A stretch of DNA of 62,907 bases, filler included, from Polymyxa betae A26-41 (taxonomy: Eukaryota > Protista > Endomyxa: Phytomyxea), in the NCBI GenBank assembly GCA_003693705.1. It is 7 parts of 7 records of this genome, joined end to end, with 100 filler letters (N's around TTAATTAATTAA, not from the genome) between each part and the next. Parts side by side here need not be neighbours in the genome. Positions count along the whole stretch, not along the records: positions 7,123 to 25,050 come from RBZT01000517.1; positions 25,151 to 32,951 come from RBZT01000227.1; 5 more parts are not named here. One strand, written 5' to 3'. This document shows, one piece after another, positions 1 through 62,907 of the stretch; within the stretch, counting starts at the first letter, position 1; the number at the start of each line of letters is the position of its first letter. The notes beneath the pieces were generated by a model. It had not been told where the DNA came from and searched no databases. It saw nothing but the letters and a program-made list of their open reading frames with translations. The position numbers were made by a program, and so were the translations under genes.

Positions 1-14
1 CCTCTCTCTCCCTC

Positions 15-71
<57 letters not shown>
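1..71. repeat. (CT)n microsatellite
   Basis: Direct reading of the sequence. Confidence 0.95.
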
Positions 72-74
<3 letters not shown>

Positions 75-1882
75 CTCCTGTCGTTCTGCAATGTCATCTA
101 TAGTGACTGTCTGCGTCGTCAGCTGGCTGGCACTCTTTGCCTCGGTTCCAGGCTTTTTGGTTCAAGGCTCTGCTTTCGTCATGGCCAGCCCATCAGCCCT
201 GATAATCAAACCTTCCCAGGGCTCCGTTTCTGGAAACAGTTTCCACTGCAAGCTGGGACAGAGAAAGATTTCAAAATGGGTAATGCTTTTTTATGTCCTT
301 ATTCTCCCCTCCCTTTCATTTTGTTTCGCTTTATGCTGCCCCTGGATCTCTTCTGTTCTCTGTTTGATATTTCAGTGCTCTGTAATTCAATCCTTACTGC
401 TCTTCAATTGAGACTTGGTATGCTGCATTGTATGATTTTGTATCTCTCTTATCATATATGATTGTGTCCGTCGTTTCCGTTTTCACTTTGCGCTCTTGTT
501 TCTGTTGAACTATCATTGATGGTCTTGATAGAATCGTCTCATCTGCAACTCGTTCGGAGTTAATGATCACAGCTGCATTCTATCCAATATGAATCGTCAT
601 TTCATTCCTAAACCATTGCGTATGAGCTCGACTTCAAAATCCTCTTCCTCCGATCACGAATCCTCGCCTACCGCTTCGCAATTGTCTCAGACATCATCAA
701 AACCTCAATTCCTGTCCGAAATCGTCTACAGCACTTTGATCAAATTGGGCATTGAAGACCTCGGCCAATATCGTAACAATCCTTGAACTTTGTAGTTTGA
801 GACGATTTTGAATCAGTTAGCGCAGAGTATGAATTAGTCAATTTGCGGCCCAGTAAACAAAATGCTCAAATTCAATGCCAATTCGAAATCTACAAAGCTG
901 ATAAGATTCGTTTATTGCTGGGATCTGTATATTGACCATTTCACCTCCAGGTGATCGGTGCCAAACTTGATGCCAACAATTCTCGGTTTATTGGAAGCCT
1001 GTCTCTGCTTTTCGGACCTAAGGTCATGAGCGAGGAACTCGTTAGGCAAGTGATCCTTGAAACAACCGATGATTTTATCACGTTCTTGCGCAAAAATCGA
1101 AAGGTCGTTCCGGACAGCAATATTCTCGTATTGGAGATCACAAGTTGGATGAAATTGGATCGTCTTAACGAGATTCTCGATCAAGTCGTTTTCGGGTATG
1201 CACGGCAAGTTTCGTAACCTTTCTTGATCTGATAATCTGCAGCTGGAAATATACTTACTCAAAATTATATGTTGAGTTTCTGGTCGTCAATTTGCACTCC
1301 AATGAGTCGACATTGGACTTGTAATTTGCCCTTGTAGTTTGGCAGCTGGAAGTTCTAATGTTGGGCAATAGGGACCTTCGCCAGCATTCCATTCGCAATT
1401 TCGCCTTCAGCAAATAAATTTGAGTCACAACGTCATTTTGAATTCGTTCTTCAATACAGTAGTGCTTTGCCAGATGATAGCTAAGACCAAACTTAAGGCC
1501 GAACACTGGAAATCATGGAAGTTTAACATGGTAGCCCAGGTAAACTGACTCGGTGAATTTCCAAACGCTGTAATTCAAAGATCTTTTCGCTTCAGCTGAT
1601 GCAGTTTTGCTTGCTTCAACCAAGCTCTAACGAAAAAACGAGAATTTTCCATCTGTAACAGGTCACACTTGCATACTGCTTCGCAGATCGTCGACTGTGG
1701 ATTTTCAGATCAAGACTTTCTGCAACTATCTACAGCGATAGTAGGTCTGTCGCCCCATAGCTCACTCTGAGTTTACATTTAAAGCAATATAGGTAACGAA
1801 AAATCGCCGTGACATTAACGCCATTGAATCTTCGGCTTTGTATTTAGAATCTTAGCAGTGACAGGCTGATCGGGAGCCAAGA

Positions 1883-2629
1883 CTATGGCTGTGTTACAGG
1901 ACCATTAACAGGGAGATAGAAAGCGTAACCGAGCGCATGGAATGGATCGGGTAGATGGTAGCCTGGTAACATTACATCTGGATTCCAATCAGCTTGGGCG
2001 GTCGGTCTTCGCTGGTCCGGATCGGCTGCGGACCTGAAATCTTCACCGGGCCGCGCTCTTGAGCCGGCCACGTGACGAGTAAAAGCGCTGCGCCTCCCAA
2101 TACAGAGTAACAGGGGCCGACTCTGGCACAGATGCGCCTCTCCTCGTCGAACACACCGCGGGCAGGGTCGTGCTGTCCCGCAGCGGCACTTGGCTCTGGC
2201 GCATTTCGTGCATGCCACATTGGTGGACTTTCGAGGTCTTTTGCTGACGTTTGGTAACATTTCATTAGCACATGGATCTTCGAATTCAGTTACGGCATCC
2301 GAAGCCGAGCTGGATGGAGCTGTCTTGGGACTTGGGATTGCGACTTTGCTGTCCGCCACGAAAAGATCGGCATCTTTGGTACCATTGCAGCGTTTGAGCT
2401 GATTCTTAGGTTTTACAGACTCCATGATAAGGAGTAATAGGATAGATACAAATAGGTGTGATTGTCGGACAGTGAAAGCAGTCATCTCGGCCTGAATTTT
2501 CTTGGTGCATATCATAATCCGGAGGATTGTGTGGCCATTGGTGACAAAACTCGTCCGAAAATTGTATGGCCCGTAATCACCGGTATCGATTAGCTCACCT
2601 ACACATTCTAGGGTTAGGGTTGTGGCCAT
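1883..2629 (-). CDS. Zn(II)2Cys6 binuclear cluster transcription factor-like protein (true start uncertain, possibly at MESVKPK)
   Basis: Motif ACTKCARAKCRCGTARPCPRCVRRGEAHLC fits CX2CX6CX5CX2CX8C and is preceded by a basic stretch KRPRK. Confidence 0.75.
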   Translation of the reverse strand: MATTLTLECVGELIDTGDYGPYNFRTSFVTNGHTILRIMICTKKIQAEMTAFTVRQSHLFVSILLLLIMESVKPKNQLKRCNGTKDADLFVADSKVAIPSPKTAPSSSASDAVTEFEDPCANEMLPNVSKRPRKSTNVACTKCARAKCRCGTARPCPRCVRRGEAHLCQSRPLLLCIGRRSAFTRHVAGSRARPGEDFRSAADPDQRRPTAQADWNPDVMLPGYHLPDPFHALGYAFYLPVNGPVTQP

Positions 2630-3086
2630 TCACCCATCTTGTTTTCAAATTTGCAATCCTTAGTGAGAGTTATTCCAACTACTGTTTGAACATTGTTTTC
2701 GACAGTAACGCTGATCTGCTCGATAGTCTTGGTAGAGTCTGGTAAGAAAGGGGCCCCGGACTGCAGGGTTTGTTCGAAGACAGGTTTTCGCAGCAATGGT
2801 TATACTGACCCTGGTCCCTGCAATCACTGTTTCACTGGTCGAATTTTCAACAATATCCGTGATCGGTTCCGTCAGTCTGCGTCTATTGATTATGAGAAGT
2901 ATCCGTACATGACGATTCCCCATACTGAAACGAGTCAGCTATCCTCTTTGTCTTCCATTCCTATCATTTATTAGTTCAATCTGTTTATGCCTGATAAAAC
3001 AGATGGGCGCGCGGCCCTCTGCGCAGCCCGAAGAGGAGGCCGGTCAATACGCCAGTCCACTTTCTCTTCGGCGCTCCCTCCTGGAC

Positions 3087-4864
3087 ATGAAGATCGCAGC
3101 CATGCTCGTGGCCGTACTGGTCCTGGCCAGCGCCGCCGCCACCGAGGACCCCGAGTCGCATTTCGACCGTCTCCCGGACCCACTCGTCGAGAGGATTCTG
3201 GCCCTGGGGCCGACCGACTTCGGCCAGTACGACCATGCGGGTGTGTCGGAGATTCGGCGTCCTGTCCAAGACCCCGATATCGGATCTGTATGATGGACGC
3301 TTTCCGGACTCGGAATTACTCCGACGGATCACCGCGGCGATTAACTTTCATTGAAGAGAAGTCGATTCCGTCTCAGGTCATCACTCCGCAGCTGACCGTG
3401 TCCCTGTACGACCGTCTTCTTAGCAGTGAGCATTTGACGGACACCGAGAAAGCCGAAGGATTGAAGGTCCTTATTGACAAGTTCGATGCGGACATGATCA
3501 CTGGACTTTTATCCTCCTCTAATTCGGATCTGAAATCGGAACCATTTCTGAAATTATTCCTGAATTATAAACAGCAGCTGGATACGGAGAGACCATTCAC
3601 GCTTCCTGCTAAGGTCATCGAATCGCTTCACCATGCTGAGCTTGAAGACAATAATTACGGATTCTCCGACGATATCGTGTCCGAGGTTCGAGGTCGATAT
3701 CCTCCTCCATTCGATCGGTTCTTCCCACAAGGACCTGGTTTAGGCCCGTTGAGGAGATTCCAGAGCAATTCGCATCCATTGGCGAATGCGTCTGTCCTCC
3801 TGGATCTGCTCTATCAAGGAGTCCGCTTCAACATCAAGGATTTTTACCATTCTGTTTTTGTCTCACCGAATCAAGTTCCGGACATCATTCCTCTATTACG
3901 CTCACAGAATCTTGACCTTCTTGATATCATGTTCACCTTCTTCAAACATAAATACCTGGCTCAAGTTCGGGCGATGTTCCTCATTCCCATGGTGCGGCGT
4001 CTAATTCTCACTAATTCTGATTATTTCCTTGAAAACCTCCTCAAGGTCTATCGCCTTCCATCAGCTTGGCCTGAATTCCCCATAGAACTACTCCGATTCA
4101 TCGCAGAGATGCCGTTCTTCCCGCAGATCGCGAATTCCTCCGATCAGTATGGATGTACTCTATTGAGTGTCTTAGTATATAGATGGAAGAGGTCTGATAT
4201 TACAGATGATCCATGGTATCAAGCTCTATTTGATATCATTCGGCCACATACAGTGGATTTCGATTCCAGATTCGTCCGAATGGCTGCGCAGGCTCATGAA
4301 CTTCATCGTCTGGAACGTCTCGGTCTTCCGCCTCCTCTCTCATTCCCTCGTTATCCGGACTATCCCTACACCCCCATTAAGGATATGGAACAGATTCCCA
4401 ATTGGAATTTTGTTCCAATTGAGAGCGGACAATCTCCTGAACTTCCTCATTGTGCGGATATCGTCCCTGCTCATGTCGAGTCCAATTTCGATCGTCTTCC
4501 GGACGATGTTGTTCGAGTTATTGTGAACTCTGATCTGAGTCTTGTCCGAATCTTTCCGCAATTGTGTCGCAGATTCCGCCATCTGTCCATGCCTTCCTCA
4601 ATGCGGAAACTGGTTCCGGATCATAAGGCTGCTCCAGACGTTAAAATCAAAATCAGCTTATTATACAGAATACAAAACCACTTTGATTTCATTATTAGGG
4701 AATACGCCATGTTTTACTACACAAAAATAGGATTTCGGGAGGGAAAAGTGGGACGCCTTTTCATACGTAACATTATTCTACTCACAACACCCTCAATATG
4801 GATCAATTATCAGCCATTGCTAAAGATTTCGAAATGCGATAAGCCCACGACGAACCAATTTTAA
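3087..4864 (+). pseudogene. Secreted protein with N- and C-terminal F-box-like motifs; two frameshifts at about 3220-3330
   Basis: ATG 3087 gives signal peptide MKIAAMLVAVLVLASAAA then HFDRLPDPLVERIL. The next frame gives MRVCRRFGVLSK. The long ORF ends with NFDRLPDDVVRVIV...LCRRFRHLS. Weak ankyrin-like SDQYGCTLLSVLV. Confidence 0.65.
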
Positions 4865-5170
4865 CATGGTCAGGGCTAGCTTGATCAACATTTCAGATGT
4901 CGTTCGGAAATCATAAAATGTAAGTCAGTCGCAGCTAGAGGATCCGACAATATACAATCGAAATCCACTCCGAGTCCAGACAAAAGGGAGACCGAAAATG
5001 GAAATAAGCGTTATAAAAGCACGATCGAAAAGCAATTGGAAATGGCAAAAAAAAAGAAGAAATGTTAATCAAACAAAAGACAGGAGCGAGAGAGAGAACG
5101 AGGGGGGAGAGAGTAAGAGAGAAGGGGGGAGAGAGAGGGTACCCTAACGGACTATCCTTCTGTATGAAAA

Positions 5171-6160
5171 CGACCCTGCTACGTGTGCGACCCCTCGCAC
5201 AAATAAGCCCGTGTGCGACTGTATGTCGCACAGCCCCTAACTGTGCGACCTCCTCTCAACCTCTATCTTACGATCTAAGCAGTAGTATGATAGCGCCTAC
5301 AAATGCTCTCAAGGTCTGACAAATTTCTCCTGCTGGGCCGATGTAAGCACCATGTTTTAGTCACCAATCTCGGCTGCTCTGCTTTTACTTCGCCTAAACC
5401 AACATGGCCATAGGAATGCGAGCGTCCATGTCCAACCCGGCATCCCACCGACACGGGAGATCACTTTAATCTCCATAATATCCATGAAGAGAGCAAAGGC
5501 GATTTTATGCCTATAATTATCGATAAAGACATCTAATTTGCGTGTTTCGCCATTTAATCAAGTGTCTTGTCCCTTATCAATGTTTAACCAACGGTTAAAT
5601 AGAGACTTTGTCTCTAAGATTCTGACTGAGAACAATATATCTGCCTATATAGTGGCAGGGCAGAGCAATGCAGACAATGAAACGACTGAGGAGAAAGAGT
5701 TTTCAGAACTGAAATCGCTTTGCAAAGACCCGATACTACGCTCATGCTCGGAGACCTCGAGTTTCGAGAAAGTCGACATTAACTGCCCCGTCGCAAACTG
5801 CCATAAAGTCATCTGAAGTACAGCAACAAGACGATGTCGAATCATTATTGAAACTCCTGTGAAAGTCAGAACAAAGGGCAGGCCAAAAAACAGAATCTAA
5901 TCGATATCTCAGGTCGAGCAGAGCTGCACCAAAATCAGAATCAGCGGAAGAAGGGGAAAACATCACTGCCCTAAAAGGGAGACATGTCCAAGTAACGTCA
6001 GAATCCGCCGAATACGGTTTCCGTAAAAGCAGATTCCCTGTTTGATTGTTTTGTCCATACCTACCGTAGTATTCAGAGGGGGGTCGCACAGATAGGGTTG
6101 CGCGACATACAGTCGCACACGGGCTTATTTGTGCGAGGGGTCGCACACGTAGCAGAGTCG
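5171..6160. repeat. ~87-bp inverted repeat pair (5171-5257 and 6074-6160), probable DNA transposon termini
   Basis: ctgctacgtgtgcgacccctcgcacaaataagcccgtgtgcgactgtatgtcgc occurs on opposite strands, with internal TGTGCGAC repeats. Confidence 0.8.
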
Positions 6161-7022
6161 GTATGAAAAACGTATATGAGAGAGACAGAGAGTTGTACAA
6201 ATAGTGCGCGTACGAAAACGGTAGTTGTATGCGCAGTTTCTTTCTGCGACCTGGCAAAGCAGGGTCGAATCCAAAAAGTGAGAGTGAAAAAAATCACCGA
6301 GACTCTGAAAAATATGAAACTGCGCCAATGTAATTTTCGCTCTTTTGACATGTTAATCGCTGAAATTATAAACGGTGAAGGTCGCCAGTCACACGGCGGG
6401 ACTCAGTTAGATCCGCGACCTTGGACCCCAAAAAGTGCGCTTATTTACAGGATCAGCCTGTAAATAAGTTCGCATTTTTCCGCTGCAGGTCGCCTAGGTC
6501 GCCACTATACTATTTTATAAACATAGTTTTGACGGGAAAGTTTTGAATTTTCATCTGATCTGGTTTTCTTTCCTTTGTCTTTTTCCGATTACGGACTTTT
6601 CGTCAGACCAGTCAAGTTTCTGTTTTCGTTTCGTATCGGCTGTTTATTGCGTTTTTTAAACATCGAAATGGTTAGAAACTCGGGCAGATTCTTGGATATC
6701 CAGTCAATACTTTTCCCTAGAGACGCCCGCTGTGCTCAAATTGCTGAGCCACGACGTTGGCAGTTTCGGACAGTTCCTGTAAGGGGAGTGACTGAGGCTA
6801 GCTGAAGGGGACGAAGGGAACTAGCTACTTTGCAGGCGAACAAGATGTGAACAGAAGCAATCAGATTGAAGAATGATTTATATAGGACGAGATCAGGCGA
6901 TTAAATAGGACGCTGACTGGCTGCAGGCCACTCGAGGAGTCGACAGTGGACCAGGCGACTTGGACAGGGTCGACGACGACTTGGACAGAGTCAAAGACGG
7001 CTGGCATTACAGTCAAAAACTG

Positions 7023-7122
7023 NNNNNNNNNNNNNNNNNNNNNNNNNNNNNNNNNNNNNNNNNNNNTTAATTAATTAANNNNNNNNNNNNNNNNNNNNNN
7101 NNNNNNNNNNNNNNNNNNNNNN
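7023..7122. other. Artificial contig linker N-TTAATTAATTAA-N (also 25051-25150, 32952-33051, 38193-38292, 41006-41105, 54526-54625); N gap 38568-38722
   Basis: Identical six-frame-stop linker flanked by N runs. Confidence 0.95.
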
Positions 7123-8990
7123 TGTTTCTGAACGGGACATTCCAGGAGTTCACGACCACGCCAAAATGAATCCTGAAAAGACAGCATGAACAAACAGAAA
7201 TGCATTAACTTGAAAATAGTGTTTTGCTATTCAAGACCCCAGTATATCTTGCAAGACCAGAACCAGAAGGTCTGGGAATGATCGGTTAGGGTTCTGACTG
7301 TTCTGATCGTGTAGTGCTTCTGATCCGGGAGCTGTTGCTGTCTATTCAAGATGCATTTGGCGCGGTCGCGAGCCTCTTCTTGTTATCGTCGAGAACTGCT
7401 GCATAAATGTTTATCAAGATTGGAACTCGAACAATTTCTGACAGGTGAAGCTATGCTCTTCCACTTCTATCCCATTCAGAATATTTTTAGGTTGGACCCT
7501 ATCTAATTGGGATTTCTATGTAGGCGACGCTGATTGGGTGGCTCAATCAGCAGCGTGTCGAGATGCTAAATCATTTTTCGGACGTCATTGCCCAACGTTT
7601 GTTGATGAGGTCGTATCGCCGGCGGTACGGTGCCGGAGCGACTTCCAGCTGAATACTATTCAGGCGTTGATGCCAACTGCCACAACAGCTCAAGTTGCTT
7701 TTCATTCTTTTTCTGCTGCCGTTTCTCTGCTTTTGTCGGAAGTTCGAGATGTTATCGGCGATTTCGTCTTTATCGAAGTCGAATTTTGCTTTGATTAATG
7801 GAGCTTGAACGGGGATCGCCGCTCATCAATTCGGTGAATTTCGTTCCGCTCAACATCGATCGAACGTGGCGGCCGTATTCAGATTCGACACAAACGCCGC
7901 TCTATTCAGCCGTGGTTCGCCCACTGAGCCCGCCTTCATCGCGGCTAAACCCGATCCCGAATCTCCCTTAGTCAAGTGTGATGATGATTGCTTTATGGCT
8001 GTCATGATCGATTTTCGTAAACGTTCTTGTCGCTGGATCCATCGAATCCGTCCATCGATGCTCCGGTGCCATTCTATGATCCTGAGACCAGACCAACAGC
8101 ATCAACGACGCAGTCTGATCGGCGGCTGAAAGATTCACGGCTCGCCCCATCATACAAGCCTACGCCGCTGCGATTCGCCGAAAGATCGCGACAAGTGCGA
8201 CACCACCCGCAATTGGATGAGCACCGCGAACGTCGGAAACATCTAATCTTTTCCGTTTCTGGCAAGTCCGCGAACTCGTTTGCAGAAACTGACGCTTAGC
8301 CTGCTGTTCAAGCTTCTGTGCCGGAATCAGCGGCAGCGAAGAAACTCTTGCAGCAAAGTTTTAATACTTGAACGATATTCGTTTTATGGATCGAAATTTT
8401 TCTATAAAAAGCTCGATTTGAATCAAGTTTTACTTGTCCTCAGTTAGTTTTCGTCCTGTTTATGTGATTTCAGCAGGATTTGATTTCGTCAATTTGCTTG
8501 CGGCATCAAAATGTAATAAGAAAACAGAACCGTGGACAGTGTTTGCAGCAACTCAAGCGCGATGGAATTAGGGCAATCTTTGAAGATCAAAGAGAGAGAC
8601 ATATGGCCGAGGTGACTAAACGACATTAACTACCGGTACTGTGGAAAAATTATGTTGGCGACGATGCTGCTCCGTGATCAGGCAGCCGCCGGCCCTTCTA
8701 TTATCCACAAAGATGTCCAGTATTTGCGGACTGAAATTCTCGATAATTTTGGTTGGTTCTTTGCGCCTGACATATCTCTGTTCCCAGGACTGCATTGCTT
8801 ATTGGAGATTGCGTCGCAAGCTATGCGAGACTCTAACAGGAACGGTCGCAGTCGATAATACTGTGGCAGATCTACACCATTAGTTTCTAATAAAAGCGTT
8901 GTAGTGATGCTTTTGCTGATACTTGTGCTTCAACGAGTCAAACATGGGGTAACATTCAGTCTGGGAAACATCCCGACATCTTCGTCATGA

Positions 8991-10220
8991 TTGTTTAACG
9001 CGTGCCATTTTCAAATATTATCCAGATTTTCGAGTATTGTGTCCCAGACGCCACGTCATCTCAGTGCAGTACGAAAAGATACACGGATCCATCCGGCGGT
9101 ATCCTGCAGAAGAATGAGACGCTATGAATACGTATCATGGGTCATTGTTATTGCAGTGTTTCTGAGAACGATGGTTCACGGCAATCAAGAACCCTTTGGG
9201 AATTCATATCGTGGACACGAACAGACTCCCACATGCTCTAAGAACAATGTTTCGGCACTTGCGTCCGTACCAATATATGCGGTAATACCAGCTTGCGCAA
9301 TCGGGGCAGTTGTAGCGGAATTGTCTGTCAGGAAAGCTCGCCAAAATCAGCATTATCCTATCAGAGATATTCAGCTTAAGTTCAAAAGCGTAACATCTTT
9401 CCTCGTCATTGTGCAGACGTCAGCGGCCACCGCGTTTGCTGTGTCGCCTCTGCCAGCACCGCATTCATGCTTTTTCTTTGAAACAAAGATGCACATTGCC
9501 ATCATGAGCTACTTAATAGCTACGATCGCTGCATTAGGGCCTCTGATTCTCAAATACACAGTGGACAAAAATGACATGGCGTCATGGAAATCAATGCGGA
9601 CTGCGATCGGCTTACTCGCAACAGCTATCTGGATTTATGTTCTGGAAAGCTTGTTGTTCATCATTGCTCTTGGCGATGCCGCAATCATATTTGTATCTTG
9701 GGCGGTTGTTGCAATCACGATCACTGTACTCGTCGCATCTACCGTCACAATTTTGGTTTGCCAAAGTGTTCGCAATACTGAAACGAAGCCTAAACTTACC
9801 GATCACGAACTCTGGCTTGAGGAAACGAGAATCATCATCGGAGACATTTTTCTCATCAGTTTAGCGCATTGCGAAATGATTTCGCGAATGACGGATTGCC
9901 TAAACCCTCTCCAGAGATGGGCATTGGAGGAGCTCGTGATTGATCATTACGCATTCCTTTCACATGATCTTCAGTTTCTAGGACAGCCACGCCCAGTTCT
10001 GACATGGGCATTTCAATTTCGGTATCCAATTCCGAATGTCCCCGAATCTTTGGAACAGGATATCGCCAAATACTTTAGAAAAGTGTACCAGAGTCTGCGA
10101 TACGACCAAATGAAGATTTCAGTTTGGCACCTGAAAGGGATGCTGGAAACTGGTGTTCACAGCATCCTAAGCGGTCCTAATTGGAGTGTTCCTATGGATC
10201 GTGTTCCTTTGCTGCAATAA
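8991..10220 (+). CDS. Multi-pass membrane protein of unknown function
   Basis: 409-aa ORF with an N-terminal hydrophobic segment and about 5-6 further hydrophobic stretches. Confidence 0.6.
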   Translation: MFNACHFQILSRFSSIVSQTPRHLSAVRKDTRIHPAVSCRRMRRYEYVSWVIVIAVFLRTMVHGNQEPFGNSYRGHEQTPTCSKNNVSALASVPIYAVIPACAIGAVVAELSVRKARQNQHYPIRDIQLKFKSVTSFLVIVQTSAATAFAVSPLPAPHSCFFFETKMHIAIMSYLIATIAALGPLILKYTVDKNDMASWKSMRTAIGLLATAIWIYVLESLLFIIALGDAAIIFVSWAVVAITITVLVASTVTILVCQSVRNTETKPKLTDHELWLEETRIIIGDIFLISLAHCEMISRMTDCLNPLQRWALEELVIDHYAFLSHDLQFLGQPRPVLTWAFQFRYPIPNVPESLEQDIAKYFRKVYQSLRYDQMKISVWHLKGMLETGVHSILSGPNWSVPMDRVPLLQ

Positions 10221-10346
10221 AAAAATACCGGTCTCCGCTAGCAAAAGATTATTGTCCACTTTAAGATCATGACTTTCTGGTATGGGGTGACACCGACAAA
10301 AAAATTCCGCCGCGCAGAACAAATTTTACATCGTGTAGTTACAAAA

Positions 10347-11833
10347 TAGCTATAGGTATATCGAAAAAATGTTCTGCCAACGCTGTGGAAAGCCTGATGG
10401 GGGCAAATCTTTCTAGTCGACAGATAAGACGGGCAGCACTGTCGGCAGATGCTGCCTGTCACTAGCCGTCGCCGATCTATATCGCGATTTACAAACACCT
10501 TTTAATAGTAGATATATTCCGGTATGCCCCAATCGATCGACCCAATTTTGTTTCGGCGAGATAGCAATGAACCAGCTGAATGCGAGCGCTAGCGATCACG
10601 ACGTTAGACCCTCAATGAAGCCCGACGAACTCATTCAGCCAGCCCATGATTTGGCTGTTGTTTTGGCCCCTAGCAAAAGCAGCAGAAAGCGTGGCAGATC
10701 ACATTTTGATGACCGAATCCGATCTGCTCTTGCGAATTTTCCTAATGCAAGAAACGCAGGCAGTCATTGCTCAGCCTGCCTACACTTTAATGTAGCGTCA
10801 AGCGACAGACATAGAAACGGAGTGCCCGAAAACATAGAGAAGCTGGAAAGCGTCCTGATATACTTCTCACTAGTGGATTACAGAAAGTGTTTCATAAACC
10901 ACATCTGTGCTAATCAGCGCTCGATGTCAACATTTGGCGATATAAAGTCCTCCCTCTCTATAACGACACACGTAAAATCGACATCTCCATATAAGCCCGA
11001 TATGTTACATTGTACGGATATTGTTCTGTAGATTCTCACCATCAATAACATGGCGGCGCGGCCCATATCTGTCAGATGAGATTATTATGGGGCTCTTTGA
11101 TTCTCATCTCGATCATTAACAATACAAACTTGATATTCTACCATTGCCTCGCCATTTTTAGAGTCTTAGACTAGCCAACTAGAGGGTTAGCATTGAAGTC
11201 TGGCGCTCAGACCCTTTATCATATGGTCCCTACTCCTTCGAGAAAAGAGAAAGCCGTTCGAGATAGCCGAGAAACTGCTGATTTGCCGAATATATAATGA
11301 TAACATTAAAGAGAAAAAAACTAGAATCGCAGAGCTGGTTTCTGAAAGATTGGGTTATTCCGCTTGACTATTTCTGACTTTGTAAGAGACCTTGGAAGTA
11401 CGAGAGTCAATTGAGCAAACTGACGTTAACGACGACAAATCGAAGCACATCGAAAATTAGCTAAGCACTTTTCGGGATAACCCCCAAGAACTGCCATAAG
11501 AACTTCAAGAAGTTTGTAAAGCTTGAATTTTGTACCTAATCGAGAAAAACGATTCCTGTAATTGCTGCGAGTTAATACATATAAATGGTCCATAGTCCGT
11601 TAGAAACCCAATATATTTTTATAACGACAGTCTCGTCATAAAAAAAGAAAACCCCGCCAGTGTCGTTATAGAGAGGGAAGACAGTAGATCGACGGCTAGC
11701 GGCGGGCAGCATCTGCCGACAGCTGCTGTCCGTCTTATCTGTCGTCAGACAGAAAGATTTGCCCGCCTGATGGACAATGCCTGAACGACTGTCCGTCCAG
11801 CCAGGCACAATTTCGATACCTACAGTATATAGC
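10347..11833. repeat. Diverged inverted repeat pair (about 10347-10480 and 11685-11833)
   Basis: gggcaaatctttct...gacagataagacgg.cagca..tgtcggcagatgctgcc...ctagccgtcg is present on opposite strands. Confidence 0.7.
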
Positions 11834-11835
11834 TA

Positions 11836-12427
11836 CCGTTTTCCCCCGCACATAAGGCACAGTGCCTTGTATTTGATTAGAAGGCACATGGGCCGTCGAT
11901 TCGAAAACTGCGTGGTGTGCGCACTATTCAAGGGATTGGATTCTGGTCCCTTTATTCGAGGTTTTTGAAGCTCAATAAAATGAATAGAGTTTTCAACGTT
12001 AGTACCGCTCTTTTTTATTGATATTGAGGTTCAGAACCCCGAGCAAAGATTGAATTAAAAGTATAATGCGGATCCTGTTGAAGGAGACGGCGCGACGGGA
12101 CGGCCGGCAGTGTCAGACATGGTTGTAGTTTATTATTAGGTAAATGGGCCATAAAAAACTTAGGCGGCGCGTCTTCCAGATACATATGAATAAAGAGCTT
12201 GCGCTGCGCTGCAAAATGTTAACAAATGTCAAAAACCTCGAATATTAGGCACACGGACTTTCACCAACAATGGAATTTAGAACCCTTGAATAGAAGGCAT
12301 ACTTTACGTTACCTTGAATACAGGGCATATGCCTTATCTTCGAGGGATAGACTACCGTAGGCGAGAATGGCAAAAAAAAATCCACCCTTGAATATAAGGC
12401 ATATGCCTTATGTGCGGGAGAAAACGG
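11836..12427. mobile_element. ~590-bp MITE, Tc1/mariner/pogo-like, copy 1
   Basis: TIRs CCGTTTTCCCCCGCACATAAGGCA, TA on both sides, no ORF; second copy at 28630. Confidence 0.85.
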
Positions 12428-13889
12428 TAGTAGCGATGGTCCTGCGCATAAATTTCGCAGAAAATATATGATACAACCAGGAACTGCTAATGGAAGATCG
12501 AAGCACTGTCAGATGCTTAGGTCAGGATGCGCGAGGTTCATTAGCCAGCCCACCACCAGCAAGGGGCTTCTCTAAAAATTTTCAGACTTTGACTTCACAA
12601 CTGAATGCATAGAAAGAATTCGAACAAAACGAAGAGCAGCCAACAGCAACGTACAGACAGAGGTTGATGGGTGCGCCTAAACTCGAACGTCTTTATTGAG
12701 GATCGCGCAAGAATCGAAAAGATTCTGTCAAAAGAAAGTAAACACTTGTCTGCGGCTCTTTGCATTCTTCTTCGCGATTGCGCAGGCAGGGCAGGCTTCA
12801 GATACGGTACAGGCTGTACATTTTTCATCTGAAAAATTGGCCCATCTGCGAGCTGCTTCATTGGGATTCTGCGGATCGCTTTGTAAGATTGCGCGGAAAT
12901 CCTTGGCAAACTGGATAAGCTGCTCCTTAGTATCGGTCGATTTTGAGGCCATTCGACCTAGCGACCCATCCTGCATGCACAAATTTCATCACTCCCAACC
13001 GACGTACTATACGACCCAAAATGACCTTATTCAAACCACCTGACCTAGATGCGAATGCCGACATTAACACGGTCGTTACCCTTAATCGTTTTAAGAGAGC
13101 TACTTCAATACTGAATGCCTGAACAATCACGGGCAATGACCGTCATGACGCGATCGGAAGTGACTCATCCTAGACGTCATCGTTCACAGGTTTTGAACTA
13201 GACAGATCGGCCATCGTATGATGATAAAGTGTATTCCTTCTGCCATCTGTTGCCTAACGATTAATGCGCATTGATTCCGATGCAAGAGGCTAAATACAGT
13301 AAAACCAAGTTGGCTTGATCCTGTCACTTAGGCTGATCGCTGCTTTTATTGACCTTTGGTAATTACGTAACAGTTCGCTTGGTTACCAATACTTCAGACG
13401 AGGGCAGTCGATGATATTATTAATAATTATCAATAATTCGTTACGAATGATGATTAGTGATTTCCTCGATCTGCATTACAATCAAGGCTCCCCAATAGCT
13501 CCACTGATTTCTCGACCTGATCCGATCTGTCTCGCAAAACGCTTAAGGTCACTGGCCGAATAGACGATGATTGAGGGCCTGGGTATAATGCCCAAGAACC
13601 ACAGGATCTTCGTTCCCTGCATTTCCCGTAGATACGCCAGGGCCGGAGCGTGGCAACCCGGCAGCAGGCGCTGCAGGGCTAATGCTGGACCGGAACAACA
13701 GACAAAACGGGGACGCCGTTAAGGAGTCAGAAGGACCTCGCGGGACGGGATCGCCGAGCTCTGGCGAGGATTCGTCGTCCGAGAGCACAGTGAACATTAT
13801 AGGATTGAGGAGCGTCCCGATGCAGTCCACGCTCGCAATCCACTCGGATTCCGGATACTGTGGTGGAGGGAACGGTCCAGGCTAAGGCG

Positions 13890-14612
13890 AGGATTAAATA
13901 TAAGTTGAAAGCTGAACGTTTCAGCTCATTTGTACACTATTGATCTGATAGGGACTCAACTCGTCACAGCAAGCACAGCTTCATGAAACACATTGCGAAA
14001 TCAATCCCTGTGTGGAAGTCGTCCGGAATCACATCGACGTCTTCTTTTCTCCAGAGAAAGATGGGGCGGGTTCTTGGCGGAGTACGATCCCCTTTCGTGA
14101 CGATCTTCCCGCCAGGTTGCGTAATCAGGCTGGAGAATCTCGCGAATCGCGATGCTCATCTTGAATTTCTCCCATCCAAACACCGGGAAATCCGATTCAA
14201 CGGATGAAGTGTTTGGGAAAACGGTGAAGAGGGCCCCCGCAAGTGATCGAAGAAAGGGAAATCTTCCTTTCACGATGTCCCAATTCTTCTCAAAAGACGA
14301 ATCGCTGCTTTCATCTTGAGCACTTTTCACTGTCGATTCGGTTCGATAAACTTTAAAAAGCTCTATCTGCTCCGAGGTTTTCTGACTCAACACGTTTGAA
14401 AATCGGTCACGGTATCGTTGCAGCAAAGGTCGAAAATCTTTTCCGCAGTGCTTACCTAGATATGCAGGAAAGACGGATGGAGATTTCTCTTCGACTGGCC
14501 AGTTCTGAGAATCTCGCAATATACAGATTCGGCTAATGTTTTATCAAAATTTTCTGTTAATTTTGGCAACTTTTACATTTTATTTTGCATAATTTTGGTT
14601 TTAAACCGGCCT
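13890..14612 (-). mobile_element. Internally deleted hAT-like DNA transposon remnant (C-terminal dimerisation domain)
   Basis: ORF 14001-14519 contains FPFLRSLAGALFTVFPNTSSVESDF; CAGGCC-type terminus near 14612 resembles the hAT end at 34274. Confidence 0.65.
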
Positions 14613-16179
14613 GACATAATGTAAAGAAGCGACCACTTCCAGTGTACTGGTGAATAACGTGGTTATTGCTCCTAGATTTGGCATTTTAACAGGACTGGAC
14701 TCGCATTACATTCCGACCAGACTCTGCAAAATTTCGAATGGAGGATTCGATAACGATATTTATGACCTGATGGTGTTATTTTTATGCTTTTCGCTAATTT
14801 TTCGCCATTTAGACGTTTGATGAGTGTTTGGCAATTTGGTTCCCTTTGATGGCTGCATTTGGCCACGTTCGTTCTTCTATCAGGCCAGTACGCCCTACTT
14901 TCTATACATTTCCAGACATGGCCTATGTCTGGCTTTTCTAATTCTTGGAACAAATCTTGCTGCATATTTTTGCTGCTGTATGTAATATACAGGTCGGGGC
15001 GAGAGATTGAAAAAATCATAAACAAAGCACAATATTTCATCAAATCATATGGTATGTTTCTCATGTAGATTCGTATTCTTTCAAGAATCACAAATTGCGC
15101 TTGTTTAAGCTAACATCGAATACCCCTCCTTTTACAGTTCTTCAAATATTGGAGTGCGTTTTCACACATTAACAGCTAGCTGGTCATAATCTGTTCTTGG
15201 CTGTCGGTCGAACTGTTGCTTAGAATAGAGGCGATTCCGCTTCCTGCTCTTCGCTGGAAAGTCTCCACTCTCCAGCATGGTCTGTCAACGGGTGTGGCTG
15301 GATGATCATTCTCATTGCAATCGTCGTCTCTAAACTGGTACGTAATGTTCCGTTTATGGCTGTTCTGTTCATTCTTTTCAGCATTCAAAATTGCTTGAAT
15401 CCTTTTTGCTTTTATTGGACGTGATTGACAGTTACTATATCAAGTTTCCTGCTTTATTTTGGGTCACGGTTGTTCGCAAAGTCAGTTTGTAGAATGGGGG
15501 CTCCCACACCGTCTTTGGACAATGAATGCAGAGACCTTAACATAATTCATATCTGTAGAACCTACTGAGCCAGAAGAGTCCGCTTGAGAAAGGTTCCGAT
15601 ACAAGCGAGTTCGAAGCTGGGGAGAATTTGCAATTCGAAACAGAGGAAATCATGACCCATCATGAGGAGAAACTTCGAGTACAAGAAGAATGGGATTTAG
15701 CACAGGCAGAACGAGGCACTCTCGCATCACAGCGGTAGTCATTCTCATGCCATATTTCTAACATCTCACCTTGTTTCAGTAAAGCGACCCCGGATGAAGC
15801 CCTGAATAGCGCTTAGAAAAGCTCAGAATGGCAATGCTAGAACGTTTTCCACAAGGTTTGCGTAAATGGAAGATCTGCGATTCGTAGGCAGTGCCCAGAA
15901 CGGCAGTATCAGACTTACTTCAGACTCGCGGGCAGCACGTTTGCTGTCATGTATTTCGACTTTATATTCATCTTAACATGTTCTTTTGATTCATCCATGT
16001 ATCAATTAACGACCTGGCGACCCGCGAGGATGAGAAGCTCAAGCGGTAATTTATTTCTAGGCGGATGCTGCCAGATTCTTATATTTTCCTTCTATTGTCT
16101 ACAGCACTGTATATATTCCTATTTCCTTGTTCTGCTTTGCTTTTATTAGCATTTTGTGTTTCACCTGGGTTTTAATCTT

Positions 16180-18750
16180 TGTCCCAATATGATGGGCTCG
16201 ATTGATAACGAGATGCCAGACCCTTCTGTTTTCATTAAGGTGTCAGAGCGCGATCCGAATGTGTGAACCGAATCAGATAAAGACAGCTATTTCTTTAATG
16301 TTATGTCAATGATTTCCTTCATCAATTGGTGTTCCTTATCCATATGGTCTTTTATGTTCGACACCAGATACGATGTAGCGATCTTGTTGAAGCTGTTCGA
16401 TGCTCAAGTGTGGATTTCCCTCCCGCTGCTCTTACAAATACATTCTATCATTGGAAGAGATAAATATGGTGGTTTTCCTTTCAAGGGTAACCCTTCCACT
16501 AGGATATACATACAGTCAATATTGCTGATGAATTGTTAGGTAAATTATTGAACGAGAGGCTACGGGACAGCAGATCCTGAACAAATGGAGAGATTTGCAA
16601 CATCAAGAAAATTCTTTGTTTTGCAGCATGGGGTTAATTATACAGATAGATCCAAACTACGATATGGCCACTTGATGATTGTCAGTTTCCTTCTCATGTT
16701 ACTTTTGTTCTTGTTTTTTCCAATTTGGCCCTTTAGGTGACTGATCAGGATCAAGAATGATTCTCATATTAAGGGTTTACTAATCAACTTCCTTCACAGT
16801 TTCTGGCCCTCACTTCTGCGAATGAATTCGTTTTTGTCTCAGTTTATTACACCTATTGTTACGGTCACCAAAGGTCGTCTCCCGACATGTGCCAGTGTTA
16901 TTGCTCGTAGAGAAATTTTGGAAATTGGTCGAGTTCGTTTTTCGCGATCCCGCAATATCAAGAATGACGCCAGCAATACCCCTCAGGATGGAAAATCAAG
17001 TACTTCAAAGGTCTGGGTAATTCAACGAGCAAGGACGCGAAATACTATTTCAGCGCAAATGATAAGGTCCAGATGTTTGCTTAATTGTCCCGTTTTTCGT
17101 GAAATATGCTTTTAGCACCAAGTATCGTTTAAATGGGATTCATCGATGGATGGCAAGCTCAATGACAATGCTATCGGGAAGGTAACATCACTTGACGTAT
17201 CGTTTTCGTCCTGATAAGCATTTGTTTAAGGCATTTAGCAAGAAGCGAGTCGAAGACCGGAAGACCTGGCTGTCAAATGTTCAGGATGGGACCTTTATTG
17301 ATTACCGTCGTGATCAGGAATTCGTTGACCGTGAGCCTGTTCTGTTCTCTCGATCAGACAACGTATGTTCTATTCCCTCGTTGCTTGACGGTTTGAAACC
17401 CGGTCAACGTAAATTTATTTACAGTTGCTCAAAAAGAAAGTATGACAATTTGAAAAAGTTTTCATTGAGCTAAGCTGTGAAAAGATTGACCGGCGAGATT
17501 AATGTTGCCCAGCTTAGCCGAACATGGCGAGGTTTGCGTTTGTCCTGCTGCTGTGTCCCCATATATTTATTAATGATAGTGTAGCAATCTCTTACCGCGA
17601 CCATTATCAACTATTGTGGCAGTAACAATATTTAACTTGTTGCTTCCGATCGGGTCAAACAATCTTTCCATTCTGGCAGAGAAAAACAAACGCTGCCAAA
17701 GCCGAGCGAAACGCAGAAATAATTGGATCCATATAGGAAAGGAATTAGAATGTGGATAGCATGGGGACGAGCAGGCTGATATCGTGACGAGAGCGAATGA
17801 TGCAATGACACCCGAATGGAGCTCAGATGCAATTAATGAAGTACAGATGGTCTTAATAGAGGCAAATACAGACAAATGGATCACTAAGTAGACGGAGATT
17901 ATCATCATGACTCTGTTATTTGGCCTATCCTGGCATAACGCAAGGCCAGAATTCAGATGGCTGTTAGCAACACCACGACCTAGCCATTGTGATCAGCGTC
18001 CAGTCCGGATCGAGTGGCGCTGGGCCCACCGACTAACCCGATTGTGTGAAAATGAATGATAACTGCAAACAGAGAATCTGCGAACTCGGGTCAGCTCGTC
18101 GGTCAGATCATCCAGGCACTGGTTTCATCCATTCAGTCATAGGAATGTGTTGTCTCTCATGGTTACGTACAAAGGAATTCAATTTACCCTTCAATTAATT
18201 TACAGGAAACCGCGGTCATAATCGTGGCGATGGAGCGGCAGCCGTTGTCCTGTTGTTATCCTGATCAAGGTCCCGCATGCTCTCCTGTTTCAGCATCTTC
18301 ATCAGCTCGTTGAGTATCAGGTTCCTGTCCCTATCATACAGTCGGATTGGCACCACGCCTTGAAAATTGATGAGATCAACTCGCAGGAGTAATATAGAAG
18401 AACTTGAGCTTCAATAAACCAGTAGCTAAAACGAATCAAAGTGTTTACTTATTTCTTCAGCCGTTTTCCTTGCTTCACGTCATCGCTGGCCTGGAATCTG
18501 GACACAAATCGCAGTTCGGCTTCGTAACGGTCCCGCTTCGACAGCCTGCACATAATGTTCAGAGCGAAAAGGACTGGAAACCGCTCGAAGTAAACTTGTA
18601 AAGCTGATTATATTTTTAGAAGTCAGATTGCAGAGACGAACTTGTAAGAAACATGAGCGAGTTAAAGAAACCTAACTTTCGAGACATTACTGGCAGCGTA
18701 TGGATCGGTAAGGGACAGCGGATGGAGGTTAGCAAAACGCATCCAATTTA
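16180..18750 (+). pseudogene. TOP2: Decayed DNA topoisomerase II with introns, stops and frameshifts
   Basis: Collinear motifs RYGHLMI, TDQD..SHIKGLLINFLHSFWPSLL, FITPIV, WKIKYFKGLG, AFSKKRVEDRKTWL, SIPSLLDGLKPGQRK, NLLLPIG. Boundaries approximate. Confidence 0.85.
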
Positions 18751-19933
18751 GCTGCATATTCGGATTTGTCGGATGGCGTAAACGACTTTGGATTGAATTT
18801 TCTGGATCTTGTTAACGATCTCCAATCGCCTTCCAGGCTATTGCTGTACAGGTTTTTAATAATTAGCGCTGCAAGAGCGCAGCCAAGTCCCGGATAGACT
18901 CCCTGGTGAAAGGAACGCGTCTTGGGCCTTCTCACGTCACGAACAATTCTTTGAGATGACCCGCTACCACCGATCCTCAAGCCCTAAGCGCAAATCAAAG
19001 TAGGAAAGCAGGCGCTCTGGAGCTTCACTAACCGAATGTCATAGGCTTGGTGCGAAACTGGGGTCGGCAAAAAACCGAACGGACAGTCGAAACTCGAGTT
19101 CCGAGAACACCCCAAATTCTTCAGAAGCCAAATTTTCGAAACTGCTCCCCCCGAAACTTCTAGAATTTGTCTCGAAATGGAACCAACATTCCCCAACCCG
19201 TCGAATACCTGGCCAATGCCTTTTATGTGGTATAGTCTATGCCAGTGAAAAGTGTGTTCGAGATGTGATTTTCGATCCATTGCTCTCAGCGCATTGCATT
19301 CAGGTCAACAATTCGACATGCTTACGATGTCCACCTACGCAATCACTCCATCGTGAGAGGCTCAAAGCGTAACAAGAAGGACATCGCCCTGGAAGTCGGG
19401 ATAGTACGACTGGACTTCGAAAACACATTTTATTGCGGTCCCGACATCACTCCTATCAATAATGACGCTTTCATCGCTCAGTGTGATATTTAGGTGTTCT
19501 TTTGAATACGTTCTGACCACTCTGTACAGATTGTTTGAAATTTTTTTCTCAAGCTTGCTCGATTCGTGCCGCCAGATGTCGAAATCCTCGACCGACCTAT
19601 ATTCAACCATATTACAACTTGCTTTGGCAAAGTGTAGCGGGGAATTCGTGGTCGAATATCTGTCCCAATATGCTCCTGTAGAGAAAATTTCAACGCAGAT
19701 TGCATGTTCCTTGCTTTGTTTGCATTAAACCGAAAAGAGCCTATCGGACAATTGCAAGCGATCTTTGACCATTTCACATCCGCTGTACAACAGCTGTTGT
19801 TAAGTGACAAGTGGCCAGATGTTCTGTATCAGCTACAGAACAAATGGATCGGCACTGATATTCTAGCCTTCGTTTGGGCGTCATAATCCTCAATTCATCA
19901 TGGCAGGGACTGCAGATTTTGTTGATGACGACA

Positions 19934-20041
19934 AAAGTGTTGAATTCTACAATGACCCGGGTGATCAGGAAAGTGTTGAACTTCACAATGACCCGGGTGA
20001 TCAGGAAAGTGTTGAACTCTACAATGGCCCGGGTGATCAGG
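19934..20041. repeat. 36-bp tandem repeat x3 (reads ESVELxNDPGDQ in ORF 19900-20193)
   Basis: aaagtgttgaa.t..acaatg.cccgggtgatcagg at 19934, 19970 and 20006. Confidence 0.9.
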
Positions 20042-21377
20042 ATTCGAAGCGCTCAAATCATGATTTCGAGACGAAGACCATCGCTGACCATTCATCGAAT
20101 ACTGCAGATTCTCCCTATTTGGAATCACGTATGTTCTTCTCTATGGCAATTGTGATGTATACTGAAAGATTTGCAGAAGCGGAGAAAAACTAAAATACCT
20201 TCTAATTGTCATGATCTGCTTACGTTCCGATTTTTTTAGAATCCAATGATGTCGTACGTTTAGCAAGGTTTATACAATTAATATTACGGATCCTGCATCA
20301 GGAGTGCAAGATGCATCAGGAGTGCAAGAACATATATTATATCCCATAAAGATGAAATCATTTTTTTATGGAGGGGTTCTTGGAAGACTGCCAGAGTATC
20401 TGCGAGGAGAATTCGGTAGCGATCGATGATGAGAAGACGATCACGATCACGATATGAGGCCATTTGCTTAGGAGATAGCACCGCCTGTTGATACTTGATG
20501 AAAATCAACGAACTAGTCATGTCCAATCCAATGCCATCCAGAATTGACGGAGAGACCTAAACCCTAATAGGGTCATGGCAACCATTCCTGACTACAGCCT
20601 CGGTGGCGGGATGGGACCTCATCAAGAGGGCAACGGGCTGCAATTCTCCCTCCACTGCCACCTTAGAAGTGACCGCCGAAGACACGTGTCGTGCCCCAGC
20701 TATAGGAAGGCCGCGCCTCTTCTAAGGCCGCGTCCTAAGATTGCAGCTCCTGTTTTTTGTGCTTGCCGTTACAGCACAGTGGTCATTTGCCACGCTACCT
20801 TTTTTCTTTCATTCTATTTTGAATACATCGGAAGGTTTATTCCGCGCAGACTTTCTGTGTGTTAAATCTAGGATCATCTCATCTTTTTTTGAGCGAGTCC
20901 CTGACCTTCCGAACGAATGGCCAGCCAGGATTCCGTCGTTCAAAATGGACATGATGCCTCACAGCAGAATGCTCCCATGCCCAACGTCCAGGACGTGCGG
21001 GCCAGTATCTCACGCCGCATAGAGATTCTTCAACGATCAATGGCTACACACAGCGCAGAACTGGAGTCATTGTACAACCAGGATTACGAATCCATGTCTT
21101 CAACCAACAGACGGAACGTGGACAATCGCATCTATGCCCTCATCGATTTGATCAAGTCGACTGAAGTCCGAATCGATGCGGCTCGGAGGAGCTTCTTAGC
21201 TCTGGCTCCGATTCAAATACAGGCTCCAGCTCCGGCGCCTGTATCCGCACCCTCTCAACCAGAACACGCAGCTTCCGTACATCTGGCCAGACAAGCGCGG
21301 CTGCCGTCCGGTCTACCCAAGTTCAAACGACCAACAGCCCAGGATCCGAGCGCCGCCGAGGACTTTCTCTCGGAGCT

Positions 21378-22672
21378 GGTGCAGGTCGGCCCCGTGGCTC
21401 CGGTGCTCTCAATCCTCAGGGTATCCCCGCTCTTAACAAACAATCGAAGTACTGGCTCGTCACTATACATTACGACGACGAATCGCACGTCGATCGTGTA
21501 ACAAAATTCCTCAACCTGTTCGATAACGATTGGGTAATATACGCTACTTTACGAACGCCTATAAATGTATTAATTGATCAACGTTTTTAGGTCTCGTTCG
21601 TTGTGTTTGGGCGTGAGCTGACCCAGTCGCAAGGGCCGCATCTGCAATGTTATTTGGAGTTGACGGGTGGTAAGCGCGGCCGCACTGTCAAGGCTGCGCT
21701 TGGCATAGGCGATGCGCACTTCGACGTGGTCACCAACGTCTTGCCGTGCGGCAAGAAGACAACCTACAAACACTCTCGTTGGAACTGTTTTTGTTATTGT
21801 ACCAAAGGCTCCGAAGAGCAGTCGCAAGAGGGTCCGAACCCGTCTTGGGACGGCGAGGAACGGGGGGTTCGTCCCCCCAGGCCCGCTCACAAGACGTCGT
21901 TTAAGGAGCTCGCCCAGGATGCGTTCGCTTCGTGTCGCCGTGGTGACTGGGATTCAATCGACGCTTCAATGCGGATGCGGCATGCGAATGCGCTGTTGAT
22001 TGATCGTACCCAGTTCATGGGTCGTCGTCAGGTGTCCGTGTTACCCGATAACTCACGGGATCGTAATGTCTGGATTGTCGGCCCCGGCGACATCGGGAAA
22101 AGTTATTTTGTTTGGGAAGCTTTTCGCCCCACCGATGTTTTTCTCAAGGATTCGAACAAGTGGTGGAGCGGTTATAACGACGAACCCGTCACGTTCATTG
22201 AAGAGATCGAGCCTGACGACATCAAGTCTTCGTGGATTAAAAAATGGGCCGACCTCTATCCGTTTATGGGCCAGCCGAAGCAGGAGTACTGGAAAATTCG
22301 TCCAAGTCACACTATCGTGACGTCGAATTATAGTATTGACGAATGCTACACCGACGATCGTCAACGTCTGTCGATTCACCGGCGATTTACTGAAGTCGAT
22401 CTTCGGGAGCGGTGCGCGGGCACGGCTCAGTTCTGCGCCTGCGTCCGCTGTGGTCGCCTTGAGGATGTCCGGTCTCGTGCTGCCGCCAAATCAAGGCTGC
22501 TGTAGACCGGTGGCAGTTGACTGTCGGCGATGACTGGTGTTATGTTCCTGTCCGTGTCCGCCCCATCGAGGATGTGGCCTCGACTCAAGTGTCGATCGAC
22601 GAAGACGTTGTCGCTGCCCGGGAACTTGCTGCCCTTGCGGTGAATTCGCGCCCTAATTCTCCAGCCATGTAA
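21378..22672 (+). CDS. rep: CRESS-type replication initiator Rep (HUH endonuclease + SF3 helicase); 5' truncated, intron 21534-21590, probable frameshift near 22488
   Basis: Motif I KYWLVTIH, motif II PHLQCY, motif III YCTK, Walker A GPGDIGKS, KWWSGY, Walker B IEEI, motif C IVTSN, Arg finger IHRRF. AATAAA at 22675. Confidence 0.92.
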
Positions 22673-22778
22673 CAAATAAACCGGTGCATCATCGCGCCCT
22701 TTTCGCGCGCCTTATAATCCACTGTTGTTAGCGTTTCATGTGTAGCAGCAGCTGTGCAGCTCGAGTCGTACTGCACCA

Positions 22779-23560
22779 ATGGCTGTTCGTTTTGTTCGCC
22801 GGGTAATGGTTCATTTCTATATGCTGATCGAATTGACTGCATCAAATGGAGACATCGTTTCGATTAACGATTCCGGACGACGCGAATTCACCGTCCAGGT
22901 CTTCGACGCCTTCGACGTCCAAAGATGCGTTCCGCTCAACACATATAGGTATGTTATCCACTGGAGATGTTCTCCACTGGATATCAACTCTTTAGTTTAT
23001 TTGTTCTCCACTGGAGGTTCCTTTTAATAACTCCACTGGATATCAACTCTTTAGTTTATTTGTTCTCCACTGGAGGTGTCATTTAATAACTCCACTGGAT
23101 ATTAACTTTTAATAGTGGAAAGCCCTTCGTCGACTACTTCGATCTCGTCGATGACGCAAACGCCTCCGATCGACAGCGACGACATGCGCCGGTGGCTGCT
23201 GGAGGATCTGGAGGATTGCCACTCGGATCTCCAGTCTGTGACTCATTCTCTGATGGTCCACGATCGCGAACTAGGCAGTCGTCTAATTCCGGTTCTGGAG
23301 CTGTTGGAAACGACGATTACTGCCCTGCGCCTGTATCCGGATCGTGCTTTTGGCTCTGTAAGGAGGCCGCGGGAGGAAGCGAATCGAGGCTGGCCGGGGC
23401 ACCCGCTTTAGCGGGTCGGGCATGCCTCATGAGCGAACCTGGCGGCCGCCGCCCCTCGTACGACGTTCTTATGCCTAAATCCCTTCACCAATTTTATTGG
23501 GCCGGCCGAAGGCCGTCAGGCCCGGCGCGTAAGCGCCTCGGCCTGTTACTGCCTGCTTGA
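22779..23560 (+). CDS. Second ORF of the Rep element, predicted spliced (22779-22948 + 23116-23560, about 204 aa), unknown function
   Basis: TATAA at about 22713; AG|GTATG donor and TTTTAATAG acceptor join two open frames (...VPLNTYSGKPFVDYFDLVDD...). Confidence 0.5.
22957..23099. repeat. Six TCCACTGGA interrupted palindromes in a 59-bp tandem repeat
   Basis: Copies at 22957, 22973, 23007, 23032, 23066 and 23091. Confidence 0.9.
23151..23411 (+). CDS. Possible overprinted helical protein in the Rep element
   Basis: MTQTPPIDSDDMRRWLLEDLEDCHSDLQSVTHSL... has amphipathic periodicity and overlaps ORF2 in another frame. Confidence 0.35.
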   Translation: MTQTPPIDSDDMRRWLLEDLEDCHSDLQSVTHSLMVHDRELGSRLIPVLELLETTITALRLYPDRAFGSVRRPREEANRGWPGHPL

Positions 23561-25339
23561 GGTCGTCCGTGGGGTATGCCAACCCGACCAACGCTCCGCT
23601 ATCCCCACCGGCGGTGCGCAGCCCCCGGTAGTATTGGAGCGATACCCGGAGGCTCTCGCAGCCTGTTGTGAGCGCTTGGAAGGCGACTGGGTCTTCGAAA
23701 ATCTTGTCGGAAAAGGCCTCACCTGGTCTGAAACCCGGGAATCGTTCTTCAAGCATTTTGTTAGCGACGATATCCGCTTCTACTTCGAAAACGATCTAAT
23801 TCACTGCCAACGGTTTCAAGGAGAGTCCATAATGGCTTTCGCGGACCGGTATCTTGGACGGATGAAAAGGGCTAATAGGAGTCCGGATCAAGTTCATGAA
23901 TTCACCACCGAGTTCATCGGCCAGCTGCCTCGTTCAGCAGTTAACTGGCTATATGGAATCAAGGCCGCGAATCCCGAGAAGATCAACTCTGTTCGTCAAA
24001 TCGTCAATGCCTTGACTTTATTTTGTTCAGCGGATCGTTCCTCGGCAAAGAACGTTCATCAGGCTGCATCGCACAGCAATAACACGAGCGCAGCCCCATC
24101 CTCGTCGTCGTCATCTCAATCACGCAGCACTTCCCGGAACTCCTCTCGCCAGCAACTATACTGCTCCGCTCACGGCCACTGCGGTCACAAGTCCGAGGAC
24201 TGCAGAAAACTCCAATCGGAAAAGGCTACCAAAAACTCCGTCGCAGCCAGCAACAGTAACACATCTACTCAGTCTGGGGCCAGTACGTCCACCGGACCGA
24301 AATGTCATCGATGTCAGAAACATGGACATGTCGCTCGGACCTGTCGCGCACCTAATCCCGTTGATGATCCCGATTCCGGCAAAACGTCGTCTGCGTCCTC
24401 GAATGTTGCTGCTAATCACTGTATTCAGGGCGCCTATATTGAGGAGATTGACGAGTCCGACCCCGTGTTTACCAACGACTCCGTGGATGGTTTCCATAAA
24501 CTATTCGATAATGTGGAGTCAATTCACAGCTCCGAATCCGAGTCTCATCCAGCAGTCGCCAATCGTATCGACTATTCAACTGCCATTTTCACAACAATTT
24601 CCCTCGACGGCAAAGAGGTGCAGGCTTACGTCGATACCGGCGCTTCCAACTCTACCATTTCTAAAGATTTATTCGGCACTTTCTCTGAGCGGTCGCGCTC
24701 GTCTTATCAGAACCCTACGAAGGGTCAGCTTATCTCGCTCGGTGTGAAGGGCCAGTACGCCCCGCGACCGGGCTGGGCACAGGTTCCGGTTCGCTACGGC
24801 CACAGTGACTTTACGTTTCAGTTCGACATAGGTGAACCCCCGGAAGGTGTTGCCGTCATAATGGGGCGTGATCTGCAGCGTCGTCTCGGCATCGGTGTCT
24901 GCGGCCTCCAGCTGCCGCGCTCCGTGGCGTCTTCGGTGGAACCGGCTCCTGATGATGTGTCTCCGCCACTGACGGACAATTTCCGGGATGGTCCGCCTCA
25001 CCCCTTGGCAACTCATCCGAGGCTTCTGAGCGCTATTCAGCGTAATCAATNNNNNNNNNNNNNNNNNNNNNNNNNNNNNNNNNNNNNNNNNNNNTTAATT
25101 AATTAANNNNNNNNNNNNNNNNNNNNNNNNNNNNNNNNNNNNNNNNNNNNACAACCCAAGTCGCTCGAGAACCCCGACGCGCAGAATTACTATACTGTGA
25201 AACCAGTGGGTGATGGCCTACAGCCACGGTGGATGAAAACTCCGCCGCGGAGTTTACCAAGGTATGAGAGCGCCCTAATAGACTCGAGTATTTAAAGATC
25301 AATTTTCACTTCTAATACATCTCATTCTGTTATTGATTG

Positions 25340-28231
25340 TGTTCGGCTCACATCGTTCTGAATCGTAGCCGCTCACCGAGCGAGAAAACCAACAACATAT
25401 CTTCCAGTAGAAAAACTGCGTCAGTTTCTGCGTACTCGCTTGGTACCCAAGGTGTCCACAATTGCTTCCAGCATGCGAACGGAATTATGACTTTTTTCTT
25501 GTCCGTTATTAATAAACCATTTTCATTATAGTTTTGGCCGCTCTTAGCTGGCAGCCATCTCTTCTGTATTTTCTTTATTTCTTCTATAGTAGGCCATATG
25601 AACTCAGGGCTTTGTAATGGCCTTATCCTCTGTTCGTCTGGGATCGTTATCGCTGGCACTCTACGGACTATCATTTGCGTAGCGCTTGTTTTTCATCGTC
25701 GACTGGTTTCGCTCCCCATCTGGTCATCAAGTCGACCCATATGCTGTCTTCTCCTTTGATATGCTCGATTTGATAATGAAATCGCTGCATATAAATGGCC
25801 CATCTTTGTAACTTCTGTGCTGTTATCTTTGACACATTCGTAGGTGAAACAATCTGTATGAGATTTTTATGATCACAGAACAGCTTGAATGGTCGTTTCA
25901 TCTGTAATAAATAATCCAACTTCTCCATCGTATCTTTAATGGCGAATCCTTCTTTCTCGGCAACGCTTCAGTTCATTTCGCATTTATTGAACCGGTGACC
26001 TACGAAACCTATTGGTTCGTGCCTCTGTAATGATACAGGTTTATTTATATCATCTCTTGAATCTGAGTTACCATTCCGGATGTACTTTACACGTTGGCAT
26101 CAGTGAACATGCACTGCAGCATCTCTTCTCTTGGATACGCTAATTTCACGTTGTTAGCTTTAGCCGTCTTCAGTTGCTCGAAAGCGAGAGCATGTTGCGG
26201 GCTCCATCCATATTTAGAAAGTTTAACTTGCCTCGCAACGCTTTTGTTCCTCGATGGTTGATCCTTCATAGTACTAAGTTCAAAGATATCCTGTAAACTA
26301 TGTACTTTCTTATTGTATTCAGGGATCGACCTGCTCATCCATTGTGTAGCCATCAGAAACTGCTGTAGGTCTCTTGCCGTTTTCAATAGTGTCTTAGAAA
26401 TTTACTGTCCTCTGTGTTGTACCTCCGATTTGGATATCTACACGGTCTTGCGTTTGGTACCAGGCGGGTGACAAATGGTGTAACCTTTGCTGGGGCATCG
26501 GGACCTAGTGTTATGCGCCATTCATCTCGATACTTTTGAACAAACCGGTTTAACTTTCCCGTCCATTCTTCTGGTAAGCCGTTTCGTCTAGCGGCTTCTA
26601 TCAAATTATTCAAGCCGTCTTCGATTTCTTCTACGTCTGATGGAGCTTTAATCACCATTTCTTCCAAGCCGTCGAAATCATGGCGTTCTTTTTCTTCTTT
26701 ATTATCTACTTCTTCTGTGACGTTATTATCATATATCTTGGCCCGTTTCTCGCGTCGAGCGCAGTTTTTGGCTCGATTCCGATTTCCTCTAGTAGGCCAC
26801 CCCCGAGTATAATTTCTTCACTGGGAACGTCCCATATCAGGCATTTTCGCTGTCTCGTGATAATTTCACCGCCCTTTGTGCGCAGCCCGATATCGAGTGT
26901 TACGCACTCCGTGGAGTCAACCTCTGTTCTAGTATCACCTAGTCGAAGGCGAATCTGCTCTCTCAGCCGCTCCTTCTTGATTGACACGCCGTTCCGCATC
27001 GCAATCTGTGCTATCCTTAACGGGATCAACGACATGTCCGTGGCTCCACTATCATGTATACCAGGGACGTACATGCCCTCACTAACCTTCACATCTATTT
27101 GCCGGGTTGCGTCTGGGTTTCTACCAATTCTACAGATCATCAAGTAGTTGAAATTCTTCTTAAATGTATTATCGTGCTTCTTCAACAACGTCTGCACCTC
27201 CTCCTTGGAGAGACCTTCTGGGCACTTGAACGCTGCATGGCCGTATTTACCACAGTTAAAATTCTTCAATTGTGACCGGTCTGATTTGTCGCCTTTCGCC
27301 TTCTTCATGTCTCCGGGCTTCTTGTCATCATTTCGCCCGCGCTTACGCATACTTTTCTTCTTGTCATCTTCTTCATCGTTTTTCAGGGTGTGCGTCTCTT
27401 CATGATTTATAGCCTTTTCACGCAATAATGCCATAGAGGCGACAGGCTTTTTTGCAAACTTCGGCTCCAATCTCATCTTATTTTTTATAATTGTCTTCAA
27501 TTCTTTGGCTCGATTCCGTTGGTTAAGAACCGAACTTTCATCTTTTTTCCATCTTCATCCTCAAACAGATGATTCCATCCATTTTGCTTGAGAATTTTAT
27601 TACATTGTACATAGAGATCCGTGACCCACAGGCCTGGAGAATCGATCTTCAAATCCATCTTCAACTTCTTCATCTTTTTCTCAATTTGAGAATCCTGCGA
27701 GCGGTCATCCCTCAAAGCTTGGTTAATCCAAGCTTCGATATCGTCTTCTGTGACATTCTCGACTTCGACGAATATGTCACACTCGCAAATGGTTTCAAAA
27801 ACCGTCGTCTCGATCATCGAGACCAAAGATCGTGAATTACCTGCGGTATTAACATCCCGAAAGTTGCGGATGTACAGATCCTTACTCTCAACGAATCTTA
27901 GGATCGCCTTGAGATCCAGCTTCAGTAGTAAGGGGGCCCGATTAGTCTCAACCACGGCAAGATTGCCGGAGGTTTCGTTTCGGTGACGGTCATCTGTCAT
28001 CTGGCGGCCATGATTAGCCACAATTTCTTCATTGTTGGGCAGACTGCCGTCATTGCCAACATCATCATCATCATCAGTAGTAACCGGCGAAGGGGGACAG
28101 AGTTCATCTTCTTCGACTTCGACAGAGCCTCGTCTTGTCACTCCGTCTTCTACTGTCGGAGATTCGCAATCGTAAACGATTTCGTCGTCATAAAGAGGCT
28201 CATCTTCAGATGTCGTCATCAGAGTAGCCAT
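25340..28231 (-). mobile_element. Degenerate Ty3/Gypsy retrotransposon (gag, knuckle, protease, deleted RT core, RNase H)
   Basis: CGKYGHAAFKC knuckle, HDSGA protease, LQQFL..W.S.SIPEY, FTDA, LFCDHKNL, KLQRWA, IEHIKGE; several frameshifts. Confidence 0.85.
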
Positions 28232-28629
28232 CTAACAAAAAGAATTCTTTGTAGCAATCCTCTCGATTCTACGATCAGATCCACAAGAATGAAGGTAAAA
28301 TCAACAAAATGATCTGTATTCAATTGCCAAAAAGCTCCAGGACCCAAATGCCGTCGCGGAGTCCGTACGGAGTCTGGGACGAAGTTCTTAGCGCAGCCTG
28401 ATCATAGCTTGAAAATCTTGTTGTTTTCTTGATATCTTTTGATAAACTATACCAACTTGCTACACTGCGAGATCCGCTTCCTGGCATAAGTCCTGGTTTA
28501 AGAAAATGTGGCGCCGAGGATAGGAGGGAACCGGACCAATGCAAGATTTATTTTATCATCGTAAGGGTACGGTAATTGATATTAAGATCATCATAAAGAA
28601 AATGAATAAGAATGAAAATAACAAATCTA

Positions 28630-29219
28630 CCGTTTTCCCCCGCACATAAGGCATATGCCTTATTCAAGGGTGGATTTTTTTTGCCATTCTCGCTTACGGT
28701 AGTCTATCCCTCGAAGATAAGGCAAATGCCCTGTATTCAAGGTAAGGTAAAGTATGCCTTCTATTCAAGGGTTCTAAATTCCATTGTTTGCGAGAGTCCG
28801 TGTGCTTAATATTCAAGGTTTTTGACATTTGTTAACACTTTGCAGCGCAACGCAAGCTCTTTATTCAGATGTATCTGGAAGACGCGCCGTCTAAATTTTT
28901 TATGGCCCACTTACCTCATTAATATACGACATCCATGTCAGACACTGCCGGACGTCCAATCACGCCGTCTCCTTCAACAGGATCCGCATTATACTTCTAT
29001 TTCAATTTTTGCTCGGTGTTCTGAACCTCAATATCAATAAAAATGAGCGGTACTAACGTTGAAAACTCGATTCATCTTATTCAGTTTCCTAAACCTCGAA
29101 TAATGGGACGAGAATCCAATCCCTTGAATAGTGCGCACACCACGCAGCTTTCGAATAGAAGGCCCATGTGCCTTCTACTCAAATACAAGGCACTGTGCAT
29201 TATGTGCGGGGGAAAACGG
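28630..29219. mobile_element. MITE copy 2, inverted relative to 11836-12427
   Basis: Same TIRs and reverse-complement internal sequence. Confidence 0.85.
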
Positions 29220-29779
29220 GAGGGTTTGACCCTAGTTAAAATATCAGCGCATGACAGGCCTCTCCCGTTTTTCTGCCGGCTTTGTTTATTATGGTTTGGT
29301 TGTCAACGGGGAATTTCGATTTTCGGCGCCCGACTCTTGGGCACAGCCAGAGCTCGAGCTCATTGTTGAGTAACAAGAGCTCTCCTGACCACCTCGGATT
29401 CCGTCAGGTAGCCTGATTCAGCGAGATGAGCACTTGGGATGAGTAATGTCATCGCTTTCTTAGCGGCCTGTTCATGTAAGATTTCAGTAAAATTGTGCAT
29501 TTTTTTATTTTCTCAGAATCTGGCAGTAACTGCGCACTGGCAGTTCCTGCGCAGTTAGCTAAAATTCCTTGGTTTTGCCTAGCTCCCTTGGCCGTCAACG
29601 GCAGCTCTCTGCTTCGTCACTACGCTCCTGGCCAAGTGCGCTAATTGATGTACTGCAGTCCGCTTGGCCAGAATAGCCGAGGAAGGGTAAAAAGCGCAAC
29701 CCGTTGTGCTGGGCCTCTCCCATTTTTCCGTAAACTATTATCGGTTATTCTGACCGCATTTGCTGTACGCGCTGGTTCT

Positions 29780-31200
29780 AAGATGGTTTATTGTTGTGGA
29801 TCGCGCGATCGCTCATACATCATTATGCAAGCCGCGAGCTTCTCATAGTTGTTCGTGCGATTGTAAATTTGGTAACAGGACGATCGCCAGCGTCCAAGCG
29901 CTTGGATCAGATGGACCTCCACGCCCATCTCAGCCAATTCCGTGGCGCCGTCAATGCGCAAGCTATGGCCTGCATAGCGCGAATCATCGATTTCCACTGC
30001 CTTCACGTTTTTGGTTAACCATTCGGTGAACTTCCGTATGATTGGCTTCCCATTCATATCCTGAAATAATGGCTGTGTAGCGTCCGATTGGTCCTCGCAT
30101 CAACAATTTGCTGAAGATAGCGGGACGCACATGCATCATTACTCGATATGGGGTGTAAAACCTTTTCGTGACGGAACTTGTTTGTCTTACTGCTATCTCG
30201 ATTAGTTCGGGGCGATTTTGAAGCATGATTGGGTCTTCGAGAACACACCGGTCGCGGATCATATCGAGGAATTCGTTCGCTCGAGCTGTCATCTCATCTG
30301 AGCCGGCGGTCCATGACCTGATTTGCCAACGCGGCTGAGCACATCCGCCGTTGATTACGTTTGCTGAGACAATGTCTCTGGAATGGTCTAATATTTCTGA
30401 AGCTGCTGTATTGCTGCTAGTTGTGGGCGCTGATAGGGCCCTGATTGCCCGCCTTTGATGATTCGTTGATGGGCTCAGTGGAATCGAGCGTCTCTTTGTC
30501 AAGATTCTTCTTCTGCAGAATTGTTCAAGCCCGCCGCTGGTTTGTCGCACGCCCACCGCGTGCCTATAAAAGTAAACCTACGTAATGCTAGGTTTTGAAG
30601 GTCGCTGATAACTAAACCGACTGCCGAATAAAGATTTTTAGTGGAAATATTTCGCTAAGTCTCATGATGTGGACGGCCAACCATCACTAATGCTCACCAT
30701 GAGACCTGGACATCGGGCCATAAGCTGTGAAACATCTTCATTTCGTTACGGGATAACGCGTCCGCAATGTCATTCTCAACACCGGGAATGTGCTGGCGTA
30801 TTATTCGACATCGGAATTCCAGTTCAAGGAAGATTTCGCGCAGGATTTTAGCCACACCTGCGTCAGTCCTACTACGTCTAGCAACCATGGCATCTACGTT
30901 TGAGAGGTTGTCAGTGCGTATAATAATGGTTTCCCAATCCAGGCCTCGCCCCATAACTCGAGGGCACGCTTTGTAGCCCAAAGTTCCTTAACGCAGTTAT
31001 GGTGTTGCTGCTTTTGGAGGGTCCAGCTGGCCGCTATTAAATAGTCTACGATTGACCAACGCACAGCAAACTGATCAACTCCGTGCGCAGCTTTTTTTGA
31101 CCTACAAATTGACCTACTTTCTTGAAAATGACCTAATGTTGAGGCCTCCCTCAACATAAGCTTTCAATACATTCGCGAGTCAAACATCCGCTGTCTTTCA
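29780..31200 (-). mobile_element. Degenerate DIRS/Ngaro-type tyrosine recombinase retrotransposon (RNase H + YR)
   Basis: YAGHSLRIDGATEL...LGRWRSSCYQIY and SKTNK (YR); KELWA, IRTDN, HIPGVENDIADALSR (RNase H). Confidence 0.85.
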
Positions 31201-32726
31201 AACAAATCCTATGTTCGGTTTCTGTCGAGATCAGGTAAGTCAATTGGAAATGTTGTTCCTTGTACATACCGCAGAGCCCGGGTAGACGCCAAGCACTGTT
31301 TTTTGGCTGACGCAGTGTTCGTGTTCCCTTGAGCGGTCATTCTACGACTGCGTCTTTGACCAACGGAGGCCGGCCTTGTTCGAGCTCTTGTCTGACGGCG
31401 CTAACACGGAAATTCAAAAGTCAGTCAAAGAGATGTCATATGCTCAAACGATTAGATACTCGATCTTCGAAAAGCTCGTGATTCACAAAGTGTGCGGTCA
31501 TAGGGTCCTGCCCTAACATTGTTTGATACTCAACAACAGATTCACGAATTTTATCAGATAGACGCAATCCAGAGTCATCAATTCGAGATTCAATAAGCTT
31601 GAATGAAGGAATTGGCCTCATTAATAGATTAGTAGGATGATGAAGTACAATCTAAAATGCTGTTATATGGTCAGAGGACGGTCGTGCCTTTGCAAAATAT
31701 AAAATACAGAGAGATCAGCGGTTAGAAGGTCGCCTGAACTCAACTCGAATCAAACACCTGCTCCGATATCTTCTTTGCTATAAACCTCAGGCAGCAAACA
31801 TTGTGATCGACATTTCGCGACATATCCATCTAAATTAAATTTACAATACCTCCAAAAATAATAGCATTTCTATAGTTTTTGGGTTGTCCAACAACGAAAC
31901 CGGGTCTCCAATAAGAAATGTAATCTCCTGCCCGGATTTCTAAACTGCTAAAATGTTACAATCAACTTTATTGTAGGCTGCTCTCATCAACTTTTTTGGG
32001 GCAGTATCAACTCTGGAACGCTTCATCTGATAGCGATCTTGACATTCTCACAGCATGACTCGGTAACGCTCTGACAAATTTGGCACAATTTCTAACTACA
32101 TTATCGCACACATTACCTGATCGACCGGTTTGATATCCTGACGACTGTACATCATTTTGTTGAGTGCTGGTGCCTTGCACCACATCTGCATTAGGGCTCA
32201 TCAACATCGCATTCGGTAAGCTATATAATGTGAAATTCCTTCCGGTACAAAAAATGACCGTTGATTTCAGTTTCTTCCGGGGTTGACCTAGCTGTGGACC
32301 ACGGCCAACGTTAGATCCTGCTTCAAGTAGAAAATGTTGGGGTAAGACTGGTTTCGGGTGAATAACCGACAATTTGGTGTAGTCGGGTGAACGAAGAAGG
32401 GCTAAGGTAGCGGAATCTCTCGTGTACAATACACGGCCTTTTGTTGAACTTCGATTAATAATTATTAATGTTTTAATGGTCTGAAGAGCACTCCTATTCA
32501 TGAACAGAGATTATGGGACCTAATTCCGGAGCGCAGTTTAAACTGCGCAGTGATTTAGAGAGCCAGTGAAATTCTCAACAGAAAATGCGTGAGCCGCAAT
32601 TCTTTTTCCAGACAATCAGATTTCGTTTCCCGGAGACTGCAGCAATTCTGATGCGCAATTCCGGAATCCACCCTCAGAGGGTGCATTCCGAGGCGCTACA
32701 GCTATTCTTTGCACATACTGGCCTCA

Positions 32727-32924
32727 TCATGCGTCTATCTGAACAGCAGCTGTAAGCACTTCTGTCTCATTATTTTTCTCCACAAATTTCGCCTTCAATA
32801 AAGCCTTTACTATTTCGTTGCTCCAGCGAAAATCGCCTCTAGGTTTCCTGCCACTTTTGGCGTCTGTTTTACGACCGACGAAGTAGCAGCAGCCAGCAGC
32901 TGTAGTCAGGTCTAGAGCTGCCAT
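32727..32924 (-). pseudogene. Myb/SANT-like fragment, possibly from a Harbinger element
   Basis: FRWSNEIVKALLKAK only; at a contig end. Confidence 0.3.
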
Positions 32925-33173
32925 TAATCAAGCTGGTAAAGATTCATTCGTNNNNNNNNNNNNNNNNNNNNNNNNNNNNNNNNNNNNNNNNNNNNTTAAT
33001 TAATTAANNNNNNNNNNNNNNNNNNNNNNNNNNNNNNNNNNNNNNNNNNNNTCAGCCACATTGCTGTCATTGGAGTCAACCATCTTCGAGTTCTTAGAGA
33101 GCTGGGACTCTTAATCTAATTGTGTCAGTCGATTGAGAGTGTTTTAAGGAGTGTCGTTTATTCGATCGACAGC

Positions 33174-34273
33174 AATGATGGCATCGACGACGAGCCCTCA
33201 GTCACGTGCCCAATCAGTGTGACTCAATCAGAGCCAGCCTCAACGACGCCAGAGTCAGTCTTGGCGACGTCAGTGTCGATCCTCGAACAACAATCAGCTC
33301 ACACAATACAGCCGGGACACAGCCACCTACACAAGATGCTACCCCAGGTCAATTCGCCGAATCATCTGAATTCCCCTGGGAGCAAATCCGGCTATCCAGC
33401 TTTCTCCCCGAACGCGAGCGTCTTCAAGGCGTCCAGAACTATAGTTCATGGTACGCCCGGGTACTCAACCGTCTACGGCTAATGTCCTTGGCACACGTGG
33501 CCCTAGGACAAGCCCGATGCCCATATAGCATCAATATCAACGGCGACTGCAACTGTGGTGGTCACGTTACCAACCGGTTTCATCTCGTGGACCAAGCCAC
33601 TCCTGGCTACATCAACGATCAGCTCAGTAACGAGATCATGTCCGCAGTGCGCACCTGCACGTCCTTGCGCGACCTCATGCGACACCTCGAGCAAGAATAC
33701 GGGTCCAGAAACCCATCTTTGCGCGAGGCCATCGCTGGTCAACTTACTGCACAGCTATCGACCCTCTCTTTCCCTACGGACTTATCGCGGATCGACTCCG
33801 AATTCATCACCCATGTGGACGCGATCCAAGCGGACATACTCGCCCTCGGTAAAACCTCTTTCCGATACCGACCTCGGAATGAAGGTCATTGAGAAACTCC
33901 CTACCGACCGTTTCTCCAAGTCCGATGCTATCATGAACAACCCAACATGGACAATCATACGACAACGACTGCGACTAGTCTCCCTTTCGGAACGCAAAAC
34001 TGTGCAGCCCGGGAATACCCGTCCCGACCGTTCGAAGCAGCCTCGCACCGACAATCACTCTGGAACTTCACAGCAAGCCCAGCAGTGCTCCTTTTGTCAC
34101 CGCAACAATCACAGCATTTCCGAATGCCGTGACAAATCTAAGGCACTCGAACTGCTGTCCGCACACCGGTCTACGCGACCCGCAACTCATAAACCTTCCA
34201 ATAACTCAAAACCTTCACAGACGATGATCAAGTCTATTACAAACAATAAACCCGAAATAATTGAGATCTACTC
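33174..34273 (+). mobile_element. Copia-like gag, frameshifted, interrupted by the hAT element
   Basis: NYSSWYARVLNRL, LMRHLEQEYG, knuckle CSFCHRNNHSISEC. Confidence 0.7.
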
Positions 34274-35950
34274 TAGAGCAGGCCTCCTTAATTTCGGCAT
34301 TCGGAGTTTTTTATGCGGAATATGCCGAAAATATTTCTAGAAAAGTGCCGAAATTAAGCCAAAAATTGAAATAAAATTAATAAATTGTTGTACACGACCA
34401 ACTGCGTGCGCGGACTTTGGGATTGTCGAGCACTGGCAATTACAGCTCTCTATCACTCGTTTGATCTCAATTCTCGTCTGCAAAATGCCACCGAAAATCA
34501 ACTGTCCGCGCAACACAGGATTCCAGGTGAAACATGTTCTTGAATATGGACTCCAAGTCCTGGAGCAACAGGGATCCATCGTGAACTCGGTTCAATGCCG
34601 TTTTTGCATAGTTTTTGGGAAGGAGGAATTGCCAGGGCAGAAACGTCAGCGCAAGCCGACCGAAAGAGTCAAGGTTTGGACAAAACCATTTCGTGCAGAA
34701 AATTATCGCAGCCACCATAAGGGGCAGCACTGCTCAAAGTGGATGGAATATCAGGCATTGAAAGCTCCAGAAAAAGACTCATTTTTCAATATTAGCGGAG
34801 TTCCCTTCGCCAATACTATATTTTCTCATTTCGGAAAGTCCGAGTCAATGAAATTTACCATCCGTATGGAAATTGTTGAAGTGGTAATCGGTGATATGTA
34901 TTTCCATCCGGATGATCACGGCGGAGTTTCGCATTCTCGGGCATTGTCGCTGTTCACTCCTGCTGAGGATGAGTCCTTGGAAACTTCAGATTATCAAGTT
35001 CTGATTAAGAATCCTTTACAATTTCGCCTGGCTGTTGAATAGTTATCTCACGGATTATCTTTTCGTCAAATTGAATCTGTCCTCGAGACTACAAAGCGTG
35101 TCGCATCGATTGGTGCCATCGGATCCGTGTCTGTTACGAAAGTATCAAATTTCGCCCGGATTATCGTTGCTGTGAATTTGAATATTATCCGTTCGATTCT
35201 CGAGTCTTCTCAAGTTTGGGCTTTTTCAATTGCTGTAGATTCTTCAAGTCATCGTGGTGGTTCCTATTTTGCTTTCAGAATTCGGTTTCATCATTGTGGA
35301 CAAATTATGAATCTTCATTTGTTATCTGTACCAATTTTTGAGCGTCACACAGCTTCAAATATGTTTTCTTTGAGCATTAAGGCGCTGGATTCAGTTTGTC
35401 CGCCTTGGCGTAAAAAGCTGATTGGTATCGGGTCTGACGGAGCCAACGTCATGACCGGACGTATTGGCGGAATGGTAACTTTGCTTGAAAAAGAGACGAA
35501 TCATCCAATTCATCGAACATGGTGTCTGCTTCACCAAATCGATCTGATTGCAAAGTACGGTCTCTCGTCTCTTTATGACGGCGACTTTCTCTCCCTTGTT
35601 AACATGATGGCCTCGAGTCTCCGTAAACAAGAGAAGTTGATAACAGAAATGAGGGCAACATGTCCGAAGATGACAACTCGTTGGCTCGCAATGGGAAGTT
35701 GGGCTCGATGGCAAATTGAGAAGCGCTCTAGGCTGATGGAATACTTTGCAGATCCTCGCACCAAGCTCAAACCGAAGGAATGGTATTGGCCTGTTATTTC
35801 CGCCATCTCATCTCTATTCTATCTGATCGACATTTCTATCAAAAAGATGCAATCTCAAATGCTGGTACTCTCACGGCAATTCGACGACGTACGACGTCTT
35901 ACAGCCAATTTGATTGAAAAAACCGGTGTGCACACTGAAGATGATGAGAT
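34274..35950 (+). mobile_element. hAT-like DNA transposon (transposase from ATG 34485, internal stop 35040), cut by a Copia insertion
   Basis: TAGAGCAGGCC terminus; zinc finger CRFC...HHKGQH; SIAVDSS, SDGANVM, WCLLHQIDL, TTRW motifs. Confidence 0.8.
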
Positions 35951-37597
35951 TGTAAGTGGGAACGGGGCCGCGACTCATCCGAACTCGAATCCGCAGGCAA
36001 CTGCTTACATCTCCGAAATGCGAGATAAAAATGTTCCAGTGGAACAAGGTTTCAACTCAGTCGCAGGGGTGTTCCGCCTCAGTGGAGTGCAGCCCCTCCG
36101 GGGGCTGCGCAGAATATTCCAAACGTGCGGGATCGTTACGTCCAACGCTCCCACCCGATTCCGACTTGGGGAATGGCATAATGCGCGTCGCCAACTTTTT
36201 GAAAGTAATAGGAGGTAGGGATTTCGTCGACATATCAGCAATCATATCAGTAGTACAAGTGTAAGGAACTTCAACCTTGCCTTCTTCAATTGTCTGGCGG
36301 ATGAAATGGTACTTAATCTCGAAGTGCTTGGTTCTTTTTGAAGTCGTTCCATTCGCTAACGCCATCGCCCCCTTATTGTCCTCATAAATTACCGTGGGAG
36401 CTGACTGCTTAAATCCGAGATCTTGTAAAAGTCCGCGAAGCCAGATGGCTTCTTGTGCCGCAGTCGCCAGCGACACATATTCGGCTTCAGTCGTCGAAAG
36501 CGCAACACACTTCTGCTTAAGACTTCCCCAAATGACTGGGCCAGAGCTCAGCATGAGTACGAAACCACTTGTAGACTTGCGGTCCGAGATGTCTCCGGCG
36601 TAGTCCGCGTCCGCATATCCGACCAGCTGAAGATTTCCCTTGCGGAACCCAATACCTACGGACTTTGTTCCCTCTATGTAACGAAGGATCCGCTTGATAG
36701 CTTGAACGTGACTCGGTCCTGGGTTGCTTGTGAATCTTGAGAGAATGCTAACTCCGAACATAATGTCTGGTCGCGTTCCTAGGGCCAGGTACATGCGCGA
36801 GCCGATGGCCTCTGCGTACGGCTAAACTTCAGGTTCTCCTTCATGTCGTTCGAGAACAACTCCGGATGCTAGTGGAGTATTGGTCGGTCGACAGTTACTC
36901 ATTCCGTAACGTGCTAAAATAGAATCAATGTAGGCCTCTTGGGTCAGTGTGATCGACCCATCGACAGAACTCCGAGTGACCTTGATGCCCAACACATACT
37001 CTAAATCTCCCACCGGCTTCATGGAGTAGCGCGCTCTCAGTGATGTTTCCAATTCTTGCAATGCATGTCGAGAAGTAGAGGCCGCGACCATGTCGTCAAC
37101 GTAAATCGCCACGATTGTCAGCGTCGTTCGGTCTCGGCGCACATAAACACATCGGTCATAGTTTGAATTTTGAATTCCGCAGGTAGGTAAGTGCTGATCG
37201 ATTTGTTGCCACCAGACTCTTCCGGCCTGCTTCAATCCGTAGATTGCTCTTCGTAGCTTGCACACTAGCCGTCGTCGACCGTCGGGCTCTTCGAAACCTT
37301 CGGGGTGCTCCAGATACAATTCCTCTTTCAGCTCTCCATAAAGACAAGCGCTGTCAATGTCCATCTGCTTTATGGCCAGGTTCATCTTCGCCGCAATCGC
37401 GATCACGATTCGCAATGAGCACAACGAAACAACCGGTGAAAACGTTTCGTCAAAATCCACGTCGGGCTGCTGCGTAAAGCCGCGAGCCACGTATCGGGCT
37501 TTTCTGCGCACAATAACTCCGTCCGCGTTCCGTTTCGCCTTGAAGCACCATTTGCCACTGATAACGTTACGGTCATGTGGCGCTGTGACTAAAGTCC
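35951..37597 (-). mobile_element. Copia retrotransposon 3' part: RT, RNase H and 3' LTR (about 35951-36147)
   Basis: KARYVARGF, QMDIDSA, IYGLKQAGR, IYVDDM, YADADYAG, TEAEY, TKHFEIKYH; purine tract before the LTR. Confidence 0.92.
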
Positions 37598-38192
37598 TGT
37601 TAAAGACAGAAACAGGTAGCTATAGCAATGGAATCAGGGGAACAGGGTTAGCAGGAGCTGACGACGAGAAGACAAGAGACTAGGGACGTGATTGGTACAC
37701 TCACGAAACAGATCTGGCGATCTGGCCGTGGAAGACGTGTTTATGTTGGATCAATAAGTCCGTGAACTTTGCACTACGTAACATTACCCCCTCCTTTAGA
37801 ATTCGCTCTCAGTAGAGGCCCGGGTTTGTGTGGGTATCGAGCATGGAAGTTGGTGATGGCTTGACGCAGGGCAGGAGAATTGTCAGCGAGTCCTCGTGCC
37901 GGTTCCCATGATCTCTCCGACGGTGGATAACCTACCCAATCGACAAGGTATTGCAGTTGGCGACGGTGCATTCTGGAGTCCAGGACGTCCTTGACTGCGT
38001 AGAAGGGCTCGGGCGACTCCTCAGGTATCCAGAGAGGCGACGTGTTAGGATCGAGTAAAAAGTCCCCTTTTATTGGTTAGATAAGCGGTGCGATGACTCG
38101 GGAGCAGAGGGTAGGACGCGGGGGACCGGTGTCCTGCAACGGAGCGACGTCAGGGAGTCCTCGGAGGCGGAGCGGCGGGGCACGGAGTGGAG
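37598..38192 (-). mobile_element. Chromovirus (Gypsy) 3' end: chromodomain, PPT and LTR 37598-37783
   Basis: [19 protein letters not shown]; PPT AAAGGAGGGGG; LTR bounded by TGTTA...TAACA. Confidence 0.88.
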
Positions 38193-38292
38193 NNNNNNNN
38201 NNNNNNNNNNNNNNNNNNNNNNNNNNNNNNNNNNNNTTAATTAATTAANNNNNNNNNNNNNNNNNNNNNNNNNNNNNNNNNNNNNNNNNNNN

Positions 38293-38567
38293 AGTTCTGA
38301 TATTAAAGCTCTAATCAAAGACAAAAAATGCTTATTGATAACTTCAATAGAACCGTTACTGTAATGACCGTAAGCCACCACAAAATGATGCTTAATGTTA
38401 CACCGCTGTGTAAATTCTCTCATTACAGAAGACATAAAGTATGATGCCATATCTGTCACTATGATATCCGGAGTTCGCGAACTAGCTCTCCAATCCATCA
38501 AAGCATCTACTGTTATGATACTGTCAGGTACCGCAGCTGGCGTAATTCTTATATAACCTGATAAGTC
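38293..38567 (-). mobile_element. Gypsy integrase core fragment
   Basis: PDIIVTDMASYF...AYGHYSNGSIEVIN (D..E residues). Confidence 0.8.
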
Positions 38568-38873
38568 NNNNNNNNNNNNNNNNNNNNNNNNNNNNNNNNN
38601 NNNNNNNNNNNNNNNNNNNNNNNNNNNNNNNNNNNNNNNNNNNNNNNNNNNNNNNNNNNNNNNNNNNNNNNNNNNNNNNNNNNNNNNNNNNNNNNNNNNN
38701 NNNNNNNNNNNNNNNNNNNNNNTAAAACATCTTTATGCATGTTAGAGCATCTCCACCGCGTGGAGTCTATTCTAAGGTCTATTCGAGATTTCTGCGCCAC
38801 GGAGTTAAAATAGACCAAGTTTATATAGATCGCCGCACCGCGCGCGCGTTCTATTGTACATTCAAATATACAA

Positions 38874-40210
38874 ATGGATCCGATAATTGGGGAATGGTTT
38901 GAGCGAGTGCGACGGGATGCTAGCTTGGATGATGATCTGGTTGAGGCCCGGATGTTCTTCAGTTTGAAACGGAAGGCTCCCGACTCTCCTGTTCACAGAG
39001 GATCGCGTCCTGGCAAAGAACCGAATACAGAACGTGATTTTGAGGACGGGTTCCAGCGAATCTTCAAAGATTATTTCGCAGAGAATCCGGTTTTCAACTC
39101 AAGAGTGTTTCGGAGGCGATTCCGGATGCGCCGTGAGCTTTTTCTTCGAATCATGGATGGTGTTAGTACCCAGGATCCTTGGTTTGAGCAGAAAACCGAT
39201 GCTCTCGGAAAGATAGGCCTTTATCCAGTCCAGAAAATGGTCGCTGCAATCAGACTTTTAGCTTATGGTTCGAGCTACGATATGGTCGATGAGTATATCA
39301 GAATCAGCGAGTCTTCTACCAGCGAATGTTTGCAGCATTTCTGCTCAGCTGTAGAAGCCAGATTTGATGCAGAGTACTTGCGCTCACCAACATCTGATGA
39401 TTTGAAACGCATTTTGAAAGAAAACTCTGACCGAGGGTTCCCAGGAATGATAGGTTCCATCGATTGCTATAATTGGAAATGGGAAAATTGTCCTAAAGCA
39501 TGGCATGGCTCCTTTCGAGGCATCAAAGGAACTTCCATTGTCCTTGAAGCAGCAGTATCTCGCGACCTATGGTTCTGGCATGCATTCTTCGGAATGCCGG
39601 GTAGTATGAACGATATCAATGTTCTACAACGATCACCTCTGCTGCATTCAATCATAACAGGGACAATGCCTTCAATCAGCTACGAGATCAACGAAAATCG
39701 CTACGAGAATCCGTACTGGCTTGCAGATGGTATCTATCCCAACTGGCCGTCTTCATGAAATCTATCCCTGATCCCCAAGGCGCTGCAAGACAGTATTTTG
39801 CGAGGGAGCAAGAAGGCTGCCGAAAAGATGTGGAGCGAGCATTCGGTGTTCTTCAAAAACGCTTTGCTATTGTCAGAAACCCAGCACGAATGTGGGACCA
39901 GGAAAGAATGGCCTCCGTCATGCGAACCTGCATCATTCTTCACAATATGATTGTGGAGGACCAGAGAAAGGCACCGGTAGAGGGTGACGATGGTTATGAG
40001 ACAGGCAAGCCTCGTGAAGATCGCCGTCGTCGCAATCGCCAACGGATCTCTCTACCTATTAAGGTTAGGGAGACAAGCTTCGAAGATCTGCCTGCCGCAT
40101 CCTTGTCAGCAAGAGTAGGTCGTATACGAGAAACTTGCGATTCTGCTACGTATTTCCAGTTACAGTCTGACCTGATCGAGCACCTGTGGAAATCAGCCGG
40201 AAATTTATGA
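38874..40210 (+). CDS. PIF/Harbinger DDE transposase with one frameshift at about 39750
   Basis: FRRRFRM, GSIDC, NDINVL, LADGIYP, RKDVERAFGVL, CIILHNMIVED. Confidence 0.92.
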
Positions 40211-40939
40211 ATGAATACCCATTTCCTCGGTTTGCTTTTTCAGCTTAGCCAGCTCTATCCTACGTTTGAGCTCGTGGAACTCTCGCGCAGTGTCGTCCAG
40301 GGCAGAAAGGTTCACTGAAAACAATACCAATCGGATCTGCTCTTCGATCAGGTCATTACGACGTCGGGACTCAAGTACGTAAGCCCGTTGAACTTCTACA
40401 CAGTCATCATCATCGTCGCCATCCTTCTTGTAAGCCATCAGTTTCGCCTTTTTTGTTCCAATAGGTCTCCTTTGGGACCGACCTTCCGGAGCCTCCTCAC
40501 ATACATCTTGATCCTCAGGCCGCATTCGCTTACAATGCATCGCCTTTGGAGTCAAGCCCTGCTCAAACTTCGGAACCTGCTGTCGAAAATATTCCCATAT
40601 AGAGCGAAATTTGAAACCAGTTTTTTCAACTTCCTGAAAAATTCGGAATGCTTCATTTATATAATAATCTTCTTGCTCTCCCGACTTCGGCTGAGCCTTG
40701 GCCGTTGCAAGATATTCCGCAAATTTGGAGCATGATGCCTGAATCTCCTTCCATCGGTTACACAGCGCGTCTGGAGTTCGATTGCTTCCAGGGGCGAACA
40801 GCAAAAACTGCTGGAGAACTCGATTATAGAATTTGGCGCTTTTTTGATCAGCGCCTACGATTGGGTCATGGCTAACCTGCACGACAGAGCGAGCGAGGAA
40901 CATGTCCTCATCCGAGGTCCAGCCTTTGCCGCGGCCCAT
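40205..40939 (-). CDS. PIF/Harbinger ORF2 Myb/SANT-like DNA-binding protein
   Basis: WTSDEDMFLARS..VSHDPIVGADQK, RPIGTKKAK. Confidence 0.88.
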   Translation of the reverse strand: MGRGKGWTSDEDMFLARSVVQVSHDPIVGADQKSAKFYNRVLQQFLLFAPGSNRTPDALCNRWKEIQASCSKFAEYLATAKAQPKSGEQEDYYINEAFRIFQEVEKTGFKFRSIWEYFRQQVPKFEQGLTPKAMHCKRMRPEDQDVCEEAPEGRSQRRPIGTKKAKLMAYKKDGDDDDDCVEVQRAYVLESRRRNDLIEEQIRLVLFSVNLSALDDTAREFHELKRRIELAKLKKQTEEMGIHS

Positions 40940-41980
40940 TGGTTCAGTTCGTGACGAAATGACCCAAAACTGTCAAGACTTGACGCCAACATTGGAATAC
41001 GCGACNNNNNNNNNNNNNNNNNNNNNNNNNNNNNNNNNNNNNNNNNNNNTTAATTAATTAANNNNNNNNNNNNNNNNNNNNNNNNNNNNNNNNNNNNNNN
41101 NNNNNGCTGCGCCGGCGGTTCCGACAATATCTTTATACAATGAGACACATAGCATTTTTGACCAAGCAGGTATCACAGTATGGCAATCAACCCCAACGTA
41201 GTGAATGAAAACGACATCTCCACTGTTATCATTGTAAAACAGCATAAATCAGCCCAATATAATGCAACTTATCTTCGACACAAACAGAATTCATCACTTG
41301 TTCTGTTTTTTATGAAAATATTGATATTTGAGGGCTATGCCTCATTAAACAGTCTAACCAAGATAAGACCGAATATACAAGAAAATAAGAACAAGGGATA
41401 TCTCCAGTTATTGAAAGGTATACTTAAACGACCTTAATGCTATGCCAAAAAAAATAATCGAATATCTAGAAGAGCCAGGACGCATTCATATAGACGTGAT
41501 CGAGTGGTTTGGGCACGAAACCAACAACAAGATAAGTATCAGTAAGTATTCGTATATTATTATTTTTAATGAAGAGCAAGATCCTGATAATCTGGATTCT
41601 AAGACGGTGAATTGATTGTCACATTTCAGAAGTTTTTCTTATATTTGTCCTGAAAAACCTAGAGAGGAATCGATTGCTGTTGATAGCTCACGGAATAGAT
41701 CTCGTTGGGTAGAAACATCAAATTCGATGCAGAATGGGCTGGGTAGAGTGGTTCACCTATTTGAGTCAAATACTAAGAGAGTAGCAATTGAAAGGCGTCA
41801 CAGTCACGAGATGCATCCAAGGAGTACCAATGTCACGTGATCGCTCCTATCGACCCGATCGTGCTTCAGCTGACCTTCTGCATCCTCTGATACAAATTAC
41901 TCTGCTATTAGTCCAGCTCTTGAGTACTTCCAACTCGTAGCTTCTATCAGCAATGTATTACTGCCATATTATGTTAATTA

Positions 41981-43581
41981 TCAGCTTAGAGTTTGTGTTC
42001 TTTTATAAGTGTCTGAACGCACGGTAAATACTGGAGAAGTATGATTTAATGTTACAACAACAGCAGTGGATTGTTTGGGCCTTAGCAACAGTGCAATTAT
42101 GTTACGTCCTATACCATGAGACCAAGTCGATAATGTGGCTGTTATGAAGAATCCAATGGGTGTTGTATATGATGGTTCATAGAAGGCCATCAACAGAAAC
42201 GTAGCAGCATTGAGGAGCATTGTAACGCCAAGACATATGACATATTGACTCATACGGGCAACGTAATCATTTAGGGTACTGATAGGGCTCGTGGCCAACG
42301 ACCGGAATCGAAACGCACTCGCCAGAAACTGTAACGCTACGGCTAGTAACGTGAACATCGTCGAGACCATAAACGTTACAAAAAACACCGTAAAATACGA
42401 GTAGTATGTCGCATACGATAATGAGGCGGCGATATCGTTACCGAGAAGAATGACGCAGATCAGTAACGATACATATCGGTCCGGTCCAGTCCAGATTTGT
42501 CCGCAGACGGACTTATACGGAGAAACATCCCGACAGGCCTCATTCCAGATCGATGATACTATCAGTATCGTCATTGCCGTCCATCCGAACATTTCGTTGA
42601 GAAACCAGCGTTGTACTGGCCCGGGCAGGATCGAGGACGTGAAAAACCCGCCGCATCCGCGTACGACGGCCAGTGCGGCCGATGACACGCCCTGTGTCAG
42701 TAACGCGCCCATCACCGGGTGGAAATCTCTCCGAAACATGTACAGGATCCGGGGGCGGGTCCGGGCCCCGGCCCCGACACTGGTGCCGTACCGGCCCCAA
42801 GCCAGACGCATGTGCTGGCTGAGAAACAGGAACGACAGGAGCGAGCTCAGCGCGAACAGCGCTGACGGGGCGTAACGATTCAGGAGCTGGAAGTACCAGG
42901 TCTGACGGAACGGGATCCAGGGGTTCGGGTCCGGGGCGAGTACGACCGGCAGGCCGTCCGTGTGGGCGGCCAGCGCCGCCAGGATGTCCGTATAGTTGCT
43001 GAGCTCGACGAACACGACGTGGTCGTACTGGACCGTCCCGTCGCGCGCTTCGCATTGAAATCCGCCGGCCGTGTAGAGACTCGTCACTAAGCTATACGTC
43101 AATGTGATCATCGATTCGGAATTTTAACCGAAAGAAATTGGAACCGTCGCTTGAAATGTCAGCAGAAAAATGTTGTAAAAAAAATGTTAATGCGAGAAAT
43201 AGAAAATTGTTTTAAAAACATTGTTAATACGTGATATAGAGCTGGATTACCTAAGAGTGCTTTAACTTGTTTTGACACCCATAAATCATACATGGTCTCA
43301 AAGCTACATGCGCCGGGGTTAAGAAGAGCGATCTTGCCGGCCGCGGATGTCGGAATTACGGCCGAATCACACGGATTTTCTGGGTAATAGACGAGATCAC
43401 CAGTAACCGTGACATTATATTGAGGTCCAATAAACAGAGATGCTGGGACCGCCATATACGACTGATTCTGCAATGGACCTTCCAGAAATACTAACGACGC
43501 ATACCCCGTATTGGCCCAGAACAAAATGCGGAATATAGCCCGGCTAATGCCTATCATGGCCTTGTGATAGGCGCCAAACAC
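41981..43581 (-). CDS. PA-domain seven-transmembrane receptor-like protein (exons 43581-43251 and 43086-41981)
   Basis: GKIALLNPGACSFE...VKALL|VTS PA motif across a GT-AG intron; about 7 hydrophobic segments in exon 2. Confidence 0.75.
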
Positions 43582-45905
43582 ATATCACTTTGTGATCAAA
43601 GTTAGTACGGCCCAATCGACCTAAAAATCCCTCAATTAATGTCGTTGATGTGGATGTGTCTGCTGCATGATAACTGGATGTTCCTTCCTATTATGTGACT
43701 GTTAATGAAGGACAATATACGGTGTACTGCTGTCAATCAACGTGATTTGGCGATCGTCGGATAGAACTGGGCGTCTGAGTGGAGAGGCGTGTATAGACTA
43801 TCAGACTATGACCAGGTTATAGGTCACAACTTTGTCACGGACCCAAGTTTAGGCTTTCTCAGGGTCCATCAAAAGTCCGGAGACAATTCCTGACAACCTT
43901 GTGCTTCGACAAAAACAGAAAGCAGCACCGCCATGCTGGTCATTACCGGGTCGTATTTCTATATAAATCGACTCTAATAGAGGGCTATTAATAACGACTT
44001 GTGGAAATATGTGTGAATAATCTTTGTTCTCGATAAGAAGACACAGCTGATTATGCCGTTTATTTCATGAATGATGGGCATTCTTTTTTGTTAGACAGAT
44101 TAGGGTCAGGTTTTTAGGCTATCGTCCAATTTTGGTAGGCAGATTAGGGTTAGGTTTTTGGGATAACCTCGTTTTAGCAACCACAGATTTGAGACCTTAA
44201 TTGTAATATTAGAGCTGGAGAGGCAACGATTCAGTCAGAAAGCGAACTTGCTGATTATCGTTTGTGTTTAGCGCAGCCAAGGCATTGGTGAAAGAATGTT
44301 GGAGCCCGAATGATATCAAAATGGAAACGGAATATGGAATTCCTTCTGTATGACGACCAGAGGGAAAAGCAATTGCTTCGATGAGGATTCGGCAGCTCTG
44401 ATGGATATATTCAAGAAAGGCGATGAGCCAAATCAAATGCTGACGGCTCTTAACGAGACTCTGCGCATGGATCATCACTCTTCCAATGTGTTCTAGAACC
44501 CAAACTGTCAATGACATCTACGATCTCTTCTCTTTTTGGATGACCTCGACGCTCTATATTTGTTTGTTTGTCTATTCGGATTGTTAAGCCATTAATAGGC
44601 GATGTAAGCGACACATTTTCCTTTTGTACAAAGGCTGCGAAAGCAGCAGCTCGTACTAAGTAGTTTTCGGAGATTCTCCCACATCGACAGTGGTAGCCCT
44701 AAAGTCAGAATGTATTTGGAACTGTGTGGAGGAAGACAAATATTCAGATTCTACCTGTGTACTGATTATTAGAATTCGCAGACAGCAAATACAGAATCTA
44801 AACAGAAATTTCAGAAAATCCAAAATTGATGTGAAGACCAGGAATTGGATAATAGGTAAACCGATGAGTGCCAGCGAGAGCGATCTACCACAAATAGCTC
44901 TGTTTCAGACTGGTGGATGATGGTGGATCTCAGGGGGTCTTCATGAAGCTGCGCGAAAGGTTGACAATGAATGCAGATGGGATCGGCGACAGTTTTATTA
45001 CAGCGGCTCGATTTAGAATGATTTGTTAGATGTAACCAGAAATAGTCGTATAGCCGACACGAATCGGATCGTGGTTATAACAGCACCACAGTAATTGTAT
45101 GTTGTACATTACACAGATTGCTCGATTACAGCTATTACAGAGAGGGCCAAACTGCTTTCACAACATTAATTATATGCTGAGAATTTTGGACAAGGCTTTT
45201 CCAAGAGAAGAAAACATTCTCCTTTTCCTTAACAAAAGCACCGACTATACTTGAGCATGAGCCAAACTTGGCATCTTCTGTAAAACATTTCATTATAGTG
45301 AAATAATGTATTCGGCTATCGGCACATCTGAAGTCAGGTTCAACCAAATTTAGAATTGATTTCGAAACCGGGACACCAGTAGCCTCGGAGTGACTTCAAA
45401 GAATTCATGTGAACAATGTGGATTGAAAATCAGAGAGGTTTGGTTGCTCTTGTTCAGGTTTTGGTGATTATTGGCACAGCTTGGACTCCTTTGACGGAAG
45501 GGCTTCGCAGAGTCAGAAATCCATCAGCCAGTTTGTAGAACTCGGGATTTTGACCACGTTTTCAAAAGTGCGCAGTCACGCAAACATTTAGACTCAGGCG
45601 AACGATTCCGCTGTCCTTCCTCTCTTTGCTCAGCCGGATCTCACGACTGACGCCGCGTCTGCCCTATTTCCTGCATTCTTAACAAGTAGTCAACAATGCC
45701 GGCAAACGATAAGCGCTCTTCGAACAAGCAGACCGCACGTAAGCTGGTAAACTGGTGAACTGCATCCTCCTTAATCGTTATACTTACAGGAAAGAGTGAG
45801 GCTCCTAGATCAGCTTATAGCTTCGCCTCACTCGACAACGACTATTCGTATTACTTTTCAGGAGACGGCTCCTCTCTTATAACCGATTATGCTGCAAATC
45901 GGGCT

Positions 45906-46642
45906 GTGTGTCAGCAAGAGGATGAAAAGCCGCCTTCTCCTCTACTATGGTACTCTATTGCCGGACTCAGCCAAAATCATCAGAGCCATCTGATCCAGTA
46001 TATATCAGACGATGAGGTTGAATTATTGATTGACCATCTGCAATCATCGTATCCTTACAAGTCTGCTAACCGGAATCCCGCCTATTTCTGGCTGGAAGGA
46101 ATTCGGGAATATGAGAGGTTTCTGGAGATTATTCTCAGTTTTCCGCCTTCATTTCATCAAAGGTTCCACCCATCTCCACAAATTGAATTAATATGGAGAT
46201 CCCATATCCTAGATACACGAGGATATAATGATCTGATACTTGCCGTATCAGGCTCCAGTTTTGTTGATCTGAATTACAATCCGTATATTAGTGATACAGA
46301 GAAATCTTCGCGATATCGGGCCTTGTTCCCTTATTTATCGCAGGGATCGAAATCCATGACTCATCGGTGGCCGAAATCGGATGCGCTTCAGAATCTGCAG
46401 CCTTTTGGGCTAATTCGTATACTTTGCCGGACATTGAATGGCAGGATTATTGAGCTATGGTCCTCTGAGGATGCGTTAGTATCCGATTATTTCAATCCAT
46501 AGAGGACGCTGATGGCCTCCCTGTCCATTATCAGCGATTAATCTACAATGGACAACAACTAGAAGGTCCGGGCTCACTGGCTGATCATGGCCTCCGAAAC
46601 GAGAGCACAATCCACCTCACCCTAAGATTACGCCGTTGTTGA
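45906..46642 (+). CDS. GRDP/DUF1399-like domain fused to a C-terminal ubiquitin-like domain; frameshift at about 46490, 5' exons unresolved
   Basis: EYERFL...PSPQIELIWRSHIL; IRILCRTLNGRIIEL then shifted frame IEDADGLPVHYQRLIYNGQQLE...ESTIHLTLRLRRC*. Confidence 0.75.
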
Positions 46643-48000
46643 AATTGCTCGTAATGTCCAAATTTCTTAATAATATTACATGACTTACTGTCTGAAATTC
46701 CCTCTTATGTATTGATATCCTTTATTGTATAGATAAGTTACATAATTTCTTATCTGCCCGTCGAGCGCAACCAATTTTTAGGGTTTAGGGTTTGAAGTTG
46801 TACTGTCACTTGCCGATGCTGCCTGCCATACCACTGCAGTGTTCATTGAAGAACATCATCTGGATCAGATATTGAAATGGGTAGCAGAACGATCAATCAG
46901 ATTCTGATAGAAACAAACATGTTTTGTGTGTGAGATTATTAAATGCTGCCTTCGTGACGTTTTTGATGGAAAACCTCAGACGGTTAATAATGTAAAACAG
47001 CAAAACATTTGGTCCACGTACATGAATATATCGCACAAAACCGAGAAAATCGGCTCAGTACTGGAATGTCTTTCGGTCCATGTAAGCGAGTTTGCGCAGG
47101 CGGACGTTAATGAGTTTCGTTTGGGTAGAGATAATGTCCCAGTTCAGTGAAAGTTACAATAACAAAACAGCTGTACCGAAGAGATCCGAATTTGCCTCAG
47201 ACAGCTCTTTAGATCTCGGCAAAGACTGTCAATCGATCTGCAAGTCCGACCGAATCTGAGACAAAAGTGCACCCTTTGAAGATGGACGTCAGTTTGCGGA
47301 AGTTATTCAAAGCAAGACAAGATCTAAACATGCGTCAGGATGAAGTGGAAATTAATTGTCGTGGCGATGTCGTCGAACCCTTAAACTTCGATCGAGGTGC
47401 GGCAAGAATTTGGTGGAATGAGTAGATGTTTTATTAATAATTTTCTTGAGTAACGTCTAAATAACACTACCGGTAGTGTCATTCGGCAACTAACTTGATT
47501 TAATCCGTATGTCGCATCAGCGACTTGTCAGAGTGGCATTCGGCGATCTGAACGATATTTATAGATTCCACAATTCTTACCTTTGGTATCCTCTTTGTAT
47601 TTATTCCGCTCATTCTTGATTCTTAGGCGCCGATATTCGTGATCGTGGTCAGCAAGGTCATGATAATCATTGGGGTGTGGAATACACCCCAATTTACGAA
47701 TGGTCATTTTTTCAGATGGGGGAAACCTCTGCTTTTTGTTTGGAATAAATCAAAGTTGTATATAATTAAATAGCAGGCGTTATCAGATCAGGGAGTGATT
47801 GGGTGCTATTTTGTGCGCATCATTGTTTGATGTATCCATTGCATAGTTGGTGTCAAAGACATATCAGTGCTCCTGCCTCAGCACTGCCTCTCACGCCTTT
47901 GCCCTGACAGTTGGAGTTGTCGTAATTGAAATGGATCCTTTCTGATGGGATGCTGTGTTGTTCCTACTGGGATTCATTTCCGGAGGTCGGCCAATTCGAG

Positions 48001-48279
48001 ATGATAGTTCCTGTTATCATACTAACTGTTCTTTTGGTTATAGTAATTACGACGTTCGTGGCTGCCTATATCTCGGAACGGCGGCAACGTCATCAGCTGC
48101 AACAACAGGCCCAGCTGCAACAGCAACTGGCCCAGCAACAGGCTCAGCTGCAACAGCAACAGGCCCAGCAACAGGCTCAGCTGCAACAACAACAGGCCCA
48201 GCTGATACGACAGCTTCGAGCTCTGATGAACGGTATCAACAATTTACGGCGAGCAATTCGCCGTGTTTTGAGAATTTAA
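48001..48279 (+). CDS. Small membrane-anchored Gln-rich coiled-coil protein
   Basis: N-terminal hydrophobic helix followed by QQQAQL repeats. Confidence 0.5.
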   Translation: MIVPVIILTVLLVIVITTFVAAYISERRQRHQLQQQAQLQQQLAQQQAQLQQQQAQQQAQLQQQQAQLIRQLRALMNGINNLRRAIRRVLRI

Positions 48280-49495
48280 TGACGAATATCTTATTTTCAT
48301 CTTTACTAAAACACATCTTACAAATTTATCCATCGCTCTGCTCGTCTTTTGCTATTGCCAGTCATACAAGGAAACCAGGACGATATAAATGAAAATCGAA
48401 TTCAGAAGCACATGATAAAACCTTGACATGATTTTTTTTGTATGTCACAAAAATGACGCATAAAAAGACCTTTGAAACACGTCATTTTTTGGATTTCAGT
48501 TTGTTCAAGCTTTAATTCGATCTGAGGCTCCCTCGGCATTTTACGTCCATGTTTCGCACACCGGTCTAACTAGGTTACTGAGGCCGTTGCAGCAGACATC
48601 CGGTCCATCGCGAAGTTTTTTTATTTTATCCAAGAGATATTCAATTTTTTTGGAGATTATTGTTGGCGAAGTGACGCTACGGGAATCATAAGCAGCAAAC
48701 GTTTTGGAGGCATTACGATCATGGTCATAACAACTGGGCGCGGAAACAATCAGCCGATGAATTTAGACGCTCTGCCGAATTTTCGATAGAGTTGTCGCGT
48801 TTCTGCAATGCGCTTGAAAATTTTACAATTGTACAAGAAGGCCGTGGCCTAAACATTGACCAGGTCTATGAGATGGCCTTCACAAAGGTTGAGATAAGGA
48901 GTACTGCAAACAGCTTTGATATCATTTATCGCAGGCAGAAACAGTTCTTCACTAGCCATTCTTAGAACCCATTAGGGTTTAGGGTTTCTAATAGTTGAAC
49001 CATCACCAACACGGTTTGGTGGATGTCAACGAACTTGCCGTCGTACTGCATCATCCGGTACGGTTGCGATTACTTGACGATAATGTCAGCAAGTTAGACA
49101 GGCGGGTTGATATTTTCTGTATGTCTGTGCTGTGGCACGCGTACTGACCTGTGTTGAGGATCACCTCATAACGATCGTTTCGTGACATAACGTTACTGCA
49201 ATGATGGCGTCGAACTTGACATGGAGGCAGCGATCTCTCATTACTATTCGTACTGTAGGTATGTAGATTGGAGATCTCCGGTCTTGGGCCATGGCTGCCA
49301 ACTTGGAATTATTGTTAAGGGTTCTGCTCCCTTTGAGTTTCACAGCTTTTGTATGGTTTGGTTACGAATTTGTTTTGTTTTTAGGGAATCGAATCTATTG
49401 CTTTTCGTCCTTTTCAAATGCACCCAAACATACAATATAACATCAGGCAACATGATGTTAGGGTTTTAGGATTTCGACATTCTTCCATATCTGTT

Positions 49496-50011
49496 ATGGA
49501 TCTGAAATCCCCGACTGATGTAACATCAGGTGCCATGACCGGATTCGTATTGACGGCATTCCCAGTCATGGTCCTGGTCCAGTACTACCTCGGTCACAGC
49601 AACCGTGATGGGGACGAGAACGAGGGCCTGCAACCGTCCCGATATATTCCGCTCGTCCTGACCAACGCTCGCCTACTGGCGTACGGCAGCGTGGTCGTAC
49701 TGGCCGAGGCTCGCAGCGCCGCCCTGTTCCGTGCCGTATCTGCACTGAAAGGCCCTCGCGGACGTGCCCTTCTCTACGTATGGATTGCCGCCGACTTACG
49801 ATCCACCAGCATGGCCGCCGACGTCGCGGACTACGACCAGTACCAGATGGCGCTGGTCGTACTGGCCCTGACCATGGTTCTGCTGAGCATCGTGGCCGCG
49901 TTGCTCTATGTGAAGGATCCGGACAAAGCTGTTTCGGAGGAAGCGTCGGCGGCGAGATCCGGACAGGGGGCGGATGCGAAGAAGGCGTTCGCCCTACAGG
50001 CAGCTGTATGA
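49496..50011 (+). CDS. Small multi-pass membrane protein, possibly COPI-associated/Tvp15-like
   Basis: About 4 hydrophobic segments, VVLAE...GRALLYVW motif, GC-rich coding composition. Confidence 0.55.
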   Translation: MDLKSPTDVTSGAMTGFVLTAFPVMVLVQYYLGHSNRDGDENEGLQPSRYIPLVLTNARLLAYGSVVVLAEARSAALFRAVSALKGPRGRALLYVWIAADLRSTSMAADVADYDQYQMALVVLALTMVLLSIVAALLYVKDPDKAVSEEASAARSGQGADAKKAFALQAAV

Positions 50012-51039
50012 ATGGGTCTATAATGGATGATATGGATCATGTTGTATGAATAAACGGCTCGATTATGTATCATACAATGATTTCATAGACGAATATTTCG
50101 TGATGATATTGGTATGGTGCTGCTATGGCAGATTGAACATCCTGTTAAATACAGCTCATTTAGAATGTCTTAGTATATGCTCTAATTCCTTCAAAGACAT
50201 CTTCCTGTCTGTTTTGGTTCAACTCCTTCATTTCCTTTGGAAAAAAATCACAAGTTAATTTTGTAACAAACTCCCTACTGGAGCTGGCCGTTGTCGGCAA
50301 TCTACGGTTTACAAAACCGCTCATGTACCATTCGATGACCACGATAAGCTATAAGAACTTCATCTGCTTGGGAGGAAGCACCGCCTCCTGTTGATGAAGA
50401 TCGAGGAGATAGAGCAATTGAATCTAATCCGAATATAACCTGAAATCTATCACACAGCAAGTATCGATGCAAGCGTCGAGAGCTGATTCGAAAGACTGAA
50501 GTAGCTGAAGGACCTGCATATAAACATCAAATAACAGAACAAAGAGCTGAGCAACTGATCGTCCAAATAGTGTAATGCATTTGCTTATTCGCCATTTGCC
50601 TCGATGAAGAGATCATGCTTAGAGAGATGTATCCTGAATTCACATGTTCTAAAATTCCCTTCATATAGCGACGAATCTGCTGTTGATTACAGAATTATTA
50701 CCATCCAAAGGAGCTTTTTCTCGAGAAAAACAAAGCACAAATTGACACAAGCTTGTCGAATCAGCATTTAATCGACATCTTTGCATGCACTTTGGATTTT
50801 GCAACCATCGTCGGTCACTTCGCTGTCTGAAGAAAGCCAACCAATGCTTTTTAGAAAGTGGAAACGAGAAGCTACTGACTGACTTTTTGCAGCCTATTGC
50901 ACTTGTAATGTTTCAAGTTGCCATATTGGAGAGATCTCGTAGAAAGAGTGTATATTGGGCTCCAAGTGTGTGTGGATTCATGCACTATGCTGTCAAGGTA
51001 ATCAGCCGGTTTATTCAGATATTGTCAGCCGATTCAGCA

Positions 51040-51756
51040 TGATCTGTGATCTCTTGAATCATGGGCTCGGAGAAATTGCTGTCTTTTCTGGATGCTTTCC
51101 GAATTGAACATATATCCTACGAAGCATCGCCTCCATCATCTTTATCATGGCTCTCATCAGGTTCCCATTATTGCTCTTGTATCGTATGGCTCTTCTTAGG
51201 GGGACATCCTCTTAATCTTAATCAATGCGAGCTTCGCATTCAAGTCAGGACTTCATCACCATGAGCCCCCATCATCACGATCTCGCGAATGGCCTTAATC
51301 ATGGCCTCCTTCGTCTTCTCAAGCAAGGCTTTAACAAAGATGACTGCTTTGCCTTCAAATAGGGCCTCCTTGCATGGCTCTAATCCGGGTACTCGTTAAT
51401 GTTTGTTTAAACTTCCTAATGCAGGCCTCTAGTTTCTCAGGATTTCTCTAAACACAACGTTCCCGAGCATGAACGTAATCCAGTTGACTGCTTCGCCTAC
51501 AAATAGCTCAGAATCTTTGTCAGGTGACATTACAGATACTTCGAAAACATCATTAGAAGTGAAAGTCTCGACCGAAGCGTCAAGAAGCAGACGAAGGCTT
51601 GGTGATAGGTTGAGCATCATCAATGGATATCTGTAACATTCCATTATAATAGTGCTTATGATATAACAAATCAATGGGTGAAACGGAATACCAAGTTCAT
51701 TGAGATTGACACCTAACCAAGAACATAACAGAGGAAAGGACAGAGAGGTACGTGAT
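51040..51756 (-). pseudogene. Decayed paralogue of the acidic secreted protein at 52176
   Basis: caaccATCacgtacctctctg vs caaccATGaagttcctctctg; same first intron position; PDKDSELFVGEAV vs PSDEEIELLVAEAI. 3' limit approximate. Confidence 0.7.
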
Positions 51757-52175
51757 GGTTGTAATGAAACGAGGAAGAGAGAGGTGAGATATTCGATACG
51801 AATAAATATGAGAGGAAAGAACGAGAAAGACAAAGCATGAAAGCTGGCTTTGTCATGCCAAAGATGGCAGTTTCCGACATTACAAAAAAAAAATTGTTTT
51901 GAAATCAAAATAGTCAACTCATTACTCCCATGAGATTAATGTTACACATCTGTTCAATATGCCACTGTGGCAGATTAATCCGATTAATCCCCCTTGAGTG
52001 GGTTGCTTCCGTCGGAAACTTCCAAAAATGACCGGAAAGGGCGACCCCCTTTGACCGTGGGCCTTGTCGTTTGGCGTCCTCGACACTCTCTTGCCATTTC
52101 CAATTCCCTTCATATTTATCAACATCTAATTTCTCAGCTCGCCCTATCTCGATCCCCTTGTCTTAAAATACAACC

Positions 52176-52702
52176 ATGAAGTTCCTCTCTGCTCTCCTCT
52201 TTGCCATGATGTTGGCCCTCTCCCAGGCTGTCACTCTTACTGAACTCGGTACCCGTTTACACCAATATTGTCCATTACAGACATTGATGTCTCGTTACAG
52301 ACTCAAGCGATGTTTCTGAACCTATCATCTCTGAATCTGAAGAAGCTGCGGCCGAGACTCTCGCTTCTAACGATGAGTCGGAAGAAATTGGTAATTTTGC
52401 ATTGTTCTATAACTGCTTATACTCAATGATTGGGTTTAGTTTCTGAAGTACCATCTGATGAAGAGATTGAGCTACTTGTAGCCGAAGCTATCGACCTCAT
52501 GGAAGAAATCTTCGCAGAAATGATCATGAATGAAGAGATGATGTTGGAGGCCTTCCTCCCTGACTCTCTGTTCATGATCTATGACACCGAAGACGTCCAG
52601 GAAGCCAGCAACGTTTCTGAGCCCATCATTGAAGAGATCGTTGACGAGCCTGAATCCGTTATCACCGAGACCCAGCCTCAAACAATTGAAGCCGCCGCCT
52701 GA
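52176..52702 (+). CDS. Small very acidic secreted protein, 141 aa (exons 52176-52248, 52301-52390, 52440-52702)
   Basis: Signal peptide MKFLSALLFAMMLALSQA; frame-consistent GT-AG introns; AATAAA downstream. Confidence 0.8.
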
Positions 52703-53170
52703 TTTCTCGTTTCTCTAGAATGCATGAATAAACACTCCTCTTTGACTTAAAGTTCATCCTTCACAAAGTCGATCGTAGAATAAGATCTCGTTTGTCAATG
52801 CATTCCTTGCTTTATGGCTACTTAGCATTTAGCAATGAGTATAAATTCGGTTCAAATCGTCGCCATCCCCGTAGCCTCCAATATTGTTTTCCTATGATAA
52901 GGAATCATACTACAAGGCTGTGTCTGTCGCGTTCATTCGAAAGCTCATGAATCTGCAAGCTTGCCATTATCTATGGGCCAAAAAATCCAATATCATAAAG
53001 TGCAGCCATGTTGTCGGTGATCTGAATGTTTTTTTATTGGAGAGCACTCCGATATTGGTGACATTATCGTTAGAAAAACGCGGATTTATTGAGAAGCTTT
53101 ATCCAGAAACAAGAGAGGATGCATTACGATTTCATAAATTCAAACAAACATCAGGTGTTCGAGAAACTGG

Positions 53171-54020
53171 TCATTGAATGTTACTAGCAGATGGGACTTC
53201 ATCAAGCGATCCCGACTTCTCACCAGCCGAAGCATCTGGGGCTTGATTGAGCGATTCCGACTTCTCACCAGCCGAAGCATCTGGGGCTTGATCAAGCAAA
53301 TCCAACTCCTCACGAAGCGTAGCACGTTGGGCTTGATCAAGCAATTTCAACTCCTCACGAAGCGAAGCACGATTGGCTCGATCAAGCAATTCCAACTCCT
53401 CACGAAGCGAAGCACGAAGCTCATTGAGAATATCGTCAAAAATACAATAAGCTTGATCAGATAGAGTCGCCAATTCAGATTTAGGCTTGTCACTGGACTC
53501 AGTTGCTTCAAGGTCGCTGGAAGTAGTAGGTGCTGGTCCATATTCTTGAATTGTTTGTCTAACAAGTTGAGAGGCGTCTTTAACGATTGGAATAAGCCCG
53601 TGTTTAAGCCCCTCCTCTTGCTTAGCGTCATCGAACAATACCTGAAGACAATTGTTCAAATACGCTCCAGCTTCCTCGTTCTGCAGCTCAGAGAATACAG
53701 CATCAAGGGAATGAAATAGATTGTCGAATAACTCTTCAAGACGTGCATCATGGCCATTGTCACCATCATTGTTGGCAAGAGGGTGATCAGAATCTGCAAA
53801 TGTATGAAACATTCATACCGTCTGGTTGATATAATAGTATTACCATTACTAGGGCCAGTACAGGGGACTTCGTCGTCCGTCTTAGTGGGTATGGAAGCGT
53901 CCCCCTTATCTGTAACACGGGTATCGTTAACTAAAAGCAAAGAACTGTAATGATGCGATTACCAGAGGAGGTAGCAGCCTGTGATAGGCCAACCAGTACG
54001 ACGAGAAAGATTGCAAGCAT
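53171..54020 (-). CDS. Acidic secreted repeat protein (exons 54020-53963, 53930-53844, 53793-53171)
   Basis: Signal peptide MLAIFLVVLVGLSQA; phase-1 introns of 32 and 50 nt; LREELxLLDxAxRAS x3 and QAPDASAGEKS x2. Confidence 0.8.
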
Positions 54021-55555
54021 GATGTTGATAAGAAGGGTGATAATGACGATAAGAGCGACAATTAACTCTGCGTAATCCTCACGCACCTCACCTATTAATA
54101 TTATGCGACCGAAGTGTGCAAGAGGGTTCACTCTTAGCAAGTTTATTGTGCATGAAGATCCAGCAGGTTAGTAGCAGATTATTTAGGCAGTGTCGTGCTG
54201 GACCTGCCAGGCTGACTTTTAGCTAGCAACAGCAGATAATAAAATTTATCTGTAAAGTATTCCTGTTTGCATTCCCAAGATATAGTATTTAGCATGAATA
54301 GCGATAGGAACGAAATCTTCGAAAATGACCTGAAAGTTTCTGAAAATTTTCAACAGTATTTCCCAGCGCCCACTACGTGCTACGGCCGAGCTAAGCTCGA
54401 AAGCCGCGGCAGTTCGTGATGGCGATAAAAGACAGCAGATGAGTCGCCATGAAGTGCGGATGCTGCGACTCCACTCGACCAGTTCTATAAGCCCAACGTT
54501 ATCGACATGTAATAATCCTTTTTCGNNNNNNNNNNNNNNNNNNNNNNNNNNNNNNNNNNNNNNNNNNNNTTAATTAATTAANNNNNNNNNNNNNNNNNNN
54601 NNNNNNNNNNNNNNNNNNNNNNNNNGTACGGAAGAGGGTTGCGTCCGAGGCCGCGCAGAGGCCCCGCAGTCGGCAGCGCTATAGTATTTCGTGTTTTCCC
54701 ATGCATTTCTCATTTCTTCTATGTCCCATACAAAAAAAATTCGAATCACAGCTCTTGGAATTTACTTTTTTCGAAATTTTTTTTCGTAACTTTCTTCTAA
54801 ACGATGAGATCTGTAGAATTACGAGATAATAATTTTGGTTGGAACCCTTTGGGAGGCCTCATTAGACCCCGACAATTCCCCATACAAATGTTGTCGGTTT
54901 AAGACTGCCCGCACTGTACGCACATTTTCTATCTCTCTGGAGGCAGAGTTTCCAGATGAGCAAGGAGTGAATCCGGGTCAATCTGCTCACCCATTGGGCA
55001 AGAGATCACAGCAGACAGCTTTCGAACAGCTGATGCGCAAATTCGTCATTCTAAACGTAGGGGACTCGACCCGCTGCTGTTTATTGGGATTTGACCCTCT
55101 CGATAATTGCCAACTTGGAAGGGGTAGATCAGCTGCGCTTGATGTTCTGCAGCGTGTGTCAGATCTAACTAAGTGATCTGAGCAAAAAACAGTCATAATT
55201 AGTGCCTTTTCATCCCCTGAAGATCCCAACAGGCCATCCTTGGTTGATCTCATAGAAAGATTTCCATACTGAATCTGGGTGCCGAATATATTTCATTTGT
55301 CCAGATTTGAGTTTCTTCTCTTAAGAACCCTATTGAATATCTTAACCAATAGAACTAAGCATTTTACAAGGGAATCTCTATGAAAAGTTTATGTGCAGAG
55401 CATGGCAATGAGAAGCTATGGTTGTTTTGATCGCAAGCGCACGATATTCGAATCACTGACTAGGAGTCATTCGAAAGCCTCTCACGCTGTAATGGTTCGA
55501 GACCAGCGTCGTAAAATTTGATGTTGTACATGAGCTTGAGAATCTCATCGATAAC

Positions 55556-55629
55556 GTCCGGATGGTGTAGTTGGTTATCACACCTGTCTAACACACAGGA
55601 GGTCTCCAGTTCGAACCTGGGTCGGGACA
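55556..55629 (+). tRNA. tRNA-Val (anticodon AAC)
   Basis: Cloverleaf with anticodon arm CCTGT-CTAACAC-ACAGG, GTTCGAA T loop and downstream T-run terminator; one G:G mismatch in the acceptor stem. Confidence 0.93.
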
Positions 55630-56714
55630 TTCTTTTTTCCTTGTACCCAGATGTTTCACTGCGAATGAGTGAGGTTCTGCATCTTCAACATTTGCCCTGC
55701 AGGAATTTCCGAACTTCTGACAGAGAAATCTAGACTTTCTCATCATCTGAACGTAGATAGACCTACCGGTAATCAGACCTGGTTGGGTCGAAAATCTAAT
55801 ATTTTTATTCCAACAAACTGGGAGATGATCTCCACTCTGCACAGGATCCAATTTAAGATTTGATCAACTGAACAACAATGTGAAGTGAATCATTCGCAGA
55901 CTTTTAAGATATCAAAAGCCTTCTCGTATTCATGGGACTCTTCCAATTCTACCAGTACTCTGGAGGCTGGAAATCATTTTAACAAGTTCTTCATCTGAGT
56001 ACTTAGAAAGCGTTTCAATGTATTTAGTTGCCTTACATCATGATCTTTAGATGATCAGGGTCGATAGCATGTGCTCTCACAATCGCACGTTTTGAAACGA
56101 GTCTGCAGGAGAGGTTCTTCGTTGCTAGAAATTCGAGATTCCTGTTGATGGAATTCTGAGTTCTGTTCTCAGATCTGAAAATAGTGAAGTCTATTATAGA
56201 TCGATTGAAGTGCTCAGTAATTCTGCTTCATATCAATTTTGTATCGACATCGCTTGACATCATCTGGGGCAGCTCCTGGAATTTGAATAATGATCATAAC
56301 ACAATAGCTCTTGGACTTTTTAGTATGGAATTCACTTAGAATTTGCTCGACGCAAACAATTCCACATTCAGTTCGATCCTGGACTATATGCTTGTGTGTC
56401 CGATAGGCTCCTCATCATGTATTAGAAATGATCCAGTCCTGGATATCTCCGAGACCGACTTAACCAACCATAACCAGCTGCTTAATCTCATCATGGACAA
56501 CCTCACAGCTGTTCAACACCAACATCCATGACAACTGCTCAAAGTGAAAAACCTGCGGGCGCGGCCTCCGACAACGAACCTTCCGTACTGGCCCAGCTCC
56601 CGCCTCTGCCTCGACTGGGCGCACTGCGCGGCTGCCGGTATCGTTAAACGCCCGGTGCCTGTTCGGCCCCCGAATCCTCTCTCTCACCATGGTTCATTCC
56701 GCAATTGTTCGTCC

Positions 56715-58411
56715 ATGTCGCTGTTGGTCATCGTCGCGCTGCTCCTGGGCGTACTCGCCCCGCTGGCCCCCGTCCAGGCCGACGTCGTCCAGGTCCAGGT
56801 CCTGGCCCGTCACGGCCTGCGCAACGTGTTCCATCGCAACGAGATCGAGGTCTGGGACGATGGCGGTCAGCTCAGCGGCCACGGCTATGCTCAGATGGCG
56901 GCCATGGGCGCCGCCTTCCGCCAACGATACAGCAACCGTACGGGCCCGGCGCCTGCGGCCTGGAACGAGACCGAACTGGCAAAGGCGGTCATGGCTCGCA
57001 GCACGGATTCGCTGACGTCGATGATGTCTGCGACAGCGTTCATGCTTGGGCTAGTACCACCTGGATCGGGTCCTGTTGATGAGTTGACGGGGAAGGCTGC
57101 GCTACCAGGAGCGTTAGACCCGGTCGGTGTCCATACGGTCCCGATGCCGCTCGATATCCCGCTGCGCGCCTATGATAAATGCCCCAAGTTTATTGATGGA
57201 CTGGATGTGATGATGAACAGCACGGAGATCACCAACTGGCAGACACAGAATCAGGCCGCACTGGATAAGCTCGCTAAGATCACACGCAGTAATGTTACGG
57301 CTGTTACATATCTCGATGCATTCGAGATCATCGCTGTCGATCACGCATTTCGCAATTCAACCAATATCACCGACACCGAATTCGTAAGTTTTCGATTTTT
57401 TTGAAAAGTCTATAATTGTAAAGTTTCGTTAGTTTTCGCTTTTTTTGAAAATTTTTGTTATACTTTGTATTACAGTAGTTTTTTATTTCTGTTTCTCTAT
57501 CGTGTTCTGAAAAGGTGTCGTACAGGACCAATACGAACAGATGGCCTCGTTCCTGGCCGGGAAGATGTTCACAGGGGCCGAGACCAGCCGCATGCTGTCC
57601 GGCCGTCTGCTGGCCAACATGGCCCAGCAGATCGCCGCCGCCGTCGATGTCCGCAACATGACCATCCCCTTCATCTACCTATCGGGCCAGTATCCCACGA
57701 TCATGGCCACATATAGCGCACTGGGCGTGTACGGCGCCGCTAAGTACGTGGCAAATCCGTTTCTCGCGCTTTTTCGCAGTTTGATTTTTGAATTTTTTGC
57801 AACGTTACAATTTTACGTTACTCCGTTGATTACGTTGCACTGACAGCTATCGTTACAGGGGTGGCATTGCGGCAGAACTGCCATCTCCGGGTGCTGCACT
57901 GGTGGTCGAATTGCACCAAGACAACGCCACGCAGTCGTTCTCCGTCCGAGTTCTGGTCCATGACGCATCCCGCAACCGGATCTTCCAGGAAGTCGTACTG
58001 GACGCGTGCGACGGCGCGGCCATGTGCCCACTGGACCGTTTCATGTCGCTGCTGACAGCCAGTGCCCTGGCGCAGCCGAGCGAGTGGTGTGCTCTGTGTA
58101 ACAATACTATGACACCCCCATGTAACATAGGCAACACTGTGGAAATCCCCGTCCCAGCCCCATGTCCACCCCCATCTGACGCTGCGTCTGGGACTGTACC
58201 TGCTCAGACGGTGAATATGGATGGAGACCGCTCCGCAGCTTATGGTATCGTTACTGGAGTCGGTCTAGGGTTTCTACTGGCTACTGTTCTGTATGCCATT
58301 ATTCGTTGCACTAAGAGTCGTGTACTACAAGATCGTCTATTGCCACATATACAACAAGTATGGAATAGACGTTGTACACGCACTCCTCATCATGTAGAGC
58401 TGCAAGCATAA
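56715..58411 (+). CDS. Histidine acid phosphatase family type I membrane protein (exons 56715-57383, 57526-57743, 57847-58411)
   Basis: Signal peptide, RHGLR motif, LS.HG..QM, ARST, CP, VELH, CPLDRF and C-terminal TM. Confidence 0.88.
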
Positions 58412-60360
58412 GAGCAGTAACGAATCAGTCCCTTTAATCCACTCAATACAATGCAATTCCTGAATAGCTAGGGTTTAGGGTTTAGATGACCCCGAGTGTC
58501 AGCATAGATAATTGGCACAGGGCAGTTATTATCAGCAAATCCTAATTGTATGCTGGCAGCATTAAGTGGATTTCCAGAACAGAATCTGTCTCTAAATTAA
58601 GATCGAGATCCATTTAGTATAGGGTATCATCATATACAGTATGAGATCTGCTGAATTACACAGGACAGCATCTACAAATTGTCAATGATGCTATAAGCAA
58701 AAAACGATTTTATTCTGTGTGGTTCAATCCAGAAAATAAAGTCGAAATTAAGCGAAATCGAAGCATTTCTGGCTGTATGATCCTTGATTGGGAATGAGCT
58801 TGATGCGAAAAATTCACATGTTCAACACGAAATGAATTATCAAGAAGTTGTGTGGCCATCAACAAAAGCGTCAACTCAATATGTCTAATGTGCCGATTCA
58901 GGACTCACGGGCCCCCTATTACGGGACCAGATCTCAGGATATATTGACCACAATGTTGAGCAACACAAAGCCATGATTGTATCTGGCTCATGAGGAGAGT
59001 CGGAGTCTCTGAAACCTTATCATCTTCCTGCTTCGGAGCGAATCGCATTTTCTTGATTGTATGTGTTATATTGATGTTTTGACCAGAATGTAATCAGGAT
59101 ATCAGCGAAGGCTGGAATGTCAATTTCACTATCGATCCCAATAAAACCTGTACTCACTATCAACAGGTTACTTAGTATCTGGCAGTACAGAAATATGAGC
59201 TATGTTTGAATCTGCTGTTAAACATACTGAGTTAAACACAGCGGTTATATTGAGATACGTATTGAGTTGCTTTAATGCGTTTAGGGGATGATCGGCTTCA
59301 TGTCAAAAACTTCAATCGCTTCCTGGCTCAGACAAATCCCATGGAGATCAATATCCGGTCTATCAACAGTCGTTGGTTGCCATCCTGACAATTTGGAGAT
59401 GCGACATGGCTCTTTCAGCAGATACGCGGTGACCTACCAAGCAGTTGCGAAAAATATAGCCAGCTATCCGATATCGATTAACGCGCGGTGATGTGAGAAA
59501 AACTTGATATTTTTTCACAATTTCGAGGTCAGTTTCAAAACTGAACCGAAACGAGTCTCAGAGATCCGTTCAAAAACTACCTGTTTGTAAAACTGAGCTT
59601 CAGGTTTAGTAGCCAAACGCGCTTCTTTTTGCAAAACTGCCGAAACTACGGTTTTAAAACAAGAAACCATTGGATCTGAATCCAAAACAAATACCGATTT
59701 TGCGCAATGAAAATCGAATCACTAGAAGATTTTTTAATAAAAAGCACAAACTAAAACAGACACTATCCTAATATCGAGCACACTACAATAGGAAAAAAAA
59801 GCGAAATTTTAACAAAGCATTATGGAAACTGCAAAATTATGGCGAAACTTCTGCGAAAAGCAACGAACAATGGCTGTGAAGTAGAGCCGCGACCATCTCG
59901 AAAGCTGAGCAACCAGCAGGAGACAGCGACAGCCATTTGAAAGTACAGAATTCATCTCGCTGTTGGATTGGGCCAACCAGTGGCTGCATTCCTGTCAAAG
60001 TCCCGAAGTCCTCTGTAGGGCTGAACGTTGCTGCGACCATCTGGGCGGAATTCTCTCCGAAATTGTTAACAAAGCAGACTGGACTTATGTTCAGTCCCCG
60101 AAATCGGGTAACTGTGACGCCATCCTTGGCGAAAGGAGTGAAAAAATAGTACAATTCAATCTGTATTCGGGAATCACCTGTCTGTACTCAAACCGTAAAT
60201 TGAATACAGAAGGGATTTGCCGCTAATGTGTCCATGTATATGGGATGCTTCTCACGGACTTCATTCATTATGGCAATCTTTTATAAATACTTCCTGATCA
60301 GAAACGCTCGTCAGTCGTAACATCAGCGCCTTCCGAATATGCTCTCAGTAAATGTCGCTT

Positions 60361-61075
60361 TGTACCAATAAACAAAGGACCTACTGAGAAAAATTGACAC
60401 AAAGACAAGGTTTCCGGGAGAGGGCGCCACATTTATACAAAGTAAAGGGACACAGCCGGACACTCGATCACGTTACATCCCTGTCAGTTACGGTTGATGA
60501 GATCGGGTTGCGCCGTAACAATATTTATGTCTACAAGTCAGGGTGCGAGTACAACTGCGTAAGGAGATCCGAACCGTCGTCGAGGCACAACGACTCGTAT
60601 GTGTGTTGTTGACCGTCTCTCTCCAATCTTACATCCTCTATATGATGATGCCTTCCAATATGAATGATATCCCTGAAGCCCTCATCCACCAAATCGCTGA
60701 ATTCTTCGATGCCTCCACGCTCTATAACCTATCGCTCGTGTCGCACCGATGTGTACCAATAACAAAGGGCCTACTGAAACAACCTGACACAAAATTTACA
60801 ACGTTTCCGGGAGAGGACGCCACATTTATAGCAAGATGAAAGCCGAGATCACGAGAGAAGGAAACGAGATTGTAAATGGATAGAAGATTTGTAATAAAAA
60901 GGACGAAACCGTCACGGAGGGTCCTTCAACCACTTTACATCCCGATCAGTTGCAGTGGAGGTGATCGGGTTGCGCCGTAATAATATTTATGTCTCAAAAG
61001 TTCAGAATGCGAGTAAACCAGAGTGTCGAAAGCCGAGCTGTCGCCGAGGCACAACGACTCGTCGGTGTGTTCCTC
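60361..61075. repeat. Diverged tandem duplication (about 60361-60610 vs 60751-61075)
   Basis: Shared tgtaccaata...tttccgggagagg.cgccacatttata and ttacatccc...gatcgggttgcgccgtaa.aatatttatgtct. Confidence 0.8.
60642..60839 (+). pseudogene. F-box-only short ORF or truncated F-box gene
   Basis: MNDIPEALIHQIAEFFDASTLYNLSLVSHRC. Confidence 0.6.
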
Positions 61076-61135
61076 GTTCTCGTTCTCTCGCATACTCGTT
61101 TGCGTCCGTTTGTTTCTCTTTTGCATTTGGCCGTT

Positions 61136-61681
61136 ATGGAGCATTGCTGGTTTCCCTGCACCGAATCTGGTTGCCAGAAGTCCTTCAGAACGATGCTCGA
61201 CATTTCCAAAACTGTCGCTGTCCCTCCCAGCAAATTGAAATGCAATTTTTGTTATAATGTTTTTAAAATTGATTCTCTTCGGAAGCATTTTTCGTCGCAG
61301 CATAAAGAAAGTCTTTTATCCCCTAATTTTCATAACAGCAACTTTGCAGTTTTGGAATACGGACAAATTGTCTCATTAGAAAATTGCATCTTTCAAAACC
61401 GGAGCCATTTTTATGATCAGATTCTTTTAACTATCCATTGTATTGATCATCGTGTCAAACCTTTAAAGTTTCTGTTCCTCATTCAAATGGGTTTAATTAA
61501 AGCCATTACGGTGAAATCCATTATTAAAGTACTGTTGGTATATTTATCTCCAATAAACATCAGTTATCATACTGTTCGATTGGGTTGTTGTCAATTCCTG
61601 TCTTCTCTTCGTTTTTTTGCAGCAGAACGGATTCAAAGAGTTACATTGGGAGAGCGCATCATTTTCGGATCACAATTCTAA
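61136..61681 (+). pseudogene. C2H2 zinc finger gene fragment
   Basis: FPCTESGCQKSF and CNFCYNVFKIDSLRKHFSSQH. Confidence 0.45.
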
Positions 61682-61889
61682 ATCAAGAATGCTATTGTCG
61701 TGACTTTCACAAGACTTACTACTGATTGGAAATAAACCATCAACAACTTCCTCATTTTGCGTTTGTTTATGACAGCCCACAAGGCATAGCAATCGAGAGT
61801 ACCTGCATAACTGTTGCAAAGTATGTCGAGTGCAATGATCAAGGCCAATACCATTTCTGATACCGTATATGAATAAACTTAACGCGAAA

Positions 61890-62478
61890 TTCACAAAATA
61901 CCCCAAATCTGAATCTTTATTCACGAAATACCCCAAATCCGCTGTATAAAAAAATTACAGTGGCGCAATTCGGTCTGGAAGCACGATTCTCGATTATAGA
62001 TTTCGATTATAGCTTGAGACTTGGCAGAGCTCATCAAACAAATCTTTACAGAATGGTGAAATGTTGCAGATTGAGAACTTTCGCCTAAACAGAGCCGTTT
62101 CTCTGCCTATAACGTGTACACGGAATTGTCCTACGCCCGGTAGTTTACGTTTTTGAACAGATAAACTAGTTAGTGAACGACAAAGAGCTATAAATTTCAT
62201 CGTCTCACTTTTGTGGACGATATAATCGCAGTTCATCAATCGTAACTTCTGTCGGAAAGCTGCCATGCTCCGAAGGGCGATTGCAGCTTTTTGGAAAGGC
62301 TCACAGCTCGTGACAACTTCAAACGAAGCCATTACGTCTGAAAAAGACAAAGATCGCTAAAATAATCGAAAATAGTGCGCCCAGTCAAAAGTGCGCCACT
62401 GTAATTTTTAAAACTGCGGATATGCCGATTTGGGGTATTTCGTTAAATAAAGATTCAGATTTGGGGTTTATTTTGCGG
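61890..62478. mobile_element. Non-autonomous element with ~80-bp TIRs, possibly Mutator-like
   Basis: aaataccccaaatctgaatctttatt.acgaaataccccaaatc...aaaaattacagtggcgca is inverted at 62392-62478; internal ORF 61994-62350 is weakly MuDR-like. Confidence 0.65.
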
Positions 62479-62907
62479 ATATCTGACCCTTCCCACAATG
62501 GGTCCCCGACCTGATAACTCAGTCTATTGGCGACCTGACTGAAATATGCGTAAGCAAAAGTAAAAAAGTGCAATGTTTCTAATAAGACTTTCTCATATAA
62601 GCCCTGAACCGTGATTTGGGATGCCTAAGACCCTGACACTGGAAATCGTTCTTCCCAGGGTCTTATAGGAGCATTCCCTGAACTAATGCTATATGACTAT
62701 ATTCGATAGCGTAAACATGCCCTCGCCGTCGACTTGAAAGTTCAATTTCACAATTGAAGCAGTTTTAATGCATACTGTACTGAATCGAAGTTGCGAAGGA
62801 TGTGCTTTTACATAGTAGAAGGTCGTTTCATTGTCGAAATCGTCATCGGTGAAAAACGCTTTCGATTAGGTCTTGCTGCATTCTTTGAGCTACAGAAGGA
62901 CCCATTA

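What the first reader, a model, noticed from the sequence alone, without database searches (positions are those of the whole stretch)
21372..23640. Capsid-less CRESS-Rep element that ends exactly at the rolling-circle nick site: candidate new rolling-circle transposon
Seen: a 2259-bp insert (21377-23635) splits a Gypsy gag. It encodes a Rep with HUH motifs I-III and SF3 Walker A/B/C plus Arg finger. Its right end is GCCCCCGG-TAGTATT joined directly to gag. GGAGC is at both junctions, and removing the insert gives in-frame gag (DFLSE|RYPEAL). Known: CRESS Reps nick TAGTATT^AC in a stem-loop; Helitrons pair HUH with a PIF1/SF1 helicase and Replitrons have HUH without helicase. Inference: the junction was made by Rep strand transfer, not random capture. 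With no recognisable capsid and spliced genes, this could be an HUH+SF3 transposon class or an integrating satellite/virus. The Rep start and the AC-side arm of the stem-loop are missing, so this copy is 5' truncated.
Basis: partly seen in the sequence, partly recalled or inferred. Interest (0 to 1): 0.93.

Follow-up and report, generated by a model that had tools for sequence, protein, structure and literature searches.

The report
Nick-ended CRESS replicon inside retrotransposon
A truncated copy of a small virus-type rolling-circle element, whose replication protein has only unnamed close relatives, sits in a retrotransposon gene and ends at its predicted nicking site, but related copies read through that site, so it is likely an occasionally integrating replicon rather than a proven new transposon.

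Summary
The insert is real: 21376-23635 encodes a 5'-truncated, intron-containing HUH+SF3 Rep and ends at TAGTATT (two shared T's blur the joint). Empty Gypsy sites in runs X1 and X3 hold 31-33 extra bases, so GGAGC is no target duplication: the insertion replaced gag DNA. In 3 of 4 runs laid on the 3' end, the only other sequence after TAGTATT is one identical read-through, which contains a 13-bp inverted repeat of 23590-23602; no second copy ending at the nick in another flank was seen. The Rep forms a long-branch clade with four unnamed Reps. A metagenome contig keeps the same gene order: Rep, then a spliced small non-capsid gene. A capsid is not excluded, because the 5' part is lost and relatives' 4-6 kb contigs could not be read. 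Verdict: an endogenised rolling-circle replicon of an apparently undescribed CRESS lineage, likely inserted through its Rep-nicked end. A true HUH+SF3 transposon with Helitron2-like ends stays possible (about 25%) but is not shown.

The parts
20917..21375 (+). 5' part of the Gypsy-type gag ORF (target gene)
   Evidence: ORF; continues in empty-site contigs of X1 and X3
21376..23635 (+). Inserted CRESS-type element, 2260 bp, 5'-truncated; replaces about 33 bp of gag; last TT shared with the target
   Evidence: (joint 21375->23634, 31/33 letters between)
21376..21533 (+). Rep exon 1 remnant with motif I; about 24 N-terminal codons missing
21534..21590 (+). Predicted phase-0 GT-AG intron (57 nt, 30% GC) between motifs I and II
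   Evidence: flanking peptides are contiguous in P0153; splicing not observed
21591..22505 (+). Rep exon 2: HLQ, YCTK (one Tyr), SF3 Walker A/B, motif C, Arg finger, then a Cys cluster (RCxG..FCxCxRC)
22484..22671 (+). Rep C-terminal tail in another frame; frame break near 22480-22490 in this copy
   Evidence: 41% identical to the tail of P0153; tblastx to L083
22779..22948 (+). ORF2 exon 1, 56 codons, predicted five-stranded beta sheet; no family
   Evidence: 33% to L083, 0 of 2000 shuffles reach the score; model pLDDT 68
22949..23115 (+). ORF2 intron, swollen by a 59-nt tandem repeat (22972-23110) with CCACTGGA motifs
   Evidence: an X2 contig lacks exactly this length (joint 22938->23114, side 27, run kind unknown)
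23151..23411 (+). ORF3, 86 codons, predicted helical hairpin; may be spliced to ORF2 exon 1
   Evidence: 36% to L083, 0 of 2000 shuffles; model pLDDT 79; acceptor phases
23590..23602 (+). 13-bp arm whose reverse complement lies 4 nt past the nick in read-through copies
23607..23629 (+). Small inner hairpin just before the heptamer (about -6 kcal/mol, DNA parameters)
23629..23635 (+). TAGTATT, 5' side of the predicted nick; right end of this copy
23634..25050 (+). 3' part of gag-protease (zinc knuckles, DTG protease motif), runs to the contig end

Best explanation
This is a 5'-truncated chromosomal copy of a CRESS-type element that likely replicates as a rolling circle and was likely inserted into the Gypsy gag through its Rep-nicked TAGTATT end, as an occasional event rather than by regular transposition. 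SHOWN: an HUH+SF3 Rep; a conserved small non-capsid gene downstream; a right end at TAGTATT; loss of about 33 bp of gag without duplication; several divergent copies in runs holding this DNA; other copies continuing through the origin. INFERRED, step by step: (1) Rep nicks TAGTATT^AT in a branched stem-loop closed by the 13-bp repeat. (2) The free 3' end was joined to gag at a shared TT, by host break repair or by a stray Rep strand transfer. (3) The 5' part of the element and 33 bp of gag were lost at insertion or in one later deletion. (4) The element has lived long in eukaryotic nuclei (spliceosomal-type introns, apparently at different positions across the clade). It behaves like a satellite- or plasmid-like replicon that leaves few integrated copies.
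For: Empty sites with 31/33 extra letters and no duplication. End at the nick unlikely by chance. One identical read-through in 3 of 4 runs laid (X1, X3, X10; X7 laid nothing), with the 13-bp repeat showing that it is element DNA. At least three sequence variants of the 3' region in X1 and a second Rep copy about 90% alike over 21779-22165 in X3, i.e. a small family. Same gene order in L083 with no capsid in the 755 nt after the Rep match. Five-member clade, FastTree support 1.0, stem 0.96. No capsid family in the insert ORFs scanned.
Against: The DNA between the nick and the Rep start was seen for only 30 letters, so a capsid may lie there. Relatives sit on contigs of 4133, 4274 and 6283 bp, with room for one. 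The Rep-bearing viral contigs whose other ORFs I scanned (L091, L103; 32-35% Rep identity) do carry a tombus-like capsid. No circle was observed: the read-through could be a tandem junction of a linear transposon. Only one junction with host DNA is known, and its support comes from X1 alone, which may be the source sample. Contigs drop rare variants, so further nick-ended copies could be missed, and divergent copies (loose end at 23546) cannot be followed to their ends.
Confidence: 0.45

Rival explanations
1. A genuine HUH+SF3 rolling-circle transposon with Helitron2-like asymmetric terminal inverted repeats. The read-through is the joined ends (tandem copies or a circular intermediate), and this copy is a precise insertion whose 5' end was later deleted with 33 bp of gag.
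For: The 13-bp repeat lies 33 nt before the 3' end and 4 nt after the putative 5' end, with a hairpin between, and the end sits at a TT. Helitron2 has a 12-16 bp repeat 20-40 bp before the end, TT-type targets, circles and tandem insertions (PMC5148889 passages). No target duplication. The target has -1T, -2T and a -4C/+1G pair, which a circovirus Rep cleaves (PMC9973303). Introns and a conserved non-capsid gene fit nuclear residence. One deletion explains both losses.
Against: No second nick-ended copy in X1, X3 or X10. Few copies. The product joint -4T/+1G is non-Watson-Crick. The nick-to-arm distance also fits an ordinary CRESS origin with an enlarged loop. No 5' junction with host DNA was seen.
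Confidence: 0.25
2. An ordinary endogenous CRESS virus (crucivirus-like neighbourhood, or one segment of a multipartite virus) whose capsid gene lay in the lost 5' part or on another circle; the nicked end was captured by repair.
For: The nearest named Rep is Crucivirus-520, 32%. Cruciviruses are 2.7-5.7 kb or more, 36 of 461 have spliced Reps, and NANTANTAN origins are usual (PMC7468197 passages). Relatives' contigs are 4.1-6.3 kb. Rep-like inserts in host genes and transposons are reported (PMC3198968 passages).
Against: No member of the five-Rep clade was found in IMG/VR in six protein scans with clade queries. No capsid is seen downstream in the window or in L083. The Rep is far from every named Rep checked.
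Confidence: 0.25
3. Assembly chimera or chance position of the end.
For: Neither joint reaches the tool's 31-letter bridging rule; no listed piece spans the whole stretch. The window is a chain of contigs joined by N linkers.
Against: X1 holds 0-difference pieces across both joints at the same depth as the unique interior (219, 227 versus 214-218); the insert lies inside one N-free contig (7123-25050); chance estimate about 0.2%.
Confidence: 0.05

Closest known systems
Cressdnaviricota Reps and their endogenous elements; nearest named protein Crucivirus-520 Rep (QMW69014.1)
   Same: Y1 HUQ endonuclease fused to an SF3 helicase, TAGTATT-type origin, spliced Rep as in some cruciviruses.
   Different: Only about 32% identical; separate long-branch clade with a C-terminal Cys cluster; no capsid in the retained part; conserved small spliced gene; origin with a branched loop; precise nick-site junction in a nuclear retrotransposon.
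Helitron2/Helentron
   Same: No target duplication; 13-bp repeat about 33 nt before the 3' end with a hairpin between; TT at the joint; joined ends occur.
   Different: Helitrons use a Y2 Rep with an SF1B helicase; this has Y1 plus SF3. Dispersed copies with fixed ends were not found.
Replitrons (Craig 2023, PMC10288648)
   Same: Y1 HUQ Rep related to CRESS Reps in eukaryotic genomes.
   Different: Replitrons have no helicase and carry short terminal direct repeats; this element keeps SF3 and a CRESS heptamer.
Geminivirus-like transposon of Tuber melanosporum (Liu 2011, PMC3198968)
   Same: CRESS Rep gene in a repeated genomic element.
   Different: That element carries separate transposase ORFs and 37-bp TIRs in 42 copies; none of these was seen here.
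Alphasatellites / capsid-less CRESS circles such as HthCRESSV1
   Same: Rep-driven replicon with no recognised capsid; HthCRESSV1 has Rep plus a non-capsid ORF and leaves integrated relatives.
   Different: HthCRESSV1 is mitochondrial and in Repensiviricetes. Alphasatellites are Rep-only and about 1.0-1.4 kb (recalled, not from a call); this unit is over 2.3 kb with introns and an extra gene.

Membership tests
Cressdnaviricota virus | Rep with HUH motifs I-III fused to an SF3 helicase | tested here: met
Cressdnaviricota virus | Nonanucleotide-type origin in a stem-loop | tested here: met
   TAGTATT^AT with a 13-bp closing repeat in read-through copies; loop enlarged and branched
Cressdnaviricota virus | Circular ssDNA genome | tested here: inconclusive
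   Read-through of the nick seen; circle, tandem and permuted integrated copy cannot be told apart from contigs
Cressdnaviricota virus / crucivirus | Jelly-roll (tombus-like) capsid gene | tested here: inconclusive
   None in the retained 2.26 kb or in L083; lost 5' part and 4-6 kb relatives not readable
Helitron (1 or 2) | Y2 Rep fused to an SF1B (PIF1-like) helicase | tested here: not met
   Single-Tyr YCTK and an SF3 helicase
Helitron (1 or 2) | No target-site duplication | tested here: met
   but there is a 33-bp target loss
Helitron2 | Asymmetric terminal inverted repeats at true termini | tested here: inconclusive
   13-bp repeat in the right layout, but no 5' host junction seen
Any rolling-circle transposon | Several dispersed copies sharing the same end in unrelated flanks | tested here: not met
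   One nick-ended copy; the only other continuation is one read-through in X1, X3 and X10. Contigs can miss rare or divergent copies.
Replitron | HUH transposase without a helicase | tested here: not met
   SF3 motifs present
Replitron | Short direct repeats at the termini | tested here: inconclusive
   GGAGC repeat is half gag-derived; true 5' end lost
Alphasatellite | Rep-only genome of about 1.0-1.4 kb (recalled definition) | tested here: not met
   Over 2.26 kb with a second conserved gene
Alphasatellite / named CRESS family | Rep phylogeny inside a named family | tested here: inconclusive
   Tree of 147 Reps has almost no named tips; 1 of the 21 clusters looked up carries a virus name

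The most novel reading that the evidence does not exclude
A third class of eukaryotic HUH transposon: a CRESS-derived Rep+SF3 element that uses its viral nick site as its 3' terminus and has converged on Helitron2-like asymmetric inverted repeats, with a conserved spliced accessory gene in place of a capsid.
Probability: 0.25. Interest if true: 0.88.

Novelty: new variant of a known kind. Interest (0 to 1): 0.58.

Why it matters
It pairs a filled site with empty paralogous or allelic sites and with copies that keep the origin intact, so the route by which CRESS DNA enters eukaryotic chromosomes can be read at base level; here it appears to go through the Rep nick. It also defines an apparently undescribed Rep clade with a conserved spliced accessory gene. 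If more nick-ended copies turn up, it would be the helicase-retaining link between CRESS viruses and transposons that Replitrons hint at. If a capsid turns up, it ties a new virus lineage to a eukaryotic host.

Tried and rejected
No host assembly is held, so copies could be examined only as Logan contigs in six runs laid (X1, X2, X3, X9; X1, X3, X7, X10) of 14 listed. No RNA holder listed. X7 laid nothing at the 3' end. X3 shows no cover over parts of the insert and X9 none over most of gag; neither proves absence. Summed contig depth is not a copy number; my subtraction giving about 490 for the X1 read-through piece against 227 for the gag joint is only a hint of two such copies. The pattern CCCCCGGTAGTATT in IMG/VR gave 82 stretches, none with Rep or DNA similarity to the insert. 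IMG/VR scans with the window Rep, P0153, P0155, A4, P0050, A6 and P0003 gave only distant CRESS contigs or nothing. GTDB genomes: nothing. Phage records: nothing. The metagenome scan gave 5 loci, of which 1 (L083) is in the clade. ORF2 exon 1: no usable Atlas hit, no Foldseek match under E 0.001, best VIA Z 6.7, a generic beta sheet. The ORF3 model was not fold-searched. The long ORF2 exon-2 frame is not conserved (1282 of 2000 shuffles reach its score). The host lineage was not determined: a homolog search with a phosphatase exon found nothing. The TAGTATTAC at 53835 is unrelated (no Rep by tblastn elsewhere in the window). The tree used 147 sequences, leaving out proteins under 250 aa and five near-duplicates, FastTree only, midpoint root. 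Literature: I found no description of a Rep+SF3 nick-ended transposon in searches of an open-access library; Sabanadzovic 2025 on oomycete EVEs was seen only as cited in PMC13499601. No supplements were read; EVE tables in PMC3198968 could bear on novelty.
Full report
WHAT IS THERE. The window is a chain of contigs of an intron-bearing eukaryote whose lineage I could not determine; no genome is held. Inside contig 7123-25050 a Gypsy-type gag-protease ORF (from 20917) is interrupted at 21375 by 2260 bp that encode a CRESS-type Rep. Motif I lies in 21376-21533. A 57-nt, 30%-GC GT-AG stretch follows (predicted intron). Then come HLQ, YCTK, Walker A/B, motif C and the Arg finger. Pfam gives RNA_helicase, the Atlas gives Cressdnaviricota Rep clusters at 0.97, and a clade profile hits four PDB Rep sequences. 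The copy lacks about 24 N-terminal codons and has a frame break near 22480-22490, after which the tail still matches relatives. It ends at TAGTATT, 23629-23635.

THE EMPTY SITE. Laying four runs on 20300-25050 gave the joint 21375->23634 in two X1 contigs and one X3 contig (1323 nt, spanning 21099-24647), with 31 or 33 other letters between. The 33-letter form keeps the gag frame. So the insertion replaced about 11 codons of gag and made no duplication. The last TT of TAGTATT is also present in the empty gag, so the right joint can be placed at any of three positions. Whether the empty sites are alleles or paralogues is not known. X1 pieces cross both joints with 0 differences, but with only 30 and 30+28 letters, just under the tool's bridging rule, and X1 may be the source sample.

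OTHER COPIES. On 23400-23700 (X1 13 records, X3 4, X10 2, X7 0) X1 shows at least three variants of the 3' region. After 23635 only two continuations appear: gag (X1 only) and one 47-48-nt sequence, identical over the 30 letters shown in X1, X3 and X10. Read by eye, its letters 5-17 are the reverse complement of window 23590-23602 (13 of 13; chance about 1e-5), so it is element DNA and not host flank. The origin therefore reads TAGTATT^AT, in a loop of about 37 nt that holds a small hairpin. These copies run through the nick. That fits a circle, a tandem or a permuted integrated copy. No second copy ending at the nick in a new flank was found. Still, an end at the nick by chance has a probability of only 0.1-0.24%.

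THE FAMILY. Among 1.84 billion representatives three proteins score under 1e-30. With their cluster members and one more hit, the window Rep groups with P0003, P0153, P0155 and P0161 (41-45% identity in the alignments that include the window) in a clade with support 1.0 and a long stem in a FastTree of 147 Reps. None carries an informative name. The nearest named Rep among 21 clusters looked up is Crucivirus-520, 32%. One metagenome contig of the clade could be read, L083. It repeats the order Rep, ORF2 exon 1, intron, ORF3, with 33% and 36% identity and 0 of 2000 shuffles reaching either score. An X2 contig lacks exactly the ORF2 intron (side 27, run kind not on record, so cDNA or intron-less DNA). 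ORF2 exon 1 is predicted as a small beta sheet and ORF3 as a helical hairpin; neither is capsid-sized, and no family matched. A capsid is not excluded: the DNA between nick and Rep is lost here, relatives lie on contigs of up to 4.1-6.3 kb, and the two distant viral contigs I annotated are crucivirus-like with capsids.

MECHANISM. From established CRESS biology, Rep nicks after TAGTATT, stays bound to the 5' end and frees a 3'-OH; that end is the one joined to gag here (inference). Two routes fit. In the first, Rep nicks the target and rejoins. The empty site has -1T, -2T and a -4C/+1G pair, which duck circovirus Rep cleaves about as well as its own site (PMC9973303: abstract, passages, sections 10 and 11), and Reps are promiscuous (PMC7826260 passages). 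But the product joint -4T/+1G is non-Watson-Crick, and rejoining in Mg2+ was largely limited to Watson-Crick pairs. In the second, host repair captures the nicked end at a break through the shared TT, with resection of 33 bp. I cannot separate these. Either way the few copies and the read-through point to an occasionally integrating replicon (0.45), ahead of a true transposon (0.25) or an ordinary virus with an unseen capsid (0.25).

COMPARISON. It is not a Helitron (Y2 plus SF1B) or a Replitron (no helicase), by the definitions in PMC10288648 (first seventh of the text and passages). It does resemble Helitron2 ends in layout: a 13-bp repeat 33 nt before the end, a hairpin, and TT at the joint (PMC5148889 passages). 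This is the best argument for the transposon reading. CRESS Rep inserts in host genes and transposons, and the idea that they might move themselves, are in print; the Tuber element has its own transposases and TIRs (PMC3198968 abstract and passages). Spliced Reps and NANTANTAN origins occur in cruciviruses (PMC7468197 passages). A capsid-less CRESS replicon with integrated relatives is described in oomycete mitochondria (PMC13499601 passages). I found no report of a Rep+SF3 nick-ended transposon in searches, which cover only an open-access library. An unchecked note of this scan (e1-7626523) describes another capsid-less Rep element, with a mariner transposase; it is a lead only.

VERDICT. Observation partly confirmed, interpretation partly supported. 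A real, apparently undescribed CRESS-Rep lineage with a conserved spliced accessory gene and one nick-precise chromosomal junction. Novelty: new variant of a known kind. Interest 0.58; 0.88 if further nick-ended copies show that it transposes.

Noticed in passing
window 7023-7122, 25051-25150, 32952-33051, 38193-38292, 41006-41105, 54526-54625: N44-linker-N44 spacers: the window is a chain of short contigs; the element's contig is 7123-25050 and ends inside the Gypsy after the protease.
   Followed up: yes
window 22779-23411 and L083 711-1234: Both have a phase-2 donor after ORF2 exon 1 and a downstream YAG acceptor in the ORF3 frame, and L083's ORF3 frame has no Met, so exon 1 and ORF3 may form one alternatively spliced protein.
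   Followed up: partly
P0153, P0154, P0155, P0161: Rep introns seem to lie at different positions across the clade (retained-intron-like insert in P0155, early stop in P0154, late start in P0161); read from proteins only.
   Followed up: partly
P0008, P0050, P0052, P0127: Neighbouring Reps also carry a Cys/His cluster after the SF3 Arg finger, a possible zinc-binding tail shared by a wider group.
   Followed up: no
window 21946-22673: Run X9 (a different organism label) holds this stretch at over 99% identity at depth 2-4; meaning unclear.
   Followed up: no
window 17186-17473: Fragment of a type II topoisomerase gene (TOPRIM_C, DNA_topoisoIV) in apparently broken frames upstream of the Gypsy.
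   Followed up: no
window 25350-31200, 36060-37619, 38829-40972: Other mobile DNA: a second, broken Gypsy-like element and a tyrosine-recombinase-like retroelement (both read by eye), a Copia RT (RVT_2), and a Harbinger-like Plant_tran transposase opposite a NAM-associated ORF.
   Followed up: no
window 55556-55629: tRNA-Val(AAC).
   Followed up: no
L091, L103: Crucivirus-like contigs (Rep plus Viral_coat S-domain capsid) fetched as distant relatives.
   Followed up: partly

Follow-up and report, generated by a model that had tools for sequence, protein, structure and literature searches.

A truncated CRESS-type segment with a probably intron-bearing rep, inserted into a Polymyxa betae retrotransposon and ending at a predicted nick site

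Results

A CRESS-type segment splits the gag gene of an LTR retrotransposon

The window, meaning the whole 62,907-nt stretch of Polymyxa betae A26-41 DNA that was analysed, contains an LTR retrotransposon whose gag gene is split by a CRESS-type segment. The features of the locus are:

20917-21375, plus strand: 5' half of the gag of an LTR retrotransposon, 153 whole codons; the insertion target
21376-23635, plus strand: inserted CRESS-type segment of about 2.26 kb; contig joints skip 2258 nt
21378-21533, plus strand: remnant of rep exon 1, with a GRPR motif and motif I (Thr at 21462)
21534-21590, plus strand: predicted intron 1, 57 nt, phase 0, GTAATA..TTTTTAG
21591-22505, plus strand: rep exon 2, with motif II (HLQ, 21639), motif III (YCTK), Walker A and B, motif C and an Arg finger
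22490-22672, plus strand: C-terminal tail of Rep in another frame, resembling the C-termini of relatives
22675-22680, plus strand: AATAAA, the likely rep polyadenylation signal and the only AATAAA in the insert
22779-22948, plus strand: ORF2 exon 1, encoding a small protein that matches no known family
22949-23115, plus strand: predicted intron 2, 167 nt, GTATGT..TAG, GC 0.35, with in-frame stops
23151-23411, plus strand: ORF3, 86 aa, of no known family
23590-23635, plus strand: left arm of the putative origin and the first 7 nt of its nonamer (TAGTATT, 23629-23635); the end of the element
23634-25050, plus strand: 3' part of gag, with a zinc knuckle and an aspartyl protease (weak Pfam matches to Retrotrans_gag, zf-CCHC and Asp_protease_2)

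Two X1 contigs link 21375 with 23634 via 33 and 31 letters, and the 33-letter form stays in frame into the gag/protease ORF. Since these joints are flanked by the two halves of gag, 21376-23635 is inserted DNA, in place of about 33 bp of gag. The alignment of a paralog, described below, starts at 21378, near the left edge of the insert. No target-site duplication was seen at the insert edges, and TT is common to the insert end and gag at the junction. Directly upstream of the retrotransposon, a short acidic ORF contains three copies of a 39-bp unit (19940-20040).

The inserted rep is a degraded copy of a circovirus-like gene

The window Rep contains HUH motifs I-III, with a single YxxK, and an SF3 helicase. 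Exon 2 matches PF00910 and terminates at a premature stop; PF02407 and PF00910 are both found in relatives, and a profile of the Rep clade matches the PCV2 Rep 7lar (E 1.9e-10). Neither the window Rep nor its clade matches Gemini_AL1. The copy has no start codon: no ATG was found in any frame at 21300-21460, and relatives have 24-35 more residues upstream. The preliminary description starts at 21378, which is also the left boundary of the insert, an edge that it did not recognise; exon 1 is a truncated remnant. Splicing from gag seems an improbable way to rescue rep: the one in-frame AG, at 21350, is without a pyrimidine tract.

At the other end of the gene, a frameshift lies near 22487-22490, in a region that X1 and X2 contigs span gap-free. 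Paralog changes in the tail beyond it are silent in 3/4 cases in the tail frame versus 1/4 in the exon 2 frame, and the X4 relative has an AATAAA at the matching place. A further X1 copy of rep appears to begin at motif II (21639) with unrelated sequence upstream, and would be a second 5'-truncated copy.

A 57-nt segment between Rep motifs I and II is very probably an intron

The preliminary description, made from the sequence alone, had extended the Rep frame upstream and delimited a 57-nt segment, GTAATA..TTTTTAG, with an in-frame TAG. Both readings were confirmed in the sequence, the acceptor TAG (21588-21590) lying in the Rep frame. The upstream frame also proved to be a real first exon with motif I: it aligns to residues 25-73 of the relative P0159 at a local score of 130, and exon 2 begins at residue 81 of the same protein. 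The GC content of the segment is 0.30, versus 0.52 and 0.55 in the flanking exons, and among all 57-mers within 21378-22505, the four poorest in GC are those beginning at 21533-21536, at most 2 nt from the donor. Only two in-frame GT..AG pairs lie near the gap, 21534-21590 and 21534-21617, the second of which was rejected as an intron because it would remove conserved residues. Within exon 2, one of 286 in-frame 57-nt windows combines a GT start with an AG end. With a branch-point-like hexamer 21 nt upstream of the acceptor, the segment has the features of a U2-type intron: GT donor, AG acceptor, AT-rich body and branch-like site.

The segment is missing from homologous proteins, whose flanks are colinear with those of the window Rep. 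A search of 1.84 billion protein representatives with exon 2 gave 3620 matches at E 0.001 (among the best 150, three had E below 1e-30), and full-length relatives were added through cluster look-ups and further searches. Motif spacing was read from an alignment of 166 proteins, in 138 of which the motif I column holds Thr and the motif II column His. The two motifs are spaced by 33-38 in 106 of the 138, and by 41 and 44 in P0009 and P0159, two uninterrupted close relatives; in the window Rep the spacing is 59 when read through and 40 minus the 19 codons. From the conserved KF to VVFG, the window Rep measures 32 read through versus 13 minus the segment, with 13 in P0161 and 15 in P0159. Dropping the 19 codons thus restores the spacing of the relatives. 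Against three relatives, the 18 translated intron codons score 13-19, whereas exon 1 scores up to 130.

Alternatively, the 57 nt could be a coding loop insertion, or a neutral insertion in a dead copy, with the TAG as a point mutation. The site is indeed a loop of variable length in relatives, four other rows of the 138 having a spacing of 65-80, and the copy is already dead. However, where the preliminary description had looked to homologous Reps aligning through the segment as the sign of such a mutation, the closest relatives were found to be without these residues. In addition, the exact GT/AG edges fit the gap in the proteins as well as the lowest GC, the paralog is most divergent over this stretch and yet resumes alignment at the TAG, relatives have split genes, and the same element has a second predicted intron. 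We consider this alternative very improbable; judged from the DNA and the predicted proteins, the 57 nt that part motif I from motif II are most probably a spliceosomal intron. No sequencing run recorded as RNA was found to contain the stretch.

The paralog, about 81% identical, lies on a 34-kb X1 contig and aligns with 21378-21505 (21 differences) and again from 21588 (170/903). In between, it has 79 unalignable letters for the window's 82 (21506-21587), 28 of which belong to exon 1. That the alignment resumes at the T of TAG suggests that the paralog keeps the stop. Of the 31 best-supported substitutions among those listed for rep paralogs, 25 fall at third codon positions and 24 are silent. 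Taken with the unalignable 82 nt, this points to copies that diverged under protein selection while the segment was not kept alignable.

Interruptions at several sites characterise a small Rep clade

In a quick tree of 58 rows, built from exon 2 only, the window Rep forms a clade with P0009, P0159, P0161 and P0167 on a long branch (SH-aLRT 100). The clade has a Cys-rich C-terminal motif and an N-terminal GRPR motif, which is kept in three relatives and which the preliminary description likened to an AT-hook; the best named relative among the matches listed is the Crucivirus-520 Rep, at 32% identity. Clade DNA was not found among metagenome contigs or among viral contigs (including IMG/VR), the latter giving four generic CRESS contigs at 32-37%.

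Several predicted proteins of these relatives appear to be parts of split genes. P0173 is an exon-1-like peptide in which homology is lost about 10 residues past motif I and a stop follows; P0167 is exon-2-like and begins a few residues further on, and both list a longest contig of 6283 nt. P0161 has 23-24 extra residues in the region of this split. P0160 is identical to P0159 over 73 residues, beyond which it departs from it and terminates, and P0010 is identical to P0159 from residue 214 onwards; the P0159 Rep appears to occur both continuous and split. Together, these gene-caller products suggest introns at three sites in the clade, two of them between motifs I and II. Automatic gene prediction breaks up such Reps and overlooks motif I, so that the clade probably has more members than are counted. 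On this reading of predicted proteins, the putative intron belongs to a small clade of Reps and came down with the replicon lineage; it was not gained by the window copy.

The preliminary description had further taken an intron of host-like size between motifs I and II as a sign of adaptation to this host. This part found no support in that form, since a diverged paralog appears to share the interruption and relatives appear to be split at two other sites. The position alone is also not new, as short N-terminal Rep introns are already known from cycloviruses: for cyclovirus CN9E, PMC8622408 describes a putative Rep intron of 56 nt that lies before motif III. The literature searched (main texts, few subscription papers) listed no Rep intron placed between motif I and motif II. 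A host-like size is no more than plausible: two candidate host introns in the window measure 142 and 103-132 nt, although Plasmodiophora introns average 60 bp (PMC4471660).

A second predicted intron lies in ORF2

Downstream of rep, neither ORF2 nor ORF3 has a Pfam match, and ORF2 exon 1 has no Atlas match and a low-confidence structure model (pLDDT 57). Among the substitutions listed for ORF2, 7 of 11 are silent. At the ORF2 ATG, X4 and the window differ at no fewer than 14 positions in the 36 nt before it and at no fewer than 7 in the 160 nt after it. An X1 paralog with a loose end behind 23220 has mostly silent or conservative changes in the ORF3 frame, as read by eye.

An X3 contig joins 22938 to 23114 via 8 letters, so that exactly the 167 nt of intron 2 are missing while the flanks remain colinear; the end of an X4 contig has the same letters as the X3 joint. 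These contigs could derive from spliced RNA or from a relative that has no intron here. At 22952-23110, the predicted intron holds 2.4 copies of a 59-bp tandem unit with near-palindromic TCCACTGGA motifs, and other copies have motifs related to TCCACTGGA near 23049-23350. The retained 2.26 kb contain no capsid gene; the 5' part of the element is lost.

The insert ends at the predicted nick position of a rolling-circle origin

CRESS origins are nicked after the seventh base of the nonamer, and it is at this position that the window copy terminates. Beyond 23635, another X1 contig reads AT followed by 13 nt that repeat 23590-23602 exactly in inverted orientation, an arm expected by chance at about 2e-5. 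The putative origin is thus a stem around TAGTATTAT, which fits the NANTANTAN pattern (as given in the available part of PMC7468197), with the nonamer on one side of a large loop, versus a small apical loop in the canonical form. Because the right arm is absent from the window, its origin region folded alone gives no significant hairpin (z -0.6). A GC-rich branched hairpin (23497-23547, z -3.1) lies upstream of the origin and is also present in X1 and X2 variants.

The end at TAGTATT could be coincidental, the insert being an ordinary endogenous viral fragment that was captured by non-specific repair, with the intron still real. Truncated and degraded CRESS Rep fragments in host genes and transposons are known (PMC3198968, in part), TAGTATT occurs 12 times in the window, and the nick-site end is seen at a single host junction. 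Against this, the probability of finding this 7-mer at the junction by chance, computed after the fact, is about 5e-4, and an independent contig has the matching stem arm directly after TAGTATT. We regard a coincidental end as improbable.

A second insertion site at 23635 in another contig was considered and rejected, as the letters there are the right arm of the origin; precise ends in multiple copies were accordingly dropped as evidence. The six gag bases after the junction (23636-23641) are identical to part of that right arm, a match noticed afterwards. The target could therefore pair with the left arm of the origin, and the match may reflect either target guidance or chance.

Copies of the element differ in sequence and in their ends

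At least four distinct rep sequences and several variants of the origin region occur in one run, and related elements are present at about 55x depth in runs under two other organism labels. Copies are about 81-86% identical, with no near-identical burst, and the window copy appears single-copy by depth, its contigs having 214-219 versus 204 for the unique 34-kb contig.

This diversity bears on a second alternative, in which the element, as a transposon of the rolling-circle type or an integrating plasmid, has no capsid but retains the SF3 helicase, and its Rep cuts the target and joins the TAGTATT end to it. Targets might then be chosen by pairing with the origin stem, and the intron would be equally real. 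The variety of copies and the other organism labels fit such an element, as do the end exactly at the nick position, the six target bases matching the right arm, a length of 2.26 kb without a capsid gene, the 2.5-kb contig of P0159, and the multiple introns, which recall Replitron-1 (PMC10288648, in part). However, the divergence of the copies and the single-copy depth speak against it, the target was deleted and neither duplicated nor cleanly split, another copy continues through the origin instead of ending there, and the contigs of the other relatives (4.1-6.3 kb) have room for a capsid gene. The absence of close relatives from IMG/VR contigs favours neither reading. We consider a transposon or integrating plasmid possible but doubtful.

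Discussion

We favour, at a probability of roughly 0.6, the reading that the insert is a dead chromosomal copy, 5'-truncated and frameshifted, of a likely circular CRESS-type ssDNA replicon with spliced genes, and that the nicked end was its point of capture. When the replicon was active, the spliceosome of the host would remove the 57 nt and join motif I to motif II, while unspliced rep RNA would stop at the acceptor TAG and yield no nuclease. Rep would nick TAGTATT^AT, leaving a free 3'-OH end that could be ligated to, or primed on, gag DNA. Resolution of the other end would have cost the element its 5' part and gag about 33 bp. Such a spliced CRESS-type replicon would have entered the chromosome several times.

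Spliced Reps of the Geminiviridae and Genomoviridae are of the gemini type and have their intron after motif III; the window Rep differs in that its interruption precedes motif II and in its missing Gemini_AL1 match. Closer are the CRESS viruses with circovirus-like Reps (Arfiviricetes; cycloviruses, cruciviruses), which share the HUH-Y1 nuclease (HLQ, YxxK), the SF3 helicase and the NANTANTAN nonamer, and in which putative GT-AG Rep introns are described for 36 of 461 cruciviruses in the available text of PMC7468197. In contrast to these, the present Rep belongs to a separate long-branch clade with Cys-rich C-terminal and GRPR N-terminal motifs, is interrupted between motifs I and II, relatives appearing to be split at differing sites, and is accompanied by a second intron-bearing ORF and no capsid gene that we could see.

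Endogenous CRESS elements (Liu 2011, PMC3198968; BdDV-1, bioRxiv 2023.03.16.532857; yam EGV, PMC5014472) are likewise chromosomal Rep copies, often truncated and some inside transposons, with purifying selection between separate integrations; the portions of these reports available to us describe neither Rep introns nor an end at the nick site. According to the same portion of its report, BdDV-1 is without the stem-loop nonamer and has a capsid gene, unlike the window element. In the literature searched (main texts, few subscription papers), we found neither a CRESS virus or element from a plasmodiophorid nor an endogenous copy that terminates at the nicked base.

Among eukaryotic transposons, Replitrons (PMC10288648, here and below as far as its available text goes) share a Y1 Rep with HUQ related to CRESS Reps, transposase introns, low copy number and a size of 2-4 kb. 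They differ in having no helicase, short direct terminal repeats and little divergence among copies, and in TSAR they were found only in stramenopiles; the window element keeps an SF3 helicase and a viral-type origin. A Rep without helicase, as in Replitrons, is thus not what we find here; the left end that could have held a terminal direct repeat is lost, and copies are only about 81-86% identical. Helitrons (PMC10288648) share the rolling-circle logic, the absence of target-site duplications and a hairpin near the 3' end, but fuse a Y2 Rep to an SF1B helicase, whereas the window element combines Y1 with SF3. If plasmodiophorid genomes housed a family of rolling-circle transposons without capsid but with a full CRESS Rep and SF3 helicase, a viral origin and spliceosomal introns gained and lost at several sites, which inserted by joining the nicked TAGTATT end to targets that mimic the stem, this family would be a missing link between CRESS viruses and Replitrons; we think it unlikely.

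The locus links an unclassified Rep clade to a host that is probably a plasmodiophorid; as a lead in this direction, the best Atlas cluster of a neighbouring membrane protein is mostly Endomyxa (0.90). A small viral-type gene family with introns at differing sites, one of them present in one member and missing from another, would make it practicable to study how very small DNA replicons gain and lose introns. In the favoured reading of a captured ssDNA replicon, the junction at the nick base would show directly, at the sequence level, how such replicons get into chromosomes. More of the interest lies, in our opinion, in the insertion that ends at the origin and in the shifting introns.

Other elements in the window

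Decayed fragments of DNA topoisomerase II (TOPRIM_C, DNA_topoisoIV) lie at 17186-18983. On the minus strand, 36060-37619 and 25348-28231 contain a Copia reverse transcriptase (RVT_2) and decayed Ty3-like gag-pol pieces. A tyrosine recombinase fragment at 29788-30099 (PF00589, E 1.2e-5) is possibly a DIRS or Crypton remnant, and a Harbinger-like element at 38829-40972 combines a Plant_tran transposase, spread over two frames, with a Myb-like ORF that faces it. A host histidine acid phosphatase gene (PF00328) with at least two candidate introns is located at 56715-58408.
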